Virus record (IMG/VR): IMGVR_UViG_3300031963_000020
Span: 84,341-148,340 of that record
Direction: 5' to 3' (one strand)
Source of the DNA: a virus
DNA: 64,000 nucleotides
The translations under genes were made by a program, and so were the position numbers. The notes beneath the pieces are model-generated. The model saw only the letters and a list, made by a program, of their open reading frames with translations, was not told where the DNA came from and did not search any database. Positions within the stretch are counted from its first letter, which is position 1, and every line of letters begins with the position of its first letter. Positions 1 to 64,000 of this stretch are shown here, one piece after another.

Positions 1-96
1 AAACTCAGGATGTATTTATCCCCTTCGTGATGCAGGTGTTCTATACTCACGAAGGGGATTTTTACTTATAAAATCTATTTGTATCAATTGAAATGA

Positions 97-114
97 TACT
101 TATATAGAGGTAGA
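97..114 (+). promoter_or_regulatory. Putative late-promoter/regulatory element TACTTATATAGAGGTAGA, identical copy at 19985-20002
   Basis: Exact 18-nt match upstream of two structural genes (140 and 20025); core TA[CT]TTATA recurs upstream of other structural genes. Confidence 0.55.
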
Positions 115-139
115 AATATTTTTAACTTGGGTGTGTAAT

Positions 140-487
140 ATGCCACAATTAACAGAATTACGAGTGGGTCAAGGGGAAACATTTGAAGTACTCGTAACGT
201 TATTACAAACTGTCTCAGGCACACCATTAGATATTACACATTACAATATCACTGGTCAAGTACGTGAAAATTATACAACAGATGAAATTGCTACATCATT
301 TAATGTAGCAAAAGTTTTACCATATACATCTGGTAGTTTACGTATTACATTAAATGAAGATCAAACAATAAATCTTACACAACGTAGATATGTGTATGAT
401 ATTTTAATTACAAGCGGTTCAGGCACCCCAGTAAATCGTCGTATTTTAGAAGGACCACTCACCGTTCGTCCAGCTGCAACGAGATAA
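140..487 (+). CDS. Small virion adaptor/baseplate-fibre attachment protein (BppU-like Ig fold)
   Basis: QGETF...LDIT...GQVR...YVYDILIT...RILEG-x-LTV-x-P signature typical of phage fibre adaptor proteins; ATG at 140 preferred over GTG at 131; precedes the fibre genes. Confidence 0.6.
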   Translation: MPQLTELRVGQGETFEVLVTLLQTVSGTPLDITHYNITGQVRENYTTDEIATSFNVAKVLPYTSGSLRITLNEDQTINLTQRRYVYDILITSGSGTPVNRRILEGPLTVRPAATR

Positions 488-490
488 AAG

Positions 491-3400
491 ATGAGCTTAC
501 CAGATATTACTGTTGTTATACAAAAACCAGATGTAGTTGTCAGAAACTTAGGTGGTTCAGGATCATTTTTAAATGTCGCTGATTCCGCAGTAAGTTCTTC
601 TTATGCATTGACTGCAAGTTATGCATTAAATGGTGGTGGTGGAGGTGGTGGTGGAGATGGTGCAACAGGTCCAACTGGTGCAACTGGTCCTCGTGGTGCA
701 ACGGGTGTTGCAGGCTCTCCAGGTGGTGCAACGGGACCAACAGGTCCATCAGGTAGTCAAGGTGCAACAGGTATTCAAGGTTTAACAGGTGCACAAGGTG
801 CAACAGGTGTACAAGGTACCACAGGTCCTACTGGTGCGCAAGGACCAACTGGTAGCACTGGTCCACAAGGTATTCAAGGTGTCACAGGTCCAACTGGTGC
901 AATTGGTCCACAAGGTGTAACAGGTAGTACAGGACCACAAGGTATTCAAGGTGTTACTGGATCTACTGGTCCTATCGGTCCACAAGGTGTAACAGGTAGT
1001 ACAGGACCACAAGGAATCACGGGGCCAATAGGTGCAACTGGTCCGGAAGGTCCAACAGGTGCATCTGGTCCAACTGGTAGTACAGGTCCTACGGGTATTC
1101 AAGGTATTCAAGGACCAACTGGTAGTACAGGTCCGCAAGGTGATACAGGTCCACAAGGTTCAATTGGTCCAATAGGCCCAACAGGTCCAACTGGTAGCAC
1201 AGGTCCACAAGGACCACAAGGTGATATTGGTATTACTGGTGCAACAGGTATCCAAGGACCAACAGGGTCAACAGGACCGCAAGGTATCCAAGGTGTCACA
1301 GGTCCAACAGGTCCAATTGGTCCTGGATTAAATATTAGTGGTAGTTTACCAGATACGGGTAGCCTTCCTCCATCGGCGCCAACTGGTTCTGCATTTATTA
1401 TTGGTCAAGATTTATGGGTATATAATGGAACTTCTTGGGTAGACGTTGGTGATATCTACGGACCATCGGGTTCTACAGGCCCAACAGGTCCACAAGGTAC
1501 CACAGGTCCAACAGGCCCAATAGGTCCACAAGGTGTAACAGGCAGTACAGGCCCAACAGGACCAGAAGGCCCAACAGGTGCATCTGGTCCATCTGGTAGT
1601 GTTGGTCCACAAGGTCCAGTCGGTCCAATAGGTCCAACAGGTCCAACTGGTAGTACAGGTCCACAAGGACCAGAAGGTAACCAAGGAGAAACAGGTCCAA
1701 CAGGTGTACAAGGTGCAACAGGTATTCAAGGGCCAACTGGTAGTACAGGTCCACAAGGTATAACAGGTCCAACAGGACCAATTGGTGTAACTGGACCAAC
1801 AGGTGTTGCAGGACCAACGGGTTCAACAGGTCCAGCAGGTACTGCTGGACCAACAGGTAGCACAGGTCCAATTGGTCCAGAAGGACCAACGGGTAGTACA
1901 GGACCAACAGGTCCACAAGGTGTAACAGGTAGTACAGGTCCAGTAGGTTTACAAGGTGTTACTGGTTCTACAGGCCCAACAGGTCCACAAGGTGTAACAG
2001 GCTCAGAAGGTGCAACTGGTCCAATTGGTGTTACTGGTGCAACTGGTGTTACAGGTTCCACAGGTCCAACAGGTCCAGTAGGTCCAACAGGTAGCACAGG
2101 TCCAACAGGTCCACAAGGAACCACGGGTCCAACTGGTGCAACTGGTTTACCTGGTGACATCTATTCTACAACCAGTAGCACATCACTTTCTATCGGAACT
2201 GGTTCAAAAACATTAACTATTGCAACGGGACTTGCATATAGTATTGGTCAATCTGTTATTATCGCATTCGATAATAGTAACAAAATGGAAGGTAGTGTTA
2301 CCTCATACGATAGTGGAACAGGTCAATTAGTAGCTAATATTACAACGGCTACTGGTTCGGGTACATACACAGCATGGCAAGTAAGTTTGGCAGGTGCACC
2401 AGGACCAGCAGGTGTTACAGGTCCAACTGGTCCTGCAGGTCCAATTATTGCAGGACTCGTCAGTAGTTCTGCACAATACCCAGGATGGGTCACTAGTTCC
2501 GCACAAATTGATTATAACGCAATCACTAATAAGTTGAGTGGTGTAATATCCTCCTCAACTCAGTTTAATGCATTAACTGGTACATCTGCCTCATATTCAG
2601 CTACCGCATCGTTGTCTACAGCAGTAAGTGGTGGAACAGAAGATTATATACCACTTTGGTCATCAGCAAATACACTTACACGTAGTAGATTATACCAAAC
2701 TGGTTCTAGTATTATATTTGGTGGAACGACATTCTATGATGAAACCGCACCAGATATCTTTGGCTTGTACGGTGGTATAACAGACTCATTTAATTTAATC
2801 ACTGCGCACGCAATAATTGACAACTACTTACAAATAAATGTTCGTAACTTAAGTACAGGTTCTTCTGCATCATCAGATATAGTTGCGGTTAAGAGACTAG
2901 GAACAGAAACATCTGGCTTCATTGATATGGGTATCAATGATGACAATTATGTTGGTACGGAAATTTATGATGTTGCGGGTGATGCATACCTTTATACAGT
3001 AGGTGGAAATTTAGTAGTAGGTTCTGCAAGTGATACAGGAAGTGTAGTATTATTTACTGGCGGTGATACTCCATCGGATAAAAAAGTAGAATTACGAGCA
3101 AATAATTTACACGACATCACTGGTAGTCTTACAGCAACACAAGGATTTACTGGTTCGTTATCTGGTATAGCAACGACCGCATCATTTGCAACAGCAGTTA
3201 GCGGTGGAACTACAAACTATATTCCATTCTTTAATACAGCAAACACGTTATTTAGAAGTAGATTATATCAAACTGGTTCTAGTATTATATTTGGTGGAAC
3301 TACATTCTTTGACGAAACCGCACCAGATATCTTTGGTTTATATGGTGGTCTAACAAATTCATATAATTTAATCACTGCACACGCAACAATTAACAATTAC

Positions 3401-6319
3401 TTACAAATCAATGTTCGTAACTTAAGTACAGGTTCTTCTGTATCGTCTGACATAGTTGCAGTAACACCATTAGGTACAGAAGATTTTGGTTACATTGATA
3501 TGGGTATCAATAGTGATAACTACGTTGGTAATAGAATTTATGATTTACCAGGAGACGGTTATCTGTATACCACAGGTAGTAATTTAGTAGTTGGTACATC
3601 AACCGCAAATAGTAACGTTACTATTTTCGCAGGTGGTGACACTTACGCCAATCGTAAGTTAACATTAAAAGCAAGTAATCAACACGAAATAACAGGTAGT
3701 GTAAATATCAGTGGTAGTATATTACCATCAAATGATTCTGTATTTGACCTAGGTTCACCATCATTAAAGTTTAGAAGTTTATATCTTTCTGGTTCTACTT
3801 TATATCTTGGCACGCTCGCAATCTCTGATAATAATGGTACATTATCTATAACACCATCGGGGTCATCGACTCTTTCACCTGTATCTGGTGCATTTACTGG
3901 GTCGTTCCTTGGTAATTTGATCGGAAATGCTAATACAGCAACAACAGCATCGTTTGCAACCACAGCATCATTTGCACTAAATGCACAAAACGTACCACTC
4001 GGTACAGTATCAAGTTCAGCACAATATCCTGGTTGGGTCACAAGTTCTGCGCAAATTGATTATAATAGTATACAAAATAAGTTAAGTGGTGTAATATCTT
4101 CATCAACACAATTTAACTCATTAAGTGGTACATCAGCATCATTTGCAACAACCGCAAGTTATGTAGCAGGTGCAGCAAGTGACTGGGCATCATTAGCAAA
4201 TAAACCAGCAGATATCGTAAGTAGTTCTACCCAAGTCAAGGCGTTCTTACCTGGTGGCACTGTAAGTGCATCGGCACAATATCCTGGTTGGGTAACCGCA
4301 TCATCACAAATTGATTATAATAATATTACCAACAAATTATCTGGTGTAGTTTCCGCATCAGCACAAGTAGTACCATTACTTCCTGGTGGAACCGTTTCAA
4401 GTTCAGCACAATACCCAGGATGGGTCACTAGTTCCGCACAAATTGTGGTGCAAAATACCACTGGTATTGGTGCGTTAGCAACAACTGGTTCAAATACATT
4501 TGTTGGTAATCAAGTAATTAGTGGTTCATTAACTACCACCGCAGATACAATGACCTTCAATGGGTCGATGGCCGTATCGGGAACACTTTCATTAACTGGT
4601 AGTTTAAATGTATTAAACGGTGGATTTACTGGTTCATTAACGGGTAGTGCAACTACAGCAACATCGGCGTCATTTGCAACTACCGCAAGCGCAGCAACCA
4701 GTATAACATTTATACCAGCAACGTCATCATTTGCATTAACAGCAAGTTATGTTCCTGGTGCAGCAAGTGATTGGAATTCTGTAGCAAATAAACCAGCAGA
4801 TTTGGTCAGTAGTTCTACCCAAGTCAAGGCGTTCTTACCTGGTGGAACTGTTTCAAGTTCCGTACAATACCCAGGATGGGTAACCGCATCAAGTCAAATT
4901 GACTATAACTCAATTCAAAATAAGTTAAGTGATGTTGTATCAAGTAGTGCACAAGTTCAACCACTACTTCCTAACGGAACAGTATCAAGTTCCGCACAAT
5001 ACCCAGGATGGGTAACCGCATCAAGTCAAATAGAATTAAATAGTATTACAGGAACCACATTTGCAACAGCAAACTTTACTTTCCCACAAAACTTAACTGT
5101 CGCTGGAACACTTACCGCTCAAGAAATACAAACCGAATACGTAACATCATCTATTATTTACGAATCTGGTTCAACTAAGTTCGGTGATACAGCAGACGAT
5201 ACACATCAATTTACAGGTTCATTAAGCGTTCTTGGAACAATTAGTGGTGGATTGGTATTACCAGCAGGAACTGTAACAGCATCATCACAAATTGATTATA
5301 ACTTAATTCAAAATAAATTAAGTGGTGTGGTAAGTAGTTCATCACAAATTCAACCACTACTTCCAGCAGGAACAGTATCAAGTTCTGGTCAAGTAGATGT
5401 TCGTAACACAACTGGTATTTCAACACTTGCAACTACTGGTTCAAACACATTTACCGCAACACAAACAATAATTGGAAACGTATTCTTAAGTTCATCGTTC
5501 CCATTAGTTTATAATAACGATAACACTAACAATATGTTGTTTGGGTTCTTTGATGGTAGCTCCATTTACGGTGCATATTATCAAACATTTGGAAATAACT
5601 ACACGGCACTAAATCAACGTGGTGGTGCAGAGTTTGTATATGATATTAGAAATAATAGTGGTGCAAACTTCCATATCGCATCATTTAATGGTGCAACTTG
5701 GACTGAAAAGTTTAGAGTAGATGATAACGGAGCACACGTAACTGGTTCATTGGTATCAACTGGTGGTATTACTGGTTCATTACTTGGAACAGCAAGTTTC
5801 GCAACTACAGCTTCATTTGCATTAGCAACCGCAGGAACCGTAGAAAATGCAAATACAGCATCATATGTAGCATATACAAATATTGATGGTAAACCAACAC
5901 TAGTATCTGCATCATCACAAATAGATTACAATTCTATTACGAATAAGTTGAGTGGTGTATACAGTAGTTCGGCATTCGCATCACCAAACCAAGGTACTGT
6001 AAGATTAACATTAAATGGTGTTCAGTTAACTGACGTTGATTTGGGTGTACAAACATCTGATACCCCAACATTTGCTGGAGTAAGTAGTTCAAATCATATC
6101 ACTCCAACCGCAGATAATACTTATAACTTGGGTGCACCTGATAAGAGATGGGCAAACATATACACGGGTGACTTAATATTATCTAATGAAGGTTCTTCAG
6201 GTAATACCGTAGATGGAACAACAGGTAACTGGACTATTCAAGAAGGTGAAGAACATCTATACATTATCAATAACAAGTCTGGTAAGAAGTTTAGATTTAT
6301 GTTATCGGAGATTAACTAA
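491..6319 (+). CDS. Giant tail/collar fibre protein (1942 aa) with collagen G-X-Y region, duplicated 191-aa domain and [10 protein letters not shown] repeats
   Basis: About 500 aa of GPT/GAT/GPQ triplets; C-terminal GDLILSNE...[31 protein letters not shown] domain typical of large myophage fibres. Confidence 0.75.
656..2156 (+). repeat. Collagen-like (Gly-X-Y)n coding repeat with one short interruption
   Basis: 9-nt periodic ggt-ccN-acN pattern; translation [10 protein letters not shown]... Confidence 0.9.
2621..3720 (+). repeat. Tandem duplication of a 573-nt (191-aa) domain inside the fibre gene
   Basis: AVSGGT..YIP...[31 protein letters not shown]...[15 protein letters not shown] begins at 2621 and again at 3194. 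Confidence 0.85.
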
Positions 6320-9300
6320 TGCCAATTATAGCAGGTCAGATTACAGGTTCAGCACTTAGTGGTTCGTTAAATTATACGTTCCTATCTAATATTCCTTCTG
6401 GAATAGTATCTGGAGCTGCCCAAGTAGCCGCAAATCTACCAGCAGGGACAGTATCAAGTTCTGGTCAAGTAGATTATAACTCAATAACAAATAAACTGTC
6501 TGGTGTTGTTTCTTCGTCAACGCAAATTCAACCATTATTACCTGATGGAACAGTTAGTGCATCAAATCAAGTAGATATTACAGCAACTACCAACTACTCG
6601 ACATTTAGTTCATCGTTGGCAACAGTTGATGCAGGTCAAACCACTCGTATTGATAATCTAGCAAGTTTGACCAGTTCGTATGCAATTAACGCAACTATTC
6701 AAGGCCAACTTGCTGGAGTTGCATCAAGCAGTGCACAAGTAAAAGCATACTTACCAGCAGACACAGTATCAAGTTCTGGTCAAGTAGATATTACCGCAAC
6801 TAGTGGTTATTCAACCTTTAGTTCATCAATTGCAACCAAAAACGATACACAAGACGTATCTATCGGTGCATTAAATGCAGCAACCAGTTCATACGCAATT
6901 AACGCAACTATTCAAGGACAACTTGCTGGTGTTGTTTCTTCTTCTACACAAGTTAAACCATTACTTCCTGGTGGAACTGTATCAAGTTCCGCACAATATC
7001 CTGGTTGGGTCACTGCGTCATCACAAATTGATGTACGTAATACTACAGGTATTGCAACAATTGCAACTACAGGATCAAACACATTTAATGGTACTCAAAC
7101 CGTTACAGGTAGTTTATTTACTAGTGGGTCAAATAGTTTAGTAGGAAGCACTACGTTATCTGGTAGTTTAGTTGTCTCTGGTGCAGCAATTACCTCGACT
7201 CCAAATATTCAAATTTACGGAGATACAGAATTTACTGGATATGCAAAGTTTAACCCAGTCACCAGTAATATTGATACCTCAATTTCCGCATCCTACATTT
7301 ATGTTAGTGGGTCAACCCAAGATTTATATTTCTCTCAAAATAGTGCTGGATATAATAACGTTACTCGTTTACGTTGGTTAGAAAGTAACCTCTACACGGG
7401 TCTATTAAAGGGTGGAATACTAACAACAACAACAGGATCTACCACGTTTAATATCAGTGCAGGTGAAGGTATTGTTGTAACTCTTAACGCATCAACAACC
7501 CAAGACCCATATCCAACAATTAAGTTGGTTCGATGGGACGCAAAAACCAACGTTCCTATTACGTTTTCGGGTTCAGCAAAGATTACCTACGTTGGATTAG
7601 ATGTTGCAGGTAATGTTATACAACAAGTTGTTCCTTGGGGTAGTACCGACATCAATCAATTTGATACCCAAATCAATTTAGGTGTTATTTTACATTCAAG
7701 TGCATCAATATCAACAGGAGCATATAACGCTCCACAAATTTCATATGGAGCTCCGCAAAAGGCGGACGACTTCTTTAGATCATTTGGTCCACTAAAAGTT
7801 TCTGGTCACACCTTACAAGCAAGTGGTAGTAGCCCATCACTTAGTATTAAAAAGACCGCTGGTACATCATATCGTGAAGGGTCAAATTATGCAAATAATC
7901 CAAACCATCCCAACACGGTCACAGAAGAAAGTGATATTACAATATCTAAGATATATCGTTATTATATCTCAGGATCAACTCCTGTTATTGATACGGGTGC
8001 TAGTGGATCAGGATATCCCACTCTCGATAACCAAAACCGCGTTGATACAGCAACGGGGTTATTAACATCAATTGGTTTAAGTAATTGGTCTATTCAACGC
8101 GTATTCTGGGTTCCAGGGTCACCAACCAACGCGTTTATTGTCTATTATGGTAACACCGCATACAGCACACTACTCAATGCAGTTAACGCAATTAATACGG
8201 AACCATTCACGGAAGCACCAGATACGGCAGCTAATGCTGTATTCATCGGATACATCGTAATTCAAGGTGGTAGTAATCGTGACTTACTAAACGCGACGGA
8301 TTGTACTATTATTCAAGCTGGATTGTTCCGTAACATTGCTGGTGTTGGATCGGGTGGAACACAACCAGTAGCAACCACGTTAGCAGGATTATCTGATGTC
8401 GGTATTAGTAGTCCAGCTATTGGTGACTTGTTGGTATATACTGGGGCAACGTGGAATAATACAAAGTCATTAAATGGTAGTTATTCACTTACTGGTAGTT
8501 TAGCAACAAATGATGGTATTACGGCAATAACAATTAATGCAACAGCAGTATCCGCATCACTTTCTGGTAGCGGTGCTGGAGTATTTGGCGTCAACTATAA
8601 TACCTTATCAAATATTCCAGCAGGTATCGTCAGTAGTTCAACACAAGTTCAACCACTACTTCCTGGAGGAACAGTAAGTAGCTCAGCACAATATCCAGGA
8701 TGGGTCACGAGTTCAGCACAAATTGATATTACCGCAACAACTGGATATTCTACCTTTAGTTCATCACTAGCCACCGTAGATGCTGGCCAAACCACTCGCA
8801 TCGATAACTTGGCAAGTCAAACAAGTTCCTACGCAATCAACTCAACAATACAATCGCAACTTGCTGGTGTAGTATCAAGTTCCACACAAGTTAAACCACT
8901 TCTTCCTGATGGAACTGTTTCCTCATCAGCACAATACCCAGGATGGGTCACTGCATCATCACAAATAGATTATAATAATATTACTAACAAGTTAAGTGGT
9001 GTTGTAAGTAGTTCTGCACAAGTAGTACCATTACTTCCTGGTGGGACAGTATCAAGTTCTGGTCAAGTTAGTTTAACTGCCACCTCAGAATACTCTACAT
9101 TTAGTTCATCAATTGCAACTAAAAATGATTTGCAAGATGTTTCTATCAACGCACTGAACGCAGCAACTGGTTCATATGCAATTAACGCAACAATACAAGG
9201 ACAACTTGCTGGTGTCGTATCATCGTCGGCTCAAGTTAAACCATTACTTCCTGGTGGAACGGTATCATCATCTGGACAAGTAGACATCACAGCAACAACC

Positions 9301-10827
9301 AACTATTCAACATTTAGTTCCTCGTTGGCAACAGTTGATGCAGGACAAACTACTCGTATTGATAATCTAGCAAGTTTGACCAGTTCGTATGCAATTAACG
9401 CAACTATTCAAGGTCAACTTGCGGGAGTAGTTTCTTCTTCAACACAAGTTAAGCCACTTCTTCCTGGTGGAACAGTTAGTGCATCAAATCAAGTTGATAT
9501 CACCGCAACTACGGGATACTCTACATTTAGTTCATCACTAGCAACAGTAGATGCAGGACAAACTACTCGTATTGACAACTTGGCGAGTTTGACCAGTTCG
9601 TATGCAATCAACGCAACAATACAAGGACAACTTGCTGGTGTTGTTTCTTCTTCAACACAAGTAAAACCATTACTTCCTGGTGGTACAGTAAGTGCTTCTG
9701 GTCAAGTAGACATTACAGCAACTACTGGATACTCTACATTTAGTTCATCACTAGCAACAGTAGATGCAGGACAAACTGCTCGTATTGATAATTTAGCAAG
9801 TCAAACAAGTTCCTACGCAATTAATGCAACTATTCAAGGGCAACTTGCTGGTGTTGTTTCTTCTTCAACACAAGTTAAGCCACTTCTTCCTGGTGGTACA
9901 GTAACCTCATCAGCACAATATCCTGGGTGGGTAACCGCATCAAGTCAAATTGACTATAATAGTATTCAAAATAAGTTAAGTGGGGTAGTATCGTCATCAA
10001 CACAAATTGTTCCGCTATTACCAGCAGGAACTATTAGTGCGTCATCACAAGTGGCATTAAATGCTATTACTGGAGTTACTTTTAGTAATTCCTCATTCTA
10101 TTTCCCAAATAATTTACGAGTTGAAGGAACATTAACCGCACAAGAAATTAATACAGAATATGTTTCTTCATCGATTATTTATGAATCTGGTTCTACCAAA
10201 TTTGGTGATACAGCTGACGATGTAATGAGTGTTACTGGTTCTATTCGTGTCTTGGGTGGAAATATTAGTGGGTCGTTTATTGGATTGGTTTCTTCATCGG
10301 CACAAATAGACTATAACTCTATACAAAATAAATTATCCGGTGTTGTTTCTTCATCAACACAAGTTCAACCACTGCTTCCAGTTGGAACTGTTAGTAGTTC
10401 CGCACAATATCCAGGATGGGTAACTTCGTCAACACAAATTGTTTGGTCATCAGTAAACTACAACGGAGGTATCGTCAGTAGTTCGGCACAAGTAAAACCA
10501 TTACTTCCTGATGGAACCGTATCAAGTTCAGCACAATATCCTGGTTGGGTCACCGCATCAAGTCAGGTAACAATTACTGGTATATCAGGATTGGGTGCTA
10601 ACGTAGCGACATTCTTGGGAACACCAAGTTCTGCAAATTTAGCAACAGCAGTCACAGATGAAACAGGTACGGGTGCGTTAGTATTTGCAGGAAGTCCAAC
10701 ATTAACTGGTACGGCTACTGCAAATAACATTGTAATGTCTGGGTCGCAATTCTCAGGAATAGTATCAGGTAGTGGATTACAATATAGATTAGTGGTTCCA
10801 GTCGGAACTAACCAATACGCAACCTAA
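6319..10827 (+). CDS. Large Ser/Thr-rich repeat virion (fibre) protein, 1502 aa
   Basis: 71-aa (213-nt) tandem repeats (e.g. at 9340, 9553, 9766), [14 protein letters not shown] repeats, central non-repetitive domain; C-terminus shared with ORF 10941. Confidence 0.7.
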   Translation: MPIIAGQITGSALSGSLNYTFLSNIPSGIVSGAAQVAANLPAGTVSSSGQVDYNSITNKLSGVVSSSTQIQPLLPDGTVSASNQVDITATTNYSTFSSSLATVDAGQTTRIDNLASLTSSYAINATIQGQLAGVASSSAQVKAYLPADTVSSSGQVDITATSGYSTFSSSIATKNDTQDVSIGALNAATSSYAINATIQGQLAGVVSSSTQVKPLLPGGTVSSSAQYPGWVTASSQIDVRNTTGIATIATTGSNTFNGTQTVTGSLFTSGSNSLVGSTTLSGSLVVSGAAITSTPNIQIYGDTEFTGYAKFNPVTSNIDTSISASYIYVSGSTQDLYFSQNSAGYNNVTRLRWLESNLYTGLLKGGILTTTTGSTTFNISAGEGIVVTLNASTTQDPYPTIKLVRWDAKTNVPITFSGSAKITYVGLDVAGNVIQQVVPWGSTDINQFDTQINLGVILHSSASISTGAYNAPQISYGAPQKADDFFRSFGPLKVSGHTLQASGSSPSLSIKKTAGTSYREGSNYANNPNHPNTVTEESDITISKIYRYYISGSTPVIDTGASGSGYPTLDNQNRVDTATGLLTSIGLSNWSIQRVFWVPGSPTNAFIVYYGNTAYSTLLNAVNAINTEPFTEAPDTAANAVFIGYIVIQGGSNRDLLNATDCTIIQAGLFRNIAGVGSGGTQPVATTLAGLSDVGISSPAIGDLLVYTGATWNNTKSLNGSYSLTGSLATNDGITAITINATAVSASLSGSGAGVFGVNYNTLSNIPAGIVSSSTQVQPLLPGGTVSSSAQYPGWVTSSAQIDITATTGYSTFSSSLATVDAGQTTRIDNLASQTSSYAINSTIQSQLAGVVSSSTQVKPLLPDGTVSSSAQYPGWVTASSQIDYNNITNKLSGVVSSSAQVVPLLPGGTVSSSGQVSLTATSEYSTFSSSIATKNDLQDVSINALNAATGSYAINATIQGQLAGVVSSSAQVKPLLPGGTVSSSGQVDITATTNYSTFSSSLATVDAGQTTRIDNLASLTSSYAINATIQGQLAGVVSSSTQVKPLLPGGTVSASNQVDITATTGYSTFSSSLATVDAGQTTRIDNLASLTSSYAINATIQGQLAGVVSSSTQVKPLLPGGTVSASGQVDITATTGYSTFSSSLATVDAGQTARIDNLASQTSSYAINATIQGQLAGVVSSSTQVKPLLPGGTVTSSAQYPGWVTASSQIDYNSIQNKLSGVVSSSTQIVPLLPAGTISASSQVALNAITGVTFSNSSFYFPNNLRVEGTLTAQEINTEYVSSSIIYESGSTKFGDTADDVMSVTGSIRVLGGNISGSFIGLVSSSAQIDYNSIQNKLSGVVSSSTQVQPLLPVGTVSSSAQYPGWVTSSTQIVWSSVNYNGGIVSSSAQVKPLLPDGTVSSSAQYPGWVTASSQVTITGISGLGANVATFLGTPSSANLATAVTDETGTGALVFAGSPTLTGTATANNIVMSGSQFSGIVSGSGLQYRLVVPVGTNQYAT

Positions 10828-10848
10828 TAAAAGTTGATATTTTATGGT

Positions 10849-10878
10849 AAAAAAGGCATCCAGACGGGTGCCTTTTTT
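10849..10878 (+). terminator. Intrinsic (probably bidirectional) terminator
   Basis: AAAAAA-GGCATCC-agac-GGGTGCC-TTTTTT just after the stop at 10827. Confidence 0.85.
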
Positions 10879-10900
10879 CGTTTATTCCGGTATAAAATGA

Positions 10901-10908
10901 TATTTATA
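10901..10908 (+). promoter_or_regulatory. Putative late promoter core TATTTATA
   Basis: Follows the terminator and precedes 10941; same 8-mer upstream of 15889 and 27589. Confidence 0.45.
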
Positions 10909-10940
10909 CGGGGGTGTATACACTTTAGTTTGAGTCTAAT

Positions 10941-13900
10941 ATGAGTTTATTAAAAGTCAATAATATCGAACTTGCTACATCTGGTAGTACTAACGTTACA
11001 TTTAATGACGACGTTACATTCGGTGCCGCAGTTAATATTTCTTCGGGATCTATCACAGCAAGTTTCGCTATTGCAAACGCATCTATCGAAAAAGAAAAAC
11101 TAACAAATGACGCCAGAGACTTCGTAAATATTCTTAATAAACCAGCAGGTCTTATCAGTAGTTCTGGTCAGTTCGTTAGTGCAATTTCTGGTTCCTCTTT
11201 AGAACTTGGTGGTATATTAGCAACGGGTAGTATTAGAACAACGAGTGTATTTAGTGGTAGTGGTGCACAACTATTTGGAATTCCAAACGCAGCATTAAAT
11301 AATAGTTCTATTACAATCAACGGTGGTGCAGTTTCACTCGGTGGAACTAGAACGCTTACCACAAGTGATATTACAGAAGGAACAAATCAATATTATACTG
11401 ACGCACGTGTAAAATCAAAATTAGATAGTGAAACCGTAGTCAGTAGTTCTGGTCAAATTAATTATCAAGCTGTAACGGGGCAACCTACAGTTAATACGTT
11501 TGGTGGAGATGGTAATCAATCGTTTACTATTGTAAATGGTATTTTTATTAGTGCATCTGGTGGTGCAGATGGTATTATTGTCACAAACGATTCAGGTAAC
11601 CAACTATTACGTTTTAGAACTGTTGGTGGAACAGTTTCGTCCTCCGCACAAGTAACAGCAGCATTACCTGCTGGTGTAGTATCAAGTTCAACACAAGTTC
11701 AACCATTACTTCCTGGTGGAACAGTTAGTGCATCGGCACAATACCCAGGATGGGTGACCGCATCAAGTCAAATTGATTATAACTCAATTACAAACAAATT
11801 AAGTGGTGTTGTTTCTACATCAGCACAAGTTCAACCATTATTACCAGCAGATACAGTTTCCGCATCAGCACAAGTTAAAGCATTTTTACCAGATGGAACA
11901 GTAAGTGCATCGGCACAATATCCTGGATGGATTACTTCATCTACACAAGTAGTTCAATCATTACCTGGTGGAACTGTATCGGCATCGGCACAATACCCAG
12001 GATGGGTTACCGCATCATCACAAATAATTGTACAAAACACTACTGGTATTGGAGCTATAGCAACCACTGGATCAAATACCTTTATTGGTAATCAAATTAT
12101 CTCAGGTTCTACAACAATTACTGGTGACTTAACAGTACAAGGAACCTCGTCTGTTACGTATGTTACCTCGTCGCAACTTAACGTAGGATCAAATACCATT
12201 ACACTAAATACTACCGATGTACTTCGTTACGGTGGGTTAACAGTATTTGATTCTGCTTCTGCTGGACAATCTGGTTCACTTCTCTGGGACAGTGTAAATA
12301 ATGTATGGTTATATGTCCACGCAGGAACCAGTAATACCAGTAGTATATTGATTACAGGTCCGGAAAATACTGGTGCGTTGGGTAGTGAACAGTTCTTAAC
12401 ACCTAATTTATTACCAAAGGCTGGACTAACTGGTGACCACATTGTAAATTCACAAATTAGTGATAACGGAACACAAGTGGGTATCGTTGGTGGGCTAAAA
12501 GTTACAGGATCCATCACATCGTCTCATATAGTTCCCGCAGTTACTGATACCTTTGATTTAGGTTCACCAACCTTAAAGTTTAGAGACTTGTATCTTTCTG
12601 GTTCAACGTTATATCTTGGCTCATTAGCAATTAGAGATAATGGTGGTGCGTTATCTATTGGACCATCTGGGTCAGCAATTGGAACCAATTCACCTGTATC
12701 GGGTGCATTTACAGGATCATTCCAAGGTAACGGTAGTCAATTAACTAATATCGCAAATGCAGCACTTCCTGGTGGTATAATTTCATCATCAACACAACTA
12801 CCAGCAGGTACAGTATCCGCATCGTCACAATATCCTGGATGGGTCACCGCATCAAGTCAAATTGACTACAACTCAATCACCAATAAACTTTCTGGTGTTT
12901 TTAGCAGTTCAACACAAATTGCAAATAATTTACCAGCAGGTACAGTATCAAGTTCTGGTCAAATTAATGCAGGTGCAACAGCAAACTTTGCAACTGCAGT
13001 AGCAGCACAACTTGGTACAGTACACTCTGGTAGTTTTATGAGTACCGCAACTACTAATAACTTACCAGAAGGTGTCACTAATCTTTACTACACGGATGCA
13101 CGAGTAAAAACCAAGATGAGTGGTGATGTTGTTCATTCTGGTAGTTTCCTTGGTACCGCAACCACTGATAATTTAACACAAGGATCAACTAACAAGTATT
13201 ACGCAAATTCCTTAGTATTAAGTTATATTGACTCACTTTCAGTTCTCAGTAGTTCACAACAAGTTGTCAATAGATTACCAATTGGAACAGTATCAAGTTC
13301 AAATCAAATTTCAAACGTATTAGTTACTAGTGCAAGTTACGCAGCAACTGCAAGTTTAGCACTTGGGGTATCTGGGTCACTTGCGGTCAGTACTGATGGA
13401 TTAAATGAAGGTAGCATAAATCTTTATTACACAGATGCACGAGTTAAGACCAAGTTAAATGCAGAAAATGTACATTCGGCAAGTTTCTTAGGAACGGCAA
13501 CCACTACCAACTTAACAGAAGGTATTAACTTATATTTTACCAATCAACGTGCGAAGGATGCACTTCCTGGGGTAGTATCATCGTCAGCACAAGTACCAAC
13601 ACTTCTTCCTGGCGGAACGGTATCATCATCAGCACAATATCCTGGTTGGGTCACCGCATCAAGTCAAATTGACTATAACTCAATACAAAATAAATTATCT
13701 GGTGTTATATCTTCTTCTACGCAAGTCAAACCATTACTTCCTGATGGAACCGTCACATCATCAGCACAATATCCAGGATGGGTCACTAGTTCAACACAAG
13801 TTGTCTGGTCATCGGTTAACTACAACGCGGGTATCGTCAGTAGTTCTGGTCAAGTTCAACCACTATTACCTGGTGGAACAGTATCATCATCAGCACAATA

Positions 13901-14297
13901 TCCTGGTTGGGTAACAAGTTCTGGTCAAATTGATTACAACTCAATTACTAATAAATTAAGTGGAGTTGTTTCATCATCCGCACAGACAGTTGCATTAATT
14001 GCATCACAAGATATCGCACCGGCAACAGTAAATGCAACAACGATAAACGCATCTATCGTAACAGCATCAAACTTAACTGCAAATCAAGCAGTATTTACAA
14101 ATGGTAGTGATGGATTGGTCAGTAATGCAATTACCGGAACTGGTAATGTGGTAATGAGTGCAAGTCCAACGTTAACAGGAACATTTACGGCAGATAAATC
14201 AATTATGTCTGGTTCACAATTCTCGGGAATAGTATCAGGTAGTGGATTAGAGTATAGATTGGTGGTTCCTGTTGGAACTAATCAATACGCAACTTAA
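10941..14297 (+). CDS. Ser/Thr-rich repeat fibre protein, 1118 aa
   Basis: T(T/D)NL(T/P)EG..NLYYTDARV repeats typical of myophage fibres; [10 protein letters not shown] repeats; [21 protein letters not shown] domain shared with ORF 491. Confidence 0.7.
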   Translation: MSLLKVNNIELATSGSTNVTFNDDVTFGAAVNISSGSITASFAIANASIEKEKLTNDARDFVNILNKPAGLISSSGQFVSAISGSSLELGGILATGSIRTTSVFSGSGAQLFGIPNAALNNSSITINGGAVSLGGTRTLTTSDITEGTNQYYTDARVKSKLDSETVVSSSGQINYQAVTGQPTVNTFGGDGNQSFTIVNGIFISASGGADGIIVTNDSGNQLLRFRTVGGTVSSSAQVTAALPAGVVSSSTQVQPLLPGGTVSASAQYPGWVTASSQIDYNSITNKLSGVVSTSAQVQPLLPADTVSASAQVKAFLPDGTVSASAQYPGWITSSTQVVQSLPGGTVSASAQYPGWVTASSQIIVQNTTGIGAIATTGSNTFIGNQIISGSTTITGDLTVQGTSSVTYVTSSQLNVGSNTITLNTTDVLRYGGLTVFDSASAGQSGSLLWDSVNNVWLYVHAGTSNTSSILITGPENTGALGSEQFLTPNLLPKAGLTGDHIVNSQISDNGTQVGIVGGLKVTGSITSSHIVPAVTDTFDLGSPTLKFRDLYLSGSTLYLGSLAIRDNGGALSIGPSGSAIGTNSPVSGAFTGSFQGNGSQLTNIANAALPGGIISSSTQLPAGTVSASSQYPGWVTASSQIDYNSITNKLSGVFSSSTQIANNLPAGTVSSSGQINAGATANFATAVAAQLGTVHSGSFMSTATTNNLPEGVTNLYYTDARVKTKMSGDVVHSGSFLGTATTDNLTQGSTNKYYANSLVLSYIDSLSVLSSSQQVVNRLPIGTVSSSNQISNVLVTSASYAATASLALGVSGSLAVSTDGLNEGSINLYYTDARVKTKLNAENVHSASFLGTATTTNLTEGINLYFTNQRAKDALPGVVSSSAQVPTLLPGGTVSSSAQYPGWVTASSQIDYNSIQNKLSGVISSSTQVKPLLPDGTVTSSAQYPGWVTSSTQVVWSSVNYNAGIVSSSGQVQPLLPGGTVSSSAQYPGWVTSSGQIDYNSITNKLSGVVSSSAQTVALIASQDIAPATVNATTINASIVTASNLTANQAVFTNGSDGLVSNAITGTGNVVMSASPTLTGTFTADKSIMSGSQFSGIVSGSGLEYRLVVPVGTNQYAT

Positions 14298-14315
14298 TAA
14301 GAGGTTTTATTAAAT

Positions 14316-15170
14316 ATGGGTCTTAATGAACAAATTCTCGCTGGGGCAGCAGCACTAAAGCGTGAAAATATAATAATTCCAATAGAAACAGCAAGTGTTC
14401 AGTATACAGGGTCAATTGAAATGGGCCGTGTATTTGCTATTACTGCTGTGCAAGGTTCCAAAATCTGCCGTATAAGATTATATATGGATTCTGGTAGTCG
14501 TAATGACGGCACGGAATTAGCAAGACCATTTATTTCGCAAAGTATCCCATCGGCAATTAGTTTAATAACAGATATTAGTTTAGATAACGAATCGTTATTT
14601 CGTTTGGCTCCTCCTGTCTTTGGGGTGAACCTTGACAATCCTATTAAGAGTAGTATATATTACACTATTGATTCCAGTTCTGGAGCAAATCTAGATGCTG
14701 GAGATAAAATAACACTTACTAGATTTTTGATGGAAGATCCTGCGGTAAGTAATTTAGTAGGAGTAGATACACACAAGACATTAATTATTAGTGCATCGGG
14801 ATTAGCATCTGGTAGTCACAGAACTGGTAGTATTAGTTCACCACGAACATATCTAGCATACGCAGTGGAACCAACAGTTGCACCTATTAGATTACGACTA
14901 TACACTAGTCAAAGTTATAGAGACGATGTTGGTGAAATTTCTAGGTCATTTACAACAGAACCATCACAGAGTAACGGACTTATCGCTGACTTTTATATGG
15001 AAGATGTTGCAAAGACACCAATGACACCTATACTCATTGGTAGAAATGATGCAGATTTATTAAATCCAGCATTATTGTCGGCAGACCAAATAACATATTA
15101 CACAATTACAAATGGATCTGGCACAGGAACTATATCTGGGTCAGTTTATATATTTTCACTAGAAGATTGA
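14316..15170 (+). CDS. Hypothetical virion protein with internal two-fold repeat
   Basis: RIRLYMDSGSRND..E.ARPF and RLRLYTSQSYRDD..E.SRSF; GAGG SD upstream. Confidence 0.55.
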   Translation: MGLNEQILAGAAALKRENIIIPIETASVQYTGSIEMGRVFAITAVQGSKICRIRLYMDSGSRNDGTELARPFISQSIPSAISLITDISLDNESLFRLAPPVFGVNLDNPIKSSIYYTIDSSSGANLDAGDKITLTRFLMEDPAVSNLVGVDTHKTLIISASGLASGSHRTGSISSPRTYLAYAVEPTVAPIRLRLYTSQSYRDDVGEISRSFTTEPSQSNGLIADFYMEDVAKTPMTPILIGRNDADLLNPALLSADQITYYTITNGSGTGTISGSVYIFSLED

Positions 15171-15177
15171 GGTTATT

Positions 15178-15843
15178 ATGAGTGTACAAATGTTTCGTGA
15201 GTTACAAGAACTAATCGATACGGCACAACACATAGTTATTGCTGTTATTGTGGCCGAAGGGTGTGAAAATTACAAGGGTAAATTCTTGACTGATTTGGAA
15301 AATCAAATCAAGGGTCAACAGAACCCAGTACATTTACACACCATTTGTTATCGTGAAGAACCAATTATGTTTCCACGCCCAATGACACAAGCGGTGTATT
15401 ATTTCGCACCAAAAAATTATACACCACTTTTTTATCGTCAAGGTGCAAGAGCGATGGACGCACCAATAGATATTGTAACGGCCATCAAAATGAGGCAGGG
15501 GATGTCCTATGCAGAGGCTGCATACGGTGCGGATAAGATGGAAAGTTACGAACGAACAGAAAATTTGGTAAAGAACGAAGATACATCAAAGTTTCCTTCA
15601 TTGTTTCAACAAGCACGTAATTTTGCAAAAGAAATGTGGCACGCAGGTAAAAATGCAGCAGTTGGATTACCTGTATTAGTAGATGCGGATATTGCATACA
15701 ATAGATTTGAAACGTGTCGTGGTTGTGAATTTTTAACACAAGATAGTTTTCGTTGTGAAAAATGTGGGTGTTTTATGAAAACAAAAACACAAATTGCAAC
15801 TTCTTCATGTCCAATTGGAAAATGGCACGCTATAACGCAGTAA
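15178..15843 (+). CDS. Protein with C-terminal Cys-rich domain (DUF6171-like) and possible degenerate thioredoxin-like N-terminus
   Basis: R...CRGC...CEKCGCFMKTKT.....CPIGKW. Confidence 0.55.
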   Translation: MSVQMFRELQELIDTAQHIVIAVIVAEGCENYKGKFLTDLENQIKGQQNPVHLHTICYREEPIMFPRPMTQAVYYFAPKNYTPLFYRQGARAMDAPIDIVTAIKMRQGMSYAEAAYGADKMESYERTENLVKNEDTSKFPSLFQQARNFAKEMWHAGKNAAVGLPVLVDADIAYNRFETCRGCEFLTQDSFRCEKCGCFMKTKTQIATSSCPIGKWHAITQ

Positions 15844-15870
15844 AAACAAAGTAGACAACTTGTTGGTGAA

Positions 15871-15878
15871 TATTTATA
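15871..15878 (+). promoter_or_regulatory. Putative late promoter core TATTTATA
   Basis: Intergenic, 10 nt before the ATG at 15889. Confidence 0.4.
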
Positions 15879-15888
15879 TTAGAATACT

Positions 15889-16620
15889 ATGTTAAGATTT
15901 TTTCCGTATAGAACATTTAGTTCGTCATTTGCATTCACGGGGTCCGCAGCACAAACTGCATCATTCGTGCTGTCTGGAACCACCGCATCGTTTTCACTAA
16001 CTGGTGGTGGTCCAACTGGTCCTGTTGGGCAAACGTCGGTAGTACAAGGTATTACAGGTGTATCAGGACCAACAGGTATAGGTCCAACAGGTCCACGTGG
16101 CACCACAGGTCCAACAGGCCCAAGATCAGCAACAGGTCCAACAGGACCAACTGGTATTACAGGACCAACTGGCGCTACAGGAGCAACTGGAGCTGCATCA
16201 ACTGGTCCAACAGGACCAATAGGAGTTTCAGGTAGTACAGGTCCAACAGGACCAACAGGTGCAACAGGTATTATCGGTATCACAGGTGCAACTGGTCCGA
16301 CAGGAGCAACAGGTCCAAGTGGTCCAACAGGTATTCAAGGTATTGCAGGGCCGCAAGGTGTTACTGGTGCTACGGGTCCAACTGGTGCAATTGGTGTCGC
16401 AGTATCAGGTATCCAAGGTCCAACAGGTGTAACAGGGCCGTCAGGTCCATTTGGTTCTTCTGGTCCACAAGGTACAATTGGTGTTACAGGTCCAACAGGA
16501 CCAACAGGTGCACAAGGAACCGCATTTACAGGGCCAACAGGTGCAACAGGTGCAACTGGTGCTACGGGTCCAACAGGAGCTGTGGGAGCTACTGGTCCAA
16601 CTGGTGCGAACACACCATAA
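15889..16620 (+). CDS. Collagen-like protein with N-terminal FFP motif
   Basis: MLRFFPY..SSSFA..TASF leader, then about 200 aa of G-X-Y to the C-terminus. Confidence 0.8.
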
Positions 16621-16635
16621 TAGAGAGAAAGTGTT

Positions 16636-18279
16636 ATGACGTTTAAATTTTTTCCGTTCGGTGTACCAACTACTAGTTCGTTTGCAATAGGAGTCGGAGT
16701 AACAGCTACCGCATCTATTGCAATTAATAGTGGTTCTGCGTTCTCTACGGCGTCATACGCACTGGGTGGGTCCACGGGTGCCACAGGTCCAAGTGGTCCG
16801 CAAGGAGCAACAGGTCCAACAGGTCCAACGGGTCCAACAGGCATTTCTGGATCAACTGGTGTTTTGGGTACTTCTGGTTCAACAGGACCACAAACGTCAG
16901 GGTCAACAGGTCCGACTGGACCAAGTGGTATTACTGGAGCAACAGGTCCAACAGGACCAACTGGTATTACGGGTTCTACGGGTGTAATAGGTATTACAGG
17001 ACCATCTGGTATTCGTGGTGCAACAGGTGCAACTGGAGCAACAGGTCCAACAGGCCCAACAGGTAGTGTTGGTATAACTGCTGGTATCATAGGTGTATCA
17101 GGTGTTACAGGCCCAACTGGTTCATCTGGTCCAACTGGTGTACAAGGAAGCACGGGTCCAACTGGTGTGGGGCCAACTGGAGCAACAGGTGCAACGGGTC
17201 CATCTGGTTCAGCAGGACCAACAGGACCAGTGGGACCAACAGGAGCAACTGGTGCAATCGGACCATCTGGATCTTCTGGTCCAAATACATTCGGAATAGT
17301 TGGTATAACTGGAGCAACTGGTCCTACTGGTGTTATCGGACCAACGGGACCACAAGGAAACGCTGGTCGAGCTGTATTTTTCATAACAGGATCATGTAAT
17401 CAAACACATTCCGATATCACCGTTCCTCACAGTGACGTTGCAGCAAGTCATACTGATATCGCAGCAGCACACACAGATACTACCATTAATGCATCACATA
17501 GTGACATTGTTACCACAACACCAGCATCACATACAGATAATACTACACCATTCGTAAATACGACTATTAACGCATCACATAGTGACACAACAATTAATGC
17601 ATCACATAGTGATATTGCGCATAGTAATATTACAATTAACGCCGCACATACTGATAATACCACACCATTTAATAATATCGCATTTACTAATATTGCAAAA
17701 TCACATACGGATATTTCACACAGCAATATATCACATACGAATATCGGAGCAGCACATACAGATAATACTACACCATTTAATAATATCGCGTTTAGTAATA
17801 TTGCATTCACAAATACCACTATACCATTTAGTAACATAGGATTTAGTAATTCGTATACTCCACATTCAAACATTGCTAAAGGTGCAGTTCATAAAGACGA
17901 TTACGGTCCACCAGCACATACAAATAGTACAACACCACATAGTAATATTGCATTCTCAAACACAGGATTCTCTAACTCGTATACTCCACATACAAACGTG
18001 GGTCATACGGATATTGCGTTCTCTAATACAGGATTTAGTAATAGTTATACTCCACATACTAATATTGGTTCAGCTCACACCAACACTACAATCAACGCAT
18101 CACACACAGATAATTACACGGCACATCAAAACGTAGCGCATGGAGATATACCGTTCGTGAATAGTTATACACCGGCACAATGTTCGCAATGTCCTGGTGG
18201 AGATCCGTCTGAATGTGATTCGTTCTGTGAATGTTATCCAAACTGTGGTTGCTTCGGTAATACGTGCATCGGTATATAA
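16636..18279 (+). CDS. Collagen + 38 x [HF]-x-[DN] repeat + 8-Cys tip protein (zipper chain C)
   Basis: MTFKFFPFG leader; G-X-Y to about aa 244; repeat array aa 258-509; C-terminus CSQC...CDSFCEC..NCGC....C. Confidence 0.85.
17407..18162 (+). repeat. [HF]-x-[DN] motif array (38 motifs, spacings 5/7/9/11 aa)
   Basis: Hand-parsed from translation ([21 protein letters not shown] ... HGDIP FVN). Confidence 0.9.
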
Positions 18280-18305
18280 TAAATGTTTATAATAGGGAAT
18301 AAATA

Positions 18306-19082
18306 ATGCCAGGTCCAACACATACAAATATAGGCCACTCCGATATAGCGTTTGAGAATGTCTACGCTGCGCATACTGATTTTACACAAAATCCGGCACA
18401 CACTGACAATACCACACCATTTAATAATATTGCAGCAGCTCATACCAATATCGCTCATAGTAATCAGGCATTTCTTAATACTTCATTTAGTAATATAGCA
18501 AAATCACACACCAATGTATCACATACAAATATTGGGCATACAGACGGTACGGCAGCACATACAGACAACTATTCACCAGCATCGCATTTAGATAATACTA
18601 GTGCACACTCAAATATCGCAGCAGCTCATACAAATATTGCACATAGTAATATAGCAACATCACACACAGATATATCTCACTCAAATATATCTCATACTAA
18701 CATCGGTGCATCACACACTGACAATACCACACCATTTAACAATATTGCGTTTAGTAATATTGGGTTCGTAAACACCACTATTCCACATACTAATATTGGT
18801 CACACTAATATAGGTGCAGCGCATTCAGATAATACAACACCAGCAGATCACAGCGATATCGCATTTAGTAATATTACGATTAACGCAAGTCACACGGATA
18901 TTACAATCAACGCAAGTCACACGGATATTGCAGCATCACATACCGATACTACCATTAACGCATCACACACGAATATAGTAAGTACCACTCCAGCTTCACA
19001 TACCGACAGTACAACACCATTTACAAATAGTACTACACCACACTCAAATGTTGCGGCCGCTCACAGTAACGCATTCCTATAA
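18306..19082 (+). CDS. Pure [HF]-x-[DN] repeat protein, 38 motifs (zipper chain D, mirror partner of 16636)
   Basis: Almost entirely HTN/HTD/HSN/FSN units; AGGGA SD-like element upstream. Confidence 0.85.
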   Translation: MPGPTHTNIGHSDIAFENVYAAHTDFTQNPAHTDNTTPFNNIAAAHTNIAHSNQAFLNTSFSNIAKSHTNVSHTNIGHTDGTAAHTDNYSPASHLDNTSAHSNIAAAHTNIAHSNIATSHTDISHSNISHTNIGASHTDNTTPFNNIAFSNIGFVNTTIPHTNIGHTNIGAAHSDNTTPADHSDIAFSNITINASHTDITINASHTDIAASHTDTTINASHTNIVSTTPASHTDSTTPFTNSTTPHSNVAAAHSNAFL

Positions 19083-19088
19083 TACACT

Positions 19089-19952
19089 ATGTCGCAATTT
19101 TTTCCACTAGGTACACCAACAACTGCAAGTACAGCACTTATCAGTAGTTTAGCATTTACCGCAACGTATGCTGTGAATGTGAATGTGTTGACAGCATCAT
19201 ATGGTCCTGGACCAACTGGACCACAAGGTGATAAAGGACCAACAGGACCACAAGGTGCAACTGGATTGGCAGGGTCAGGTTCTACAGGACCAACGGGCGC
19301 AACAGGTCCAACTGGGCTAACTAGTTCAGGTCCAACAGGTCCAACAGGACCGCAAGGTGTAATCGGTATTACTGGTATTACAGGCCCAACAGGTGTCACA
19401 GGTTCTACAGGCCCAACAGGTCCAATAGGAATTACTGGTGTAATTGGTGTTACAGGTATTTCTGGTGTAACTGGTATTGCTTCATTTACTTCGGGTTCCA
19501 CAGGCGCTACTGGGCCAACTGGAGCAACAGGTGCTACTGGTGTGGTGGGTATTACTGGTGCAACTGGTATTATTGGAATCACAGGACCAACAGGATTGAC
19601 TAATTTGGTGGGCATTACAGGTCCAACAGGTCCAATAGGATTACCAACCACGGGTTCTACAGGTCCAAGTGGTCCACAAGGAGCAACTGGTGTTGTAGGT
19701 ACTGGTGGTGTTTCTGCAGGAGCGGCGGCATCTGGAGTCATCGGTATTACGGGTATTACTGGTGTACAAGGTACCACAGGACCGCAAGGAAGTCGTGGTG
19801 TGGACGCCGAATGTCCAGCAGGATTTGTAACCTGTACGGAAGGGGCTCCGTCATCGGGGTCAAATACATATACAAACCCAAATAGTAGTATATATTCTGT
19901 GGTTTGTGCCGCAAGACCAGTAGGTTGTTTAGGAACATTTACGTGTGTATAA
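19089..19952 (+). CDS. Collagen-like protein with FFP leader and 5-Cys C-terminal domain
   Basis: MSQFFPLG leader; G-X-Y to about aa 237; ECPAGFVTC...VVC....GC....TCV. Confidence 0.8.
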
Positions 19953-19984
19953 CGTTATTTTATAAGTAAAGGTATGGAAAATAC

Positions 19985-20002
19985 TACTTATATAGAGGTA
20001 GA
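19985..20002 (+). promoter_or_regulatory. Second copy of TACTTATATAGAGGTAGA element
   Basis: Identical to 97-114; upstream of GGAG SD and ATG 20025. Confidence 0.55.
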
Positions 20003-20024
20003 CGTTATGTGGAGAGTTTAATAT

Positions 20025-21218
20025 ATGGCTAAAGCACCTGGTAGTATTTGGGTAGATGGTGAAACCTTTAGATTTATTGACGCAACTGGAAACGAGTACT
20101 ATTACACTGGTACTGCGGGGTCTAGTCCTGCGGGAGCTAAGGCTGGTTCAATTTGGGTAGACGGAAATGATTTTCATTATATTTCTGCTACTGGTGTTGA
20201 CCGTACAATTGCATACACCGATTTGGGTGTAGCAGCGGGATCAAAACCAGGTTCAGTATGGGTGCAAACCACATTCTGGCAATGGATATCATCGGCAGGA
20301 AACGCTCGTCGTGGTCACACCGACGTAACAGCAGCACACACCGACAATACCACCCCAGCATCTCACACAGATATTGCATTCGTTAATACTACAATTAACG
20401 CGGCACACACAGATACTACAATCAACGCAAGCCATACAGATATAGCAAAAGCACACACGGATAACACAACACCAAATAGTCACACGGACAACACTACTCC
20501 GTTCAATAATATTGCGTTCGTTAATACTACAATCAATGCCGCTCACACGGATAATACAACGAACGCAAGCCATACAGATATAGCAAAAGCACACACGGAT
20601 AACACAACACCAAATAGTCATACTAACAGCTATACTCCACATAGTAATGTCGCACACACCAATATTGGTGCAGCGCACACGGACAACACTACTCCGTTTA
20701 ATAATATCGCATTCACTAACACCTATATTGGTAACAGTCACACCAACAGTTATACTCCACACAGTAATGTCGCACACACCAATATTGGTGCAGCGCACAC
20801 GGACAACACTACTCCGTTTAATAATATAGCATTTACCAATTCATATACAGGTAATAATCACACTAACAATTACACACCACACACCAATATCGGTCACAGT
20901 AATATCGGTCATACTAATATCGGATTTAGTAACATAGCATTTAGTAATATTGGATTTACCAATACAACTATCAATGCATCACACACAAATATCAGTCATA
21001 GTAATATTGGTGTATCGCATACAAATATCGGTCATAGTAATGTTGGATTTAGTAATTCGTATACTGGACACACAAACATTGCACATAGTAATATAGGCGT
21101 ATCGCATACAAATATTGGACATAGTAATGTTGGATTTAGTAATTCGTATACAGGATTTGTAAATTCTTACACACCACAAAATCACACAAATTCGTATCAG
21201 GGTGGTCCTTCAGCCTAA
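20025..21218 (+). CDS. Three GS[IV]WV repeats + 44 x [HF]-x-[DN] repeat protein (zipper chain A)
   Basis: N-terminal 97 aa with PGSIWVDG/AGSIWVDG/PGSVWVQ; array from aa 98 (nt 20316). Confidence 0.85.
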   Translation: MAKAPGSIWVDGETFRFIDATGNEYYYTGTAGSSPAGAKAGSIWVDGNDFHYISATGVDRTIAYTDLGVAAGSKPGSVWVQTTFWQWISSAGNARRGHTDVTAAHTDNTTPASHTDIAFVNTTINAAHTDTTINASHTDIAKAHTDNTTPNSHTDNTTPFNNIAFVNTTINAAHTDNTTNASHTDIAKAHTDNTTPNSHTNSYTPHSNVAHTNIGAAHTDNTTPFNNIAFTNTYIGNSHTNSYTPHSNVAHTNIGAAHTDNTTPFNNIAFTNSYTGNNHTNNYTPHTNIGHSNIGHTNIGFSNIAFSNIGFTNTTINASHTNISHSNIGVSHTNIGHSNVGFSNSYTGHTNIAHSNIGVSHTNIGHSNVGFSNSYTGFVNSYTPQNHTNSYQGGPSA

Positions 21219-21238
21219 TGCATGAAAAGGAATAATAT

Positions 21239-22144
21239 ATGAATCATAGTAATTCGACAACACCAGCATCACATACGAACATCGGTGCATCACATACTAA
21301 TATCGGGTTTAGTAATGTGGGGTTTAGTAATAGTTATACTCCATTTTCAAATGTTGGGTTCGGTAATGTCAATGCATCACATACTGATATTGGATTTAGT
21401 AATGTGGGATTTGCAAATTCTTACACACCATTTAGTAATGTAGGGTTTTCCAATAGTTACACACCAAATTCACACACTAATATTGCACACAGCAATATTG
21501 GTCATAGTAATATTGGATTTAATAATATTGCGTTTAGTAATATCGCATTTGGTAATATTGCAAGAACACATACCGATAACACTACAAATGCAAGTCATAC
21601 CAACATTGGTCATACAAATATTGGTGCTGCACACACGAATAACACCACACCATTTAATAATATAGCGTTTAGTAATATTGCGAAGGCACACACAGATAAC
21701 ACTACAAATGCAAGTCATACCAATATCGCGCATACAAATATTGGTGCTGCACATACGGATAACACCACACCATTTAATAATATAGCGTTTAGTAATATTG
21801 CGAAGGCACATACGGACAATACTACAATTGCCTCACACACGGACAATTACACTCCGCATACAAACACTACAATTAATGCGGCACATACCGACAATACAAC
21901 ACCAGCATCACATACGGATATCGCACATACTAATATTGCTGCAGCACATACGGACAATACTACTAACGCAGCCCATACGGACAATTACACCCCGCATACA
22001 AACACTACAATTAATGCCGCACACACGGATACCACAATCAACGCAAGTCATACCGACATTGCGCACACTAATACAACAATTAATGCTGCACACACGGATA
22101 ACACCACACCACATAGCGACCAACCAGTATTTGTTGGTCCATAA
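21239..22144 (+). CDS. Pure [HF]-x-[DN] repeat protein, 44 motifs (zipper chain B, mirror partner of 20025)
   Basis: AAGGA SD at 21227-21231; ends HSDQPVFVGP. Confidence 0.85.
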   Translation: MNHSNSTTPASHTNIGASHTNIGFSNVGFSNSYTPFSNVGFGNVNASHTDIGFSNVGFANSYTPFSNVGFSNSYTPNSHTNIAHSNIGHSNIGFNNIAFSNIAFGNIARTHTDNTTNASHTNIGHTNIGAAHTNNTTPFNNIAFSNIAKAHTDNTTNASHTNIAHTNIGAAHTDNTTPFNNIAFSNIAKAHTDNTTIASHTDNYTPHTNTTINAAHTDNTTPASHTDIAHTNIAAAHTDNTTNAAHTDNYTPHTNTTINAAHTDTTINASHTDIAHTNTTINAAHTDNTTPHSDQPVFVGP

Positions 22145-22151
22145 TTAGGGC

Positions 22152-22180
22152 TTGACAAGTGGTGTGCGGTGTTGTATATT
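22152..22180 (+). promoter_or_regulatory. Sigma70-type promoter TTGACA-N17-TATATT upstream of radical SAM gene
   Basis: Perfect -35, 17-nt spacer, intergenic. Confidence 0.75.
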
Positions 22181-22209
22181 ATAAAATGATTTATTAATCA
22201 CGAGGTTAT

Positions 22210-23529
22210 ATGACTATTGAATTAGAACCAGTTGGTGTAGTATGTAATTTAAGTTGCCCGTATTGTTACGAACATCCCATGCGAGATGCGGGTAATTTCC
22301 GACATAAAACATATTCCGTTGAAAAAATGTTAGAAGGTCTTGCCAAAGAAGGTGGTAATTTTACCCTCTTTGGTGGTGAACCATTATTAACTGATATTGA
22401 CGATTTAGAAACTATTTTTAAGTGGGGGTTTGACCGATATGGATTTAATGGTATTCAAACAAATGGTGTTTTAATTACTGACCGCCACATAGAAATGTTT
22501 AAGAAGTACAGAGTTCACGTCGGAATATCACTTGATGGTCCTGACGAAATGAACGACACGCGTTGGGCAGGGTCATTAGAAAAGACCAGAGAGGCTACCC
22601 GCAAGTCATTTGAAGCTATTAAAAAGTGTCTTGACAACAAGCTCTCACTTGGTTTAATTATTACTATCCATAAGAAGAACGGATTACCAAAATATCGTGA
22701 ACGTTTCAAGGCATGGATTAAAGAACTTCAGTCGTGGGGTGTTGATGGAGCAAGACTTCATCCACTAGAGATTGACCATAGTTCTGTTGGTGAAACATTA
22801 GCTCTTACACCAGAACAAAATATTGAGTTCCTATTAGATATGTGGGACTTTGAAATCAGTGAACTAAATGTTCCTGGTAAGAAATCATTTCAGTTTGATA
22901 TCTTCCGTGACGTAGAATATATGTTGCGTGCAGACGATGCAAACGCAACCTGTACATTTATGACTTGTGACCCATATACCACGCATGCGGTGCAAGGTAT
23001 TGACTCGCAAGGTAATAAAGCAAACTGCGGTCGTGGTAACAAAGAAGGTATTAACTGGATTAAAGCCGATGTTGACGGATTTGAACGTCAGATGGCACTA
23101 TATAATACACCACAAGAACATGGTGGATGTCAGGGGTGCCGATTCTTTATTATGTGTAAGTCACACTGCCCAGGTACAGGTGCAGATATGGACTGGAGAA
23201 ATAGAACGGATACCTGTATGAATTGGAAGGTAGCGTTTAGTATCTATGAACGAATGATGGTTGAACGTGGTGAGATGCCATTATCTCTAGACCCAAAATT
23301 AAAGAGATATGAAGATATTTTGATGTATGGTTATAGTAGAGGTGCAGAACTTAGATTAGAACACATTAAAAAGTATCTTGACCCAAATATTGGATTTGAT
23401 ATTGAAAGATACATCCAATCATATTTGATGAACCAAGCTATGGGTGGACACAAGCCACACGCAGACCATACAGATGAAACAGGAAGATACGCATTAGAGT
23501 TTAAAGAGAAGTACGGATATTTACCTTAA
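22210..23529 (+). CDS. Radical SAM enzyme with SPASM-type C-terminal domain (peptide/protein maturase-like)
   Basis: CNLSCPYC (CxxxCxxC), FGGEPLL, QTNG, GISLDGP; C-terminal CTFMTC...NC...CQGCRFFIMCKSHCP...C; tail HADHTD. Confidence 0.92.
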   Translation: MTIELEPVGVVCNLSCPYCYEHPMRDAGNFRHKTYSVEKMLEGLAKEGGNFTLFGGEPLLTDIDDLETIFKWGFDRYGFNGIQTNGVLITDRHIEMFKKYRVHVGISLDGPDEMNDTRWAGSLEKTREATRKSFEAIKKCLDNKLSLGLIITIHKKNGLPKYRERFKAWIKELQSWGVDGARLHPLEIDHSSVGETLALTPEQNIEFLLDMWDFEISELNVPGKKSFQFDIFRDVEYMLRADDANATCTFMTCDPYTTHAVQGIDSQGNKANCGRGNKEGINWIKADVDGFERQMALYNTPQEHGGCQGCRFFIMCKSHCPGTGADMDWRNRTDTCMNWKVAFSIYERMMVERGEMPLSLDPKLKRYEDILMYGYSRGAELRLEHIKKYLDPNIGFDIERYIQSYLMNQAMGGHKPHADHTDETGRYALEFKEKYGYLP

Positions 23530-23547
23530 TATAAAGAGGATACGTAG

Positions 23548-23946
23548 ATGATACCAGGATTACACGCAGACCACGTTGACACATCGGGTGCATATGGTCA
23601 AAAATTTGAAGTCGTAAAAGACTTGTTAGAAAAAGGAATGTTGAAAGAAATTCCAGAAGAATTCCGTGATAAAGGAAATACTTCCGAAGAAGTTCCGGTT
23701 ATTACTAATTCACAAACAGTTGTTGGTAATCAGCAATCGGGATGGGATATGTCTCGTGACCATGCCGACCACGTTGACGAAACTGGTCGTTATGCACAAT
23801 CGTATATGGAACGATTTGGTTCGGATTCCTTAAATAATAACGAAATTTCACAAGGAACTACAGAACAACAGCAAGATACTGGTAATTCTTGGAAGTCTTT
23901 CTTGAAGAAGATTATTGCAGAAGAAAAGAGTAAGTTGAAGGTTTAA
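23548..23946 (+). CDS. Small protein with two HADHVD motifs
   Basis: HADHVDTSGAYG and HADHVDETGRYA match the tail of the upstream radical SAM; GAGGA SD. Confidence 0.7.
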   Translation: MIPGLHADHVDTSGAYGQKFEVVKDLLEKGMLKEIPEEFRDKGNTSEEVPVITNSQTVVGNQQSGWDMSRDHADHVDETGRYAQSYMERFGSDSLNNNEISQGTTEQQQDTGNSWKSFLKKIIAEEKSKLKV

Positions 23947-23965
23947 TTTAAACAACGAAGGGGTT

Positions 23966-25447
23966 ATGCAAAGAATAAAGCATGTCTTGCCTGATTGGAC
24001 TCGGGTGCAGTGGACTTCTATAGAAAATAGAAACAAATACGAACCTATCATTGCGTCTATCAATAACGCATGGAAACAGATTGAACGTATGTCGGTTGTT
24101 CACGATATTCGTCCATCTTCACTAGATATATTATCACCAGAAGAACTCATAAATTTAACTGCGGAATACGAAAAACATGGAGTACTCGTAGTTCCTATTG
24201 GTAAAGAAGGAAAAGCAGGAACTTACTCGTCTACAAGTACACCATATAATGGTGGTGATTACAATATTCGTGTTGTATTCACAAAGTCTGAAGCTATAGC
24301 AGATGAATGGTTTAATATCTGGCAAGCAGAACCCCGCATTCGTGACCGTGAGGCTGGTCGTTTACTTGGGTATCCTACCTGCTGCACCAATCATTTTATG
24401 AAGTATTGGGTAGACCAGGAATTTGTTGATACTACGTGGACGATGGCAGCGGAAAATATGCAGTTAAATGATGACGATGAAACGCATCGTACTATTCATA
24501 TTAAGGCAGATACTCCACCTGAAGCAAACATAATGTGGCGTTGGCAAGGTGTACGATTGGTATCACATCTTCCGTGTTCGTTTGATTGCAAGGCAACAGA
24601 AGAACTTGGTATGAAGATGGCAGAACTTGGTCGTACACTTGGGTTTGAAAAAGAAGTAAATTGGATATATGAATTACTTTCGTGGCCTGTTGAATGGTCA
24701 GCACTGCATGGTATCGCAGAAATCCGTACACCAATCAACAAGATTTCATCCAGAACTGATATGACCCCGTGGAAGTATGTGGTACAGAAGCATGCACACG
24801 AATATCCTATTGATGGTATGTCTGGTATAACGTATCCGTATAATCAAAAGAAAATTAAAGTCAAACCCGTCACAAAAACTATCTCGTTCGCTAAATCTCT
24901 TGAAGATACTTCCGTATGGGAAGAAAACGGATTTAGTAATAAGGAAGCTATGGATCACTTCCACCAAGTTATCATTGACGCAATCGGGGATATGAAATAT
25001 ATTCCTGGTGGTAATGTCCTCGACCTCGGTTGTGGAAATGGTGTCTTGTTAGGTCGTGTAGTTGGAGACAGATTTGATCTCATCCCACACGGTGTTGAAG
25101 CAGACCGTCAACGTTGTATGTCCGCAGCAACTACCATCCATTGGGGTGTCTTTACAATGGGTAGCATCTTTGACCTTAATACGTGGAAGGAAGATACATA
25201 TAGTTTGGTACTTTTGATGCCAGGCAGACTTCTTGAAACCACACGTGTAGTATCAGAACAAGTGCGTAAGCAACTCTATGACAAGACAGACCTTGTTCTT
25301 ATCAACCTAACTTGTGATTGGACACAACAATATGGCTCGATTGAGAATATTATGAAGGTCACAGGTCTTGACCAAGAATGGGAACCAGCAGGTAAGTTAA
25401 TCCATCGTCAAGATGATATGGCACAACTTTTCAAGCGTAAGGTGTAA
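23966..25447 (+). CDS. DUF483-like domain fused to class I SAM-dependent methyltransferase
   Basis: GRLLGYPTCCTNHF and HLPCSFDC in the N-terminal part; VLDLGCGNG motif I in the C-terminal part. Confidence 0.65.
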   Translation: MQRIKHVLPDWTRVQWTSIENRNKYEPIIASINNAWKQIERMSVVHDIRPSSLDILSPEELINLTAEYEKHGVLVVPIGKEGKAGTYSSTSTPYNGGDYNIRVVFTKSEAIADEWFNIWQAEPRIRDREAGRLLGYPTCCTNHFMKYWVDQEFVDTTWTMAAENMQLNDDDETHRTIHIKADTPPEANIMWRWQGVRLVSHLPCSFDCKATEELGMKMAELGRTLGFEKEVNWIYELLSWPVEWSALHGIAEIRTPINKISSRTDMTPWKYVVQKHAHEYPIDGMSGITYPYNQKKIKVKPVTKTISFAKSLEDTSVWEENGFSNKEAMDHFHQVIIDAIGDMKYIPGGNVLDLGCGNGVLLGRVVGDRFDLIPHGVEADRQRCMSAATTIHWGVFTMGSIFDLNTWKEDTYSLVLLMPGRLLETTRVVSEQVRKQLYDKTDLVLINLTCDWTQQYGSIENIMKVTGLDQEWEPAGKLIHRQDDMAQLFKRKV

Positions 25448-25448
25448 T

Positions 25449-25679
25449 ATGACAGAAGAAATCAAAGAAGCACCAGTTCCAATAGCAATTCGTCAATTAG
25501 TTGATTTACATAACACCCGTATCCGTGAATACCAACAACGTTCATTACAAGAACTTCAAGATGCAAACATTGAACTAATGTTAATGATGGGTTTAAGCCC
25601 ACAAGACGGATGGCGATTAGATATGGAAACAATGAAATACATTAAAGTTCCAACAGATGGAAATACACAAGTCGGCTGA
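25449..25679 (+). CDS. Hypothetical protein
   Basis: ATG directly after the stop of 23966, with AAGG upstream. Confidence 0.5.
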   Translation: MTEEIKEAPVPIAIRQLVDLHNTRIREYQQRSLQELQDANIELMLMMGLSPQDGWRLDMETMKYIKVPTDGNTQVG

Positions 25680-27549
25680 ACACGTAATATTTACGTGGGG
25701 TAGGTTCAAAGGGCACTCCTTAGCACACGTTGCAAGGAGTGTTCCTTCGTATTTGGAATGGATGTCTGGTCAAGATGGTTTACCTGAGCAATGGAGAATT
25801 GCAGCAGCAAAAACCTTGATGAACGAAGATATTAGTGAACTTGACCTTCCCAGAACGAACAATCCAACTATCTCATATAAAGATTTACCCAAGCAATCAA
25901 GTGATAAGGTAGAGGTGTTATTAGTTGATAATAAAACCGCTGCAATCATTATGCCATACGACAAAGTGATGTTGGCAAAGTTTAAGTATGAAATTGATGG
26001 TCGCAAATGGAACAACGATGAGAAGCATTGGGAGTTTCCAGTTGTGCATCTTCCAAAACTATTTACGATATTCACCAATATTAAGTGTGATAAGAAAGTA
26101 TTAGATAAAGTTGAGGAACTTAAATCTCGTAGACAAGACCTCGACGAAATCCGTAGTCAAGAAGATACAGACTTCCAAATCAAGGGGATGCAACTCAATC
26201 TGTATCCATATCAGAAAGTTGGTGTACAGTTCGTGGATAGAGCAGGTGGTCGTTGTTTGATTGCAGACGCACCTGGCTTGGGTAAGACGGCACAAGCGAT
26301 TGGATATGCACAACATCACAATCTCAAAACACTTATTGTCTGTCCATTATCTGTTGTAGTCAACTGGCAACGTGAAATCAAAAAGTTTACTGGTAAGAAA
26401 TCTACCATTTGGGATAGTAAACATTATTACGGAGAGTTGGATAATCAGTTCCACATCGTGCATTATGATGCGGTGGCTAAGATTAGTAAATCACTTCGTG
26501 AACAAAAGTTTGACCTCTTGGTGTGTGATGAAGCAACTTACTTAAAGAATAGACAAACCATCAGAGCAAAAAGTATCTTGGGGTCGTGGAAAGAAAGACG
26601 AAAGTATCCTGGGATTAAAACCAAGTATTCTATCTTCTTAACGGGAACACCAGTAATGTCTCGTCCAATCGAAGCATTTAGTTTATTAAACTTTTTAGAT
26701 AAAGAACGATTTAATAACTTTTACCATTTCGTCGAACGCTATGGTGGATGGAAAGGTGATGCTCCACGAAATCTCCAAGACTTGCATGACCGTACAAAAG
26801 ATTTGGTCATCCGTAGAAAGAAAAGTGAGGTGCTTACAGAACTCCCACCAAAGCAACGAAATGACCTGTATGTAGAACTTACCAAAGAAGAAAAAAAGGA
26901 ATATCAAGAACTACTCAAAGAAGTCTTTGGTAAATGGAAAATGGACGGTAAACCCTCGGTCACCCATATGCCAAAACTCCAAGCATTCCTTATCCAAAAG
27001 AAAATGCCACGATTAATGGAAATGATTGACGAGTTCTTGGATAACGACAGGTCAATCTTGATATTCAGTAACTATCTTGGCCCCCTTCGTTTCCTGACGG
27101 AACATTATGGGGACAAAGCCGCCCTCTTGACGGGTGATATGAACAGAGATAAACGGCAGGAAAGTATTGATAGATTAACCAGCGGAAAAGCTAAAATCGG
27201 ATGTTTTAGTCTCTTGGCGGCGGGTATGGGTATCGACGGATTACAGAAAGTCATAGATACCGTAGTATTTCTCAACTGTGATTGGGTTCCTGCAAACCAC
27301 GAACAAGCAGAGGACAGAACCCATCGTATCGGTCAAACCTCCCAAGTCCAAGCCTATTATATGTTATGCGAGGACACCATAGACGAATATATGCGGGACA
27401 TTCTCAAAGAGAAACAACAGGTCGCAGACCTTATTGTGGACGGAGCATTGGTCACTCCTGATAGTAATAAATCATTTTTTAAGGAATTTGTCCGCAGAAT
27501 TAGTTCGGTATATAATACCCATTTTACCGATGAAAATATAGAAGATTGA
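25657..27549 (+). CDS. SNF2/HARP-like SF2 helicase
   Basis: LYPYQ, IADAPGLGKT, CDEA, LTGTP, QAEDRTHRIGQ; N-terminal WGRFKG...SYLEWM small domain. Confidence 0.9.
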   Translation: MEIHKSAEHVIFTWGRFKGHSLAHVARSVPSYLEWMSGQDGLPEQWRIAAAKTLMNEDISELDLPRTNNPTISYKDLPKQSSDKVEVLLVDNKTAAIIMPYDKVMLAKFKYEIDGRKWNNDEKHWEFPVVHLPKLFTIFTNIKCDKKVLDKVEELKSRRQDLDEIRSQEDTDFQIKGMQLNLYPYQKVGVQFVDRAGGRCLIADAPGLGKTAQAIGYAQHHNLKTLIVCPLSVVVNWQREIKKFTGKKSTIWDSKHYYGELDNQFHIVHYDAVAKISKSLREQKFDLLVCDEATYLKNRQTIRAKSILGSWKERRKYPGIKTKYSIFLTGTPVMSRPIEAFSLLNFLDKERFNNFYHFVERYGGWKGDAPRNLQDLHDRTKDLVIRRKKSEVLTELPPKQRNDLYVELTKEEKKEYQELLKEVFGKWKMDGKPSVTHMPKLQAFLIQKKMPRLMEMIDEFLDNDRSILIFSNYLGPLRFLTEHYGDKAALLTGDMNRDKRQESIDRLTSGKAKIGCFSLLAAGMGIDGLQKVIDTVVFLNCDWVPANHEQAEDRTHRIGQTSQVQAYYMLCEDTIDEYMRDILKEKQQVADLIVDGALVTPDSNKSFFKEFVRRISSVYNTHFTDENIED

Positions 27550-27557
27550 TATTTATA
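27550..27557 (+). promoter_or_regulatory. Putative late promoter core TATTTATA
   Basis: Intergenic, at the start of the tail/baseplate block. Confidence 0.45.
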
Positions 27558-27588
27558 TACAAGTATTTACAACCCAAGGAGTTATTTT

Positions 27589-28332
27589 ATGTCAAATGTT
27601 TCATTCCCTACCGAAGTAATCGATTTACCAAGTAAGGGTAAGTTTTATCCAGAAGGTAGTCCACTCAGTAGTGGTCAAATAGAATTAAAATATATGACTG
27701 CAAAAGAAGAGGATATTTTAACTTCACAAAACCTCATTCAAAAGGGTGTTGTATTAGATAAGTTAATCGATAGTCTTATTGTTACAAAAGGTGTACACGG
27801 TGAAGATTTACTTTTGGGTGATATTAACGCGGTAATGGTAGCAAGTCGTATTATGGGATATGGAAAAGATTATCCAGTTACAGCAACATGTCCATCATGT
27901 TCAAATAGAGAAGAGTTGGATATAGACTTATCACAATTAGAAACAAAAGAAGTATCGGAACGTAATTTGTCAGTAACATTACCAGCTAGTAAGAAAACTA
28001 TTAAAGTAAGATTACTTACCCGTAAGATTGAAAAAGAAATTCAAAAAGAATTGGACGCTATGAAAAAAATAAAGTCCAATATAGATCCAGAAGTATCAAC
28101 CAGACTACGTTATATTATTGCCGAAGTGGATGGGGCATCTGACCAAAAAACTATTCGTGAAACGGTAGAAAACATGTTGGTTGCAGATACACGAGCACTT
28201 CGTGAATTCTACAAGTCGGTGACACCAGACGTAAAGTTTGAAGTATCACATACTTGCGAAAGTTGTAATCACGAAAGTACACTACCAATCACAATCGGCA
28301 CGGACTTTTTTTGGCCTGACGCAAGAATATAG
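27589..28332 (+). CDS. Baseplate hub/tail assembly chaperone (T4 gp26-like)
   Basis: LPSKG..YP, MTAKEEDIL, two CxxC pairs, ends FFWP; upstream of tape-measure-like gene. Confidence 0.75.
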   Translation: MSNVSFPTEVIDLPSKGKFYPEGSPLSSGQIELKYMTAKEEDILTSQNLIQKGVVLDKLIDSLIVTKGVHGEDLLLGDINAVMVASRIMGYGKDYPVTATCPSCSNREELDIDLSQLETKEVSERNLSVTLPASKKTIKVRLLTRKIEKEIQKELDAMKKIKSNIDPEVSTRLRYIIAEVDGASDQKTIRETVENMLVADTRALREFYKSVTPDVKFEVSHTCESCNHESTLPITIGTDFFWPDARI

Positions 28333-28339
28333 GTTGAAC

Positions 28340-28513
28340 ATGCACAAGGTCATCTTTTCTATGGTGTATCATGGAAAAGGTGGATTTACCTTTCAAGATT
28401 TATATAATATGCCAGTGTTCTTGCGCGGCTTCTATTTGAAGGAAATGAATGACGCAGTAGAAAAAGCAAATGAAGAAATAGAAAAGGCTACGAAACGATC
28501 ACCTCGTAAATGA
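28340..28513 (+). CDS. Small tail assembly chaperone partner (possibly reached by frameshift at 28306-28312)
   Basis: YHGKGGFTFQDLYNMPVFLR motif; frame open from 28238 and overlapping the end of 27589. Confidence 0.55.
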   Translation: MHKVIFSMVYHGKGGFTFQDLYNMPVFLRGFYLKEMNDAVEKANEEIEKATKRSPRK

Positions 28514-28521
28514 GATAATAG

Positions 28522-31059
28522 ATGGCTGTAGATCCTAATATGGAAAAAGCAAGTCTAGCAGCGGATGGACTTACTTCTGAATTAAATAATGTGGCTAGCG
28601 AAGCAAAAAAGTTTGCTACCACTATGAATGCCATAAACGAAAAAATAAAAAAGACTGCAAATTTAACACAGGAAGAACTTGAAGCTGCTGGTAATGATAT
28701 AGGTAGAATGCGAAGAGATGCAGCAACACTTGGTCAAGCTTTTAAACGAGGAACGGTTCTTCTCAATGGTTTATTTGATGGTATAAAAGTTACTGACCAA
28801 ACTGCAATAGCATTATTTAATAAAAATGCAATAAGAGTTGGTTCTAATTTTAATACATTCGCTGCAAGATTACAAAGTATGCAAAATACTTTGGCAAATA
28901 CTACTAATGAATTTAATAACGTTAGAAAGGGAATGGGTACTGTAGGGACGGCATTCCTTTATACTAGAACTGCGTTGTTTAGTGTAGGACAAGCATTTAC
29001 ACAATTACGGACAGCAGTTTTTGGATTACAAAAACAAGTAGGTACAACATTTGGGTCCGCTTTAAATGTTGGTGTAGGTGCATTTACTAACCAAATTACT
29101 TCATTTTTTTCTGGTGGTCCACCACTAACCTTTCAAGAAAGTGTTGATGCGATAAATGCATTTCAAAGAGAATTTGGTGGTATATTAACAAGAGGTGAAG
29201 CTCAAAAGATAGCACAAGCTTCCAAAGCATTAGGTATAAGTTCCGCTACTTTCTTACAAGCACAACGTTCATTTTTAGTAGTTGGTGGGGAAGCAACCAA
29301 AAATACATTTATTGGGCAATTTAGAGCAGCAGGTTTAACGGCAGCAAACGCACTAGAATTCGCAGCAAAAAATGCAAATTTAGTTGCAATAGCTGGTACC
29401 AAGTATGCAGCAGCTCTAGCACAGGCAGCAGCAAACGCACAACGTATTGGTGTTGGATTGGATAGAACCGAAGCATTAGCTGACGGTATAGTTGGTAATT
29501 TTGAAGGAGCACTAGAACGGTTCTCTGAACTTCGAGCAATGGGTGTTGAAGTTGATTTTAATAGACTAGCTGCTGTTGCTGGAACAGGTACACCACAAGA
29601 AGTATTATCTGAATTACAAAGTCAACTTGGTGGAAACCAACAGTTATTAGCAGAATTACAACGTAATCGTTTCTTAAAAGTTGCACTGGAACAAGATTTA
29701 GGTCTTAATGTTGCAGAAATCACAAGATTGGCTGCTGGTGGTGGTGCTGTGGCAACAGAGCAAACGCAAGAAGAAAAAGATAGAACTACACGAGATAAAA
29801 TATTAGAACGTGTAGGAACCGTTGCAAACTTTTTAGCAGCACTGATTGCAGTAATACCAGCTCAAACAGTAGCTACTGCACTTAATACGAAAGCTTTATT
29901 GGCTAAAAAAGTCTTGGGGGTAGCTGAAAAACCACAAATAGCAGCAACTACAGCACCAACATCATTACCTAGACAACAAGAACGATTAGCATTACCAGCA
30001 CCTAAATCAGACAGAACTTTTTATCAAGGTGGACAAACACCACCAATACCAGGAAGACCTGGTATACCTGCCGGTAGAGTACCACCTGCGACGACATCTG
30101 GTGTACGTGGATTATTACCAGCATCAACAACAGCAGTGGCTGGACAGACACAACAACAATTACAAAATCAACTTAGTGTTAGACTGGCGGAAACAACTAG
30201 AATTGCCGCCAATTTACAATCACAAGGATTGAGTACAGCCGCCGCAGCGCAAAAAGCATTAGCAATACAAGCAAGTCAACCAGGTACAGTTGCATTAGCA
30301 GCTAGCATGAGACAATCGAACCCAGATATGCCAGCATCACAAGCGTTGGCACTTGCTCGGGGACAATCTGCAATACCAACGCAACAAATAGCGACTACAT
30401 CAACACAAATGACACGAGCAGTTGCAGCACCAACAGTAGCGGCTGGAGGTGGAATGTTTGGTAATGCTATGGCAGGTGCCGGCGGTGGAGCAGCGGTTAC
30501 AGGAGCTGGTGTACTTGGAGGTGCTGTTGCAGGTATAAGTGAATTCCAACAAACAAAAAGTATTAAACGAGCAATCGCAGCAACACTGATTGGAATAGTC
30601 ACATCGGTATTGGCAACACTATTAATTGGAATGATACCAGGTGCACAATTGGTAGCTCCAATAGTTGGTGGTATGATAGGTAGTGCAGTTACTCCGATGT
30701 TAACAAGTTTCTTTATGGGTTCTGCAAAGGCGGCCGGTGGATTAATTACAGGTCCAGGTACCGCAACAAGTGATAATATATTGACACCAACATCACCAGG
30801 TGAATACGTGGTGAATGCAAAGGCAACTAAGGCATACGGTGCCGATATGTTGGATAATATTAACAAAGGAACATTCACACCAACACAAACACCATCGGTT
30901 AACAATGTGGTTAATGTCAATATGGATAAGATGGAAGCTAAATTAGACAAGTTAGCAGCGGCATTCTCAAATATGAAGATTGATATGGACGGAAATACAG
31001 TTGGACGGGTTTCATTAAACGCACGGTCACCACTTGACCGTCTAGCTGTGGTGGGTTAA
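28522..31059 (+). CDS. Tape-measure-like tail protein
   Basis: Ala/Gln-rich helical sequence, hydrophobic segments, C-terminal GGLITGPGTATSDNI...PGEYVVNAKAT. Confidence 0.7.
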   Translation: MAVDPNMEKASLAADGLTSELNNVASEAKKFATTMNAINEKIKKTANLTQEELEAAGNDIGRMRRDAATLGQAFKRGTVLLNGLFDGIKVTDQTAIALFNKNAIRVGSNFNTFAARLQSMQNTLANTTNEFNNVRKGMGTVGTAFLYTRTALFSVGQAFTQLRTAVFGLQKQVGTTFGSALNVGVGAFTNQITSFFSGGPPLTFQESVDAINAFQREFGGILTRGEAQKIAQASKALGISSATFLQAQRSFLVVGGEATKNTFIGQFRAAGLTAANALEFAAKNANLVAIAGTKYAAALAQAAANAQRIGVGLDRTEALADGIVGNFEGALERFSELRAMGVEVDFNRLAAVAGTGTPQEVLSELQSQLGGNQQLLAELQRNRFLKVALEQDLGLNVAEITRLAAGGGAVATEQTQEEKDRTTRDKILERVGTVANFLAALIAVIPAQTVATALNTKALLAKKVLGVAEKPQIAATTAPTSLPRQQERLALPAPKSDRTFYQGGQTPPIPGRPGIPAGRVPPATTSGVRGLLPASTTAVAGQTQQQLQNQLSVRLAETTRIAANLQSQGLSTAAAAQKALAIQASQPGTVALAASMRQSNPDMPASQALALARGQSAIPTQQIATTSTQMTRAVAAPTVAAGGGMFGNAMAGAGGGAAVTGAGVLGGAVAGISEFQQTKSIKRAIAATLIGIVTSVLATLLIGMIPGAQLVAPIVGGMIGSAVTPMLTSFFMGSAKAAGGLITGPGTATSDNILTPTSPGEYVVNAKATKAYGADMLDNINKGTFTPTQTPSVNNVVNVNMDKMEAKLDKLAAAFSNMKIDMDGNTVGRVSLNARSPLDRLAVVG

Positions 31060-31062
31060 TAT

Positions 31063-33171
31063 ATGGCAAAGATATTTAGTACTATCGCTAAAACCACAAA
31101 AACTTTATCCGAAAGATACGCGGACTCCGTTGTGAATAATGAATTTACAACATTTAAGTCATTACGTGGTACAGTAAGTGGAGATTTAGTACCTTCACGA
31201 TTATTGATTACGAATCGTCCGAAAAAGGTATACGACGATTATACAGATCCTAGATTAACATCTATTCCGTTAGTCAAAGAGTATCAAGAAAGTCAATTGA
31301 TAACAAAAGCATTGATAACTAGATCTAGACGTACTGCATTCTACGAAGCGTTCAGAAGTACAAGTTCAAATCAAACAGCTACGAACCCAGCAAGAAATGA
31401 TACTCTTGTAGAAATTAAACCGTACTCCCAGAACGGTGAAAATGAAACATACGTAATAGACACCAGTAGAATGTTGCAAAATTCACAATCATTACCACTG
31501 GTATCCGGTCCACGTGATATTCAGAGAATGAACAGATACTTCAGAACATCAGATGGTCAAAATTTTAAGGTATTTCAACAATTACTGCAAGCAGGTAATA
31601 CCTTCGGTCAGTCTCGGTCATACAACCCAGCATCAGTAGAAAATATGGTGCTGAATTACAATAATGCAAATCTACTAAACCCACTAAATCGTGTATCACG
31701 ATTGATAGAGGGAACAGCAATACGAGATAGTAGATTACAAGGTAGATTACAAAAGGAAACTGTAATTAATGTACAAACAAAATTACCATTAAAGTTCGTT
31801 GGTGGATCACAACCATCGCAACAAAGTGGATTTACTGGAGCATTAAATAGTGCGTTTGGTGCATATGTTCAAAATAGAATTAATCAAGTTAATTTCAATA
31901 TTGGTGGTCGTACATTTAATGTTGGTCAAGTAGGAAACGCATTAAACGCACTCACTACAGCACAACAAGCACTTGGTGCAGCATTCAGTATAAATGATGC
32001 AACTCTAGTAAAAGACCAAACAGCATATGATGCACTGTATTTAAATAATTTATGGCCATTAATGAAGGAAAACGATGGTACAGTTAAAAATTTTCAAGGA
32101 CCACAAGGTTCACGACAAGCATATCTTGATAGAGCAAGAGCAGCAGTACAAAAAACAAACTTTACAAGTATCAATAGCGGTCTAGGAAATGCATTAAAAG
32201 ATTATCCAACTGATGACTATAGAAGTTCTGCGGACTACACAGAAACATTACGTTCTGTTAGTAGAGGGACGCCACGTGGAAGTAATCTTACAAGTGCAAG
32301 ATATACAAAAGACGTATTCAATTTAATTGATGACAAACGTATAACAAAACTTTCTGATTTACAAACTGCTGGTGATCCATCAACAGAAAAAGATTATGTT
32401 ATGTTTAAAATTGCAGTACCAGGTGTACCAGAATTAGCAAATGGAATAAAGTTCAGAGCATTTATTAGTGATTTGAATCACAACGCACGTGGTCAATACG
32501 AAGAAGTTAAGTATGTCGGCAGACCAGAAAGATTTATAACGTATAAGGGTATGAACAGAAATGCGACATTCTCTATGTATCTTGTCGCATTTAGTGAAGC
32601 AGAATTAAATGGTATATGGGCTAGAGCAGATATGTTAAATAAGTTAGTGTTTCCTATAAAAGATGCTGGTGGATTTATGGTAGCACCACTAGTAAAACTA
32701 ACAATTGGAAACGTATTTGTAGACCAACCAGGATATGTAGAAAACGTTGATATGAAGTTGACCGACATTCCATGGGATATTGACCAAGAACTTCCTATGG
32801 CAATCCAGTTGACTATGGCATTCAACGTAATAGAAAATTCATTTATTACACAACAAGCTAACAGTGCAGAACTATTCAACTACGCTGCATTGAACGCATT
32901 ACAACGTGCAAATCCACAAAACGGAACGGGTGTACAATCGGCACAACAAGCTGGTGGTGCGGTAGCACAAGCAACGCAGCCAGCAGGAGTGGGTACAGGA
33001 ATATCACAAGTAGACACTACTAGTAGAATACGAGCAGATGAAATAAGATACAACCCCAACTATTCTGAGCAAGTGACATCTACAAATCCATTATTGGAAT
33101 ACCAACAAAGAATTCAAAGACAATTACGAGTACCACGCATTGGTTCGACAACCTCAACAGCTGGACGATAA
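31063..33171 (+). CDS. Baseplate/tail-tube initiator-like structural protein
   Basis: FRAFISD...YVGRPE.F..YKG..R..TFS...P.VKLTIG...PG....V motif typical of tube-initiator proteins. Confidence 0.55.
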   Translation: MAKIFSTIAKTTKTLSERYADSVVNNEFTTFKSLRGTVSGDLVPSRLLITNRPKKVYDDYTDPRLTSIPLVKEYQESQLITKALITRSRRTAFYEAFRSTSSNQTATNPARNDTLVEIKPYSQNGENETYVIDTSRMLQNSQSLPLVSGPRDIQRMNRYFRTSDGQNFKVFQQLLQAGNTFGQSRSYNPASVENMVLNYNNANLLNPLNRVSRLIEGTAIRDSRLQGRLQKETVINVQTKLPLKFVGGSQPSQQSGFTGALNSAFGAYVQNRINQVNFNIGGRTFNVGQVGNALNALTTAQQALGAAFSINDATLVKDQTAYDALYLNNLWPLMKENDGTVKNFQGPQGSRQAYLDRARAAVQKTNFTSINSGLGNALKDYPTDDYRSSADYTETLRSVSRGTPRGSNLTSARYTKDVFNLIDDKRITKLSDLQTAGDPSTEKDYVMFKIAVPGVPELANGIKFRAFISDLNHNARGQYEEVKYVGRPERFITYKGMNRNATFSMYLVAFSEAELNGIWARADMLNKLVFPIKDAGGFMVAPLVKLTIGNVFVDQPGYVENVDMKLTDIPWDIDQELPMAIQLTMAFNVIENSFITQQANSAELFNYAALNALQRANPQNGTGVQSAQQAGGAVAQATQPAGVGTGISQVDTTSRIRADEIRYNPNYSEQVTSTNPLLEYQQRIQRQLRVPRIGSTTSTAGR

Positions 33172-33174
33172 CAT

Positions 33175-33447
33175 ATGATATTCAGATATCTAGAAGATTT
33201 TGAAGTATTAACAACCCGAGATGGTAGAAGATATTACCAAACTGGGATTACAAATATTATACCACCTGATATTTTTGAATATACGATAATCGCACAAGAT
33301 GGAGATCGTCTTGACACACTAGCAGCACGTTATTACGGGGACGCTTCAAAATGGTGGATTATCGCAAAAGCGAACAACTTAGTTAACGGTACGTTTTTCT
33401 TAAAGGGTGGAACACAATTAGTTATACCATCAGCAGGTCTACAATAA
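33175..33447 (+). CDS. LysM-like baseplate wedge protein (gp53/tail X-like)
   Basis: QDGDRLDTLAARYYGDASKWWIIAKAN...GTQLVIP. Confidence 0.8.
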   Translation: MIFRYLEDFEVLTTRDGRRYYQTGITNIIPPDIFEYTIIAQDGDRLDTLAARYYGDASKWWIIAKANNLVNGTFFLKGGTQLVIPSAGLQ

Positions 33448-33450
33448 TCT

Positions 33451-36006
33451 ATGGCACTAAACCCAGTAGAAACATTAAATGTATTTGACAAAGACTTACG
33501 AACAGAATTAAGAAATCGTTCGTTTAGTAAAAATTTGGTGCGTATTAGAACACCATTTTTACGGTTCACCACTGCTACCGATATGTCAAACATTGATAAT
33601 GCTGGGTCATTGGGACCAACATTTGGTGCATATAAGGATTGTAGATTTTTTACTTTAGGATTGCATGGATGGGATAATAAAAATTATTCTGCAGCAGATT
33701 TATATGGCACACAATCTGACAAAGGATTGATTATCGGTACAACATATAAACAGTCTGATACTGGTGGTGAACAACGATTGATGTATACCCAAACCACCAA
33801 AGACACAGCAGCACAAAATTTTCCACCACCAGGTATAACAAGTGCGACTGTAGAACGTTTGCGCAATGGAAACGTATTAAAATTTACTCTTGAAATTCAA
33901 TGTTATACCCAAGAGCAGTTGGAAATTTTAGACGCTGTGTGTTTTATTCCCGGAATGACTTCTATATTGGAATGGGGAACTATACATTCTACTACAGATA
34001 CAGTAGAAGAACTAACTACTCTGGATTTCAAAAGAACCGGAGTAGAAACCGATATAAGGTTAGCGATTGCCGATTCAAGACAAAGCTTTATAGACAAGTG
34101 GTGTAAACCAAATAAGTTTAATTATGATTTTGCCGTAGCAAATATTGCAAATGTAAAAACAAGTTTACAAAATGATGTCTACAAAATCACCGTGGTAGCA
34201 TACGGTAGAGCAGATAATTTATTGTACATCTCTGCGTATTCAACATCAAATCCACTTGACCCAAATCAAGTTAACGCCGATCAAGCGGTAGTCAAGTCTG
34301 TATCAGAATATTTTAGAATAAATGGTCCGTTCTCTACATACTTGAAAGACAACGTTAATAATACGGCTGGAAACATAATACGATTTTATGACCCCATAGA
34401 CAGAGCAGCACAACCAGGAACAGATGTTCCATCGTCTGCTGATTCTGGGACTACTAACGATTTGGGATTGGAAGATTCGTATTTTATAAGTTTTGGACAC
34501 TTTGTAGACGAAATTTTGAATAGACAGGTTGTGTCTATTATTAACTCTGCTACAAATGGTGAAGCACAACTATCTAATTTGGTATCTCCACTAATTGATG
34601 GAACTGATGTTATCGTTGTTGGATTTAATGAATATCTACGGTCAACAAATCCAGAAACAATGATTATCTTCAACGAAGCTGCTATAGCTAAAGCAAATAG
34701 AAGAACTACAAATGAAGCACAGCAATCTGGACTTATCAATCAATTACAAAGAAGTGATGGTAATGGTTCGTGGAGTTATAATAACAGAACTCTTGTTGGA
34801 GATACAAGTTTACTTGGAGCAGGTGGTGCAGCTGGTAATGCAGAACGTGAGGGAACTTATAGCGCGTTACAAAGTAGAAAATTTGGATCAAACGTAATTA
34901 CGGAAAGTGGTATAACTTCACTAGCGACGGGTGTATGGTTGAATAGTAAAGGAATACAATCAGTGTTTTTGAACGCAAGAACTATTATGGAAGGACTAGA
35001 AGCACTCCTTCGTAATATCAACGCAGCAACAGAAAATTACTGGGATTTGAAGTTATTTTATGATGACGACAGACAACAATTTCGTATCTTGGATGATAAC
35101 GCAAGAACAATAGCTATTAATTCAGAAGATAAAATCTATGAGTTCAATAAAAAATTATTAAGCACAGATGTAGTAAATGACAAAGGACAACCAGACATTT
35201 TGGGTCCTGATGTGTTGGATATACAGGTAAGTACCGATTATCCAAAAATGTTGTTCTCGCAATTAGCGGTGTCGGGAATCAACGGTGGTAATTTAATAAC
35301 TGCTCCTGAACGTAGAGATGCAGACTTTGTAAACAATAAAGGACTCACCGATATATTTGCTAGAACGAATAAACCACAATCTGGTGTCGAAACTAGCACA
35401 CCACCAGCATATCCTCCTGGGGGATTGAGTACAACAGATATAGCGAAAACTTTATCTGGTCAATTATTAGGAGATGCGAGTGGAACAGAAAATATATCTG
35501 GCTTACTTGCACCATTTAGTGTTGCTGGAGCACAGGGTGTACCACCACAAGTTGCACAATTTATTACAACAATATTCAATAATAGACAATTTTTAACAGT
35601 ACAGCAAGCTAGAGCTTATCGTTCTACATTTGAACGATTTAGAAGAGATTCTTTAATAACCGAGGCACAAGCAGCAGCTATAACCGCACTATTCGCTTAC
35701 AGAACAAAAGCATTGATTGAACGTGAAAAAAATAGAGAAAAAGCTGAGTGGGGTTCAAGTTTTTATGCATGGAATCGTGATTATGCAGATGCAAGAATAG
35801 CTGCTCGTGCACGTATTATAGTAGAAAATAAAATTGAAGAATCAAAACAATATTTTAGAAATAAAATTGATGCTATAACCAAAACACAAAGAGAAGCGGT
35901 TGCGGCAGCTCAACAACAAATAGATGCGCAAAAACCACAACCAGAAATAGTAGGAGTACCAGGAAGAACAGGTCCAGGTGCCATAGCTGCACGAGGGGGA
36001 CTGTAA
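33451..36006 (+). CDS. Large baseplate hub-like structural protein
   Basis: PPPGITS..V...PGMTSILEWG motif; position after the LysM wedge gene. Confidence 0.5.
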   Translation: MALNPVETLNVFDKDLRTELRNRSFSKNLVRIRTPFLRFTTATDMSNIDNAGSLGPTFGAYKDCRFFTLGLHGWDNKNYSAADLYGTQSDKGLIIGTTYKQSDTGGEQRLMYTQTTKDTAAQNFPPPGITSATVERLRNGNVLKFTLEIQCYTQEQLEILDAVCFIPGMTSILEWGTIHSTTDTVEELTTLDFKRTGVETDIRLAIADSRQSFIDKWCKPNKFNYDFAVANIANVKTSLQNDVYKITVVAYGRADNLLYISAYSTSNPLDPNQVNADQAVVKSVSEYFRINGPFSTYLKDNVNNTAGNIIRFYDPIDRAAQPGTDVPSSADSGTTNDLGLEDSYFISFGHFVDEILNRQVVSIINSATNGEAQLSNLVSPLIDGTDVIVVGFNEYLRSTNPETMIIFNEAAIAKANRRTTNEAQQSGLINQLQRSDGNGSWSYNNRTLVGDTSLLGAGGAAGNAEREGTYSALQSRKFGSNVITESGITSLATGVWLNSKGIQSVFLNARTIMEGLEALLRNINAATENYWDLKLFYDDDRQQFRILDDNARTIAINSEDKIYEFNKKLLSTDVVNDKGQPDILGPDVLDIQVSTDYPKMLFSQLAVSGINGGNLITAPERRDADFVNNKGLTDIFARTNKPQSGVETSTPPAYPPGGLSTTDIAKTLSGQLLGDASGTENISGLLAPFSVAGAQGVPPQVAQFITTIFNNRQFLTVQQARAYRSTFERFRRDSLITEAQAAAITALFAYRTKALIEREKNREKAEWGSSFYAWNRDYADARIAARARIIVENKIEESKQYFRNKIDAITKTQREAVAAAQQQIDAQKPQPEIVGVPGRTGPGAIAARGGL

Positions 36007-36007
36007 T

Positions 36008-37225
36008 ATGGCAGATGCAGACAAGAAAATAGTAAAAGTACTTAAGGTAGGCGTTGGATATAACATCGTGCAGTACGATGATAACACAACTGCACGGCGT
36101 ACAGGTACGTTTGCCGCAAGAAATAATAATCCTGGTAATTTAGAAAATGGGTCTTTTGCTAGAAGTATGGGGGCATTAGATTTAAGTCAAGCCGAAATAG
36201 ATAGAACTGGACAACAACCCCCACCAGGTGGAAATCCACCTGAACGATTTGCTATTTTTCCTACTTATGCGATGGGTCGTGAAGCAAAAAGAAAATTGCT
36301 ATTTGAAGGGTCAAGATATAAAGATAAGACCATTAGTGTTGCATTGAGCACATACGCACCACCCAGTGAAAATAATACACAAAATTACATTAATACAGTA
36401 GTAAGAGCTTTAAACCCAGCAACACCAGCAATTACCCAAGATACACTAATGAATACGTTGACCGAACAACAACGTATAAGATTTATTGATGCCGTGGAAG
36501 CGGTTGAAGGTGGTAGACGAGGACCAACGGGGTCAACACCAACAGCATATACACCTGGAGCTAGTACACCGTTTAATCCAGATGCAGCTATAGATTCATA
36601 TATGCTAAAAACATATACACAACCATTGAAACAAGAATTTTCAAGAGACACCGATGTTGTAAAATTAGCAGACGATGTACGGGGTGGTAATACATTTGTT
36701 AGTTTTGATAAAAAACCATATAGAGATTGGTTAAAAAATACAAACAAACTATATAGCGATTCACAGTTAGATGGAGAATTGGCTCTTCTTAATCTTGCGG
36801 CGGAAGCAAATCTGTCTCTTCAAGCGGAAGCAAAGTCTAATTTAGCAAAGGTAGATAATTTAATACCAGCAGAAGCAGCATTTTTAATACAACGAAACTT
36901 GTTTGAATTACAACCAGACCTTATGAGACAACAAATGTCTGCAAACGCTGGGTCTGGAAATAGAGAGGTAGATTATTCACACGCGTGGAGAGCACCAGGT
37001 AAATTGGCAATCACAGCCGATATTACGATACCTGGTGCATCTGGGTTCCGTATTGGACAAATATTCTGGGTTGGTAGAACATATGAGCATTACAAAAAGT
37101 TTGGTGCATTCCAACTATTCGGACTAACAGAAAATATTACTATTGGAAGAGGATGGAACACAACAATTCATTCTAGGTTCAATGCGATGCCAACAGGTAA
37201 AGTTAAAAATTTAAAATCGGAATAA
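36008..37225 (+). CDS. Virion protein with RNNNPGN (lysozyme-like) domain and hub-like C-terminus
   Basis: ARNNNPGNL...FAIFPT...G...YAPPSENNTQNY...AVEAVEG; C-terminal ITIPGASGFRIGQIF. Confidence 0.6.
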   Translation: MADADKKIVKVLKVGVGYNIVQYDDNTTARRTGTFAARNNNPGNLENGSFARSMGALDLSQAEIDRTGQQPPPGGNPPERFAIFPTYAMGREAKRKLLFEGSRYKDKTISVALSTYAPPSENNTQNYINTVVRALNPATPAITQDTLMNTLTEQQRIRFIDAVEAVEGGRRGPTGSTPTAYTPGASTPFNPDAAIDSYMLKTYTQPLKQEFSRDTDVVKLADDVRGGNTFVSFDKKPYRDWLKNTNKLYSDSQLDGELALLNLAAEANLSLQAEAKSNLAKVDNLIPAEAAFLIQRNLFELQPDLMRQQMSANAGSGNREVDYSHAWRAPGKLAITADITIPGASGFRIGQIFWVGRTYEHYKKFGAFQLFGLTENITIGRGWNTTIHSRFNAMPTGKVKNLKSE

Positions 37226-37228
37226 TAC

Positions 37229-37645
37229 ATGTTAACAAATATACCTCGTCCACTATTTGAGATTTTGGGAGATACAAATACCAAAAATAAATTGTCTTTG
37301 ACAATTACAAATGTCTCACCAAGTATTACTGATGAAGATATACGAAGAAAAGTGAAGTCTCGTTATTTTGCGAAATATACATCGCAAAGATATGGTACCG
37401 TGTTTGAAATAACTGGTGGTATGTATTCCAATATACTTAATAACCCATTATTTAGAAAAACTAAAATAGATTGGATAATATGCGGTAAACTTGAAGATAC
37501 CATCTTGACATTACCAAGTGGTGATAATATATTAATCAAGGGAGTGATTAGCCAAAACAAGGCACTACTTGGACTAGCAGAAGAAGAACTTCCAGGTATT
37601 ACTAATCATTTACGAAACTATATGGAATTCTATTCGGGGGAATAA
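37229..37645 (+). CDS. Conserved hypothetical phage protein
   Basis: Tightly packed ORF; RYF...FEI...W.I.G pattern. Confidence 0.5.
   Translation: MLTNIPRPLFEILGDTNTKNKLSLTITNVSPSITDEDIRRKVKSRYFAKYTSQRYGTVFEITGGMYSNILNNPLFRKTKIDWIICGKLEDTILTLPSGDNILIKGVISQNKALLGLAEEELPGITNHLRNYMEFYSGE
37505..37533 (+). promoter_or_regulatory. Sigma70-type promoter TTGACA-N17-TATATT (intragenic, upstream of PolA-like gene)
   Basis: Exact match to the consensus at 22152 and 52920. Confidence 0.55.
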
Positions 37646-38967
37646 TGGTTGTACAATCGGTTCTGGACTTACAAAAACTACAGAAGCGAATAGATACCGA
37701 GGTGTCGTATATGGCACCTATCCTCGTTGACCAGCACTCGCATCCTGCGGTCAATCAAGTGTCCTCTTTACATATTGCGTTTAACGACGGGGAATACTTC
37801 TGCGTTCCCTTTAATCATCCCGATGGTATCCCTCTATCGGTCGAACTTAAAGACGCATTTAAGATTGTTACCCTATACAAACGAGAAATCCTTCATGCGT
37901 TCCCAAGTGTTCCACACGAACGGGTGCATGATGTTGCGACTATTCTCCACTTATCCAGTAATAGTATTCCAGAAATTCGTGAATACTATACTCCGAATAT
38001 CCAACGAACATTACAGCAGTTTCAGTTTAAGAACCTGCATCTCAGTATCCCGTTGACGATGTGGATGGAATATGGACACAACCTACTTCGTTTCATCCAC
38101 GAATCATACAAGAAGCATACAACACCAGATGGGTATGAGTTTGTCAATAATACAATCATTCCAACGTTGACCACGATTGAGAAGTCGGGGCTATGTATTG
38201 ACCAGAATATCTTGACAGAACACTTTGGGTCAGACATAAAAAAATATATAACTAATAATACAATATATTCAGAATATAATCCATATACTGCTACAGGTCG
38301 TCCAAGCAACAAGTATGGTGGTATCAATTTTGCTGCACTAAATAAATCGGATGGAACTCGTGGAGCATTTACCAGTAGATATGGGGACGATGGACTTCTC
38401 ATCCAGTTTGACTACGAAGCGTTCCACTTACGTCTGGTTGGGGCACAAATGGGATATGACCTTCCAAATAGTTCTGTCCATACCTTTCTCGCTCAGCAGT
38501 ATTATGGTAAAGAGGAGGTCAATCCTGAGGAATATGAGGCGTCAAAAGCAAGAACATTTGCATTGATGTATGGAATGACCGAAGAGTTCGGTAATGTTGA
38601 TTTCTTCCATAAGGTTAGAAAGTATAGTGAACTGATATGGGAAATCTATAGAAGCTCTGGATATGTAAAGACCAAAACGGGTAAGAAACTGGTGGTCGAA
38701 GAACCATCGCAGAATAAAGTGTTTAACTATTCTGTACAATGGTTGGAAACAGAATCAGCACTCACTAATGTCGCAAAGGTGTGTGAGTTATTAAAGGGAC
38801 GATTGACGAAACCTATTCTCTACACTTATGACGCATTACTCTTAGATTTACACAGGTCGGAAGCAGCAATGCTCCCAGCAATCAAGAGTTTGTTAGAGGG
38901 AGAAATGTATCCAACTAGAATGTATAAGGGTAAAAATTACAATGAACTTTTGAAGGTAGAAATATAA
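37645..38967 (+). CDS. Divergent family A DNA polymerase domain protein
   Basis: TATGRPS, motif A LIQFDYEAFHLRL, motif B KARTFALMYG, motif C-like YTYDALL. Confidence 0.75.
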   Translation: MVVQSVLDLQKLQKRIDTEVSYMAPILVDQHSHPAVNQVSSLHIAFNDGEYFCVPFNHPDGIPLSVELKDAFKIVTLYKREILHAFPSVPHERVHDVATILHLSSNSIPEIREYYTPNIQRTLQQFQFKNLHLSIPLTMWMEYGHNLLRFIHESYKKHTTPDGYEFVNNTIIPTLTTIEKSGLCIDQNILTEHFGSDIKKYITNNTIYSEYNPYTATGRPSNKYGGINFAALNKSDGTRGAFTSRYGDDGLLIQFDYEAFHLRLVGAQMGYDLPNSSVHTFLAQQYYGKEEVNPEEYEASKARTFALMYGMTEEFGNVDFFHKVRKYSELIWEIYRSSGYVKTKTGKKLVVEEPSQNKVFNYSVQWLETESALTNVAKVCELLKGRLTKPILYTYDALLLDLHRSEAAMLPAIKSLLEGEMYPTRMYKGKNYNELLKVEI

Positions 38968-39039
38968 GGTTTGACCTTACATAATAATATTTATTAGGAG
39001 TAAAAAAGCAGGAAGTTTTACCCTAATGAGTTTATTATT

Positions 39040-39447
39040 ATGAAACCAGAAACACAGTTACTTTGTACTTTCTGTGCAAAAAAGGATATTGAATCCACCA
39101 TAGAACAAATCAAGAAAATCTACACACTCGCATTTAATTCGGTTTATGTGTTGGATAATGTGAATGATGAGAATCAAGCAATCTTGACGTATAATATCGA
39201 TTTATCGAAACCAGTTCTTGGTGAAGCACCAGAATCTACAATTTCAGTACATAGAAAGAAGCAAACAAACACTATCTACACAATCAATGCTATTAATAAG
39301 TTGATTGAAGAAAAGAATGGTGGTGTATTAGATAAGACCTATAAGATTGATTGGACTGAATTACAAAATACTGTTTTAGTCACCGCATACGGTCGCCTTA
39401 AAAAAGTAAATACTAAAATATCAAATATTATTAATATTCAAAACTAA
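39040..39447 (+). CDS. Conserved hypothetical phage protein
   Basis: QLLCTF...TISVHRKKQTNTIYTINAIN...IDW. Confidence 0.6.
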   Translation: MKPETQLLCTFCAKKDIESTIEQIKKIYTLAFNSVYVLDNVNDENQAILTYNIDLSKPVLGEAPESTISVHRKKQTNTIYTINAINKLIEEKNGGVLDKTYKIDWTELQNTVLVTAYGRLKKVNTKISNIINIQN

Positions 39448-39450
39448 GGC

Positions 39451-39479
39451 TTGACAAACACAACTGACCTCATTATCAT
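39451..39479 (+). promoter_or_regulatory. Sigma70-type promoter TTGACA-N17-TATCAT upstream of SSB
   Basis: Intergenic, perfect -35 and 17-nt spacer; AAGGAG SD downstream. Confidence 0.7.
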
Positions 39480-39531
39480 ACGTGGTGAGGTGTATTAAAC
39501 ACTCAACTCTAAACACTAAGGAGAAAATTGT

Positions 39532-40350
39532 ATGGCACTAGATTTTAATGCCCTAAAGGCAAAGCTCAACACATTCACAAAGCAAAGTGACCGAAGTGAG
39601 TCGCTTTGGAAGCCCACCGAAGGTAAGACAACCATCCGTATTGTCCCGTGGGCAAAGAACCGCGAGAACCCTTTCATTGAACTCTATTTCCACTATATCG
39701 GAAATAAGACTTACATCTCGCCTCTTTCATTTGGTCGCCGCGACCCTATCGCGGAATTCGCAGACAAGTTAGTTGAAGATGCACGCCGTGAAGGTCGTGA
39801 AGCGGAGAAGGCTGCCTGGAAGCAGGCTAACGCTTTCCGTCCGAAGCTTCGTACCTATGTTCCTATCATCGTTCGTGGTGAAGAGGACAAGGGTGTTCGT
39901 TTCTTCTCATTCGGTAAGACGGTCTATCAGGACCTCCTTTCCTACATCGCTGATCCTGACTACGGTGATATTACTGATCCGAAGGTTGGTCGTGATGTTG
40001 TGGTCGAATATATCCCACAAGAGAAGTCCGACACGAACTTTGCCAAGACCTCAGTAAAGGTTAAGCCGAATCAGACCCCTGTGGTCGGTGATGTTGATGT
40101 TGCTAAGAAGCTTCTCTCGGAACAGCCCGATATCTTTGCACTCTACAAGGAACCTTCCTATGAAGAGTTGATGGTTGTTCTCCAGAAGTATCTTGACCCA
40201 GATGGTTCGACTCCCACCCCCGCTCCTGCAAAGGGTAATTCTGAGGTCAAGAGTGTGACCGCCGAAGTCCTTGACGTTAAGACGGAGATTTCTGAGTCGG
40301 CACAAGTCAAGAACGCTCTTGATGAGTTCGATAAGCTATTCGACAATTAA
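39532..40350 (+). CDS. Single-stranded DNA-binding protein (T4 gp32-like)
   Basis: LWKP..GKTTIRIVP, DYGDITDP..GRD, acidic tail DEFDKLFDN; adjacent to recombinase. Confidence 0.8.
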   Translation: MALDFNALKAKLNTFTKQSDRSESLWKPTEGKTTIRIVPWAKNRENPFIELYFHYIGNKTYISPLSFGRRDPIAEFADKLVEDARREGREAEKAAWKQANAFRPKLRTYVPIIVRGEEDKGVRFFSFGKTVYQDLLSYIADPDYGDITDPKVGRDVVVEYIPQEKSDTNFAKTSVKVKPNQTPVVGDVDVAKKLLSEQPDIFALYKEPSYEELMVVLQKYLDPDGSTPTPAPAKGNSEVKSVTAEVLDVKTEISESAQVKNALDEFDKLFDN

Positions 40351-40363
40351 TCGGTAATCAACT

Positions 40364-41530
40364 ATGGCTACCGAAAAGAAAACTAAGAAACCAATTCCTG
40401 CGGCAGACCGTGACGAGTTGGCACAAGTCATCGCAGACTCACTTAACAAATTAAACAAAGACTCTGACCAGATTGCATATTTCCTTGATGGTAAGGAAGA
40501 TACTCCAACGGATTTCACCGATTTTATTTCGACTGGTGCAACAATGTTGGATATCGCAATCAGTAATCGTCCCCACGGTGGTATCGCTGTGGGCCGTATC
40601 ACTGAACTTACTGGATTGGAAGGTTCTGGTAAATCGTTGGTCGGTGCACAACTTATCGCTAATACACAGAAACGTGGTGGTGTGGCAGTATTGATTGATA
40701 CTGAAACCGCAGTTAATCCAGAGTTCTTTAAGGCTGTAGGTATTGATATGAACAAGTTAGTATATGTTCATCTTTCTACGGTTGAAGATATCTTCGATGC
40801 AATCACCAATATCATTGAAAAGGTCAGAGCTGGCAAGGACAAAGATAAGTTGGTCACGATTATCGTTGACTCCGTTGCCGCAGCTTCTACTAAGAAGGAA
40901 ATGGAAGCCGACTTCGGTAAGGACGGATACGCTACTGACAAGGCAATCATTATCAGTAAGGCAATGCGAAAGATTACCGGCCTCCTCGGTCGTGAACGTA
41001 TCGCATTAGTATTCACCAACCAACTCCGTCAGAAGATGAACGCTCCTGCGTTCTCTGACCCGTGGACTACCTCCGGTGGTAAGGCTATCGCATTCCACGC
41101 ATCAACTCGTATTCGTTTGTCCTTAATTGGTAAAATCCAAGACGGAAACAAGAATGTTGTTGGTGTGAATGTCAAGGCGGTTGTGGTTAAGAATCGTCTT
41201 GGTCCTCCACATCGTGTGGCAGAATTCGACATCTACTTTGACCGTGGTATTGATGATTATGGTAGTTGGTTGGATGTCTTGAAGGAAAACAACTTGGTCA
41301 AGCAATCTGGTGCATGGTATACTATGATTGATGAAACTACTGGTGAAGAAGTTAAGTTCCAATCAAAGGACTTCCCGAAGTTCTTAGACTCGAACATCAC
41401 CCGTAAGGAAGAAATCTATAGTAAGATTTGTGATACACTCATTATGAAGTATCGTAGTGAGTATAATCCAGACGCTATGACACTTGATACTGGTGAAGAA
41501 GATAGTAAACAACTTTTACTGGACGAATAA
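40364..41530 (+). CDS. recA: RecA/UvsX recombinase
   Basis: GRITELTGLEGSGKS, IDTE, IVDSVAA, FTNQLR, TSGGKAIAFHAS, VKNR. Confidence 0.95.
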   Translation: MATEKKTKKPIPAADRDELAQVIADSLNKLNKDSDQIAYFLDGKEDTPTDFTDFISTGATMLDIAISNRPHGGIAVGRITELTGLEGSGKSLVGAQLIANTQKRGGVAVLIDTETAVNPEFFKAVGIDMNKLVYVHLSTVEDIFDAITNIIEKVRAGKDKDKLVTIIVDSVAAASTKKEMEADFGKDGYATDKAIIISKAMRKITGLLGRERIALVFTNQLRQKMNAPAFSDPWTTSGGKAIAFHASTRIRLSLIGKIQDGNKNVVGVNVKAVVVKNRLGPPHRVAEFDIYFDRGIDDYGSWLDVLKENNLVKQSGAWYTMIDETTGEEVKFQSKDFPKFLDSNITRKEEIYSKICDTLIMKYRSEYNPDAMTLDTGEEDSKQLLLDE

Positions 41531-41531
41531 T

Positions 41532-41858
41532 ATGTTAGAAGAATTCATTGAGGTTGCATTAGAAGCATTTACTAATGCAAACGGAAATGTTGATAAGTTT
41601 GAACTACAACTTCGTAGAAAATTGATGGTATATAACACTACTGTCGCAACACAGCAATCTGTTGTGAATACTACAATTCCTCCAATTCCACTAAATCAAG
41701 TTGAAAAAGCTATAACTAACATAAGTGAAAATGATCCTATTTTTGCCGAACTTGAAAACATAGATGTTAATACTATGACTGATGAAGATGTATTAGCATT
41801 GGCTCGTCGTATGGGAATAATGGAAAACGTAGCTGAGCAATCAGAAGAAAATGAGTGA
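41532..41858 (+). CDS. Hypothetical protein
   Basis: ATG immediately after the recA stop. Confidence 0.5.
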   Translation: MLEEFIEVALEAFTNANGNVDKFELQLRRKLMVYNTTVATQQSVVNTTIPPIPLNQVEKAITNISENDPIFAELENIDVNTMTDEDVLALARRMGIMENVAEQSEENE

Positions 41859-42921
41859 TTTACAGAAAGTTTTTGAATCAATGAAGTTTGATGTCAGTAA
41901 GGAGGACACGAAGTATAATAGTCGTGTCCTCTTTATTGACGCACTCAATACGTTCTTACGTAGTTATGCAGCAATTCCAACACTTGATGATAATGGTAAT
42001 CATATTGGTGGTATGTCTGGATTTCTGAAAAGTGTTGGGTCTGTTGTTCGTGATTTCAAACCTTCTCGTGTTGTGATTGTATTTGACGGAAAGGGTGGGT
42101 CACAGCGTAGACGTAAAATCTATTCAGACTATAAATCAAATCGTAAGCCGCCGACTCGGTTAAATCGTCAGTACGATATGACAACCGAAGAGCAAGAAAC
42201 AGAAAATATGAAGTATCAGTTGGTGACACTTATTGAGATGTTAGAGTGTCTCCCTGTTACGATTTTCACAATGGATAATATTGAAGCAGACGATGTGATT
42301 GCATATGCATCGGAACTGATCACCGCACAAGGTGGAGAATCTATCATCTATTCTACAGATAAAGATTTCTTGCAAATGGTGACGGAAACTACAAAGGTCT
42401 ACAATCCCGTCAAGAAGAAAACATTTGATGTGCAGACGATTATAGAAACCTATGGGGTGCATCCTGATAACTTTGTATATTATCGGGCACTACTTGGTGA
42501 TAAGAGTGATAATATTGATGGTATCCGTGGGGCTGGTGAAAAGACGGTATTAAAGTTATTTCCAGAACTTGTAGATAATACAAATACAGTTGACTATAAT
42601 TTCATCGAACAAAAGTATACAGATGTAAAGAAGAAACCGAAATTAATTGAGAATATTTTAAGTAATAAAGATATAGTAGAAAGAAATATGCAACTCATGC
42701 AGTTACGAGATGTTAATATTTCAACAGATGCAAAAATGAAAATAGTTCATAAATTAGACATTGTTAAGACGGATTTACGCAAGATGGACTTGACAAAGTT
42801 GATGATTCGTAGTAAAGTTATATCTAACTTTCCGACTTACGATATGTGGCTTGCGTCCACATTTGTTCCACTAACGAGGTTCTCTAATGGTTCCGATAGT
42901 ATCAGCACCACAAAATTATGA
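41851..42921 (+). CDS. 5'-3' exonuclease / T4 RNase H-like flap nuclease
   Basis: IDALN, VFDG, YKSNR, EADDVIA, STDKDFLQ, GDKSDNIDGIRGAGEKT. Confidence 0.92.
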   Translation: MSDLQKVFESMKFDVSKEDTKYNSRVLFIDALNTFLRSYAAIPTLDDNGNHIGGMSGFLKSVGSVVRDFKPSRVVIVFDGKGGSQRRRKIYSDYKSNRKPPTRLNRQYDMTTEEQETENMKYQLVTLIEMLECLPVTIFTMDNIEADDVIAYASELITAQGGESIIYSTDKDFLQMVTETTKVYNPVKKKTFDVQTIIETYGVHPDNFVYYRALLGDKSDNIDGIRGAGEKTVLKLFPELVDNTNTVDYNFIEQKYTDVKKKPKLIENILSNKDIVERNMQLMQLRDVNISTDAKMKIVHKLDIVKTDLRKMDLTKLMIRSKVISNFPTYDMWLASTFVPLTRFSNGSDSISTTKL

Positions 42922-44293
42922 TACGAATGTAGATAATCTATCGAAGTATGGTATTGAGTTTCAAACAAAAGTATTATCGTCGATAATCTCTGCACCAGAT
43001 TTTTTGGAGCAGTCGTTTGATGTTATCAATCCATACTTCTTTGATAGTGATTCTGGTAGATGGATTGCGAAGAAAGCTCTATCCTTTTATAACGAATATC
43101 GCACACTACCAACACTTGAATATTTCAAGATTGAATTATCACAAGAAACCGACGATTCACTTCGTGCGGGAACTATTGAATTGCTTCGTAAGGTGGTCAC
43201 GAAGGTCACCGATACGGATGCAGAATATGTTCGTGATAAGTTTCTTGACTTTGCTCGTAATCAGTCATTAAAGTCGGCAATCATTAAATCGGTTGATTTA
43301 CTACAGAGTGGTGATTACGATAAGATTAAGACGGTTGTTGACCACGCACTTCGTAGTGGACAACCAAAGGAAATCGGTCTAAACTGGTCGGAAGATGTCG
43401 AGGCACGATTGGCTCGTATTTCTCGTGATACGGTTCCGACTGGTTGGGATGTAATTGATGCAATTACTGGTGGTGGATTGGGTGGTGGTGAACTTGGTGT
43501 CATCGCAGCTCCGTCTGGTATCGGTAAGAGTTGGGCATTGTCTACGATTGGTGCAAACGCACTACGTAAGGGAAAGCGAGTGGTACATTACACTCTTGAA
43601 CTTAACGAAAACTATGTTGGTATTCGGTATGATACTATCTTTACTGGTATTGAACCTGGAAAGATTCCTGATAATGTTGATGCCGTTAAAGATGTGGTGT
43701 CAAAGATTACTGGACAACTAATTATTAAATACTATCCTGCCAGAAGTGCAACGTGTAATTCACTTATGGCACACGTACAACAGTTGACAGCATTGGGATA
43801 CAAGCCCGATTTGATGTTGGTTGACTACGCAGACTTATTAAGAGCAGCAGAACGAGTAGATGCCCGTTATCAAGAATTGGGTGCAATCTACGAGGAACTT
43901 CGTGGCATCGCTGGGGAACTGAACATTCCATGTTGGACAGCATCGCAGACACAACGTAGTTCTATTCAAGATGACGTTATTCAGGCAGACAAGATTTCAG
44001 AATCATATAATAAGATTATGACTGCTGATTTAGTCATCTCGTTGAGCCGTAAGTTAGAAGATAAGGTCAATAAGACAGGACGTGCCCATATTATTAAGAA
44101 TAGATTTGGTGCAGATGGTCAAACATTTCCTGTCGTGATGGATACAAGTATCGGTCAGATACAAATTTACGATGAGAAATCATCAAAAGGTATTTTGTTG
44201 AAGAAACAGATGGAAAATCAAGTTGCAGATGAAAAGAATACACTCAGAAAAAAGTTGGCAGAGATGAGTGGATTAGAAAGTCTTGATGATTAA
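42887..44293 (+). CDS. Replicative DnaB-like helicase (T4 gp41-like)
   Basis: APSGIGKS, TLEL, VDYADLL, WTASQ, KNRFG. Confidence 0.9.
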   Translation: MVPIVSAPQNYDTNVDNLSKYGIEFQTKVLSSIISAPDFLEQSFDVINPYFFDSDSGRWIAKKALSFYNEYRTLPTLEYFKIELSQETDDSLRAGTIELLRKVVTKVTDTDAEYVRDKFLDFARNQSLKSAIIKSVDLLQSGDYDKIKTVVDHALRSGQPKEIGLNWSEDVEARLARISRDTVPTGWDVIDAITGGGLGGGELGVIAAPSGIGKSWALSTIGANALRKGKRVVHYTLELNENYVGIRYDTIFTGIEPGKIPDNVDAVKDVVSKITGQLIIKYYPARSATCNSLMAHVQQLTALGYKPDLMLVDYADLLRAAERVDARYQELGAIYEELRGIAGELNIPCWTASQTQRSSIQDDVIQADKISESYNKIMTADLVISLSRKLEDKVNKTGRAHIIKNRFGADGQTFPVVMDTSIGQIQIYDEKSSKGILLKKQMENQVADEKNTLRKKLAEMSGLESLDD

Positions 44294-44377
44294 CTAACAC
44301 ATAATTTTTTCCTAAACAAACACCCTATTTATTTTACCACAACCCATAACATTCAGAGTAGAGATTGGAGTATTCAA

Positions 44378-46228
44378 ATGCAGATTGAAGCAAAGATTTT
44401 AAGTGATATTACCGTATTTATGAAGTACGCAAAGTTTAATCCTACATTAAATCGTAGAGAAAATTGGAAAGAGTTAGTTGATAGAAATAAACAAATGCAT
44501 TTGGAAAAATATCCAAACCTAAAAGAAGAAATAGAGGCAGCATACAAATATGTATATGATAAGAAGATACTTCCTTCCATGCGCAGTTTGCAGTTTGCTG
44601 GGAAACCTATTGCCATTAACAACGCTCGTTTGTATAATTGCTGTTTTCTACCTATTGACCACGTGGACGCGTTCTCAGAAATCATGTTCCTCTTGTTGTC
44701 AGGCACAGGGGTCGGATACTCCGTACAAAGGCATCATGTAGAAAACTTACCTGAGATTAACAAGCCAACAAAGAATCGTCGTTATCTTGTTGGTGATAGT
44801 ATCGAAGGTTGGGCAGATGCGGTGAAGGTATTGATGACCGCATATATGAAGGGTAAGGCAATGCCAATTTATGATTTCACCGATGTTCGTCCAAAGGGTG
44901 CAATGCTCTTGACCTCTGGTGGAAAGGCACCTGGTCCTGAACCATTAAAGGATTGCTTACATAATGTGCAAAAGGTATTGGACAGAAAGCAAAATGGTGA
45001 ACACCTCACTACACTTGAAGTCCACGACATTCTTTGCTATATCGCTGATGCCGTGTTGGCAGGTGGTATTCGTCGGTCAGCAATGATTTCGTTGTTTGAT
45101 ATTGATGACGACGATATGTTGACCTGTAAGTTCGGTAACTGGTGGGAACAAAATGCACAACGTGGTCGTGCAAACAATTCAGCAGTCATTGTTCGTTCAA
45201 AGGTTGAAGCAGAAACATTCTTTGAATTATGGAAGAAAATTGAAGCATCGGGTTCTGGTGAACCTGGTTTCTTCTTTACCAATGATAAGGATTGGGGTAT
45301 GAACCCTTGTGCAGAAATTAGTCTCCGTCCGTTCCAATTCTGTAATCTCACCACCATTCATGCGGGTGATGTTGTAGACCAAGACGATTTGAACGCACGT
45401 GCTAAGGCAGCAGCATTTATCGGCACACTACAAGCAAGTTATACAGATTTTCATTATTTGAGAGACATATGGAAAAGAACAACAGAGAAGGAAGCACTCA
45501 TCGGAGTGTCGATGACTGGAATAGCATCGGGTGGAGTGTTAAAGCTCAACATGAAAGAGGCTGCAAATTTGGTGAAGGAAGAGAATGCACGTGTATCGTC
45601 TATAATTGGTACGATGCCAGCGGCCCGTTGCACGACCGTGAAGCCAGAGGGCACGTCATCTCTCGTTTTGGGTACGAGTAGTGGTATTCATGCTTGGCAT
45701 AACAAGCACTACATTCGTCGTATCCGTGTAGGTAAGAATGAAAGTATCTACGCATACTTGAAGAACAATCATCCAGAACTCGTCACTGACGAATACTTCA
45801 AGCCAAATATTCAAGCAGTTATTGAAGTTCCACAAAAGGCACCAGATGGAGCAATCACTCGTCAAGAAAGTGCATTAGACCTCCTCGGTCGCACCAGTAA
45901 GGTATGGAAGGAATGGGTCAAGACAGGTCACAGAAAGGGTGCAAATAAGAATAATGTATCCGTCACCGTATCTATCAAGGATGGTGAATGGCAAGAAGTT
46001 GGTGAATGGATGTGGGAAAATCGTGAGAACTTTACCGCACTTTCAGTTCTTCCATACTCAGACCACACATACATTCAAGCACCATTTGAAGATGTTGACG
46101 AAGAAACCTATAACGAATTGGTTGGTCATTTACACGAAATCAATCTTGATGATGTCGTAGAAGTTGAAGATGTCACCAATTTACAAGGTGAAGCCGCATG
46201 CTCGGCTGGTGGATGTGAGGTTCAATAA
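44378..46228 (+). CDS. nrdJ: Class II (adenosylcobalamin) ribonucleotide reductase
   Basis: PSMR, NCCF, GTGVG, RRSA, NPCAEI, TTVKPEGTSS, C-terminal ACSAGGCE; no beta subunit adjacent. Confidence 0.88.
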   Translation: MQIEAKILSDITVFMKYAKFNPTLNRRENWKELVDRNKQMHLEKYPNLKEEIEAAYKYVYDKKILPSMRSLQFAGKPIAINNARLYNCCFLPIDHVDAFSEIMFLLLSGTGVGYSVQRHHVENLPEINKPTKNRRYLVGDSIEGWADAVKVLMTAYMKGKAMPIYDFTDVRPKGAMLLTSGGKAPGPEPLKDCLHNVQKVLDRKQNGEHLTTLEVHDILCYIADAVLAGGIRRSAMISLFDIDDDDMLTCKFGNWWEQNAQRGRANNSAVIVRSKVEAETFFELWKKIEASGSGEPGFFFTNDKDWGMNPCAEISLRPFQFCNLTTIHAGDVVDQDDLNARAKAAAFIGTLQASYTDFHYLRDIWKRTTEKEALIGVSMTGIASGGVLKLNMKEAANLVKEENARVSSIIGTMPAARCTTVKPEGTSSLVLGTSSGIHAWHNKHYIRRIRVGKNESIYAYLKNNHPELVTDEYFKPNIQAVIEVPQKAPDGAITRQESALDLLGRTSKVWKEWVKTGHRKGANKNNVSVTVSIKDGEWQEVGEWMWENRENFTALSVLPYSDHTYIQAPFEDVDEETYNELVGHLHEINLDDVVEVEDVTNLQGEAACSAGGCEVQ

Positions 46229-46545
46229 TGTTGAACAAGATTGACACGATTGAACAGTTAAAAGAAGTGGTTCATCACAACGATATTGCAGTGGTGGATT
46301 TATACGCAACGTGGTGCAAACCATGCCAAGAAATGCTTCCAGTTATCGAAGAACTTTCCAATCAAACATCAGTTCCTTTTTACAAGGTAGATATTGATGA
46401 AGTTCCAGATGCAAAGACATTTACTGGAGCAAAGGCTGTTCCAATGTTATACATCTACAAAGACGGACGAATTCGTGAATTTGCATTTGGTGTAAATGAC
46501 AAGTCCAAGATTGAAATGAAACTTAAAAGGGTTATGAGGGCATAA
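46228..46545 (+). CDS. trxA: Thioredoxin
   Basis: YATWCKPC, cis-Pro AVP. Confidence 0.9.
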   Translation: MLNKIDTIEQLKEVVHHNDIAVVDLYATWCKPCQEMLPVIEELSNQTSVPFYKVDIDEVPDAKTFTGAKAVPMLYIYKDGRIREFAFGVNDKSKIEMKLKRVMRA

Positions 46546-46964
46546 TGAAGGTTAAGAAATTATTTGATAATGCGACATTACCAACCAAGGCACACGCTGG
46601 TGATTTAGGATACGATTTATATGCTCAGGCGCAGATGGTTATCTATCCTGGAGATGTAGGATTAGTCCCTACAGGTATTTCCGTACAATTCCCAGAAGGT
46701 TACGGAGCATTACTTCGTGACCGTTCTTCGGTGGCTACAAAACAATACTTATTTGTAGTGGCTGGTGTAATTGACAATGGTTATACTGGTGAAATTAAAA
46801 TAGCTTTATATAATGGTGGTCGGGATGTCGCCAAGATTCAAGAAGGTACAAAAATTGCACAAATGATTTTGGTTCCAACGGTCAATTTTGAAATAGAAGA
46901 AGTTTCAGAAACCACATCAGTAGATGGAAGGGGGAGCAATGGATTCGGTTCAACAGGCAACTGA
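46545..46964 (+). CDS. dut: Trimeric dUTPase
   Basis: GYDL, RSS, GVIDNGYTGEI, AQMI, RGSNGFGSTG. Confidence 0.95.
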   Translation: MKVKKLFDNATLPTKAHAGDLGYDLYAQAQMVIYPGDVGLVPTGISVQFPEGYGALLRDRSSVATKQYLFVVAGVIDNGYTGEIKIALYNGGRDVAKIQEGTKIAQMILVPTVNFEIEEVSETTSVDGRGSNGFGSTGN

Positions 46965-47289
46965 TTTTAATATTACCTTTACCAAAGCAGCACTTGGGGA
47001 AATGAAGAAGTTTGCAGAAGTAGAAAATGCAAACTACTTCCGTATCTCAGTATTACCAGGTGGATGTTCTGGTTTTAAGTATGATTTTAACTTAGTCGAT
47101 AATCCAGAAGAAGATGATATTGTGATTGAACAAGAAAATGGATTGAAGGTCATTGTAGATCCTTTCTCAACATCATATCTCAATGGAACATTGGTGCATT
47201 ATGTAATGTCAATGCAAGCTTCTGGATTTACATTTAATAATCCAAACTCAACAGCAAAGTGTGGATGCGGAAGTAGTTTCGCAGCATAA
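46939..47289 (+). CDS. iscA: A-type Fe-S cluster carrier (IscA/HesB family)
   Basis: GGCSGFKY ... NPN...CGCGSSF; GGAG SD before ATG 46939. Confidence 0.92.
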   Translation: MDSVQQATDFNITFTKAALGEMKKFAEVENANYFRISVLPGGCSGFKYDFNLVDNPEEDDIVIEQENGLKVIVDPFSTSYLNGTLVHYVMSMQASGFTFNNPNSTAKCGCGSSFAA

Positions 47290-47298
47290 GGAGACGTT

Positions 47299-47865
47299 AT
47301 GACAAAAAAGGTTGTGAACTGGTTATTTCAGGTACCCGTAGGAATCTATGACCTATCGTATCTTGTAACAGAAGATATCAATAAAACATTACAAGGTATC
47401 GGGTACACTGAAAATGATTTAGTTGACGGTATTCGTGGTAATCAAGACCCAAGTAAAATGCCAGAACTAAAACACTTGTATACAGAATTCCAAAAGTATG
47501 TTGACGATTATTCAGCAGAAATAGGTATTCAAACAAGTTACATTTATGAAAGTTGGATGAATATTCTAACTATGAATGGTTCTGTTGGTGTTCATCGTCA
47601 TTATGAAAGTGTAATCAGCGCAGCATACTATCCATATGTTGATGAAGGAAGTGCACCAATTGTATTTGTTAGTGCAACGGAAGGATATAGAATGTTGGAT
47701 GTGCAACACACCGCACCCAACGCTCCTGGAAAATATACGTCAAATGTAGAAAGAGTAGAAGCAAAGACTGGACAATTAGTATTATTCCCAGGGTGGTTAC
47801 AACATTATGTTCCACCCAATAAGACTAATATGAGAATTACCTTAAGCTTCAACACCAAATACTAA
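47299..47865 (+). CDS. Putative 2OG-Fe(II) oxygenase (TIGR02466-like)
   Basis: SWMN...HRH..S.ISAAYY...LVLFPGWLQHYV..N...RITLSFN. Confidence 0.8.
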   Translation: MTKKVVNWLFQVPVGIYDLSYLVTEDINKTLQGIGYTENDLVDGIRGNQDPSKMPELKHLYTEFQKYVDDYSAEIGIQTSYIYESWMNILTMNGSVGVHRHYESVISAAYYPYVDEGSAPIVFVSATEGYRMLDVQHTAPNAPGKYTSNVERVEAKTGQLVLFPGWLQHYVPPNKTNMRITLSFNTKY

Positions 47866-47887
47866 TATATGACCCTTTTGATTACGT

Positions 47888-48274
47888 ATGGCTCGTAAAA
47901 AACAAGAGAAACGAGTAATAGGTAACAAAATTGAGAAAACGGTTTCGACAATACTAACGAGATTGAATCTTCCATTCGAAGAACAAGTCTCGGTAGACAA
48001 ATATACCGTTGACTTTTTGGTAAATAAGAAGTATATTGTTGAATGTTATGGTGACTTCTGGCACTGTAATCCACAGCAATATACTTCTTCGTATTTTAAT
48101 CGTGGAAAGAAGAAAACCGCAGAAGAAATTTGGCAAAGAGATACGGAACGTAAGAAAAAATTTGAAGAAATGGGATACAAGTTTTTATGTTTGTGGGAAA
48201 ATGACATACGGAACAACCCAAAGATTATTCAGTCAAAAATAAAAAAACATATTAGATTAAATGAGGGGTTATGA
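47888..48274 (+). CDS. Vsr/DUF559-like endonuclease
   Basis: VDF...VECYGDFWH...RD......GYKFLCLWE. Confidence 0.75.
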   Translation: MARKKQEKRVIGNKIEKTVSTILTRLNLPFEEQVSVDKYTVDFLVNKKYIVECYGDFWHCNPQQYTSSYFNRGKKKTAEEIWQRDTERKKKFEEMGYKFLCLWENDIRNNPKIIQSKIKKHIRLNEGL

Positions 48275-48705
48275 GAATTTTGTTATTTGGATTACCTGGT
48301 TCTGGAAAGACTACATTAGCAGAAAAGTTAGTGAAACTTCTCCCCAACGCAGGACATTTAAACGCAGACGCGGTTCGTAAAGCATTCGAAGATTGGGATT
48401 TTAGTCCCGCAGGTCGAGCACGACAAGCTCTTCGTATGCGAACAATGTCTGATAATTTACTAGAACAAGAAAGTGTAGAATATGTGGTCGCAGATTTCGT
48501 GGCTCCAACTCGTGAGTTACGTGCAATCTACGAACCACATTTCTGTGTTTGGATGGATACTATCGTAGAAGGACGCTTTGAAGATACGAACAAGGCGTGG
48601 CAAGTCCCACAAGAGGACGAATATAATATTCGTATCACAGAATTTAACTCAGACGTAGAGGCAGAAAAATTATGCAATTTAATTCTAAAGCAACCACGGG
48701 ATTGA
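48271..48705 (+). CDS. cysC: Adenylylsulfate kinase-like P-loop kinase
   Basis: GLPGSGKTT, NADAVR, DFSPAGRARQA.R, DFVAP. Confidence 0.7.
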   Translation: MRILLFGLPGSGKTTLAEKLVKLLPNAGHLNADAVRKAFEDWDFSPAGRARQALRMRTMSDNLLEQESVEYVVADFVAPTRELRAIYEPHFCVWMDTIVEGRFEDTNKAWQVPQEDEYNIRITEFNSDVEAEKLCNLILKQPRD

Positions 48706-49028
48706 TGATTGGACGCTTTCAACCGTGGCATAAGGGACACCGAACACTTTTTGAGAAGATTCTTGAAAAGGAAGGTCAGGTTTGTATTGTGGTGCGTGAC
48801 ACGCAGGGAACAAGTGATAAAGACCCTCTTGATGCCGAAACTGTGGTCACTAACATCCATCACGACTTGGAAGAAGATTATCACGGGAAGTATACGATAC
48901 ACGTGTTACCAAACATCACAGGTGTATATTATGGGCGTGATGTGGGTTACAAGGTCGAACAACTCAAACTGGATGACGAAATCGAAGCTATTAGCGCCAC
49001 AAAGATTCGTAAGGAAATGGGGTTGTAA
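48672..49028 (+). CDS. HIGH-family nucleotidylyltransferase (cytidylyltransferase-like)
   Basis: GRFQPWHKGH, YGRDVGY, ISATKIR. Confidence 0.8.
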   Translation: MQFNSKATTGLMIGRFQPWHKGHRTLFEKILEKEGQVCIVVRDTQGTSDKDPLDAETVVTNIHHDLEEDYHGKYTIHVLPNITGVYYGRDVGYKVEQLKLDDEIEAISATKIRKEMGL

Positions 49029-49243
49029 TGGTCCATGTAAAACGCCATATTGCGAAGGCTATATCCTACAGGTTCCTAGGAAGCGTTCAAACAGTAATGA
49101 TAGGATACATACTCACAGGTAGTATTTATATCTCATCTATTGCTGGTGTAGTTGAGTTAGTGGTGAAACCAATAATATATTTTATTCACGAACGTATTTG
49201 GTATAAATACATTAAGTTTGGAGTTGACAAACACGAGGACTAA
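49028..49243 (+). CDS. DUF2061-like small membrane protein
   Basis: RHIAKAISYR...YFIHERIW. Confidence 0.75.
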   Translation: MVHVKRHIAKAISYRFLGSVQTVMIGYILTGSIYISSIAGVVELVVKPIIYFIHERIWYKYIKFGVDKHED

Positions 49244-49252
49244 GGTTATATT
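49224..49252 (+). promoter_or_regulatory. Sigma70-type promoter TTGACA-N17-TATATT upstream of the PolB region
   Basis: Exact consensus match. Confidence 0.6.
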
Positions 49253-49255
49253 TCT

Positions 49256-49552
49256 ATGAGATTGCTGTGGGTATTTATCTTTCAAGTATTATTCAATATT
49301 TTCAAGGTGTTGGAAATACGATTTACGTTACAACATAATGTTCGTAAGTTGTTGGTCAACTCTGTATGGATAAATTTGATGGCTCTTGGGTCAACATTCT
49401 TTTCCGTTGATGAACTCTTGAAAGGAAACTTCTGGGTCATTATATTCTATATCTCTGGAAGTGTGGTTGGTAAATACATCGGCATGAACTTAGAAATAAC
49501 ACCAAAGAAGAAAAACAAACGAGGTTTTCGTGTATCAGAATATTTTTATTGA
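49256..49552 (+). CDS. Small membrane protein
   Basis: Three hydrophobic segments, GSVVGKYIGM. Confidence 0.55.
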   Translation: MRLLWVFIFQVLFNIFKVLEIRFTLQHNVRKLLVNSVWINLMALGSTFFSVDELLKGNFWVIIFYISGSVVGKYIGMNLEITPKKKNKRGFRVSEYFY

Positions 49553-52052
49553 AGATGGTGAAGGTCGTGGTATAGTGCATCTCTGGGATGACCAGAACGG
49601 CTATACCACTTTGCCGTTTTCGCAGTTTGATTACGCATATAAGGCTGACCGCAATGGGTCGAAGTTAAGTATGACGGGTGTTCGGGTCAGCAAGACGAAG
49701 ATGTATAAGTGGGATGACCCCACCCTATTTGAAAGTGATGTCCCTCGTGAAACTCGTGTGTTAACCGATTTATATTTGGAAGAGGATAATCCATCCGCAG
49801 GACACAAGGTTATTTTCTTTGACATCGAAGTGTCAATGGAAAATGGCATTCCTAATATCGAAAACCCCAACAACGAAGTCACTGCTATTACTCTTTACGA
49901 TAATATCACCAAGGAGTATAATGTCCTTGTACTCGACAAGTCGGGGAAGCGGGAAGATTTCGTCAAGGGTGATACCAACACATTCTTTTTCAAGGACGAG
50001 GTAGACTTACTCTATAAGTTTATTGATGTGTATGAAACTATTGGTCCCACAATTATCACGGGATGGAATAGTGATTACTTCGACGTGCCGTATCTCTACA
50101 ACCGATTGAAGCAGCAGTGTGGAAATGGGATTGCCAACCGACTCTCTCCAATCGGGAAGTTGAAGTATTCCAAGTTCCGTAAGAAGTGGATGATTGCGGG
50201 GGTGTCATCCCTTGATTATCTTGACCTTTATAAGAAGTTTACCTACGGACAACAGCAGAACTATCGTCTTGATACGATTGGTCGTATTGAGGTTGATATG
50301 GGTAAGATTGAATACGAAGGGTCGTTGGATGAACTTTTCAGAACTGATTTAGAGAAGTTTATTGAATATAACGTGCGAGACGTGCGTATCATCGTAGAAA
50401 TCGACAAGAAGATGAAGTTGATTGAGTTAGTCCGTGGTATCTGTCACGTGGGTCACGTGCAATACGAAGATTATTGTTATAGTTCGAAGTTCTTGGAAGG
50501 GACGATTATTACTTACCTTCACCGCAAGGGATTGGTGGTCAGTAATAAACCTGCCGATGGTCGGCAGTTGATGAATGAACGAGTAGAGAACGATGACGAA
50601 GGGTTTGCTGGTGCATATGTGAAACCTCCTGTTCCTGGATTGTATGATTGGGTGTATTCACTCGACTTGCAATCTCTTTATCCGTCTATTATTATGTCCC
50701 TCAACATCTCACCAGAAACCAAGCGTGGGTTCATTACGAACTGGGATGTGGAAAAGCATCGCAAGGGTGAGATTGATACCTATCTTATTCGTGAGAAGGA
50801 TACCGATACGATTGTCAAACTTCCAAGAGAGAACTTTATCCAGTTTATGGAAAAGGCAAATCTCTATGTGAGTTCAAACGGGGTAATGTATGATAGTAGT
50901 AAGACTGGTATCATTCCAGAAGTGCTCGACAAGTGGTTCGCAGAGCGTGTTGAGTTTAAGAACTTGATGAAGAAGTATAAGAATGAAGGGAATACGGAGT
51001 TGGCTGAGTTCTATGATAGACGCCAGCATATTCAGAAGATTTTCTTGAACTCACTTTATGGTGTGTTGGGACTTCCTATCTTCCGTTTCTTTGATATTGA
51101 CAACGCTCTTGCGGTCACGGCAACGGGTCAAGATGTGATTAAGAATAGTGCCGACTTTGCCAACAAGTTGTATAACGATAAGTTAAACGACAACAACGAT
51201 TATTGTATCTATATCGATACTGACTCGTTGTATTTCTCGTCGAAGGCATTACTTCCAGAGAACGTTGACCCAAAGGACTTCACGATTAAACTGGCTCGTG
51301 CGGTCGAAAAGAAGTTGAATGATTATTACAATGTGATGTCGAAGGAACTCTTCTTCTGTGATAAGCATCGTCTTTACATCAAGGGTGAGTCAGTTGCAAG
51401 TAAAGGATTGTGGATTGCAAAGAAGCGATATGCGATGAACGCGGTCTATGATTTGGAATCCAATATTGACATCGATAATAAAATCAAGATTAAGGGTCTT
51501 GACGTTGTTCGTTCAACCTTCCCACCCGCATTCCGTGCATTTATGAACGGGGTCTTGAAGGATGTCTTGGGTGGTATTGGTAAAACCGATATGGATAAAA
51601 AGGTATTAGAGTTCCGTGAGAAGTTAAACGATGAACCCTATCTCAATGTCGCACGAAACACTTCTGTCAAGAATATTAGTGAATACGAAAAGGGAACAGG
51701 AAAGCAACTCAACGAGTTTAAGAAGGGCACCCCTGCGCACGTGAAGGCATGTATCAGTTATAACAAACTCCTTCACCACTTCAAGATACAGAACAAGTAT
51801 GAGAAGATTAGTGATGGCGAGAAAATTAAGTATGTGTATCTCACGAACAACCCGTGGAACCTTGAAACTATCGCGGTGAAAGGTTATAATGATCCAAAGG
51901 AAATCACGGATATTGCGGAACAATATATTGACTACGAAGCATTGTTTGTAAACGAGTTAAAGAAGAAGTTGGAAGATTTTTATAGTGCGATGAATTGGGG
52001 ATTACTCCCTACTGATGTTAATCAAAAAGCAGAAGAATTCTTTTCTTTTTAA
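49530..52052 (+). CDS. Family B DNA polymerase (T4 gp43-like)
   Basis: Exo FDIE, GWN...FD, YN..D; pol DLQSLYPS, KIFLNSLYG, YIDTDS, KKRY. Confidence 0.97.
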   Translation: MYQNIFIEDGEGRGIVHLWDDQNGYTTLPFSQFDYAYKADRNGSKLSMTGVRVSKTKMYKWDDPTLFESDVPRETRVLTDLYLEEDNPSAGHKVIFFDIEVSMENGIPNIENPNNEVTAITLYDNITKEYNVLVLDKSGKREDFVKGDTNTFFFKDEVDLLYKFIDVYETIGPTIITGWNSDYFDVPYLYNRLKQQCGNGIANRLSPIGKLKYSKFRKKWMIAGVSSLDYLDLYKKFTYGQQQNYRLDTIGRIEVDMGKIEYEGSLDELFRTDLEKFIEYNVRDVRIIVEIDKKMKLIELVRGICHVGHVQYEDYCYSSKFLEGTIITYLHRKGLVVSNKPADGRQLMNERVENDDEGFAGAYVKPPVPGLYDWVYSLDLQSLYPSIIMSLNISPETKRGFITNWDVEKHRKGEIDTYLIREKDTDTIVKLPRENFIQFMEKANLYVSSNGVMYDSSKTGIIPEVLDKWFAERVEFKNLMKKYKNEGNTELAEFYDRRQHIQKIFLNSLYGVLGLPIFRFFDIDNALAVTATGQDVIKNSADFANKLYNDKLNDNNDYCIYIDTDSLYFSSKALLPENVDPKDFTIKLARAVEKKLNDYYNVMSKELFFCDKHRLYIKGESVASKGLWIAKKRYAMNAVYDLESNIDIDNKIKIKGLDVVRSTFPPAFRAFMNGVLKDVLGGIGKTDMDKKVLEFREKLNDEPYLNVARNTSVKNISEYEKGTGKQLNEFKKGTPAHVKACISYNKLLHHFKIQNKYEKISDGEKIKYVYLTNNPWNLETIAVKGYNDPKEITDIAEQYIDYEALFVNELKKKLEDFYSAMNWGLLPTDVNQKAEEFFSF

Positions 52053-52061
52053 GAGGTTATT

Positions 52062-52904
52062 ATGTCAGACAAACAAGATACAATAACAGTTTATAGAACA
52101 CATGATAATAAACCACTGCCTGGATGGCAATTTCACGCGGCATCACCAAAACGTGCGTGGATGGATGAATACATTCATATGTATCGTTGTCTCCCAATGA
52201 CTATTGCGAACCAAAATGGATGGGTGATTGAGTGTCCTTGTGATATTCAAGCAGTGTGGTTCGGTGGTCAAGATAGACGTAGTATGCATTTTTGGGTAGA
52301 ACCAGAATATAACGCAGTTCTCCGCCCAGAAAATCATTGGGTAAAGTGTCATTTCGTTGGTGGTGTTATCACATTTGAATTTGATTTTATGGTAAGAACA
52401 CCACCTGGTGTAAATTTATTAGTTCGTGGTGCACCAAATTTCTTTGTTAATGGTGCAGTTCCTTTGGAGGGAGTAGTAGAAACAGATTGGTTAAACTATT
52501 CCTTTACAATGAATTGGAGAGTAACGGAACCAAACAAGATTATTTATTTCAAGAAGGGTGACCCAATCTGCTTCTTACAACCAATTCCACATAATTACGC
52601 AGAGAAGTTTGATTTCAAGATTGACTTTATGAATAATAACCCAGAACTGGCAGAAAAGTTTCATACTTACCATGCATCACGTTCATCATTTGCCCAAGAT
52701 AAACGTGAGGGTAAACACAACGAAGATTGGCAACGTCATTACTTTACTGGAACTGATGTTAAAAGTGGTGTGAAGGTAGGAAATGATATGCACTCAATTA
52801 AATTAAATATAAAAGAACCAGATAAACAGAATTTAATACACGAGTCAGCAATAACAAAACCAGTTCACACAGATGTGGCACCCACGTTAAAAGTTATTAA
52901 ATAA
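52062..52904 (+). CDS. DUF6065-like protein
   Basis: RAWMD...YRCLPMTIANQNGW...GVVETDW..YSFTMNW...F.KGDPIC. Confidence 0.7.
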   Translation: MSDKQDTITVYRTHDNKPLPGWQFHAASPKRAWMDEYIHMYRCLPMTIANQNGWVIECPCDIQAVWFGGQDRRSMHFWVEPEYNAVLRPENHWVKCHFVGGVITFEFDFMVRTPPGVNLLVRGAPNFFVNGAVPLEGVVETDWLNYSFTMNWRVTEPNKIIYFKKGDPICFLQPIPHNYAEKFDFKIDFMNNNPELAEKFHTYHASRSSFAQDKREGKHNEDWQRHYFTGTDVKSGVKVGNDMHSIKLNIKEPDKQNLIHESAITKPVHTDVAPTLKVIK

Positions 52905-52919
52905 TATTTAATAAAGGAC

Positions 52920-52948
52920 TTGACATTTTGGGGGATGTGTGATATATT
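52920..52948 (+). promoter_or_regulatory. Sigma70-type promoter TTGACA-N17-TATATT with overlapping hairpin
   Basis: Intergenic; inverted repeat GGGGATGT...ACATCCCC (52931-52960) spans the -10. Confidence 0.7.
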
Positions 52949-52977
52949 TCATACATCCCCTATTCCTTGGAGGTAGT

Positions 52978-53079
52978 ATGGCTACTATTGGGTTGTGGTT
53001 GAGTAGAGGTAACGCTGGATGGGTATCTGCGGCTATCGGGTTCGTTATCATCATTTATCTCGTCATCACAGAGGACTAA
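52978..53079 (+). CDS. 33-aa hydrophobic microprotein
   Basis: GGAGG SD; MATIGLWLSRGNAGWVSAAIGFVIIIYLVITED (translated by hand; below track cutoff). Confidence 0.55.
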   Translation: MATIGLWLSRGNAGWVSAAIGFVIIIYLVITED

Positions 53080-53080
53080 T

Positions 53081-53203
53081 ATGGTATTCAAGATTGGTGT
53101 CGTTCTTGTTTGTGCGTTCGCAATCTTTGTGTTGATTAGCGCCATCTATGCACACATTTCTTACACTCTTATCAAGATGGACGAAGAGAGGGACATTTCA
53201 TGA
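53081..53203 (+). CDS. 40-aa single-TM microprotein
   Basis: GAGGA SD; MVFKIGVVLVCAFAIFVLISAIYAHISYTLIKMDEERDIS. Confidence 0.55.
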   Translation: MVFKIGVVLVCAFAIFVLISAIYAHISYTLIKMDEERDIS

Positions 53204-53286
53204 TGCGTTGGGACTGGTTGTTTGGTGTAAAACTATTTGTGATTTCACTTATTGTTATGTTCATCCTCGATAGGGTAATCAAATGA
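53200..53286 (+). CDS. 28-aa single-TM microprotein
   Basis: ATGA overlaps on both sides; MMRWDWLFGVKLFVISLIVMFILDRVIK. Confidence 0.5.
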   Translation: MMRWDWLFGVKLFVISLIVMFILDRVIK

Positions 53287-54389
53287 AAATTATCAAGTCA
53301 AGTGATTGGCTCATTTCGGAAAACAAGGCTGGTGGTGAGAAGTTCTGGCGGTTGCATATCCTCCAAGATAACAAAGAAGGAGGATTTTATACACAGACGG
53401 AATGGTTTCAGATTAGTAAGACAGGCCGTGAAACCAAACGACAGTTCTCTTCACCCTATTATGCGGAACCCACAAATGTCGGTCGGTCAAACGAGCGTAA
53501 CTCTGAGCAGCAGGCAGAGTTTGAGTTTGACGCCGTAATCAAGAAGCAGAAGGACAAGGGATTCCGTGCGAAGGGTGAGAAGAAGAACATCCGTCCGATG
53601 CCAATGCTCGCGCATAAGTTTACGGACCATAAAAAGAAGGTTGAGTTTCCTATCTATGTTCAGCCCAAGCTCAATGGTATGCGTATGTTGTTTGACGGAG
53701 AGAACGGATGGAGTCGGGGAAACAAGGAAGTTATTCCAGAAGTAATTCAACACTTGAAGTTTGATACTGGTGGTCATATCCTTGATGGTGAGTTGATGCT
53801 TCCGAATAACGTTCTACTCCAAGAGAGTATGACCGCTATCAAGAAGTATCGTCCTGAGTTGTCCCCAAAGTTGCTCTATCACGTTTATGATATCGTGGAT
53901 AGTGACCTTCCGTATTCCGCACGGCATGAATTGATTCGTGAGATTTGTGCAAACGCTCCAAAGAATGTCGTGAGAGTTCCTACGTGGGAGGCTTTCACGG
54001 AGTCGGATGTGTTGGTGTGGCACAAGTCATTCACCAGAGATGGATTCGAGGGAACGATGATTCGTAACCCCGAGATGGGATATGAGATTGGTAAGCGTTC
54101 CTATTCACTTTTGAAACTAAAGGATTTCGTCGATGCAGAATATCGTATTGTTGATGTTATTGATGGTGATGGTAGTGACGTTGGGCTCGCCATATTTGAA
54201 TTGGAGACTGATTCTGGTCAGCGGTTTAATTGCCGCCCAGAAGGTTCACAAGAAAATCGTGCGGACCTATTCAAGAATCGTCGTTCGCTTATTGGCAAGT
54301 ATCTAACGGTTCGCTATCAAGAGTTGAGCAAGGATGGAGTTCCTATTTTCCCTGTGGGTGTCTCTATTCGTGAATGGGGAGAGTTCTAG
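53283..54389 (+). CDS. lig: ATP-dependent DNA ligase
   Basis: PMLA, QPKLNGMR (KxNG), LDGEL, EGTMIR, LLKLK. Confidence 0.9.
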   Translation: MKIIKSSDWLISENKAGGEKFWRLHILQDNKEGGFYTQTEWFQISKTGRETKRQFSSPYYAEPTNVGRSNERNSEQQAEFEFDAVIKKQKDKGFRAKGEKKNIRPMPMLAHKFTDHKKKVEFPIYVQPKLNGMRMLFDGENGWSRGNKEVIPEVIQHLKFDTGGHILDGELMLPNNVLLQESMTAIKKYRPELSPKLLYHVYDIVDSDLPYSARHELIREICANAPKNVVRVPTWEAFTESDVLVWHKSFTRDGFEGTMIRNPEMGYEIGKRSYSLLKLKDFVDAEYRIVDVIDGDGSDVGLAIFELETDSGQRFNCRPEGSQENRADLFKNRRSLIGKYLTVRYQELSKDGVPIFPVGVSIREWGEF

Positions 54390-54397
54390 TTATATTC

Positions 54398-54516
54398 GGC
54401 ACCGCAGTTGGTCGGGACAACGATAGTATGACACGGGCGCTACCCGAGGTTACAAGCATACTATGCTAGCCAAGGACTAGGTGAGAGCCTAGATGGGTTC
54501 GAATCCCACGGTGCCA
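54398..54516 (+). ncRNA. tRNA-like structured RNA (non-canonical, about 119 nt)
   Basis: GGCACCG/CGGTGCC acceptor-like stem + A; T-arm TGGG-TTCGAAT-CCCA; CTAGGT-GAGA-GCCTAG hairpin; ATAGTATG/CATACTAT stem; no canonical anticodon arm. Confidence 0.6.
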
Positions 54517-54530
54517 CTTATGAGGTGAAT

Positions 54531-55115
54531 ATGGCATTACAAGGTTATTTCGTAGAACACATTAGTTTTTCAGAAACCGTCCGAAACTTCTTACACAGAT
54601 GGCATTATGCAGATTATCATAATGTCCAACACAAAGAAGTATTTGGATTGTTTCGTGAAGGTCTATTCCTACCAGAACTGGTGGGTGTTTGTGTTTATAC
54701 GCGTCCCGCAGGTGCTGCGGCAGCACAAAAATACTATCCAGATGACCCCGATAAATGTCTCGAACTTCGCAGGTTGTGTTTGATTGATGACACACCAAAG
54801 AACGCGGAGAGTTTCTTTGTCAGTAGAACACTAAAATGGTTACGAAAAAATACTGATTGGAAGTTCGTGGTCAGTTATGCTGATGAAGCACAAGGACACA
54901 AAGGCACCATCTATAGAGCAGCAAACTTTAAGTATGAGGGAATGACTGGAGCAGGAACAACACTTTTGGTTGATGGTAAAGCATTTCATGTCAGAACGCT
55001 CACGATGTTAGATAGACCATATGGTGTAGAAATCAATAATCGATACAAACGTGGTGACCCTGGGATACAAATAATCAAAACCAAACCCAAACACATTTAC
55101 ACATATCAATTATGA
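54531..55115 (+). CDS. Mom-like (GNAT-fold) DNA modification protein
   Basis: HY...LELRRL...PKNAESFFVS...VVSYAD..QGH.GTIYRAANF.Y.G. Confidence 0.75.
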   Translation: MALQGYFVEHISFSETVRNFLHRWHYADYHNVQHKEVFGLFREGLFLPELVGVCVYTRPAGAAAAQKYYPDDPDKCLELRRLCLIDDTPKNAESFFVSRTLKWLRKNTDWKFVVSYADEAQGHKGTIYRAANFKYEGMTGAGTTLLVDGKAFHVRTLTMLDRPYGVEINNRYKRGDPGIQIIKTKPKHIYTYQL

Positions 55116-55474
55116 AAGTGAATATTGGAAGATATAAAAAAGTTGGTGACCGCACCATCAATGTGCAAATCCAAGATTGGGATACTTGGAGTTTAGACCA
55201 TACACTTGCATTGATTATTCATCCAGCATTGATTAAGTTTAAACAAGATAGTATGGAAACGGGTCATCCATGTTTAAAGGGTGTGGTAAATTGTGAAGGA
55301 TGCACCTGCCAAACTGAATGGTTGGAAATGCTGGATAAAATGATTTGGTCGTTCGGTCAAATAGTAAATGATGAAGTTTATGTGTTCGAGGAAGGTAATT
55401 ATAAAAACTATAACGAACGAGTGCAGGAAGGATTGGATTTGTTTGGAAAATATTTTCGGTCACTTTGGACATAA
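55112..55474 (+). CDS. Conserved hypothetical phage protein
   Basis: DTWSLDHTLALII.P.L..FK...W...LDKMIWSF...EGLDLFGKYF..LW. Confidence 0.6.
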   Translation: MKVNIGRYKKVGDRTINVQIQDWDTWSLDHTLALIIHPALIKFKQDSMETGHPCLKGVVNCEGCTCQTEWLEMLDKMIWSFGQIVNDEVYVFEEGNYKNYNERVQEGLDLFGKYFRSLWT

Positions 55475-55475
55475 T

Positions 55476-55847
55476 ATGGATGATGAAAAGAAAAACCCAA
55501 ATGCATTAACATACGGTATATCTCCCAGCGCACCTGCGTCTATTAAACCCGTAGATATTGATAAATGGAAAGCGGTGGTCGCACCTACATTTAAACATTA
55601 TTTTACTGAGCGATATAACGAACTGGTCAAAGAGTATGAAAAACTTGTAAAAGATTACCAAATAAATCAACTTTTATACGAAAGTTCTATAGGTTTTAAG
55701 CCGATTATCGGGCAAACCTATTATTTATATAAGAAGGAAAACGGCTCGGCATTCATCTCTATGGTCAGTCCTGAAGAAACATTTTGGGATGGATATATCG
55801 GAGCATACAAATTCAATGCGCAATACGCGTGGGAAGAGGTTCTATGA
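55476..55847 (+). CDS. DUF2452-like protein
   Basis: FKPIIGQTYYLY......FISMVSPEE. Confidence 0.6.
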   Translation: MDDEKKNPNALTYGISPSAPASIKPVDIDKWKAVVAPTFKHYFTERYNELVKEYEKLVKDYQINQLLYESSIGFKPIIGQTYYLYKKENGSAFISMVSPEETFWDGYIGAYKFNAQYAWEEVL

Positions 55848-56701
55848 CAATAGACTATAGCAGAATTATCAACGCACAACAAGATGGATACGACATCCAG
55901 GCCTATCAACAAATCAAAGCAGAGAAGGGATTTGTCAAGAAAGAATTTCCATTCAAGAAAATGGCAGGTATGTATGTGCATACGTGGAAAACCACAGAAG
56001 AAATGGGTGCTCCATTCAATCCAAATGATATCCATCTTCGTCAAGTAGAACAGGAAGCAGAAAAAGCTGTTCCTGTTATTTGGAATACTATCAAATCACT
56101 AGTAGATGTGTATATGCCAATTCATCTTGCGGATGATGGTAATGAATTTTCATGCCAGCATGCATCAAAGGAATATCCTAATTCTTGGATTGTGATGGCA
56201 CCACTTACAGACGATCCTGTTATTACTATTCGTAATATGTATCACGAAATGATTCATTGGAAATTTACAGCACTTGGGTTTGGTAAAGGTGTCAGCCCAG
56301 AAGTATTTGATATGTTGCACACGACAGATGAGTTTGTATTGAATCCTGTATCGGAACTGCATCATTCAATTGTGAATAGCTACCCAGATACCGCACAACC
56401 ATCCGTTGGTAATAAACCAACAGGCCGTCCTATTAGTGCCTCACTTCACGCATATGGTTCTTTCTTAGGTGAGGCTGAAGTCGCTATGAAATTCGTCCAG
56501 TATAATCCACGAAAGTATTATAGTTGGTTGGGATACGCAAAGAAATGGGGTGACCGTTTAGACGAATCACTTGAAGCTATAATGAAAGGAACCAAAGCAA
56601 CTGCAAAGGGTGCACAACTTCTTCTTGGATTGTATCGTTGGACTAAAGATTATCAAGAAGAATATAATGATACACTTAAAACTTTGTCAAAGTTGATGTG
56701 A
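55844..56701 (+). CDS. HExxH-motif protein resembling alpha-KG-HExxH peptide beta-hydroxylases
   Basis: YHEMIHWKF followed by RPISASLHAYGSF; GAGG SD before ATG 55844. Confidence 0.6.
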   Translation: MTIDYSRIINAQQDGYDIQAYQQIKAEKGFVKKEFPFKKMAGMYVHTWKTTEEMGAPFNPNDIHLRQVEQEAEKAVPVIWNTIKSLVDVYMPIHLADDGNEFSCQHASKEYPNSWIVMAPLTDDPVITIRNMYHEMIHWKFTALGFGKGVSPEVFDMLHTTDEFVLNPVSELHHSIVNSYPDTAQPSVGNKPTGRPISASLHAYGSFLGEAEVAMKFVQYNPRKYYSWLGYAKKWGDRLDESLEAIMKGTKATAKGAQLLLGLYRWTKDYQEEYNDTLKTLSKLM

Positions 56702-56710
56702 GGATAGAAT

Positions 56711-57070
56711 ATGGGCATGTTCGATACCATTCAAGTTAATATACAATTACCAGGATATTCATTTATTACTGATGAAAAGTTTCAAACAAAATCGTTCGAA
56801 TGCTTGCTAGAAAATTATGTAATTTCAGATAATAGACAGATATATCGTGAGTTGTGGGATTACGAATGGATTGAAAACCTAGATTCCCCATTTGGAAAAC
56901 AATTAGTTAAAGTAGACGGAACTTATCGCCGCGACTACTTGACAGACTTGCATGGTGATATTATATTCTATAGTGGTGAATTAATAGAAGGAAAACGATA
57001 CGATTATTTCGCTCGGTTCAGTTATGGCACACTTGACCGAATGTGGATGGAGGAATGGGACAGATGGTAA
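56711..57070 (+). CDS. Conserved hypothetical protein
   Basis: MGMFDTI...FQTKSF.C.L..Y...HG.I.FY. Confidence 0.55.
   Translation: MGMFDTIQVNIQLPGYSFITDEKFQTKSFECLLENYVISDNRQIYRELWDYEWIENLDSPFGKQLVKVDGTYRRDYLTDLHGDIIFYSGELIEGKRYDYFARFSYGTLDRMWMEEWDRW
56939..56967 (+). promoter_or_regulatory. Sigma70-type promoter TTGACA-N17-TATATT (intragenic)
   Basis: Exact consensus match upstream of the JmjC and clamp genes. Confidence 0.5.
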
Positions 57071-57732
57071 AGGATGAAGTATTTGAACGGATTTTAGAAA
57101 ACAAAGAACGTGCGTTCGTTCTTACCAATTCATGCACCCCAGAGAGTATTCTTACTTGGAATGATGTAGAACGTTATTTAAACGATAATACGCACAATAC
57201 AGAAATTACTATTATCGGTGATAACAAACAAAAGAAAGATGTATATAAGAGTACAGAAACAAGTGGCACTCCGTCTGATGTAATATTTGATGAAGTAAAT
57301 AATGGAAGTTCTTTCATATTAAATTATATGGAACGCCATACAAAAGGTTTGTTTTACGCATCAAATATGTGTTCTCGTATTCACAATATGTACGTCACGA
57401 CAAACATATATGGTGGAATAAAAAATAATTCCAAATCTTTTGAGACACACGCAGACTCACAATATGTTTTGATACTACAGTTAGACGGTGAATCTGATTG
57501 GACTATATATGGTGAAACATGGAATGGAAAATCAAACGAGGTAGTGTGTGTAAACGACAGTATATTAACTGTTGATTTTCGATACACTTTACAACCTGGA
57601 GATGTGTGTTATATTCCATACAGACGGTATCACAAGTGTATTCCGTTAAGTAAGAGGTTGTCAGCAAGTGTAAGTGCAGATTATGATACAGTAAGACCAG
57701 AGAATTATGGTAATTGGTTCGGTTTAAACTAA
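57064..57732 (+). CDS. JmjC/cupin-4 2OG oxygenase (ribosomal oxygenase-like)
   Basis: FETHAD..YVLILQLDG...W...LQPGDVCYIP...YH. Confidence 0.75.
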   Translation: MVKDEVFERILENKERAFVLTNSCTPESILTWNDVERYLNDNTHNTEITIIGDNKQKKDVYKSTETSGTPSDVIFDEVNNGSSFILNYMERHTKGLFYASNMCSRIHNMYVTTNIYGGIKNNSKSFETHADSQYVLILQLDGESDWTIYGETWNGKSNEVVCVNDSILTVDFRYTLQPGDVCYIPYRRYHKCIPLSKRLSASVSADYDTVRPENYGNWFGLN

Positions 57733-57750
57733 AACAGAGGTTAAAAGGTT

Positions 57751-58470
57751 ATGGAAAAGTCAAAGTTAGAGAAGTTTATTGCCAAGTATAATCTTGGTGG
57801 CTCGTGTGAAAGTGTGCTGTGGAAGTCTGACGGTACGGACATCACCGTAAAGTGCATCTCCGATGACAAGAATGTTCTTGGTGTCGTGACGGTCAAGGAT
57901 GCAAAGTTGGATGAGGGGGAGTATGGTATCTTTGATACAAAGCAACTCTCCTCAATGTTGTCGGTTCTTGGTGAAGGCATAAAGATTACGACCAAGAAGA
58001 ATAGTGGTAAAGTTTCAGCTATCCACCTTACTGATGATAATGCAAAGGTTGATTATGTGTTGGCCGATAGTGCAGTCATCCCCGCTGCTCCCGATTTAAA
58101 GCAGCTCCCATCATTTGATATTGAGATTAAGCTTGACCAGAAGGTAATGAACACCTTTCTGAAAGCTAAGGGTGCGTTGTCGGATGTCGAAACCTTCACG
58201 ATTCTAAGTGATGGTGACTCCGCTCAGATTGTTCTTGGATATTCCGATATGAACACCAATCGTATTACGATGGATGTGGAAACCACCAAGAACGCCAAGG
58301 TCAATCCTATCAACTTCTCTGCACGATACCTAAAGGAAATCATCTCCGCTAATCGTGAAGCGGCAAGTGGTGTGTTAAAGGTAAGTGCAAAGGGATTGGC
58401 GTATGTCAAGTTCGGTGTCACGGAATACAACACCGATTACTATCTCGTTCAAATCCAGACTGCTTCCTAA
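57751..58470 (+). CDS. Sliding clamp (gp45/PCNA-like)
   Basis: Size and beta-rich composition, FSARYL.EI, C-terminal YYLV; near clamp loader. Confidence 0.65.
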   Translation: MEKSKLEKFIAKYNLGGSCESVLWKSDGTDITVKCISDDKNVLGVVTVKDAKLDEGEYGIFDTKQLSSMLSVLGEGIKITTKKNSGKVSAIHLTDDNAKVDYVLADSAVIPAAPDLKQLPSFDIEIKLDQKVMNTFLKAKGALSDVETFTILSDGDSAQIVLGYSDMNTNRITMDVETTKNAKVNPINFSARYLKEIISANREAASGVLKVSAKGLAYVKFGVTEYNTDYYLVQIQTAS

Positions 58471-59906
58471 TGTCATTCTTTGAGTTCAACGATACTCCAA
58501 AACAAACAACACAAAAACCCCCTTCTGCGAAGAAACCGCCGAAGGGTGGTGTTGTCTTAAATACCTCCGCCACCGATTTCTTTAGTGGTGAGGGGGCATC
58601 GTTTGACTTTGATGTAGAGAAGGTCAGATTTAAGGAGCATATGGATAAGCTCAAAAGTCAAAGTGTGCAGGAAAGCACGTTGTATAAGAAGTGGAAGGAA
58701 CTTTCTACCGACTACAACAATACCAAAGATATTCAGATGGCACAAATCGTGCAGGCAAAGATTTGGCAACCCACGGATATTTTTAATAAAGAGTTGACTA
58801 TCCAAGAGGTCAGTGCGATTGACCCAGAGATTATTATTGTTGAACCAGATGATTTACAATATTTTAATGATTGGAAATATATCAGAGTATTCTGTCACAC
58901 AATGGAGTTCACGGCAAATGTTGGTCGTTTGATTCGTGTATTGATTCGTGACCGCAGCTCTGGAAAGTATGTGGGTGCCGCATCACTTGGTTCTGATGTT
59001 GCCTCCATTAATGTTCGAGATAATTGGATTGGATGGTCAAAGGAAAATAAGTTTGAGCAGGGATTACTGAACTCAACTGCTATTTGTACCACTATTATTC
59101 CAACACAACCATTTGGATATAACTTTCTTGGTGGTAAGATGATTGCATCATTACTTACTACGAAAGTGATTCGTGATGAGTGGAAACGTAAGTTTGGTAA
59201 TACATTAGTCGGAGTGACCACAACCTCGTTGTATGGGTCGCATAGTATGTATCAACGTATTCCGTTCTGGAAGGAGCTTGGGGTCACCGCTGGAAAGATT
59301 TCACTTAAACCAGATGATGATGTCTTTAGTGAATGGGCAAACTATCTCAAAGTCAATCACTCCGAAGCATTTGATAAATGCACCATTCCATATTTTGGTG
59401 ATATTACCCAAGATGGTGAGATGTGGATTTGCACAGATGGCACAACCAAGATTACCGCATCTTCTCGTGATGAACTGGTGAGTATGTTAGAAGGAGACAA
59501 CTACTCTGTGCATAGCACTGGTGAAGTCTATGATAAGAAATGTCGTTGCGGCTCACCACCAACAGGTCCAAAGTTGCAACAGATGTTGTTGTTATATAAA
59601 ATCTTGGGTATTAAATCAAGTGATTATGAGCATGGGTTCCAACGAGGTGTCTATTTCGCACCACTCTACGAAAATACCCGTGAATATCTCCGTGGTGAAA
59701 TCGGTGATGACCAACTAAAGTTGTCAAGCCGATTGACAAAGGATGTGGAAAGTGTTATGTTATGGTGGAAGGAAAAAGCACTCAACAGATATAATAATCT
59801 GTTAGCGAATAATAGAATAAATCCAGATATCTTGTATTATCGGAAGATGGTGCAAATGACTTGGGATGAAGCCAAGAACACTTACTTAGGTGAGGTTGGA
59901 CGATGA
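58470..59906 (+). CDS. DUF4338/DruA-like protein
   Basis: GRLIRVLIRD..SGKYVG...LGS....RDNWIGW...PFGYNFLGGKMIA...TTTSLYG. Confidence 0.65.
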   Translation: MSFFEFNDTPKQTTQKPPSAKKPPKGGVVLNTSATDFFSGEGASFDFDVEKVRFKEHMDKLKSQSVQESTLYKKWKELSTDYNNTKDIQMAQIVQAKIWQPTDIFNKELTIQEVSAIDPEIIIVEPDDLQYFNDWKYIRVFCHTMEFTANVGRLIRVLIRDRSSGKYVGAASLGSDVASINVRDNWIGWSKENKFEQGLLNSTAICTTIIPTQPFGYNFLGGKMIASLLTTKVIRDEWKRKFGNTLVGVTTTSLYGSHSMYQRIPFWKELGVTAGKISLKPDDDVFSEWANYLKVNHSEAFDKCTIPYFGDITQDGEMWICTDGTTKITASSRDELVSMLEGDNYSVHSTGEVYDKKCRCGSPPTGPKLQQMLLLYKILGIKSSDYEHGFQRGVYFAPLYENTREYLRGEIGDDQLKLSSRLTKDVESVMLWWKEKALNRYNNLLANNRINPDILYYRKMVQMTWDEAKNTYLGEVGR

Positions 59907-60817
59907 GTGATAATACACTTTGGGTTGAGAAGTATAGACCCGATACATTAGAAAACTATATTGGTAATGATAATCTCAAAGCCAAGCTGGAGCAGTTTAT
60001 TAAGAATCAAGATATTCCACATCTCTTATTCTGTGGAACAGCGGGAACTGGTAAAACGACTGCTGCAAAGATTTTGATTAAGAATATCGAATGTGATTAT
60101 CTTTTCATCAACGCATCCGATGAAAACTCGGTTGATACGATTAGAAATAAGATTAAGAACTTCGCTGCAACAATGAGTTTTAAGCCGATGAAGATTATCG
60201 TGCTGGACGAGGCGGACTTCATTACTCCACAGGCACAAGCAGCACTCCGTAATCTAATGGAAGTGTTTAGTAAGAATACTCGTTTCATCTTGACTTGTAA
60301 TTATGTGGAACGAATTATTGACCCACTTATCAGTCGGTCGCAAGTCTTTAAACTGACCCCACCCTCGAAAAAGGAAGTGGCGGTGCATGTAATGAAGATT
60401 TTGGATACAGAAGGCGTCTCGTATGAAAAGGGAACCTTGGCGGCGTTGGTCACTTCCTATTATCCAGACATCCGTAGAATATTAAATAACTCACAACTCC
60501 AAACTACGGGTGGGAAGTTAGAACTGAATGTGGATGAGATTATCGCAGGTGATTACAAGCTCCAAGTCTTAGATGTCTTGGCAAGTAATCTCCCACTAAA
60601 GGATAAAGTCAACTCGGTCAGACAGATTGTAGCAGATAGTAATGTAAAAGACTTTACAGAGTTGTATAGGTTATTGTTCGATAAGGTTAATGATTACGCA
60701 GCAACCAAGGTTCCACAGAGTATCTTGGCAATCGCAGAAGGGCAGTATCGTGATAGTTTTGTAGTAGATAAAGAAATAAACTTTGTAGCAACACTTTATA
60801 ACATTTTGAATAGTTGA
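59903..60817 (+). CDS. Clamp loader small subunit (RFC/gp44-like AAA+)
   Basis: LWVEKYRP, GTAGTGKTT, NASDE, LDEAD, SR. Confidence 0.93.
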   Translation: MSDNTLWVEKYRPDTLENYIGNDNLKAKLEQFIKNQDIPHLLFCGTAGTGKTTAAKILIKNIECDYLFINASDENSVDTIRNKIKNFAATMSFKPMKIIVLDEADFITPQAQAALRNLMEVFSKNTRFILTCNYVERIIDPLISRSQVFKLTPPSKKEVAVHVMKILDTEGVSYEKGTLAALVTSYYPDIRRILNNSQLQTTGGKLELNVDEIIAGDYKLQVLDVLASNLPLKDKVNSVRQIVADSNVKDFTELYRLLFDKVNDYAATKVPQSILAIAEGQYRDSFVVDKEINFVATLYNILNS

Positions 60818-60824
60818 GGCAGTT

Positions 60825-61139
60825 ATGGCACGAGATAAGTTTGGTGGTCCTCCCCCAATGGCTCCGCAGATGAACGTTGATTTGTCTAAGGCTGATGATG
60901 TAGTATGTGAACGTTGTGGAAACTACACATTCCAGAACGTAATGTTGATGAAGCGAATGTCTGCTCTCATCTCTCCAACTGGTAAGGAAGCTATCGTTCC
61001 TATTCCAACTTTCGCTTGTAACGCATGCGGTCATATCAACAAGCAATTCCTTCCAGTAATCCCCAAGGGTATGCAGGAAGAAACAGTACCAACGCAAGAA
61101 GAGGTACCTAAGAAGCCCACTTTAATCTTGGAGAAGTAA
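60825..61139 (+). CDS. Small Zn-ribbon protein
   Basis: CERCG...SALISPTG...FACNACGH. Confidence 0.6.
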   Translation: MARDKFGGPPPMAPQMNVDLSKADDVVCERCGNYTFQNVMLMKRMSALISPTGKEAIVPIPTFACNACGHINKQFLPVIPKGMQEETVPTQEEVPKKPTLILEK

Positions 61140-61140
61140 T

Positions 61141-61710
61141 ATGGCTACGGCACCATCACCGATGATGCCTCCCACCACGACCAGTATGCGGGACGCTGGT
61201 ATCTATTACCTTTGTGATGAGTTTAACACGAATGTTGCAAAGGATGTAGTCTCGTGGATTATGGAGGCAAACTTAAACAATAGCAAGAAGTTCGACCATC
61301 TCACGTTAATGATTACCAGTTATGGTGGTGACTTATCAGCAGCATTCTCAATTATTGATGTGATGCGGGGAAGTAAGATTCCTGTGCATACGGTTGGTTT
61401 GGGATGTATCGCATCGGCAGGATTATTAACCTTCATTTCTGGTGCAAAGAAAAATCGTGTCATCACACCAAATACCAGTATCTTGTCTCACCAATGGTCG
61501 TGGGGTCAAGTTGGTAAGGAACATGAACTTATCGCAACGATGCGTGAGTTTGAGTTGACTACCATCCGTATGATTAATCATTACAAGAAATGCACGGGAT
61601 TATCGGACAAGATGATTCGTGAACGACTTCTTCCACCACAGGACGTATGGCTTTCACCACAGGAAGCATTGAAATACAAGCTCTGTGATGCGGTAAAGGA
61701 TATTGCGTAA
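61141..61710 (+). CDS. clpP: ClpP-like protease
   Basis: ITSYGG, GCIASAG (Ser), SHQ (His), D.WLSPQEALKYKLCD. Confidence 0.85.
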   Translation: MATAPSPMMPPTTTSMRDAGIYYLCDEFNTNVAKDVVSWIMEANLNNSKKFDHLTLMITSYGGDLSAAFSIIDVMRGSKIPVHTVGLGCIASAGLLTFISGAKKNRVITPNTSILSHQWSWGQVGKEHELIATMREFELTTIRMINHYKKCTGLSDKMIRERLLPPQDVWLSPQEALKYKLCDAVKDIA

Positions 61711-62426
61711 TGAAAGTATGTGTGTTTTCTTCACCACGAACTCTTTCTATGTTGATACCAAATTTACTAGAACGATATTTAGGATTAACAAACTATAGAG
61801 AAACATTTGCATATCCTAAACGTGTTTATGAAGTTGATTATCATCGTTTGATGAGATTGGTTGATAATGACAACTACGTTGTGAAGATTACACCATCGTC
61901 TTTTCACCATGGAACATTTTTACGACCTGATATTTTTCCGTGGTTAGCGTTTGATAAGATTATAATATTAAATCGTAAAAATATAGTAGAACAAGTTGCG
62001 AGCTGGTTGGTTCTGTCGTATGCACAAACAATAGACCCAAATAATATTTTAGATAGTATAGTAAAAGCATTGAAAGACGTAAAACAAATACGAATTCCTG
62101 TCAGTTTACTACGGTATTCTTTACGATGTATAAATGAGTTTTACCAAATAAACGAACTTATACAAAAGCAAGGAGTTACTACACTTACCTTGACATACGA
62201 AAATTTTGAGGTAAACTCAACAGAATATATATCTACACTTGGTAATTTCTTTGGAGTAAAATTTACACAAGAACACGTAGATAGCGTCAGTGTAAATTTT
62301 ACTGGTGTAGATTATAGTGAATATATTGAATACAAGCAACTAGATTTAATGTGTAGAAATATTATAGAAGAAGATAACTTATCTTACTTAAAGGAACAAA
62401 TAAATCTTGGAAACATCATTTGTTGA
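61710..62426 (+). CDS. Sulfotransferase-like (Stf0-type) protein
   Basis: SSPRT.S...E.F...VVK...IILNRKNIVEQVASW...LTYE. Confidence 0.5.
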   Translation: MKVCVFSSPRTLSMLIPNLLERYLGLTNYRETFAYPKRVYEVDYHRLMRLVDNDNYVVKITPSSFHHGTFLRPDIFPWLAFDKIIILNRKNIVEQVASWLVLSYAQTIDPNNILDSIVKALKDVKQIRIPVSLLRYSLRCINEFYQINELIQKQGVTTLTLTYENFEVNSTEYISTLGNFFGVKFTQEHVDSVSVNFTGVDYSEYIEYKQLDLMCRNIIEEDNLSYLKEQINLGNIIC

Positions 62427-63234
62427 TATCTCCCGTGTATCAGTCCGTGAAATCAGTAAGGCTGTGGCACGGGACTTTATCGAAAAGCACCATTACACAC
62501 ATAAGTTCAGTTCGACCCGATATGCCTTAGGGATTTTTTATCGGGAGGAAACTGAGCATATGTTTTTTGCCGGTGAAAACGAACAACTGATTGGATGTAT
62601 GACTTATGGGCATCCTGTGAGTAATCGCACGGTAGATAGTATTGTTGATGGATTGGAATTAGACGAGGTATTAGAACTCACCAGATTGGTGTGTTTAGAT
62701 GGGTATGGTAAGAACTTGGAAAGTTTTGTTATCGCACAATCCTTTGAATGGATGCGACAGAACGATAAAAGAGTAAAGGTATTAGTCAGTTACGCAGACC
62801 CCGAACAAGCACACACAGGTGGGATTTACCGAGCAACTAACTGGATTTATCAAGGATGTGGATATTCTAAACTGATGCCTGATTTTAGTCTCAGATTAAA
62901 AGAAGATGACCTCTGGATACATTCCCGAACCGTGGGGGCTAAGTTTGGAAATAAGAATGTAGAAAACTTGGCAAAAACAATCGGTCATACGTTCTGGAGA
63001 AAAGAGGAAACCGCAAAGCACCGATATATTTATTTCCTCTGTAACAAGAAGGAAAAGAAACAGATGATGAAGAACTTAAAGATACCCGTTATTCCGTATA
63101 ATGACATCAAGGAGTATGTACAGTTGATACAGAAGGTGCACGTAAAAGATGGAATAATTGAAAAGATTGAAGTGATACAAGGTGTGGACAATGGATGGAA
63201 ACCACAGAAGGTGGAATTACAGGAGAAAGTATGA
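62407..63234 (+). CDS. Second Mom-like (GNAT-fold) DNA modification protein
   Basis: FIEKHHY...LELTRL...KNLESFVIA...LVSYADPEQAHTGGIYRATNWIYQG...KHRYIY. Confidence 0.75.
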   Translation: METSFVDISRVSVREISKAVARDFIEKHHYTHKFSSTRYALGIFYREETEHMFFAGENEQLIGCMTYGHPVSNRTVDSIVDGLELDEVLELTRLVCLDGYGKNLESFVIAQSFEWMRQNDKRVKVLVSYADPEQAHTGGIYRATNWIYQGCGYSKLMPDFSLRLKEDDLWIHSRTVGAKFGNKNVENLAKTIGHTFWRKEETAKHRYIYFLCNKKEKKQMMKNLKIPVIPYNDIKEYVQLIQKVHVKDGIIEKIEVIQGVDNGWKPQKVELQEKV

Positions 63235-63935
63235 GAATAGTTGTGGTGTGTACGTCTAGGTCAAGTGGAGCAGCTGTTGCAAATATACTAGAAAAGAAAT
63301 ATAGTCTAAACAACTTGTCAGAGGTATTTGCTGACGGAAGTGGACTAACAGGTAATATACGAACAAAGTTAAAGAAGTTGAAGAAGATAGATAACTACGT
63401 GGCACGAGTGACTAGTACCACATTTTTACAAGCAAAATATTTTACATATAAAAACTTTCCGTGGAAGATATTTGATAAGATAGTGTTGGTCGAACGAGAT
63501 ATGGTAGAAACATGCGCAAGTTGGTTTTTGACGGGATATTGCCAAATAGAAGGATATAGTGAAGCGTCAGAAATGAATACGTTTCTAGAAGAAAAACTTA
63601 AAACACCAAAAGATATTTTGTTAGACGAAGGGCAATTGCAGAATATAGTAGAGGACATAGATTTCTTCTATTCTGTTATCAAACCATATATGATAACAAA
63701 TTATCCACAGGTATGTATAATATCTCGTGAATTAGTCAGCAGACCACAAGAAGAATTTTTACCAATATTATCTAACATTCTGGGTGATGAAATTACCACA
63801 GAACATTTAGAAATACAGCGATTTCCAAAAGATTACTTAGATTTCATACAACAATCTGGATTGGCAGATGTTATAAATTCTATTAGAGAGAAATTACATG
63901 CTATACCTGATACGCCACGGGACAACGCAGTTTAA
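63231..63935 (+). CDS. Second sulfotransferase-like protein (paralog of 61710)
   Basis: TSRSSG...L.NLSEVF...DNYV..VT...FPW..FDKI.L..R..VE..ASW shared with 61710; AGGAG SD. Confidence 0.5.
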   Translation: MRIVVVCTSRSSGAAVANILEKKYSLNNLSEVFADGSGLTGNIRTKLKKLKKIDNYVARVTSTTFLQAKYFTYKNFPWKIFDKIVLVERDMVETCASWFLTGYCQIEGYSEASEMNTFLEEKLKTPKDILLDEGQLQNIVEDIDFFYSVIKPYMITNYPQVCIISRELVSRPQEEFLPILSNILGDEITTEHLEIQRFPKDYLDFIQQSGLADVINSIREKLHAIPDTPRDNAV

Positions 63936-64000
63936 CTCACGAGCAGAAGTGCAAGAACACGGAGAACGTATTCGTGGGTGGTTAAACATATCGTTAGACG

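Follow-up and report, generated by a model that had tools for sequence, protein, structure and literature searches.

The window analysed here, a stretch of 64,000 nucleotides, makes up the final 64 kb of an uncultivated virus record of 148 kb in IMG/VR, which is about 72% complete. The genes of the window include those for phage replication (helicase, DNA polymerase and ribonucleotide reductase) and tail genes for tape-measure-like and fibre-like proteins. Within the tail-fibre gene block, between 15.9 and 25.4 kb, lies a run of genes, all on the plus strand, which encode a collagen-like protein, proteins A and B, a second collagen-like protein, proteins C and D, a radical SAM/SPASM enzyme, a 132-aa protein and a fusion of DUF483 with a methyltransferase (Table 1). 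A megablast search of this locus against GenBank phages gave no match.

Table 1. Positions of the genes and protein parts at the locus, numbered from the first nucleotide of the window
Feature	Position	Strand	Remarks
Protein A, 547 aa	16636..18279	+	N-terminal anchor motif, collagen stalk, putative outgoing zipper arm, Cys-rich tip
Collagen G-X-Y stalk of A	nt 16768-17373, aa 45-246	+	Pfam PF01391, E 8e-24
Zipper zone of A	nt 17407-18162, aa 258-509	+	38 [H/F]x[D/N] motifs; putative outgoing arm
Cys-rich tip of A	nt 18163-18276	+	8 Cys within final 38 aa
Protein B, 258 aa	18306..19082	+	putative returning arm alone; own Shine-Dalgarno sequence (AGGGA) and ATG
Motif zone of B	nt 18321-19070, aa 6-255	+	38 motifs, unit-length order that of A reversed
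Collagen-like protein between the two pairs	19089..19952	+	anchor motif as in A, own Cys-rich C-terminus
Protein C, 397 aa	20025..21218	+	N-terminal domain (three beta-hairpin repeats) and putative outgoing arm of second zipper, 44 motifs
Protein D, 301 aa	21239..22144	+	putative returning arm of second zipper, 44 motifs; conserved family tail H-S-D-Q-P-V at end
Radical SAM/SPASM enzyme	22210..23529	+	CX3CX2C at aa 12-19; Cx2Cx5Cx3C near aa 307-320
132-aa protein	23548..23946	+	two HADHVD motifs; kept behind the enzyme gene in the closest relatives
DUF483 domain fused to class I methyltransferase-like domain	23966..25447	+	

Proteins A to D each contain a dense zone of the three-residue motif [H/F]-x-[D/N]. 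A sequence-only reading of the locus had placed the zone of A, which it called a zipper, between a collagen stalk and a Cys-rich tip, and both flanking parts were found, the first by a Pfam match and the second by its cysteines. One further motif of A, the 39th (FGN), falls in the Cys-rich tail, outside the dense zone. The collagen-like protein between the two pairs has no zipper zone, and two H-x-D motifs (HADHTD) occur in the C-terminal tail of the radical SAM/SPASM enzyme. B and D are read in frames different from those of A and C, and each starts at its own ATG with a separate Shine-Dalgarno sequence. Joining of A to B by read-through or frameshift was ruled out by the difference in frame, by the double stop that ends A and by the separate start of B.

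Mirrored unit lengths in A/B and C/D

Motifs were located on the translations with the regular expression [HF]x[DN]. The spacings in all four proteins are 5, 7, 9 or 11 residues, and A, B, C and D together have 164 motifs, 50 of them with Phe. The scan reproduced exactly the spacings listed in the sequence-only reading, with 38 motifs each in B and in the dense zone of A. Read in reverse, 34 of the 37 spacings of A agree with those of B without gaps. The mismatches are as described earlier: a pair of swapped units (11,9 against 9,11) and a two-residue bulge, where a unit of 9 residues in A (HSNIAKGAV) stands against one of 7 in B (HLDNTSA). For C and D, the reversed spacings agree at all 43 of 43 positions.

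Local alignment of reversed A with B gave a score of 32, compared with 12.4 ± 2.0 (maximum 21) in 1000 shuffles of the unit order (z about 10), and the reversed alignment of C with D reached z of about 12 against the same kind of shuffles. Forward alignments and all non-cognate pairs remained at chance (z from −0.5 to 1.7). It is clear that the code of A/B is unlike that of C/D, as had been claimed before, since the all-versus-all comparison of reversed spacings matched cognate pairs only. At the level of residues, C and D are in exact register for 44 of 44 motifs. In A and B, 22 motifs share one offset and the remainder are in register past the two-residue bulge. Non-cognate pairs gave at most 14 coincidences at the residue level, in uninterrupted runs of no more than 8.

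We also looked at the DNA beneath the mirror. The start of the zone in A (17443-17566) and its end in B (18912-19035) are forward copies, 77% identical, of a block whose length pattern 7,9,11,7 is almost palindromic, and the 9,11 swap arises because this near-palindromic block was copied forward at the start of A and the end of B. The same swap is carried by two relatives. In all, A and B have two forward-homologous DNA blocks in common, both on locally palindromic stretches. Tandem duplications of 138, 120 and 87 nt are found in C, and D has duplications of 87, 120 and 138 nt, which is the mirrored order. Both A and B contain a central, locally palindromic stretch, over which self-pairing would be possible for 13-15 rungs.

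Such features could be taken to mean that the mirror is an unselected by-product of repeat composition or of DNA rearrangement. The forward-homologous blocks fit this explanation, as do periodic 7,9,7,9 arrays, which are trivially self-mirrored and make up parts of two related loci (L009 and L010). The codes of the present phage, however, are aperiodic, and shuffles and forward alignments stay at chance; the two genes of a pair share one strand, and the residues encoded by an inverted DNA copy would be different. In addition, the mirror survives 8-21 code edits between phages (see below). We regard this explanation as having a negligible probability.

The mirror and its residue rules in related phages

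A search of IMG/VR with the radical SAM enzyme yielded 22 loci. Split pairs were present in five further phages, where the codes differ and the mirror is kept (45/46, 42/43, 37/38, 28/32 and 11/12). Other relatives have a single chain that is mirrored upon itself: in an 869-aa protein from an IMG/VR relative, 101 of 101 units agree, and in a collagen-bearing protein of the A type 39 of 39, while three more single chains gave 42/56, 20/24 and 15/17. A single chain of a Thermus phage, phiLo_137, scored 51/77 against a null of 24.6 ± 2.4. These self-mirrors were scored at the unit level; global self-alignment of residues is poor where the ends are uneven. In members with a short period (3-5 aa), among them L037, L038 and many bacterial loci, the mirror at the unit level is weak or absent, so strict length coding is not family-wide.

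The outgoing arms of this phage and the five relatives were then compared with all reversed returning arms in a 6 × 6 matrix. Cognate arms differ by 0-3 edits and non-cognate arms by 8-21, and orthologous arms are likewise 8-21 edits apart from one another. Many changes in one arm have therefore been matched in the other, and the mirror has been conserved through compensated changes, which resemble the compensatory changes that mark an RNA helix.

The relatives also relate the split genes to the single chains. The three-repeat N-terminal domain of C is common to the single-chain relatives, and the end of D is their conserved tail; as C starts and D ends like a single chain, C and D together appear to be a hairpin cut at its turn. 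Likewise, A and B probably correspond to the collagen-bearing hairpin of L010 in split form. Further arrangements occur: in L012 the returning-arm protein itself bears a Cys-rich tip domain, and in some relatives the A-type fibre is encoded by three genes, with one returning arm that bridges two outgoing pieces.

When the arms were set in the mirrored register, so that each motif faces one motif of the opposite arm (a rung), rules of residue choice became visible. Two Phe motifs face each other in only 1 of 290 rungs, compared with about 24 expected, and this avoidance weakens after a shift of the register by one or two rungs. In a His motif, the third residue is mostly Asp when the motif faces His (Asp 185, Asn 67) and mostly Asn when it faces Phe (Asn 141, Asp 27). 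The four-residue linkers are of two types, one ending in Pro (NTTP, SYTP and TTIP; "xxTP") and one small (IGAA, IAAS and IAKS; "IxAx"). Linkers of opposite type face each other in 84 of 106 cases and two of the same type never do, compared with 44 ± 4 (maximum 57) in 2000 shuffles. The loci behind these counts are interrelated, and the independent events are therefore fewer than counted.

Strong correlations within each chain confounded a mutual-information scan for the exact offset between the strands, with His facing either His or Asp. The rung rules, which hold in the mirrored register alone and are not implied by the mirror of lengths, appear to confirm the register independently. With the matches confined to cognate pairs and the 6 × 6 matrix, they lend support to the zipper interpretation proposed in the sequence-only reading. 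In-register, antiparallel pairing of A with B was the sole explanation we found that would fit both the comparisons and the residue rules, and it is very probable that the two proteins pair.

The radical SAM/SPASM and DUF483 module

The enzyme encoded behind D matches PF04055, and its alignment with anSME spans aa 3-320. The cysteines of both CX3CX2C and the SPASM motif Cx2Cx5Cx3C are invariant in 10 homologues. The best profile matches were to anaerobic sulfatase maturase and to DynA, YhhB and AmcB, which are cross-linking enzymes, and the best sequence matches in the PDB were to anSME and ChlB, a triceptide synthase. In the profile search the enzyme scored far too low for any named cyclophane synthase family (bits against cut-off: YhhB 65/445, AmcB 58/425, GrrM/OscB 48/310, FxsB 45/370, XyeB 38/450).

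The linkage of the genes is strong. In nearly all relatives, the radical SAM gene is followed by a DUF483 gene. When only the N-terminal domain of the fibre was used as a query, 20 loci were obtained, and the four of them that were new with respect to the enzyme search all (4/4) have radical SAM and DUF483 genes directly downstream. A scan of one genome per bacterial or archaeal species yielded 303 relatives of the enzyme, spread over many phyla; among the best 80 of these loci, DUF483 lies next to the enzyme in 76 and an open reading frame with H-x-D repeats adjoins it in 49. This reading frame is often the C-terminal part of a protein of 1000-2300 aa, built of 7- or 8-aa units with one irregular stretch at or near the middle of the array, as expected of a hairpin turn. 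Short H-x-D arrays are also found in the C-terminal tails of the enzymes in most lineages, although these tails are otherwise unrelated.

The Thermus phages Cumys and phiMa carry what has been called an "rSAM module"; its gene linkage was noted and a function in DNA modification suggested, and neither H-x-D repeats nor a mirror are described in that preprint (bioRxiv 10.1101/2024.08.14.607894). The genes belong to one family with those of the present phage: the radical SAM proteins are 45-51% identical over 90-97% of their length (tblastn), the gene order is the same, and DUF483 lies behind. The protein encoded upstream shares the three-repeat N-terminal domain and has H-x-D repeats; in the translation of Cumys_13 this domain shows the three-repeat G-S-x-W motif of C, in keeping with an alignment of the domain from the IMG/VR relatives. 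The Thermus fibre differs from that of the present phage in being one chain with units of 3-6 aa. Apart from this preprint, nothing relevant was found in the literature on phage cyclophanes or triceptides or on tail fibres with a radical SAM enzyme.

It is probable that the enzyme acts on [H/F]-x-[D/N]. Position 1 of the motif is His or Phe alone in this phage, with Tyr and Trp also in relatives; position 2 is variable across the family; position 3 is Asp or Asn alone. The formation of a three-residue cyclophane, from the aromatic ring to a C-beta, is a tentative assignment of the reaction, and we favour it because position 1 is always aromatic, position 2 is free and a known synthase takes both His and Phe. 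In dynobactin, a bond is made from Trp to the C-beta of Asn on a W-x-N motif. The triceptide synthase HtkB cross-links HTK and FTK alike (PMC11499958).

Triceptide RiPP systems (HtkB, HaaB, YhhB and ChlB) resemble the locus in that a SPASM radical SAM enzyme adjoins substrates with aromatic-X-X repeats, and position 1 accepts either His or Phe (PMC11499958). The radical SAM and SPASM cysteine motifs and the aromatic first position of a three-residue unit are found in both; a score at the curated cut-off of a named synthase family and a short leader-core precursor were not found here. The proteins of this phage also differ from triceptide substrates in being large and putatively structural, with 38-44 motifs each, and in having Asp or Asn at position 3. 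Known triceptide substrates are short leader-core peptides, compared with 258-547 aa in the present case. For the His-Xaa-Ser (Hxs) system, B, C and D gave no NCBIfam match, and their third residue is Asp or Asn rather than Ser.

Repeated aromatic-X-X motifs beside a SPASM enzyme, known also from triceptide precursors with repeats (PMC11499958), could suggest that A to D are multi-core RiPP precursors, cut into small cyclophane peptides and without a structural role. A mirror of lengths compensated across two genes would, however, serve no role in a precursor that is cleaved. The collagen stalk, the Cys-rich tip, the folded N-terminal domain and the tail-fibre gene block also speak for a structural protein, and no protease gene was found in the module. 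This explanation is thus very improbable.

A putative split hairpin fibre

We propose that A and B are the outgoing and the returning arm of a split hairpin fibre shaft, to which the rung rules and the maturation module belong, and we put the probability of this reading at about 75%. In the relatives, one chain would run out, turn and return as a self-mirrored hairpin; here the chain would be cut at the turn and encoded by two genes. A would comprise the proximal collagen stalk, the outgoing arm and the distal Cys-rich tip, and B would start at the tip and return toward the stalk. The arms would be antiparallel, each [H/F]-x-[D/N] motif meeting one of the opposite arm, and units of 5, 7, 9 and 11 aa would set a single register, with a code matched by the cognate arm alone. 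Each rung would hold at least one His, with Asp where His faces His and Asn where His faces Phe, and linkers ending in Pro would lie opposite the small Ile/Ala type. The radical SAM/SPASM enzyme and the DUF483 protein would form an obligatory maturation module for the zipper proteins, and a cyclophane within each motif, which seems the most likely reaction, would stiffen the shaft. C and D may follow the same scheme with a different code.

As A has a collagen domain (PF01391), it is expected to be trimeric, and the fibre unit in the virion is likely to consist of three A and three B chains, that is, six strands. By contrast, AF2 predicts a confident monomeric fold for the N-terminal domain of C (pLDDT 94), so a six-stranded unit is less certain for C/D. 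Foldseek with the model of this domain found no match at E ≤ 0.001 and only a faint likeness to the hairpin repeats of choline-binding and CROP proteins (TM about 0.2), and sequence searches of C and B against the PDB gave nothing meaningful. AF2 prediction of a hairpin relative (L010:9076-9939) from the single sequence, without an alignment, produced an unusable model with a mean pLDDT of 41, and a complex prediction of A(255-547) with B, run without controls, had a score of 0.00, which is neutral with respect to binding.

The closest structural analogue is the needle of T4 gp37. It is a trimer in which each chain doubles back at the distal head, with antiparallel strands and the receptor-binding part at the turn; the three hairpins make a six-stranded shaft, where regularly spaced HxH motifs bind iron (PMC12609058, PMC6957217). 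In both cases a tip domain would lie at the turn and the chains would be hairpins, which here applies to the single-chain relatives. The mirrored unit lengths of A/B and of the single chains are what a doubled-back fold like that of gp37 would predict. The present proteins differ in their motif, which is [H/F]x[D/N] and not HxH, and in having about 40 rungs per arm as opposed to 7; the hairpin is cut into two genes, with variable unit lengths that form a code, and a radical SAM/DUF483 module takes the place of the chaperones gp38 and gp57A. The zipper zones gave no match to gp37 tip families in searches of Pfam, NCBIfam, PHROG and PDB sequences. In an Atlas feature search of B, a gp37_trimer cluster appeared at 0.81, below the reliability mark, and all leads were sub-threshold.

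The comparison with gp37 raises an alternative with the same antiparallel architecture, in which the rungs are not covalent: divalent ions would be bound along the shaft by the His and Asp residues of opposed motifs, and the radical SAM enzyme would make some other modification or help in folding. The gp37 needle is itself a doubled-back, six-stranded trimer with His-bound iron on its axis (PMC12609058, PMC6957217), Asp is enriched where His faces His, and the Thermus and bacterial members are almost purely H-x-D. About 30% of the motifs in the present phage, however, are Phe-x-Asn and would be unable to bind metal; position 1 is replaced by aromatic residues only and never by other metal ligands, and the strict linkage with radical SAM/SPASM has no counterpart in fibres of the gp37 type. 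We consider a ladder of metal sites unlikely.

It could also be argued that B, and with it D, is a transient template or assembly chaperone, which pairs with A while A folds or is modified by the enzyme and is afterwards released from the fibre. B and D have no part beyond the repeat zone, and phage fibres often need dedicated chaperones, such as gp38 and gp57A for gp37 (PMC6957217). This is improbable in view of the single-chain relatives, which hold the returning arm covalently in the fibre and have the same tail as D, and of the returning-arm protein of L012 with its Cys-rich tip domain.

Other repeat proteins offer partial parallels. In heterospecific coiled coils and in the registers of collagen heterotrimers, a repeat code decides both the partner and the register, as is proposed here; those codes rest on side-chain charge or packing at a fixed period, whereas the present one would rest on unit lengths read in opposite directions. 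Runs of 5-aa units resemble the [ST][DN][LF]xx consensus of pentapeptide repeats. Their Pfam matches, however, stayed under the gathering score (18.7 against 38 and 19.7 against 26.4), and the units of 7, 9 and 11 aa would break a four-sided helix.

As neither code of this phage matches the other, any mispairing would be confined to short runs. The sequence-only reading had suggested that orthogonal codes allow two appendages to choose the right partner. Selection for such orthogonality is plausible, but the two fibres also differ in code in relatives that make each of them as one hairpin chain (L010), and since such chains choose no partner, the difference may be plain, useful divergence. We found no family, structure or paper that describes a length-coded, mirrored two-chain fibre. 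In its fullest form, the proposal is of a programmable protein zipper whose specificity is written in lengths, with about 160 cyclophane cross-links installed by an enzyme directly in virion proteins. We advance this form with considerable doubt; it would be the protein analogue of complementary strands.

If the pairing is physical, it would represent a new way to specify a protein partner and its register over tens of nanometres, with a code legible from sequence alone and natural orthogonal pairs within one virion. Such a length code, if true, would permit split, spliced and perhaps branched fibre assemblies. For phage structural biology, this bears on how fibres are built and exchanged, and for protein design on orthogonal, length-coded, extended heterodimers. 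For radical SAM enzymology, it would mean that a RiPP-type enzyme acts at some 40 sites in each chain of large structural proteins. The rSAM-DUF483 module, found in Thermus phages and in many bacterial phyla, thereby gains a concrete candidate function in place of the earlier guess of DNA modification.

Graded rungs and a fibre divided among three genes

Read off the rung lists, both zippers are graded from base to tip: on the tip side the rungs (two facing [H/F]-x-[D/N] motifs in mirrored register) are mainly His-Phe with Asn in short 5-aa units, and on the base side they are mainly His-His with Asp in units of 7 or 9 aa. In two close relatives, the fibre type of A, which carries the outgoing arm of the first zipper, is encoded by three genes, A1, A2 and B (L003:3965-6706 and L004:4231-6828). 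In these relatives A2, read in reverse, covers 25 units of the unit-length code of B, and the head of A1, also reversed, covers the 11 units that follow. This leaves over the tail of A1 (7,9) and the head of A2 (9,7,7), which mirror each other and so suggest a short side branch or a three-way junction, a proposal based on only 2–3 rungs.

N-terminal regions and neighbouring reading frames

Three collagen-like proteins have in common the N-terminal motif FFP-x-G-x-PT..., which is probably a shared site for attachment to the particle. The N-terminal domain of C, which carries the outgoing arm of the second zipper, was predicted to fold into stacked beta-hairpins (pLDDT 94). Comparison of this model with the PDB gave no significant match; the only resemblance, a faint one, was to choline-binding and CROP repeats. 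The long antisense ORFs overlie the collagen and repeat regions, and their translations are P-V-G-P and Cys/Val-rich; rather than being genes, they seem to arise as a side effect of codon periodicity in the sense genes.

Features of the window and of the two relatives with a divided fibre
Feature	Location	Strand	Description
DUF6171 protein	15178-15843		Cys cluster at C-terminus; immediately upstream of collagen genes
Antisense ORF	15879-16283	-	
Shared N-terminal motif	15889-16620		
Antisense ORF	16335-17384	-	
Shared N-terminal motif	16636-16767		
Graded zipper	17407-19070		
Antisense ORF	17448-17873	-	
Antisense ORF	19061-19777	-	
Shared N-terminal motif	19089-19200		
C N-terminal domain	20025-20315		three G-S-x-W-V...F-x-Y-I-D repeats
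Antisense ORF	20289-20798	-	
Graded zipper	20316-22120		
Enzyme tail and small protein, H-x-D region	23443-23946		
A1	L003, L004		collagen stalk and 14 motifs; TAA at end
A2	L003, L004		own ATG; 29 motifs and Cys-rich tip
B	L003, L004		single returning arm

H-x-D arrays at the radical SAM enzyme and in bacterial and archaeal genomes

The radical SAM/SPASM enzyme gene with its downstream DUF483 gene is widespread, with 303 relatives on bacterial and archaeal genome contigs. Carriers were found in Acidobacteriota, Actinomycetota, Bacteroidota, Chloroflexota, Cyanobacteria, Bacillota, Planctomycetota and Myxococcota, and in one Nitrososphaeraceae MAG. Among the best 80 of the 303 (L053-L132), the gene pair often adjoins proteins of 1000-2300 aa, which may be either prophage fibres or cellular surface proteins. 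They have a C-terminal H-x-D hairpin built of 7- or 8-aa units, in which one arm is Pro-ended, the other is of the Ala/Gln type, and the turn is H-x-D-G-S-F-I-G-like.

In most lineages (noted in the window, L001, L002, L036, L038 and L043) the enzyme itself ends in a short H-x-D array, for example HADHTD in the window phage and HGDYTDHGD... in Thermus phage Cumys. In the clade of the window phage, the small protein downstream of the enzyme carries HADHVD twice. Such an array could be a built-in partner strand that docks on the substrate, or a self-substrate.

Follow-up and report, generated by a model that had tools for sequence, protein, structure and literature searches.

The needle of the T4 long tail fibre, gp37 (PDB 2XGF; Bartual et al. 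2010, as cited in PMC6957217 and PMC11705849), is described in the citing papers as a shaft whose chain extends to the tip and returns antiparallel, with repeated histidines and a receptor-binding tip at the turn. The fibre genes analysed here appear to follow this plan. They differ from gp37 in that no HxH motif is seen in the four arrays, which carry aromatic-x-Asp/Asn motifs instead, and in that the two directions are often encoded by separate genes. Moreover, arrays in this group reach 38–51 rungs as against seven iron sites in gp37, and their His/Phe complementarity and variable, even spacers have no gp37 counterpart.

In dynobactin, the link runs from Trp to the beta-carbon of an Asn that follows two residues later, and the beta-carbon of Asp or Asn is a site at which known radical SAM enzymes act. 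Our locus resembles the triceptide systems (ChlB, HtkB, HaaB, and MicB; DynA for dynobactin) in its repeated omega1-X2-X3 motifs, whose first residue is His, Phe, Tyr, or Trp, and in a radical SAM/SPASM enzyme encoded beside the putative substrate. In one case, Tyr, His, and Phe motifs of the same substrate are all modified by a single triceptide synthase (PMC12912966), and PapB acts on Asp (mentioned in PMC10739248). Unlike triceptide precursors, the putative substrates here are virion proteins of 258–869 aa with 38–100 motifs rather than short leader-core peptides, a DUF483-methyltransferase belongs to the gene set, no cyclophane-family cut-off is reached, and the cross-link itself is hypothetical.

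The same three-gene set is found in the 'rSAM module' of the Thermus phages Cumys and phiMa, the function of which was left open with a guess at DNA modification (PMC11437467). The Cumys array differs from ours in being a single chain whose motifs are densely spaced (0–3 residues apart), nearly all His/Asp and lacking a His/Phe code. A further parallel is conceptual only. Coiled coils use buried polar layers to set register and partner choice, and sparse polar His/His+Asp rungs among apolar ones, combined with variable spacing, would fix register and partner in a similar manner, but our arrays are not built of heptad repeats and have no predicted helices.

We examined a 64,000-nt stretch of IMGVR_UViG_3300031963_000020 (the window, whose positions are used throughout; Table 1). 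The explanation that we favor, with a probability of roughly 0.6, is that A1/B1 and A2/B2 form mirror-coded two-chain shafts that are probably matured by the radical SAM enzyme.

Table 1. Features of the fibre locus in window positions.
Feature	Position	Strand	Basis
A1 collagen-like stalk, N-terminal, aa 1-257	16636..17406	+	Pfam Collagen E=8e-24
A1 array, 38 [H/F]-x-[D/N] motifs, aa 258-509, proposed outgoing strand of fibre 1	17407..18162	+	spacers mirror B1 34/37
A1 Cys-rich C-terminal knob, proposed fibre tip	18163..18279	+	knob between half-arrays in fused homologs
B1, 38 motifs (array aa 6-255, nt 18321-19070), proposed returning strand of fibre 1	18306..19082	+	parsed motifs
Collagen-like protein, Cys-rich C-terminus, between the A1/B1 and A2/B2 pairs	19089..19952	+	Pfam Collagen E=3.8e-24
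A2 N-terminal domain, three beta-hairpin repeats	20025..20315	+	kept across 286 cluster representatives
A2 array, 44 motifs over 292 aa (aa 98-389), proposed outgoing strand of fibre 2	20316..21191	+	parsed motifs
B2, 44 motifs over 292 aa (aa 3-294, nt 21245-22120), proposed returning strand of fibre 2	21239..22144	+	parsed motifs
Radical SAM/SPASM enzyme, proposed array maturase	22210..23529	+	Cys motifs; Pfam Radical_SAM E=1.4e-15; adjacency to array genes
132-aa protein	23548..23946	+	after radical SAM gene in close clade only, 41-66% identity
DUF483 and methyltransferase-like protein	23966..25447	+	Pfam DUF483 27 bits (cut-off 25); weak MetW/MTS matches

Mirrored register within the window

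Motifs were parsed as [H/F]-x-[D/N], and each A array was read N-to-C against its B partner read C-to-N, such that motif i is compared with motif n+1-i. The four arrays hold 164 motifs, which include all 114 of their histidines as H-x-D or H-x-N; every Asp of A2 and B2 is also a motif residue, while A1 and B1 have one non-motif Asp each. The A2 and B2 arrays are exactly equal in length, and spacers, which are even (2, 4, 6, or 8 residues), match at 43/43 positions in A2/B2 and 34/37 in A1/B1. A pentapeptide repeat identity is not supported by Pfam Pentapeptide_2 and Pentapeptide_4 (18.7 and 19.7 bits against gathering cut-offs of 38 and 26.4), and the 5-residue period is broken by periods of 7 and 9 residues.

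In this register, A2/B2 forms 28 His-Phe, 16 His-His, and 0 Phe-Phe rungs from 13 + 15 Phe motifs (4.43 Phe-Phe expected), and A1/B1 forms 22, 16, and 0 from 13 + 9 (3.08 expected). All 50 Phe motifs end in Asn, and at least one Asp is present in 15/16 His-His rungs of each pair, compared with 3/28 (A2/B2) and 6/22 (A1/B1) His-Phe rungs. These counts reproduce exactly those of an earlier sequence-only reading, which had proposed that Phe always faces His. The depletion of Phe-Phe rungs on which that proposal relied is significant under every null that we used: the hypergeometric probability of zero such rungs is 1.3e-3 for A2/B2 and 1.25e-2 for A1/B1, run-preserving shuffling gives P values of 0.009 and 0.025, permutation within classes of flanking-spacer length gives 1e-4 and 4e-3, and none of the circular slides of the register reaches zero (0/43 and 0/37).

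It is very improbable that this complementarity is a by-product of repeat duplication and repeat grammar with no selection at the level of the rung. Such an origin would account for a common unit of three His motifs followed by two Phe motifs (spacers 2-4-4-2) that mirror-pairs with itself, and for tandem duplications of 138, 120, and 87 nt that are matched between both genes. However, the context-conditioned and run-preserving nulls are both rejected, and Phe-Phe rungs are still depleted when second copies of the tandem duplications are removed from A2/B2 (0 in 27 rungs, P = 0.02). Moreover, the tip regions of A and B carry different units that nevertheless complement each other, and non-cognate pairs show 3–9 Phe-Phe rungs. 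No inverted DNA repeats were found in the array genes.

Partner matching among related phages and the reach of the rule

The comparison set consisted of the two window pairs and 17 further cognate pairs (6 from IMG/VR and 11 non-duplicate metagenome pairs), all from related phages that are not independent samples. In total, the cognate split pairs form 742 rungs with 3 Phe-Phe against approximately 66 expected. The window and IMG/VR pairs contribute 301 rungs with 1 Phe-Phe (approximately 25 expected), a count as low as which occurs in 0/20000 shuffles under both the run-preserving and the context-conditioned null; the metagenome pairs contribute 441 rungs with 2 (40.6 expected; 0/5000 shuffles). 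Apart from these three exceptions, one was seen in a fused homolog. The two Phe-Phe rungs that were located, in L009 and L011, both fall where a His block adjoins a Phe block.

The fit is specific to cognate partners. Cognate A2 and B2 arrays agree in 43/43, 45/46, 42/43, 37/38, and 28/32 spacers with 0–1 Phe-Phe rungs, whereas non-cognate combinations agree in only 12–24 of 32–44 spacers. Within the window, A1 against B2 and A2 against B1 give a spacer fit of 49%–62% and up to 9 Phe-Phe rungs. The barcode varies between phages and between both fibres of one phage; even phages with 96%–99% identical radical SAM proteins differ in their tip barcodes, with block lengths altered concordantly in both partners. 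Since the pattern differs in this way and both partners change together, it appears to act as an assembly code that specifies partner and register. We consider it very likely, from these sequence comparisons, that cognate partners pair antiparallel and that the rule reflects physical contact. Physical pairing, which had been claimed beyond the spacing match, is strongly backed by evidence independent of the window's own spacer match, namely the cognate-only fit, the concordant changes, and the mirrored fused homologs described below.

Mirrored spacer lengths with at most one Phe per rung would constitute a previously undescribed protein-protein recognition code, one that diversifies fast through matched changes in both genes and would explain how one phage keeps its two fibre types from mispairing. 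The code might be used in protein design, as a programmable antiparallel zipper, and in engineering phage fibres.

The rule has a limited reach. The array-protein family comprises at least 286 sequence clusters, cultured Thermus phages included, and in distant relatives the arrays can be all-Phe, Tyr-rich, or Trp-rich, and Phe-x-Asp motifs are common. The architecture and enzymes are retained. Among distant single-chain relatives, non-His:non-His rungs are as frequent as expected (31 observed, 31 expected). Therefore, Phe/Phe exclusion is a rule of this clade and not a property of the fold: homologs in split pairs do avoid Phe-Phe rungs, as the earlier proposal needed, but distant single-chain relatives show no such depletion of non-His:non-His rungs.

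Topology of the proposed fibres

The array proteins are 258–547 aa long and bear either a collagen stalk or a folded N-domain. Their genes sit inside the tail module, and baseplate genes adjoin them in L036 and L042. In several relatives, the same array occurs in one chain: spacers are mirrored about the turn at 50/50 positions in L015 (2680-5286) and at 19/19 in L016 (6501-8183), such that a gp37-type reversal with in-register antiparallel strands is indicated at the sequence level in fused and split forms alike. In L011 (4859-6481) and L013 (5510-7081), a Cys-rich knob separates the two half-arrays. Because these single chains reverse at a turn or knob, we read the split genes as encoding half a fibre shaft each, one half outgoing and the other returning. 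The A1 knob is equated with the L011 and L013 knobs by position and Cys-richness only, as its own tblastn matches are limited to L009 and L010. The B2 C-terminal tail (QPVFVGP) is conserved, also closes the fused homologs, and is modelled as a strand (pLDDT 86, AF2), and in a fused homolog modelled with AF2 the A2-type N-domain exceeds pLDDT 90. The arrays themselves fall below pLDDT 50, and no structural model backs the proposed arrangement; Foldseek with the AF2 model gave no match at E <= 0.001, and phmmer of A2 against all PDB chains gave nothing below E = 0.86.

The chain that is a single polypeptide in relatives would here be divided at the fibre tip into two cistrons, and B1 and B2 each have their own ribosome-binding site. 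The halves of the two tail-fibre shafts would lie antiparallel, with motif i of A opposite motif n+1-i of B, their register fixed by equal, even spacers and motif position 1 chosen such that two Phe practically never share a rung. There would be two types of rung, His/His, with Asp at position 3 in approximately three quarters of motifs, and His/Phe with Asn. It is possible that packing within the rung or solubility accounts for the exclusion of Phe/Phe. Gly-X-Y repeats are present in the A1 stalk (aa 45-98 and beyond) and not in the arrays, according to Pfam Collagen; since collagen repeats form trimers, a trimer is implied for this stalk, and the collagen-borne fibre may have a 3:3 stoichiometry. 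The collagen-like gene between the pairs is kept upstream of A2 in relatives.

Repeated omega-x-x motifs beside a radical SAM/SPASM gene also resemble multi-core triceptide precursors (PMC11499958), and the arrays might accordingly be RiPP precursors that are cut into small cyclophane peptides. We regard this as highly unlikely for proteins that carry a collagen stalk, a conserved N-domain, and Cys-rich knobs, that are encoded in a tail module next to baseplate genes, and whose mirrored spacing and partner covariation serve no role in a precursor; in addition, a protease gene is absent from the conserved gene set.

Aspartate, metal, and the neighbouring enzymes

Asp had also been taken as the mark of His-His rungs, which were read as metal or cross-link sites. 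The association is real in this clade: Asp is absent from Phe motifs (0/169 across the pairs of the window and of IMG/VR), is 3–10 times commoner in His motifs that face His, occurs in 26/27 isolated His-His rungs, and remains coupled to the facing residue inside position tertiles (p = 5e-4, 1e-11, and 9e-11). The stricter form of the claim does not stand, as the Asp residues of two partners occur independently within His-His rungs and Asn/Asn rungs are not depleted. The presence of at least one Asp per His-His rung follows from a per-motif Asp frequency of approximately 72% and not from a requirement of the rung.

These observations bear on the possibility that His/His(+Asp) rungs are metal sites clamping the strands, as do the seven His-bound irons along the antiparallel gp37 needle (PMC6957217; PMC11705849), with His/Phe rungs as inert packing layers. 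The distribution of Asp fits such sites, as do the 61 nearly all H-x-D motifs of Cumys gp13 and the near absence of Lys, Arg, and Glu from the arrays, which leaves the Asp charge otherwise unbalanced. On the other hand, the motif is H-x-D/N rather than HxH, neither gp37 nor any other solved chain matches in sequence, and Asn/Asn His-His rungs are frequent in all-His homologs (13/46 in L015, 7/21, and 4/20), in addition to the independence of partner Asp. The architecture and enzymes persist in relatives whose arrays are all-Phe, Tyr-rich, or Trp-rich, and metal sites leave the accompanying radical SAM enzyme unexplained. We consider this account unlikely, and likewise doubt that His/His rungs bind metal in addition to being modified.

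The array gene, the radical SAM/SPASM gene, and the DUF483-methyltransferase gene occur together in 24/29 loci with radical SAM identities of 28%–99% and varying gene order, and among these loci are that of Thermus phage Cumys and others whose arrays are rich in Tyr, Trp, or Phe. This co-occurrence makes enzymatic modification of aromatic-x-Asp/Asn likelier than metal sites, and it points to modification of all motifs rather than of His-His rungs alone. The radical SAM protein has CxxxCxxC and SPASM CxxCx5Cx3C motifs, and its nearest solved relatives are anSME and the triceptide synthase ChlB. Against the NCBIfam cyclophane-forming families YhhB, AmcB, GrrM, FxsB, and XyeB, it scored 38–65 bits with cut-offs of 310–450, and anSME was the best match.

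We therefore suggest that the two enzymes encoded right after the fibre genes would target the aromatic-x-Asp/Asn motif, and sequence evidence makes the motifs probable substrates of the radical SAM enzyme. By analogy with triceptides and dynobactin, in which an aromatic ring is joined to the beta-carbon two residues on, the link might staple each motif; such an intra-motif cyclophane is plausible at somewhat less than even odds. Rather doubtful is the combination of mirror-barcoded two-gene shafts with a radical SAM staple at every rung and metal at His/His+Asp rungs. Modification of the motifs would represent radical SAM cross-linking of a virion structural protein at approximately 160 sites per phage, and the combined version, if true, RiPP-type chemistry maturing a virion protein together with a natural, evolvable antiparallel zipper code. 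More generally, a structural reading is offered for a widespread triad (array protein, radical SAM/SPASM, and DUF483) lacking an assignment in the literature.

It is improbable that the enzymes modify DNA or another non-fibre target and that the rung code is purely non-covalent packing. DNA modification was suggested for the Thermus module in a paper that pointed to cyanobacterial homologs beside deazapurine genes (PMC11437467), and Thermus phage phiLo has the radical SAM and methyltransferase genes with no array gene within 10 kb. However, the array gene is directly adjacent in the 24/29 loci despite their divergence and varying order, SPASM enzymes work on peptides and proteins (NCBIfam family list), and Asp or Asn invariably occupies the second position after the aromatic, fitting the known beta-carbon chemistry. 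In L033, the radical SAM protein bears its own 10-motif tail and is thus fused to an array.

In Cumys, gp13 combines an A2-type N-domain with its motif array and ends in a QPV tail; the genes after it encode a radical SAM protein (45% identity) and a DUF483 protein. The mirror in this array is only partial.

Mirror register of the paired repeat genes

The window is the final 64 kb of a linear 148-kb IMG/VR virus record and carries tail genes (baseplate hub and tape measure) as well as replication genes. Between 15.9 and 22.1 kb, it encodes collagen-like proteins and four plus-strand dense-repeat genes forming two neighbouring pairs, A1/B1 and A2/B2. The repeat unit, [His/Phe]-x-[Asp/Asn] with mainly Thr or Ser at x, recurs after spacers of 2, 4, 6 or 8 residues. 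The A2 and B2 arrays have no His or Asp outside the motifs, and A1 and B1 have one non-motif Asp each. Spacer lengths are even throughout the four arrays (17407-22144), so that all periods are odd; 3-residue spacers are also present in relatives such as the fused protein of locus L015, where they are mirrored too. Comparison of the arrays with Pfam, PHROGs, and NCBIfam yielded only sub-threshold pentapeptide matches and one PHROG of unknown function.

Coordinates of features in the window and in related phage loci (L numbers)
Feature	Coordinates	Strand	Description
Collagen-like protein	15889-16620		
A1	16636-18279	+	Collagen stalk, array, Cys-rich end (knob)
B1	18306-19082	+	Nothing but array; own ribosome-binding site
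Collagen-like protein	19089-19952	+	Cys-rich terminal segment; kept directly upstream of A2 in relatives
A2	20025-21218	+	N-domain of three beta-hairpin repeats, array
B2	21239-22144	+	Array, QPVFVGP tail; own ribosome-binding site
A2 tandem duplications	20371-20646, 20613-20852, 20981-21154		
B2 tandem duplications	21256-21429, 21569-21808, 21780-22055		
Radical SAM/SPASM gene	22210-23529	+	
DUF483-methyltransferase gene	23966-25447	+	
DruA protein	58470-59906		Druantia DruA domain in a phage-encoded protein (Pfam E = 2e-25)
L009 A1-type, first gene	3965-5086		Collagen stalk and 14 motifs
L009 A1-type, second gene	5090-5839		29 motifs and knob
L009 B1-type	5867-6706		37 motifs
L015 fused protein	2680-5286		869 aa, single chain
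L016 fused protein	6501-8183		Single chain
L016 fused homolog, modelled	9076-9936		
L033 array-related genes	5508-6953, 9266-11140, 2841-5102		
L035, phage phiLo (MH673673.1)	142004-163173		Radical SAM locus
L036, Cumys gp13 (PQ109079.1)	8961-9992		Annotated hypothetical

When A is taken from N to C terminus and B from C to N, each motif of A faces one motif of B in a rung, and spacer lengths are equal at 43/43 positions in A2/B2, whose arrays are both 292 aa long, and at 34/37 in A1/B1. The sequence-only reading had proposed that Phe never faces Phe in this register. Its rung counts for both pairs were reproduced exactly, its statement that Phe motifs always end in Asn held in 50/50 cases, and permutation of the H/F labels showed significant Phe-Phe depletion in both pairs.

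Rung composition and tests of Phe-Phe depletion in the two window pairs
Quantity	A2/B2	A1/B1
His-Phe, His-His, Phe-Phe rungs	28, 16, 0	22, 16, 0
Phe-Phe expected	4.4	3.1
Hypergeometric P of zero Phe-Phe	1.3e-3	1.25e-2
Whole H and F runs shuffled	0.009	0.025
Circular register slides also giving zero Phe-Phe	0/43	0/37
Permutation inside flanking-spacer-length classes	1e-4	4e-3

The run shuffle is important because Phe motifs occur in runs, and the significance within spacer classes shows that repeat grammar does not account for the Phe-Phe rule. A2 and B2 have matched tandem duplications (138, 120, and 87 nt) at mirror-equivalent positions, and the fibre seems to have been lengthened via duplications matched across both genes. 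When the second copies were removed, the 27 remaining rungs still held 0 Phe-Phe (P = 0.02). Duplication cannot generate such a mirror. Inverted DNA repeats were considered as its origin and none were found; thus, the mirror exists at the protein level only.

Covariation in related phages and fibre topology

Relatives were sought with the downstream radical SAM protein, giving 22 IMG/VR and 44 metagenome loci, and array genes are present in most of those extending far enough upstream. The window's two pairs and six IMG/VR pairs comprise 301 rungs with 1 Phe-Phe against ~25 expected, and 11 further non-duplicate metagenome pairs comprise 441 rungs with 2 against ~41; no shuffle equalled these counts in either set. 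Two of the rare Phe-Phe rungs were located, one in L009 and one in a fused L011 protein, and both sit where one strand switches from a His block to a Phe block. The barcodes themselves are phage-specific. Cognate A2 and B2 share 28/32 to 43/43 equal spacers with 0-1 Phe-Phe rungs, whereas non-cognate combinations agree at 12-24 of 32-44 spacers and reach as many as 9 Phe-Phe rungs, and A1 with B2 or A2 with B1 within the window likewise fit poorly. Phages whose radical SAM protein is 96-99% identical to that of the window have the base-proximal barcode in common, and their tip-proximal blocks vary in length concordantly in A and B. This concordant change in both partners is compensatory covariation. 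Neither mirror-image repeat partners encoded by separate genes nor a His/Phe complementarity rule was found described in the literature.

Fused homologs provide the topology. The L015 protein has an A2-type N-domain, runs outward for ~51 rungs, makes a 9-residue turn, and repeats its outgoing spacers in the return half (50/50) before ending in a B2-type tail. The L016 fused protein (6501-8183), likewise a single chain, mirrors its spacers at 19/19 positions, and in the A1-type proteins of L011 and L013 the Cys-rich knob is flanked by the two half-arrays, the proteins themselves having a B1-like end. Because these single-chain relatives turn at the knob or tip, the A/B split of the window lies at the distal turn. 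On this comparison, A runs outward and B back, with the knob as the proposed tip, and two antiparallel, co-evolving partners per fibre are established. The collagen stalk would imply a 3:3 stoichiometry for A1/B1, and A2/B2 could be 1:1. In L009, the A1-type outgoing strand is divided over two genes, and the sole B1-type partner bridges the gene junction as if it were a splint.

AlphaFold2 modelling of the second fused L016 homolog (42-sequence alignment, model m8d324dfd641a) gave only two confident regions, namely the N-domain, with pLDDT above 90, and the final seven residues, a QPV-type tail predicted as a strand (pLDDT 86); the array stayed below 50 with no rung geometry. It is possible that the tail docks back onto the N-domain, which in the window would be a direct contact of B2 with A2 at the base of the fibre. 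Prediction of a complex of three copies each of A2 94-243 and B2 148-301 with four Fe scored 0.00 and was given no weight in either direction.

Aspartate and the wider array family

Asp was also proposed to mark His-His rungs, and this association is real: in both pairs, 15/16 His-His rungs contain Asp, versus 3/28 (A2/B2) and 6/22 (A1/B1) His-Phe rungs. His motifs carry Asp in 64-86% of cases if facing His and in 0-29% if facing Phe (Fisher p per pair, 2e-2 to 1e-9). A regional composition gradient was ruled out by stratification, as the association persists in the three fibre thirds taken separately (p = 5e-4, 1e-11, and 9e-11), and isolated His-His rungs flanked by His-Phe rungs have Asp in 26/27 cases, which a gradient would not produce. 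The stricter form, at least one Asp per His-His rung, fails as a rung-level rule, since the Asp of the two partners is independent; near-all-His homologs have many Asn/Asn rungs, e.g. 13/46. Cross-strand His-Asp ion pairs were rejected as the sole cause. Such pairing would favour Phe-x-Asp facing His, and this motif is absent throughout the window's clade although its Asp would oppose a partner His.

With A2 as query, HMMER retrieved 286 matches at E <= 1e-3 from 1.8 billion cluster representatives. Among the matches listed (149 besides the query), 92 have arrays of at least six motifs behind an A2-type N-domain, and a QPV-type tail closes many of them. Position 1 is mostly His, with exceptions that include an all-Phe protein (P0079), two Tyr-rich proteins (P0076 and P0128), and a Trp-rich one (P0123), so what unites the family is aromatic-x-Asp/Asn rather than His. 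Phe-x-Asp is common in dense single-chain forms, where 31 non-His:non-His rungs were observed against 31 expected at a less certain rung alignment. Exclusion of Phe-Phe, taken as non-His:non-His, thus does not extend to the wide family, and the rule of one Phe at most is specific to the window's clade. A word-based homolog search with B2 gave a single match. Against the cultured phages of INPHARED, neither a 20-kb megablast nor tblastn with B2 gave any, possibly owing to the low-complexity filter.

The cultured Thermus phage Cumys supplies a family member, gp13, with an A2-type N-domain, 61 motifs (H-x-D in nearly all) with 0-3-residue spacers, and a QPV tail. Its gene lies directly upstream of radical SAM and DUF483 genes and adjoins tail-collar and baseplate genes. 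A full mirror was sought in gp13, and only a partial one with 16 gaps was obtained.

Linkage to radical SAM and DUF483 genes

Downstream of the array gene come a homolog of the window's radical SAM protein and a DUF483 protein in 24/29 loci, wherever the contig allows, down to 28% identity, and this covers Tyr-, Trp-, and Phe-rich arrays as well as Cumys. A clade-specific rung code and a tight linkage of the array to the radical SAM/SPASM and DUF483-methyltransferase genes are both established. A CxxxCxxC cluster motif is present in the window's radical SAM protein, as is a SPASM Cys motif. Among solved proteins, anSME and the triceptide synthase ChlB are nearest to it, and it scores far under every cut-off of the curated families. 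The next conserved gene combines DUF483 with a methyltransferase-like domain. The sole paper found on this gene set leaves the function of the 'rSAM module' of Thermus phages undecided and suggests DNA modification (PMC11437467).

We suggest that mirrored spacing and His/Phe complementarity would set partner and register at assembly and keep the two co-expressed fibres separate, and that the aromatic-x-Asp/Asn motif is probably the target of the radical SAM enzyme. The best precedent is a three-residue cyclophane, in which an aromatic ring is joined to the beta-carbon two residues further. In dynobactin, a link of this kind is made to Asn. A three-residue cyclophane can be formed by one and the same enzyme whether the motif begins with Tyr, His, or Phe (PMC11499958; PMC12912966). 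Motif and enzyme class are alike in triceptide systems, whereas here the substrates would be large virion proteins and the enzyme lies under all curated family cut-offs.

It seems rather unlikely that His-His rungs with Asp additionally bind metal, in the manner of the His residues that hold metal in T4 gp37 (PMC6957217; PMC11705849). In its favour, basic residues are nearly absent from the arrays and Thermus phages have H-x-D arrays, but His is exchangeable with Phe, Tyr, or Trp and Asp-free His-His rungs are frequent, which weighs against metal as a general principle. The out-and-back topology, here read from sequence, is shared with the gp37 needle, but its defining HxH motif is missing; phmmer of A2 and Foldseek of the AlphaFold2 model (E <= 0.001), both against the PDB, found no match. 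Modification of the aromatic motif by the radical SAM enzyme remains our preferred reading.

Two loci depart from the usual arrangement. In the Thermus phage phiLo, a radical SAM gene (51% identity) and a methyltransferase gene occur, but the surrounding 10 kb lacks an array gene; the locus is possibly rearranged, as IS605-type transposase genes lie just upstream. In L033, a distant phage, the radical SAM protein (31% identical) bears a C-terminal tail of ten H-x-D/N motifs, and the locus also encodes a 625-aa protein that is nearly all array and a 754-aa fibre-like protein with a terminal array.

Follow-up and report, generated by a model that had tools for sequence, protein, structure and literature searches.

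A phage tail-fibre module that may bring its own radical SAM cassette to mature aromatic-x-Asp/Asn arrays

In this study, we examined a gene block in a viral DNA stretch of 64,000 nt (the window), which we read, with confidence about evenly poised, as a tail-fibre module that comes with a protein-maturation cassette of its own, acting on aromatic-x-Asp/Asn triplets. Judged from sequence, the triplet arrays of four proteins in this block are probably the substrate of the cassette, which is built around a SPASM-type radical SAM enzyme (rSAM). Since the trio of rSAM, DUF483 and arrays recurs in each related phage whose sequence extends far enough to tell, the fibre is very probably modified at these motifs. 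H-x-X, F-x-N and Y-x-D match published triceptide sites, making a ring-to-C-beta cyclophane our best guess at the product, although by analogy we give this chemistry only about an even chance.

Results

The gene order and coordinates (Table 1) agree with those of an earlier note on this DNA, including the gap of exactly 65 nt between the last array gene and the rSAM gene (22144 to 22210), and the HADHVD protein and methyltransferase fusion that it had placed after the rSAM are present. The promoter-like site in this gap is the top consensus match of the 10.5-kb region, in which the total of such sites was no higher than in shuffled sequence. We would count the array proteins among the virion parts from their tail-module context only.

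Table 1. Features of the fibre block and the adjoining cassette
Coordinates	Strand	Feature	Evidence
15852-15880		Promoter-like site upstream of the 15889 gene	10/12 matches
15889..16620	+	Collagen-like protein, 243 aa, opens the fibre block	Pfam Collagen PF01391, 79.8 bits
16636..18279	+	Fibre protein, 547 aa: collagen-like Gly-X-Y, array, Cys-rich C-terminus	Pfam Collagen, 83.6 bits
18306..19082	+	Array-only partner of 16636, 258 aa, 38 motifs	Motif and spacing analysis
19089..19952	+	Collagen-like protein, 287 aa, without array, Cys-containing C-terminal domain	Pfam Collagen, 84.7 bits; translation
20025..21218	+	Fibre protein, 397 aa: N-domain, then 44 [HF]-x-[DN] motifs	N-domain conservation, motif count
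21239..22144	+	Array-only partner of 20025, 301 aa, 44 motifs	Motif and spacing analysis
22152..22180	+	Promoter-like site, TTGACA-17 nt-TATATT	11/12 consensus matches; lead only
22210..23529	+	SPASM-type rSAM, 439 aa, new family	PF04055, 58.3 bits (cut-off 29.5); Cys motifs
23548..23946	+	Accessory protein, 132 aa, two HADHVD motifs	Alignment of 7 homologues
23966..25447	+	DUF483 and class I SAM methyltransferase fusion, 493 residues	PF04467 (DUF483), 27.0 bits (cut-off 25); motif I

The earlier note had counted 164 H/F-x-N/D motifs in the four repeat proteins. Our recount of the products of 16636, 18306, 20025 and 21239 gave 166 (39 + 38 + 45 + 44), two of which lie outside the arrays, leaving 164 within them; the array of the 16636 protein accounts for 38 (residues 258-480), including 14 F-x-N. 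When each array region was shuffled, the mean fell to 7.5-9.9 motifs per protein (sd about 2.5, maximum 20), and the observed excess is far beyond chance. The motif types in the window are H-x-D, H-x-N and F-x-N, with Y-x-D also found in relatives. Nearly every His sits in H-x-[DN] (25/25 in 16636, 29/29 in 18306, 31/32 in 20025 and 29/29 in 21239; 114/115 in sum), and 51 of the 52 Phe motifs are F-x-N. Family-wide, H-x-D is the commonest motif, D/N stands at +2 from 1342 of 1393 array His (96%), and position 2 tolerates nearly any residue, with Pro seen once. Conservation of the arrays is limited to motif positions 1 and 3, and His is replaced almost wholly by Phe (F-x-N) in one relative (L027) and by Tyr (Y-x-D) in another.

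The arrays are arranged in mirrored pairs. Read in reverse, the spacings of 21239 agree with those of 20025 at 43/43 positions, motif positions summing to 388 in 44/44 rungs, and those of 18306, likewise reversed, agree with 16636 at 34/37, as against a match of about 50% in cross-pairs. Relatives with a single array gene have self-palindromic arrays (101/101, 39/39 and 39/43). The antiparallel register proposed in the earlier note is, with these mirrored spacings, genuine as a sequence pattern; that each ring faces an Asn/Asp across the strands, or that the chains are covalently stitched, is what one might infer from it. Phe stands opposite Phe in none of the 82 rungs of the window, His-His rungs include at least one H-x-D in 30 of 32 cases, and Phe-His rungs have H-x-N in 41 of 50.

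Outside the arrays, the 20025 protein begins with a domain (residues 1-95) of three GSxWV...Y-x-D..G repeats, which is kept in 35 viral loci and for which a confident all-beta fold was predicted in a relative (block pLDDT 69-97 over residues 1-100). The C-terminus of the 21239 protein is the family's conserved H-x-D-Q-P-x-x-V-G tail, and a like end is found in phage Cumys and in L012, L026 and L027.

The rSAM carries the full radical SAM and SPASM Cys sets (CX3CX2C at 12-19, CX14GX4C at 253-273 and CX2CX5CX3C at 307-320) and ends in HADHTD, unfused enzymes of the family usually having an H-x-D tail. Its nearest solved structures are those of the anaerobic sulfatase maturase anSME (4k36/4k37, E about 4e-10, residues 3-320); the Cys motifs and the alignment to 4k36 led us to class it as SPASM-type, despite the Pfam SPASM model giving no report at E < 0.01. 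None of the NCBIfam families reached its own cut-off: the top match was anSME (71.8 bits against 349), and membership in YhhB (65/445), AmcB (58/425), GrrM/OscB (48/310), FxsB (45/370) or XyeB (38/450) was rejected, all of these scores lying far under the cut-offs. In a tree, the family, with 420 representatives at E <= 1e-30 in the library, forms its own clade on a long branch (support 100), outside both the anSME clade and the FxsB/XyeB-like clade, while profile scores put anSMEs (62-94 bits) slightly nearer than FxsB (43-55 bits). By the earlier note, a place among cyclophane synthases would favour its proposal and one with anSMEs would count against it; tree and NCBIfam scores speak against the first, and the tree against the second. 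Lying outside both clades, the enzyme has a chemistry that must be inferred; its nearest characterised relatives, anSME, DynA, YhhB and AmcB, all have a residue's C-beta as their target, in a peptide or a protein.

In the fusion protein, DUF483 spans about residues 1-300, with Cys 139, 140, 204 and 208 invariant, and the methyltransferase about 320-493, with motif I (VLDLGCGNG) at residue 351 and weak MetW/MTS matches; its AlphaFold model has a pLDDT of 86.4. Across the family, DUF483 homologues adjoin the rSAM or are fused to it: among the best 150 rSAM representatives, 45 have at least 600 aa, and 33 of these 45 are rSAM-DUF483 fusions. The 132-aa protein is confined to the window's own phage clade and matched nothing in Pfam or NCBIfam; both of its HADHxDxxGxY motifs are invariant in the 7 aligned homologues, and it has a conserved, helix-like C-terminal segment.

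Linkage of enzyme and arrays holds in both directions. Starting from the rSAM, a dense aromatic-x-D/N array adjoins the enzyme in 30 of 38 family loci; of the other eight, five stop at a contig edge that cuts off the expected place of the array gene, and three (L025, L032 and L036) are without a dense array. No ORF at the 71 control SPASM loci attains 10 motifs per 80 aa. Starting from the N-domain of the array proteins, we found 27 further viral loci, 24 of them with downstream sequence, and a family rSAM is present in 24/24, mostly as the next gene, scoring 240-661 bits against at most 94 for non-family enzymes; DUF483 is also present in 22 of the 24. The trio is kept across gene orders, opposite strands and hosts, in carriers that include the Thermus phages Cumys, phiMa and phiLo, a T4-like metagenomic phage and a Limnochordales prophage. 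Bacterial family members adjoin H-x-D repeat peptides of 77-140 aa, a layout like that of a RiPP precursor with its maturase. The earlier proposal of an rSAM cassette aimed at the repeat proteins is strongly supported by this two-way co-occurrence, together with the fusions, the several gene orders and the motif match.

Discussion

On the mechanism that we propose, the rSAM and the DUF483 protein would modify the aromatic-x-D/N triplets post-translationally. The rSAM would abstract a C-beta hydrogen from the Asp/Asn at position 3, and this C-beta would then be joined to the His/Phe ring at position 1, giving one three-residue cyclophane per motif (-2 Da each) and dozens per chain, to which the methyltransferase may add a further mark afterwards. 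DUF483 would act as an obligate partner, probably by holding the H-x-D strand.

This proposal draws on the triceptide systems (XncB/XyeB, OscB/GrrM, MscB/FxsB, YxdB, HaaB, YhhB and HtkB with their precursor peptides), in which, as in the window, a SPASM-type rSAM adjoins a substrate with repeated aromatic-x-X motifs. Their links run from Phe-C4 to Asn-C-beta, Trp-C7 to Asn/Asp-C-beta, Tyr-C3 to Asp-C-beta, and His-C2 to the C-beta of Ala, Arg or Lys; every one of them joins residue i to residue i+2 and is the work of a SPASM rSAM. F-x-N, Y-x-D and a position-1 His, as found in the window's family, are among the published crosslink sites, whereas the His motifs reported so far are HAA, HNR and HTK and do not include H-x-D or H-x-N. 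The window's rSAM differs in falling under every family cut-off and outside the FxsB/XyeB-like clade, and in its presumed DUF483 partner, often fused; its substrates are fibre proteins with 38-44 mirrored motifs each, in contrast to short ones with few motifs. We know of no precedent for an enzyme handling at least 40 sites on folding, pairing proteins of 258-547 residues. anSME modifies a full-length protein at a residue's C-beta and, like the window's enzyme, has a SPASM domain but no N-terminal leader-binding domain. However, Pfam and NCBIfam found no sulfatase-like protein in the cassette, and motif position 2, often Ser/Thr in the window, is not conserved family-wide.

A whole protein with His-x-X repeats, matured by rSAMs and a small partner protein, is also found in the HXS anti-phage system, where the His-Xaa-Ser repeats of HxsA are matured by the rSAMs HxsB/HxsC with HxsD (PMC13128918). 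That system protects bacteria and blocks DNA in the periplasm; it counts five H-x-S repeats, two rSAMs and one +8 Da site (PMC13128918). The window, by contrast, holds a structural module of a phage, whose H/F-x-D/N motifs number in the hundreds, and the top 25 NCBIfam matches of the window's enzyme include no HxsB/C model.

In the prior literature, the sole mention of this module is a 2024 paper on Thermus phages, in which a three-gene 'rSAM module' of Cumys and phiMa was read as DNA modification (Viruses 2024, PMC11437467). Alongside a DUF483 protein, the module has a family rSAM that shares 45% identity with that of the window, and a third protein, whose H-x-D repeats and tail-module location that paper does not report. 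We found the Cumys protein (gp13) to consist of H-x-D repeats, with His in the motif in 54/54 cases and its gene in the tail module. The window differs in its DUF483-methyltransferase fusion, its four array proteins and its extra HADHxD protein.

The rSAM could act on the same motifs to give another product, such as C-alpha epimerisation (known from YydG/EpeE, which are also SPASM enzymes), Asp/Asn methylated or thiolated at C-beta, a change to the His ring, or a small change like the +8 Da of HxsA. The genetic tie between enzyme and motifs serves these products equally well, the rSAM belongs to no known cyclophane synthase family and may therefore follow another chemistry, the HXS rSAM-matured protein can bear a modification beyond a simple -2 Da crosslink, and a methyltransferase belongs to the cassette. 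We nevertheless hold this unlikely, as an aromatic residue at position 1 and Asp/Asn at position 3, with position 2 free, is precisely what marks an i to i+2 ring-to-C-beta bond. An epimerase or other single-residue modifier has no obvious need for both positions, and the interchange of His, Phe and Tyr agrees with a reaction that accepts any aromatic ring.

Less likely still, the ring-to-C-beta bonds could run between strands, making a covalent ladder of the partner proteins or, in relatives, of hairpin arms. The mirrored and self-palindromic spacings favour such stitching, as does the avoidance of facing Phe residues, which implies that the strands co-evolve rung by rung. The mirror pattern, however, is a pairing of motifs and says nothing on contacts between atoms; the bonds made by characterised enzymes of this type all join i and i+2 within one chain, the short bacterial H-x-D peptides have no evident mirror partner, and the pairing rule breaks down in L027, where Phe residues face each other freely.

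We consider it quite improbable that the arrays are merely a structural or metal-binding fold, either a His/Asp metal ladder or a pentapeptide-repeat beta-helix, with the rSAM and DUF483 acting elsewhere, for example on DNA, since this would leave the enzyme-array pairing in all 24 informative loci and the short peptides beside bacterial members unexplained. H-x-D is a common and classic metal-binding triplet, and the T4 long tail-fibre needle has His-x-His iron sites. A metal ladder would also suit the concentration of Asp in His-His rungs, with H-x-N in most Phe-His rungs, and the single family enzyme (n=1) fused to DUF364/DUF4213 'putative heavy-metal chelation' domains. Yet nearly all-Phe arrays cannot bind metal, and conservation of positions 1 and 3, with Phe or Tyr substituting for His, speaks against His serving in metal binding alone; a ladder and a modification could, moreover, coexist. 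As for a pentapeptide fold, the F-x-N array of L027 passes the Pfam cut-off (57 vs 27 bits) and stretches like HTNIG-HSNIG-FSNIA have period 5, but the window arrays score under the cut-offs (18.7 vs 38 and 19.7 vs 26.4 bits), their spacings of 5, 7, 9 and 11 (3-5 in Thermus phages) are irregular for it, and the conserved unit is a triplet, not a pentad. A DNA target would suit the Microcystaceae locus without an array (L032) and the cyanobacterial homologues near deazapurine DNA-modification genes (Viruses 2024, PMC11437467), but Pfam and NCBIfam found no DNA-binding or nucleotide-handling domain in the cassette.

In conclusion, should the fibre arrays be matured at their aromatic-x-Asp/Asn triplets, as the recurrent trio suggests, this would be a motif modification of a virus-particle protein of a kind not described before.

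Results

The window makes up the final 64 kb of a viral record of 148 kb, itself estimated to be 72% complete. Its genes lie on the + strand, and a tail module spans positions 491 to about 31,000. This module contains a 1942-aa collagen-like tail-fibre protein and two more giant structural proteins, then the block examined here (listed below, with genes named by start coordinate); a Snf2-type helicase, a baseplate-hub homologue and a protein with tape-measure similarity lie 3′ of the block. Megablast of 10 kb of the window against the phage collection gave zero matches. The gap between the last array gene and the radical SAM (rSAM) gene is 65 nt, as the earlier note had stated. The two best sigma-70-like matches of the region lie at 22152-22180, in this gap (TTGACA-17-TATATT, the best of the region and a consensus match only), and at 15852-15880, before the first collagen-like gene; in total, such matches are no more numerous in the region than in shuffles. 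An 88-aa ORF (25413-25679), which overlaps the DUF483-methyltransferase gene at its end and the Snf2 helicase gene at its start, is conserved in all related phages (39-82% identity). Two Pro/Val-rich antisense ORFs, 16335-17384 (-) and 19061-19777 (-), were rejected as genes, being shadows of + strand Gly-X-Y coding.

Features of the gene block and of related loci (L, compared genomic loci)
Feature	Start or range	Strand	Match or remark
Collagen-like protein	15889	+	PF01391, 79.8 bits vs cut-off 27.2
Collagen region, then repeat array	16636	+	PF01391, 83.6 bits vs cut-off 27.2
Array only	18306	+	
Collagen-like protein	19089	+	PF01391, 84.7 bits vs cut-off 27.2
95-residue N-domain, then array	20025	+	
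Array only	21239	+	
rSAM enzyme	22210	+	PF04055, 58.3 vs 29.5 bits
132-aa protein, two HADHVD motifs	23548	+	
DUF483 domain fused to class I methyltransferase	23966	+	PF04467, 27.0 vs 25 bits, residues 123-217
Mirror arrays	17407-22144		
N-domain	20025-20310; L027:4163-4462		
H-x-D/N tail region of the rSAM enzyme	23443-23529		
Self-palindromic arrays	L009:2680-5289; L010:4510-6186; L027:4163-5200		matching spacings 101/101; 39/39; 39/43
Bacterial H-x-D peptides/frames	L030:7486-7749; L033:7719-7952; L034:7353-7673; L035:10784-11206; L031:7556-7966		
Bacterial H-x-D open frame	L037:7109-7690	-	
Enzyme after a ~1040-aa protein	L025:4894-11439 (Mucilaginibacter); L036:4841-10867 (Fulvivirga)		

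The arrays are runs of aromatic-x-Asp/Asn triplets, [HF]-x-[DN] in the window. The earlier count of 164 holds: the four array proteins contain 166 triplets, two of them outside the arrays, while shuffled array regions yield 7.5-9.9 per protein (maximum 20). Within these proteins, 114 of 115 His residues stand in H-x-D/N and 51 of 52 Phe motifs are F-x-N, and the distance between successive motifs is odd in all 162 cases (5, 7, 9 or 11, plus 33 and 81). Across 46 non-identical array proteins, Asp or Asn occupies position +2 of array His in 1342 of 1393 cases (96%; Asp 1179, Asn 163), and motif position 2 is nearly free, with Pro found once. Spacing differs, being 3-5 in Thermus phages vs 5-11 in the window, and for this reason we take the triplet rather than a pentapeptide to be the conserved unit. 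Window proteins fall below the pentapeptide-repeat cut-offs (PF13599, 18.7 vs 38 bits; PF01469, 19.7 vs 26.4 bits); the array of L027, a T4-like metagenomic phage, passes the Pfam pentapeptide cut-off (57.1 vs 27 bits). The ring itself varies, since the L027 array is almost entirely F-x-N, and Y-x-D stands alongside H-x-D in a Limnochordales prophage. Phe residues alone cannot form a metal-binding ladder; selection therefore appears to keep a ring together with Asp/Asn at i+2.

Full-length relatives of 22210 were found by tblastn in the phage collection only in the Thermus phages phiLo, Cumys and phiMa (45-52% identity). Directly upstream of the Cumys rSAM gene lies that of a 343-aa protein, whose N-terminus matches the N-domain (residues 1-95 of 20025) and whose remainder consists of H-x-D repeats in which every His (54 of 54) belongs to a motif; directly downstream is a DUF483 gene. 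In phiLo, three H-x-D-rich proteins are encoded a few genes from the rSAM gene, on the opposite strand. With 36 further loci drawn from IMG/VR, public assemblies and representative genomes, a dense aromatic-x-D/N array adjoins the enzyme in 30 of 38 family loci; five end at a contig edge on the expected array side, and three (L025, L032, L036) have none. The best ORF of 71 control SPASM loci always stayed below 10 motifs per 80 residues, against 11-21 in family loci. Searching from the other direction, a profile built on the N-domain alone retrieved 35 viral loci. Of the 27 that lie outside the window's own clade, every one of the 24 with downstream sequence carries a family rSAM gene, mostly as the next gene, and 22 carry DUF483 too; the remaining three stop within the array gene or immediately after it. 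Genetic coupling thus gives firm support, both ways, to the earlier proposal of a cassette aimed at the repeats, and the triplets are very probably the substrate of the rSAM enzyme.

Gene order varies by clade (array-rSAM-DUF483 or array-DUF483-rSAM), and a few loci have two rSAM copies. The best 150 of the 420 family representatives include 45 of at least 600 aa, and 33 of these are rSAM-DUF483 fusions. In Acidobacteriota, Chloroflexota and Paenibacillus the enzyme, often fused to DUF483, stands beside a 77-140 aa peptide made mostly of H-x-D repeats; the peptides or frames of six such loci hold 6-23 H-x-D-type motifs, five being called ORFs of 77-140 aa and that of L037 an open frame. This is the classic gene layout of a RiPP (ribosomal modified peptide) maturase and its putative precursor, and the peptides resemble a class of ribosomal precursor that has yet to be described.

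Several loci depart from the common arrangement. Some phages (L134, L139, L023/L138) have two paralogous family rSAM genes beside the array protein, and L023 has two DUF483 genes there as well. The 225-229 aa ORFs of L023 and L038, which carry H-x-D and H-x-H-R strings, were considered as 2OG-oxygenases and dropped, Pfam returning nothing. In L025 and L036 the enzyme follows a ~1040-aa protein without a dense array; that of L025 has only sparse H-V/L-D motifs at its C-terminus, and the enzyme there precedes a P-loop kinase-like protein. These two loci may represent a divergent subtype with another substrate.

As a radical SAM protein, 22210 carries CNLSCPYC at residues 12-19 (CX3CX2C), with C12, C16 and C19 invariant in 22 homologues. 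The SPASM Cys set (253-273, 307-320, plus C336) is likewise invariant or nearly so, and the alignment with anSME covers the SPASM region; the Pfam SPASM model has no match at E < 0.01. No NCBIfam family cut-off is reached. The best NCBIfam matches, all on the N-terminal core, are anSME (TIGR03942, 71.8 vs 349 bits; true anSMEs of control loci score 405-508), DynA (69 bits), YhhB (65 vs 445) and AmcB (58.2 vs 425). Triceptide maturase models are also far from their cut-offs (XyeB 37.8 vs 450, GrrM/OscB 48 vs 310, FxsB 45.1 vs 370 bits). No Hxs model is among the best 25 of 53 NCBIfam matches, and Ser is outside the eight commonest residues at +2 of array His in array proteins family-wide. Among solved structures, anSME (E about 4e-10) lies closest, followed by the ChlB radical SAM domain (E 6.5e-8). 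Identity in representative genomes drops from 39-50% within the family directly to 24%, and the family profile gives members at least 371 bits and all else at most 94.

In a tree with controls classified by NCBIfam (true anSMEs, FxsB or XyeB-like), the family sits on a long branch as a single clade (support 100), outside both the FxsB/XyeB-like clade and the separate 51-row anSME clade (support 97); the tree comes from a quick search, and long branches make its deep placement unsafe. The earlier note had named clustering with anaerobic sulfatase maturases as speaking against its proposal and placement among cyclophane synthases as speaking for it. Neither the cut-offs nor the tree bear out either placement, and we therefore regard the enzyme as a family of its own. 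Its subclades show no clean pattern with Phe or His arrays in the tree. Three family rSAM genes (P0172, P0191, P0237) are interrupted by elements with LAGLIDADG homing-endonuclease domains, and P0191 and P0237 have weak intein/Hint matches slightly below Pfam cut-offs. Another representative, P0122 (998 aa), is a fusion of the family enzyme with DUF483 and DUF4213/DUF364, the last annotated 'putative heavy-metal chelation', which hints that a metal may be part of the system.

The DUF483 domain of 23966 shares GYPxCC and HLPCSFxC with 15 homologues, with Cys 139, 140, 204 and 208 invariant, and its fold is predicted confidently (pLDDT 86.4). We found no convincing structural relative of it with Foldseek or VIA-align. 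Foldseek returned nothing at E ≤ 0.001, its best rows being the cysteine methyltransferase NleE (E 0.08, prob 0.84-0.90, TM 0.25-0.38; too weak). VIA-align gave 2guk, of unknown function (Z 8.7, 106 residues, rmsd 3.2), and NleE (Z 5.8, 103 residues, rmsd 2.9), both too weak to assign a function. The methyltransferase, fused to DUF483 in the window, is a separate next gene in L026. The C-terminus of 22210, HADHTDETGRY, is nearly identical to a string present twice in the 23548 protein, and 48 of 70 unfused family enzymes end in at least two H-x-D/N motifs, a tail that resembles the substrate arrays. In fused forms, DUF483 starts about where the rSAM profile match ends, with little room for such a tail. 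Because most unfused enzymes carry H-x-D tails and fusions have little room for one, these data suggest that DUF483 may be a module gripping H-x-D strands, recruited in trans by the enzyme tails.

The N-domain consists of three GSxWV...Y-x-D..G repeats and is confidently predicted to be all-beta. Its best fold match is the monocot-lectin-like bacteriocin LlpA (Z 5.1, rmsd 3.2, 84 residues; weak, and a lead only), and the modelled domain weakly resembles three-fold beta-prism lectin-like bacteriocins.

The arrays of the window are arranged as mirror images. The spacings of 20025 are those of 21239 reversed (43/43), and in each of the 44 rungs, a rung being a pair of mirrored motifs, the motif positions add up to 388; 16636 and reversed 18306 match in 34 of 37 spacings, and cross-pairs in about 50%. 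Phe faces Phe in none of the 82 rungs, a rule that fails in L027, and Asp is concentrated in His-His rungs. Relatives with a single array gene have self-palindromic spacing, which implies a hairpin or an antiparallel homodimer as their probable form. Since spacings mirror between partners or within one gene, we infer that arrays pair antiparallel, as two chains or a hairpin. Complex prediction for the 20025 array (residues 92-397) with 21239 scored 0.00 in both runs, the partner's own fold being uncertain. With AlphaFold2, the N-domain alone folds in the hairpin-type L027 protein (345 aa, 13-row alignment), and its whole array has pLDDT < 50 and no secondary structure.

Discussion

Triceptides, the products of SPASM rSAM enzymes, have as their defining feature a ring-to-C-beta bond within an aromatic(1)-x-X(3) motif. 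Published links join Phe-C4 to Asn-C-beta, Trp-C7 to Asn or Asp C-beta, Tyr-C3 to Asp-C-beta, and His-C2 to Ala, Arg or Lys C-beta. The system described here resembles these in its motifs (H-x-D/N and F-x-N in the window, Y-x-D in relatives) and in an adjoining probable substrate of repeated aromatic(1)-x-X(3) units; as in the published links, Phe prefers Asn and Tyr prefers Asp across the family. In the simplest reading, one ring-to-C-beta cyclophane would form per triplet, and the methyltransferase would add a second mark. Cyclophane chemistry is plausible and, in our estimate, could fall either way. Since the arrays appear to pair antiparallel, we also retain the earlier note's variant of stitching two chains, in which the rSAM enzyme would use radical chemistry to make a carbon-carbon bond between a ring on one strand and the C-beta of Asp/Asn on its partner, rung by rung, across 38 and 44 paired motifs; we consider such welding improbable. 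If it were true, the tail fibre would be a two-chain (or hairpin) rod with covalent rungs. It would be the first viral example of a structural material built by radical SAM chemistry, held by a type of protein crosslink without known counterpart. We reject an anSME-like oxidation of Ser/Thr at position 2, given the freedom of that position across the family.

A three-gene 'rSAM module' of Cumys and phiMa has been discussed in one paragraph, which guesses at DNA modification and leaves the repeats undescribed (PMC11437467); in the literature searched, this was all that bore on a phage fibre/rSAM link or a 'HxD repeat' system. The nearest case of a whole His-x-X-repeat protein matured by rSAM enzymes is the HXS defence system (PMC13128918). 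The logic of an rSAM enzyme with a repeat motif is therefore already known; new are the enzyme family with DUF483 as its partner, the proposed application to virion fibre proteins on such a scale, and the mirror design. No curated family covers the enzyme in NCBIfam, or the short H-x-D peptides and the array proteins in NCBIfam and Pfam scans. Radical SAM maturases are known as producers of small peptide natural products; we know of no virion protein built with them.

The question is directly testable, since Cumys and phiMa are in culture on Thermus thermophilus HB8 and several candidate substrates are shorter than 200 residues. If confirmed, the system would provide a new enzyme family of 420 representative clusters, with DUF483 as its obligate partner. 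Its recognition unit would be very simple, at three residues, and thus attractive for protein stapling at programmed sites; a design rule for two-strand protein rods would come from the mirror-image arrays. It would also mean that phages modify their adsorption apparatus by anaerobic-type radical chemistry, at dozens of sites per chain. Such modification may stiffen the fibres or confer resistance to heat or proteases, in a family that includes Thermus phages living above 60 degrees C.

Follow-up and report, generated by a model that had tools for sequence, protein, structure and literature searches.

Two adjacent phage genes with mirror-image bead spacing as proposed strands of an out-and-back fibre element

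We analysed a stretch of viral DNA of 64,000 nucleotides (positions 84,341 to 148,340 of IMG/VR record IMGVR_UViG_3300031963_000020), referred to here as the window. Two adjacent genes encode chain A (ORF 20025-21218, 397 aa) and chain B (ORF 21239-22144, 301 aa), each containing a long array of the three-residue motif [HF]-x-[DN], which we call a bead. A second such pair, chains C and D, and three genes following chain B complete the region, all on the plus strand:

16636..18279, +, chain C: Gly-X-Y stalk resembling collagen, followed by 38 ascending beads and, at the tip, a Cys-rich knob (C terminus)
18306..19082, +, chain D: descending partner of C, 38 beads
20025..20315, +, chain A, N-terminal beta domain: three GSxWVxG..FHYxD..G repeats
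20316..21218, +, chain A, ascending array: [HF]-x-[DN] beads (44) with 2-, 4- or 6-residue linkers; tip end ..QGGPSA
21239..22144, +, descending array of chain B: 44 beads in mirror spacing; C-terminal HSDQPVFVGP
22210..23529, +, radical SAM/SPASM-type enzyme (Pfam Radical_SAM, 1.4e-15)
23548..23946, +, small ORF of 132 aa: two HADHVDxxGxY motifs resembling the one in the radical SAM tail; kept at every locus of the window's clade
23966..25447, +, fusion of DUF483 (Pfam, 5e-6) and a SAM-dependent methyltransferase (MetW/MTS matches), the third member of the module

Mirror-image spacing in two gene pairs

A scripted count located 165 [HF]-x-[DN] motifs across chains A, B, C and D. An earlier note on this DNA had given exactly 44 motifs for both A and B. 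This is correct for the two arrays and for the whole of chain B, but chain A as a whole has 45 matches, the extra one (FID, residues 17–19) lying in its N-terminal domain. The first and last motifs lie 289 residues apart in either array, and both spacing series listed in the note were reproduced. The spacings of chain A are 7,9,5,9,9,7,9,7,5,9,9,7,9,7,5,7,7,5,9,7,5,7,7,5,9,7,5,5,5,5,5,9,5,7,5,5,7,5,7,5,5,7,9; those of chain B, read in reverse, are identical at 43/43 positions. Equivalently, motif positions add up to a constant (pA + pB = 388, 0-based residue index) in 44/44 motif pairs.

The series of chain A is built from 17 units of length 5, 15 of length 7 and 11 of length 9, for which ~1e20 distinct orderings are possible. 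With a per-position match probability of 0.33, agreement at all 43 positions has a probability of ~1e-21. When the spacings of A were shuffled 1,000 times, a test that the earlier note had proposed, matches in the best antiparallel register averaged 13.8 and never exceeded 23 (of 44), against the full mirror of the actual chains. The best parallel register of A and B gave only 20 matches. All A/B spacings are odd, which had been taken to fit a beta-type geometry; this oddness is no rule of the family, however, as relatives also use a spacing of 6 and a Thermus phage homologue uses 3–6.

We looked for a DNA inverted repeat between the A and B genes and found none, as had been claimed, which rules out such a repeat as the source of the mirror. 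Tandem duplications within the two genes are mirrored in their order, being 138, 120 and 87 nt in A and 87, 120 and 138 nt in B.

The second pair is mirrored too, but has a barcode of its own. In C/D, 34/37 spacings are mirrored, with 22 and 15 beads at constant sums of 509 and 511, respectively. Mirror scores for the non-cognate combinations A/D and C/B are at chance. The stalk of chain C matches Pfam Collagen (E = 8e-24), and chain C and three neighbouring ORFs carry Gly-X-Y stalks with strong matches to PHROG 5073, 819 and 6320. The likeness to these collagen-like phage tail fibres is limited to the stalk, the bead arrays falling outside these families.

Paired and single-chain relatives

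The mirror is kept in homologous gene pairs. In about five to six related phage contigs (L007, L008, L009, L010, L011 and L015) cognate pairs are mirrored but have different barcodes, with 44/45, 47/48, 38/39 and 30–31 of 32–33 rungs in mirror positions. The edit distance between barcodes is 0–2 within a cognate pair and 8–24 between homologues from different lineages; hence, both genes change together. At the level of sequence, this pattern is compensatory covariation of the same kind as proves RNA stems. To our knowledge, a compensatory register signal of this sort, familiar from RNA helices, is very rare for proteins.

These comparisons bear on whether the mirror could be the relic of a recently split palindromic gene, the halves of which remain unpaired and each form a homo-oligomeric fibre. 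Such a history would account for the mirror in this one genome, and nothing specific speaks in its favour. We find it barely credible, since barcodes that lie 8–24 unit changes apart between lineages still agree to within 0–2 in their pairs, the two genes carry matched duplications of equal length, and chain B has no base domain, only the strand that would return to the domain of A.

The same mirror is found within single, fused genes. The single chain of L022 (869 aa) has 51 rungs at one constant sum, a perfect palindrome. Spacing is also perfectly palindromic in the single chains of L012 (558 aa, with 20/20 rungs, and 288 aa), where the fused equivalent of C/D lies at 3435-5111. In the single chain gp13 of Thermus phage Cumys (Cumys_13) there are 19 mirrored pairs against a null maximum of 15. 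Since close relatives and Cumys have fused, palindromic chains, the window's pair represents a hairpin that has been split at the tip. The earlier note knew of no description of a two-gene mirror code. The mirror rule does appear to be new, but what the two genes represent is this split rather than an invention by two unrelated genes.

The distribution of terminal elements between A and B follows the same division. Residues 1-97 of A align with the N-terminal domains of P0003-P0010 and Cumys_13 (three GSxW..G..(F/L)HY(I/V)D repeats), and the C-terminal motif H-x-D-Q-P-x-(F/Y)-(V/I)-G-P is common to B, P0006, P0009, P0010, L022, L012 and many family representatives. The family's N-terminal domain is therefore on A and its C-terminal motif on B, which is without a base domain of its own.

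Division of the chain into two ORFs at its tip is seen in the window, L007-L011, L015 and L025. Were A and B in truth one gene, divided by an assembly or sequencing error or by a programmed frameshift, they would constitute an ordinary single-chain hairpin and no zipper. The single-chain forms of the close relatives L022 and L012 and the position of A and B, 20 nt apart in different reading frames, are in keeping with this reading, which we nevertheless judge highly improbable. The tip split is repeated in six independent metagenomic contigs, which differ in sequence and have intergenic gaps of 17 to 457 nt, and the C/D pair is split too. Chain B has its own ATG start codon with an AAGGA ribosome-binding site, and chain D starts with ATG after AGGGA. 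In several relatives a Cys-rich knob occupies the free end (the C terminus of A or the N terminus of B), an arrangement that is sensible for separate chains only.

A profile search puts the size of the family at 630 clusters at 50% identity, with no Pfam model and no solved structure. The strict constant-sum test proved too rigid for distant single-chain homologues, which contain bulges, and a chained hairpin score was used instead. By this score 60% of 134 family representatives are above shuffles at z > 2. The ~40% that are not above z > 2 in this simple score may contain bulges, be fragments or use motif variants, or the mirror rule could be less than universal.

Cumys_13 has been described as part of an 'rSAM module' of Thermus phages Cumys and phiMa, together with a radical SAM enzyme and a DUF483 protein; its function was left unassigned, DNA modification was suggested, and neither the repeats nor the palindromic spacing are mentioned (bioRxiv 10.1101/2024.08.14.607894). 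It is homologous to the window family, with a three-repeat N-terminal domain, an HxD array and a C-terminal HADQP, and its module sits behind baseplate and tail-collar genes. Cumys_13 has one chain, spacings of 3–6 and almost pure HxD beads. The window's protein has two chains, is much longer and richer in Phe-x-Asn, and comes with a second, collagen-borne pair. The window's A/B is thus a split variant of the Cumys gp13-like HxD-array fibre family, lacking the family's single-polypeptide trait.

Database searches gave little beyond these relatives. Chain A and the family profile had no match among PDB sequences at E ≤ 1, and neither the region nor chain B had one among GenBank phages by megablast or tblastn, where relatives were reached through the radical SAM query only. 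None of A, B and D belongs to a family in Pfam, NCBIfam or PHROGs, the only matches being sub-threshold ones to pentapeptide repeats (PF01469 and PF13599; A, 19.7 bits against a threshold of 26.4; D, 18.7 against 38) and one unnamed PHROG family, matched weakly by B; A and D had no PHROG match. A pentapeptide beta-helix was rejected: the scores are below the Pfam gathering threshold, units of seven and nine residues break the five-residue period, and the mirror would be unexplained.

A proposed out-and-back fibre element

We propose that a large tailed phage builds one out-and-back fibre element from these two chains, with A as its outgoing and B as its returning strand (probability about 0.8). 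The earlier note had suggested that the chains pair antiparallel along their whole length in one register. Such pairing is strongly supported by the covariation of paired barcodes, and three independent lines point the same way: the C/D pair, the cognate pairs of relatives in which that covariation is seen, and the palindromic single chains. Physical pairing, a trimer and the chemistry of the rungs are what we infer beyond this.

The ancestral and still common form would be a single chain, running from a three-repeat beta base domain through ascending aromatic-x-Asp/Asn beads to a turn, and back through descending beads to a C-terminal strand, H-x-D-Q-P-x-x-V-G-P, that would rejoin the base domain. 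In the lineage of the window's phage this chain would have been cut at the turn to give two genes, the N-terminal domain of A being the proposed base of the hairpin. The strands would lie antiparallel with bead i of A level with bead 45-i of B, and facing linkers (2, 4 or 6 residues) would be equal in length. Because these equal lengths come in an irregular order, only a single register would be possible. Contacts between the strands would also be complementary, Phe lying opposite His, Asp beads mostly opposite Asp-containing His beads, and four-residue linkers with Pro opposite four-residue linkers without it.

Since the C/D pair is borne on a collagen triple helix, the assembly is likely to consist of three hairpins on one axis, six strands in all, as in the needle of T4 gp37. 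If the three-repeat N-terminal domain is a monomeric pseudo-trimer, A/B might instead be a lone two-stranded ribbon. The needle length of ~95 nm put forward earlier is an upper-bound estimate.

The needle D11 of T4 gp37 (PDB 2XGF; residues 882-1009, an insertion in D10) is a trimeric fibre tip with out-and-back chains. Its narrow core combines His layers, which contain seven iron sites, with Phe (F970), and requires steric complementarity between strands, with G921 opposite F970 (PMC6957217). It provides a precedent for the topology of A/B, which the mirror and the fused forms suggest. The two differ in several respects. Motifs in gp37 are H-x-H rather than [HF]-x-[DN], and its seven (883, 915, 929 / 966, 980, 989, 998) interdigitate unmirrored, whereas the beads of A/B are mirrored. 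Each gp37 strand has ~64 residues compared with 289 in A/B. Finally, gp37 is a single chain with chaperones gp38 and gp57A and no radical SAM enzyme, whereas A/B are two chains with an adjoining radical SAM gene; a PDB profile search detected no sequence relation between gp37 and the A/B family.

Structure prediction was informative for the ends of the chain. For the single-chain homologue P0006 (8 sequences), AF2 gave the array a pLDDT of ~30. For P0037 (42 sequences) the N-terminal domain reached 96–98 and the array ~50, and the last 10 residues formed a strand at pLDDT 87. In both models the array values are too low to yield a usable geometry. A confident C-terminal strand alongside a confident N-terminal domain fits a chain end that returns to its base. 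A complex prediction with three copies each of A(92-190) and B(200-301) and 4 Fe scored 0.00, was run without controls and speaks neither for nor against binding. Fold searches with the models (VIA wide, Foldseek PDB and ESM Atlas) returned only weak rows, the best being the beta-prism II lectin LlpA at Z 4.1, too weak to give the N-terminal domain a fold, and an ESM Atlas feature search gave scores ≤ 0.80, which are leads only.

Rung chemistry and the neighbouring enzymes

Facing beads obey rules of their own. Phe faces Phe in 1/225 rungs where ~19 are expected (p ~1e-3 in A/B alone), and Pro linkers never face Pro linkers, compared with 71 Pro/non-Pro facings. HxD is opposite HxD in 50 rungs and FxN opposite HxN in 110, and Phe never precedes Asp in beads of the window's clade. 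The acidic residues are thus concentrated at precisely those rungs that have two His residues. Two residues before Asp/Asn in the arrays there is enrichment for His, Phe and Tyr only, in agreement with the aromatic-X-X3 substrate motif of triceptides (PMC11499958).

The clustering of acidic residues could mean that each rung is a metal site made by facing His and Asp residues (2 His + 2 Asp within one hairpin, or 3 + 3 around a threefold axis), with Phe-x-Asn beads as metal-free hydrophobic spacers and the radical SAM enzyme in another role or helping assembly. The iron-bearing His layers and Phe layers of the gp37 core (PMC6957217) and the almost pure HxD arrays of the Thermus phage are in line with such a ladder. 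Even so, we think it unlikely: Phe and Tyr, neither of which binds metal, replace His at position 1 throughout the family; the HxH motifs of the two gp37 strands interdigitate rather than face; and a dedicated radical SAM/SPASM enzyme with HxD motifs in its tail, superfluous for a structure held purely by metal, accompanies the arrays. Metal sites compete with crosslinks as a reading of the rungs, not with antiparallel pairing, and the two are not mutually exclusive.

The association of arrays with this enzyme is conserved. In 8/8 contexts (the window, Cumys and six metagenomic) the radical SAM gene is zero or one gene downstream of the array gene (in one locus, four genes downstream), and a DUF483 or methyltransferase match accompanies it in the window and in five of the seven other contexts. 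Metagenomic loci and Thermus phage Cumys carry the trio of array gene, radical SAM and DUF483 as well. The window's radical SAM enzyme is 45–51% identical to its Thermus phage counterparts (45% in Cumys, where the DUF483 gene comes next, as in the window). Its C-terminal tail carries HADHTDETGRYA, and radical SAM tails hold HxD motifs. The enzyme scores 38–65 bits against the NCBIfam YhhB, AmcB, GrrM/OscB, FxsB and XyeB models, which have cut-offs of 310–450; the anaerobic sulfatase maturase model outscores the cyclophane-synthase models, and all NCBIfam peptide-maturase matches are below cut-off.

In triceptides, three-residue cyclophanes are formed by the rSAM/SPASM 3-CyFE enzymes, among them HtkB, HaaB, XncB and OscB; the substrates have aromatic-X-X3 motifs, often repeated and with His or Phe allowed at position 1, encoded beside the rSAM/SPASM gene (PMC11499958). 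The arrays resemble them in their aromatic-X-X3 motifs, adjoining rSAM/SPASM gene and weak cyclophane-synthase model matches. They differ in being virion proteins of 300–870 residues that lack a leader peptide, bear as many as 104 motifs and are partnered by a DUF483-methyltransferase.

The enzyme encoded at 22210..23529 is the presumed maturase of the arrays, and it and the DUF483-methyltransferase most likely act on the beads. Triceptide-like crosslinking of the rungs, from aromatic ring to C-beta, has in our estimate a little under an even chance. More tentatively, the radical SAM enzyme might install a staple in each aromatic-x-Asp/Asn bead or link beads that face one another, creating a covalently reinforced 44-rung two-chain ladder. 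If so, no virion fibre before it would have been crosslinked by an enzyme. The two chains would be the protein counterpart of base-paired strands, with linker lengths specifying the register and the two genes co-evolving through compensatory insertions and deletions. A search of the literature on DUF483 and on radical-SAM-crosslinked tail fibres found only the Thermus phage paper. The mirror and the conserved radical SAM/DUF483 genes together point to enzymatic maturation of a virion fibre, for which we found no report.

The mirror makes the register of a long protein–protein interface readable from sequence, an interface that evolves by compensatory changes in two genes. The bead-and-linker code could also be used for programmable scaffolds whose length is defined and whose pairing is specific; A does not match D, nor C match B. 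For the family, a large, uncharacterised and AlphaFold-resistant group of 630 clusters, it provides an out-and-back hairpin topology, and this hairpin explains why its members occur both as one gene and as two.

Mirrored spacings in A and B

The motif arrays were examined in the translations of two adjacent genes.

20025-21218, A, translated ORF, 397 aa
21239-22144, B, translated ORF, 301 aa

A regular-expression count found 44 [HF]-x-[DN] motifs in B and, in A, an array of 44 plus one extra (FID) in the N-terminal domain; the earlier note's figure of 44 per protein therefore holds for B and for the A array, and not for the whole of A. The two arrays have the same span, 289 residues. The mirrored spacings that the note described were reproduced by script: the spacing vector of A is identical to the reversed vector of B at 43/43 positions, and the motif starts (0-based) add up to 388 in 44/44 pairs. 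Shuffling the A units 1000 times gave a mean of 13.8 matches in the best antiparallel register and a maximum of 23, while the best parallel register of A and B gave 20. The chance of 43 matches at the observed unit frequencies is ~1e-21. A search for a DNA inverted repeat between the two genes found none, which confines the mirror to unit lengths, as had been claimed.

Tandem duplications lie at 20371-21155 in A (periods 138, 120 and 87 nt) and at 21286-22073 in B (periods 87, 120 and 138 nt). They are equal in length and mirrored in order, and are a visible trace in the window of matched unit changes in both genes. Long antisense ORFs that overlap the repeat genes (20289-20798, 21470-21811 and 19061-19777, all on the minus strand) are most likely by-products of a repetitive, stop-poor composition, not genes.

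Covariation of array pairs

The window holds a second pair.

16636-18279, C, collagen stalk, array and Cys-rich tail
18306-19082, D, partner array of C

Each chain has 38 motifs, and for 37 the starts add up to 509 or 511. Mirror scores of the non-cognate combinations A/D and C/B are at chance level; hence, each pair in the window has its own barcode, or order of spacings. We then searched IMG/VR with two queries, A and the radical SAM protein encoded nearby, and retrieved 31 loci. Rungs (two facing motifs) are mirrored at 44/45 in the split pair of L007, 47/48 in that of L008, 38/39 in that of L009 and 30-31 of 32-33 in those of L010, L011 and L015; the second pairs of L007 and L008 reach 26-27 of 28-29. 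Non-cognate neighbours in these loci mirror at chance. Homologous gene pairs thus keep the mirror, as the note's reading demanded, despite barcodes that differ from one phage to another. Edit distances are 8-24 between homologous A barcodes versus 0-2 between A and reversed B within one phage, so that a unit change in one gene has many times been matched by the mirrored change in the other, the same logic that serves as proof of RNA helices. On this sequence evidence mirror spacing can be taken as a rule, not a coincidence, and the evolutionary record supports the proposal that the two chains would pair antiparallel along their whole length in a single register.

A proposed hairpin split at its tip

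The radical SAM protein (22210-23529) shares 45-51% identity with proteins of the Thermus phages phiLo, Cumys and phiMa. Directly upstream of its gene in Cumys lies Cumys_13 (343 aa), which combines the three-repeat N-terminal domain of A with an HxD array and has the C-terminus HADQPVRG, resembling HSDQPVFVGP of B. The motifs of Cumys_13 are spaced as a palindrome (19 pairs share the sum 429, versus a shuffle maximum of 15). Metagenomic A homologues are likewise single chains, with a C-terminal H-x-D-Q-P-x-Y-V-G-P, and close relatives of the window's phage have fused forms with perfect palindromes.

L022, 2680-5289, fused form, 869 aa, 104 motifs, 51 rungs at one sum
L012, 3435-5111, fused form, collagen and hairpin, 20/20 rungs
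L012, 6001-6867, fused form, 288 aa

The L022 spacing string is a perfect palindrome centred on YYFGFPEE, with strict 7,9,7,9 in the base half and 6,7,6,7 in the distal half. A profile of eight homologues (E <= 1e-3, 1.84 billion proteins, clusters at 50% identity) defined a family of 630 clusters; of the 134 representatives that could be scored, 60% had a chained hairpin score above that of shuffled spacings (z > 2). We infer a hairpin split at its tip, in which A, with the base domain, forms the ascending half and B, with the returning end, the descending one.

Several points argue that A and B are genuinely separate ORFs: the split is seen again in independent contigs, both B and D have an ATG and a Shine-Dalgarno-like sequence of their own, and a Cys-rich knob sits at the free tip end in several relatives. 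In L009-L011 and C the ascending chain ends in this knob (C-terminus), and in L025 the descending chain starts with it (N-terminus).

18170-18279, Cys-rich knob
19800-19952, Cys-rich knob
L025, 1391-1620, Cys-rich knob
L009-L011, Cys-rich knob, C-terminus of A

These knobs, with 8-10 Cys per ~35-75 aa on whichever hairpin-tip end is free, may be receptor-binding tips; the collagen-like ORF 19089-19952 likewise ends in one. An AF2 model of the homologous protein P0037 (42 sequences) has pLDDT 96-98 in the base domain, 87 in the last ten residues (a strand) and ~50 in the array, and, as read from pLDDT and strand rather than coordinates, fits a chain end returning to the base domain. In the homologues P0114 and P0150 (L040 7001-9613) the HxD hairpin makes up the C-terminal 250-300 residues of tail-tip proteins of 870-960 aa. 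Their genes lie in higher-GC siphovirus-like contigs, immediately downstream of the tape-measure and distal-tail genes and immediately upstream of the radical SAM gene.

Rungs, putative maturation enzymes and fibre needles

A-type chains were aligned to their reversed B-type partners in six pairs (225 rungs), and are complementary beyond length alone. FxN stands opposite HxN in 110 rungs and HxD opposite HxD in 50, while FxN faces FxN once versus ~19 expected; this avoidance is seen in A/B alone (permutation p ~1e-3) and also in L007-L009. Four-residue linkers with Pro lie opposite Pro-free ones 71 times and opposite each other 0 times. In a register shifted by two (sum 390), the His of each strand would face the Asp/Asn of the other and each rung would be locally two-fold symmetric, allowing the motif to read N-to-C in both chains. 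In C the array follows an N-terminal collagen stalk (Pfam Collagen, 8e-24), a triple helix, so the array type probably also occurs in a trimer, which suggests that three hairpins (six strands) might assemble about one axis.

The radical SAM gene follows the array gene in 8/8 contexts examined (window, Cumys, L003, L005, L006, L040, L041 and L042), four genes downstream in L006 and 0-1 gene downstream in the other 7. A DUF483 or methyltransferase gene was seen in 6/8, and all eight lie inside tail modules, contractile-type and lambda-like phages both included. The window's enzyme is of the SPASM peptide/protein-maturase type, under the cut-off of every curated family.

23440-23529, C-terminal tail of the radical SAM protein, carries HADHTDETGRYA
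23548-23946, small ORF, 132 aa, two more HADHVDxxGxY copies

All three copies are conserved across the clade (L007-L027), and the C-terminal tails of the Thermus phage enzymes are likewise HxD-rich. The enzyme might contain an imitation of its substrate motif, or bind the array transiently in the role of a partner strand. Among 150 representatives, enrichment two residues before Asp/Asn is confined to His (3.9x), Phe (1.9x) and Tyr (1.6x). This matches aromatic-X-X3, the pattern by which triceptide substrates are defined and in which radical SAM enzymes join the ring to the C-beta of X3 (PMC11499958). Phe or Tyr in place of His favours such ring chemistry, HxD paired with HxD favours metal or salt-bridge rungs, and both may hold.

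The window covers the final 64 kb of a 148 kb IMG/VR record (completeness estimate 72%); among the genes of that record are T4-like ones for replication (UvsX, DnaB, family B polymerase, RNR), one for a baseplate hub and a block for collagen-like fibres.

491-6319, fibre protein, 1942 aa, ~600 residues of collagen-like Gly-X-Y, then many ~45-aa repeats

This fibre protein is without Cys, and its PHROG tail-fibre matches come via the collagen part only.

The array/radical SAM/DUF483 trio has already been noticed in Thermus phages; the one paper found on the module lists the array protein as 'unknown' and guesses at DNA modification (bioRxiv 10.1101/2024.08.14.607894). We found no description in the literature of a palindromic register rule for this family, of its form split over two genes that covary by compensation, or of the facing rules (Phe opposite His; Pro linkers opposite non-Pro). 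Among known structures, domain D11 of T4 gp37 comes closest, a trimeric out-and-back needle with a core of Phe and seven His-bound iron sites (PMC6957217). It is an analogue and not a detectable relative, and PDB sequences gave no match to the family profile. By this analogy the out-and-back topology is already known, whereas the HxH motifs of gp37 interdigitate and the window's arrays mirror. We class the array pair as a kind of fibre needle; that it is instead an enzymatically stapled protein ladder, more distant from known fibre needles, is a tentative idea to which we give somewhat less than an even chance.
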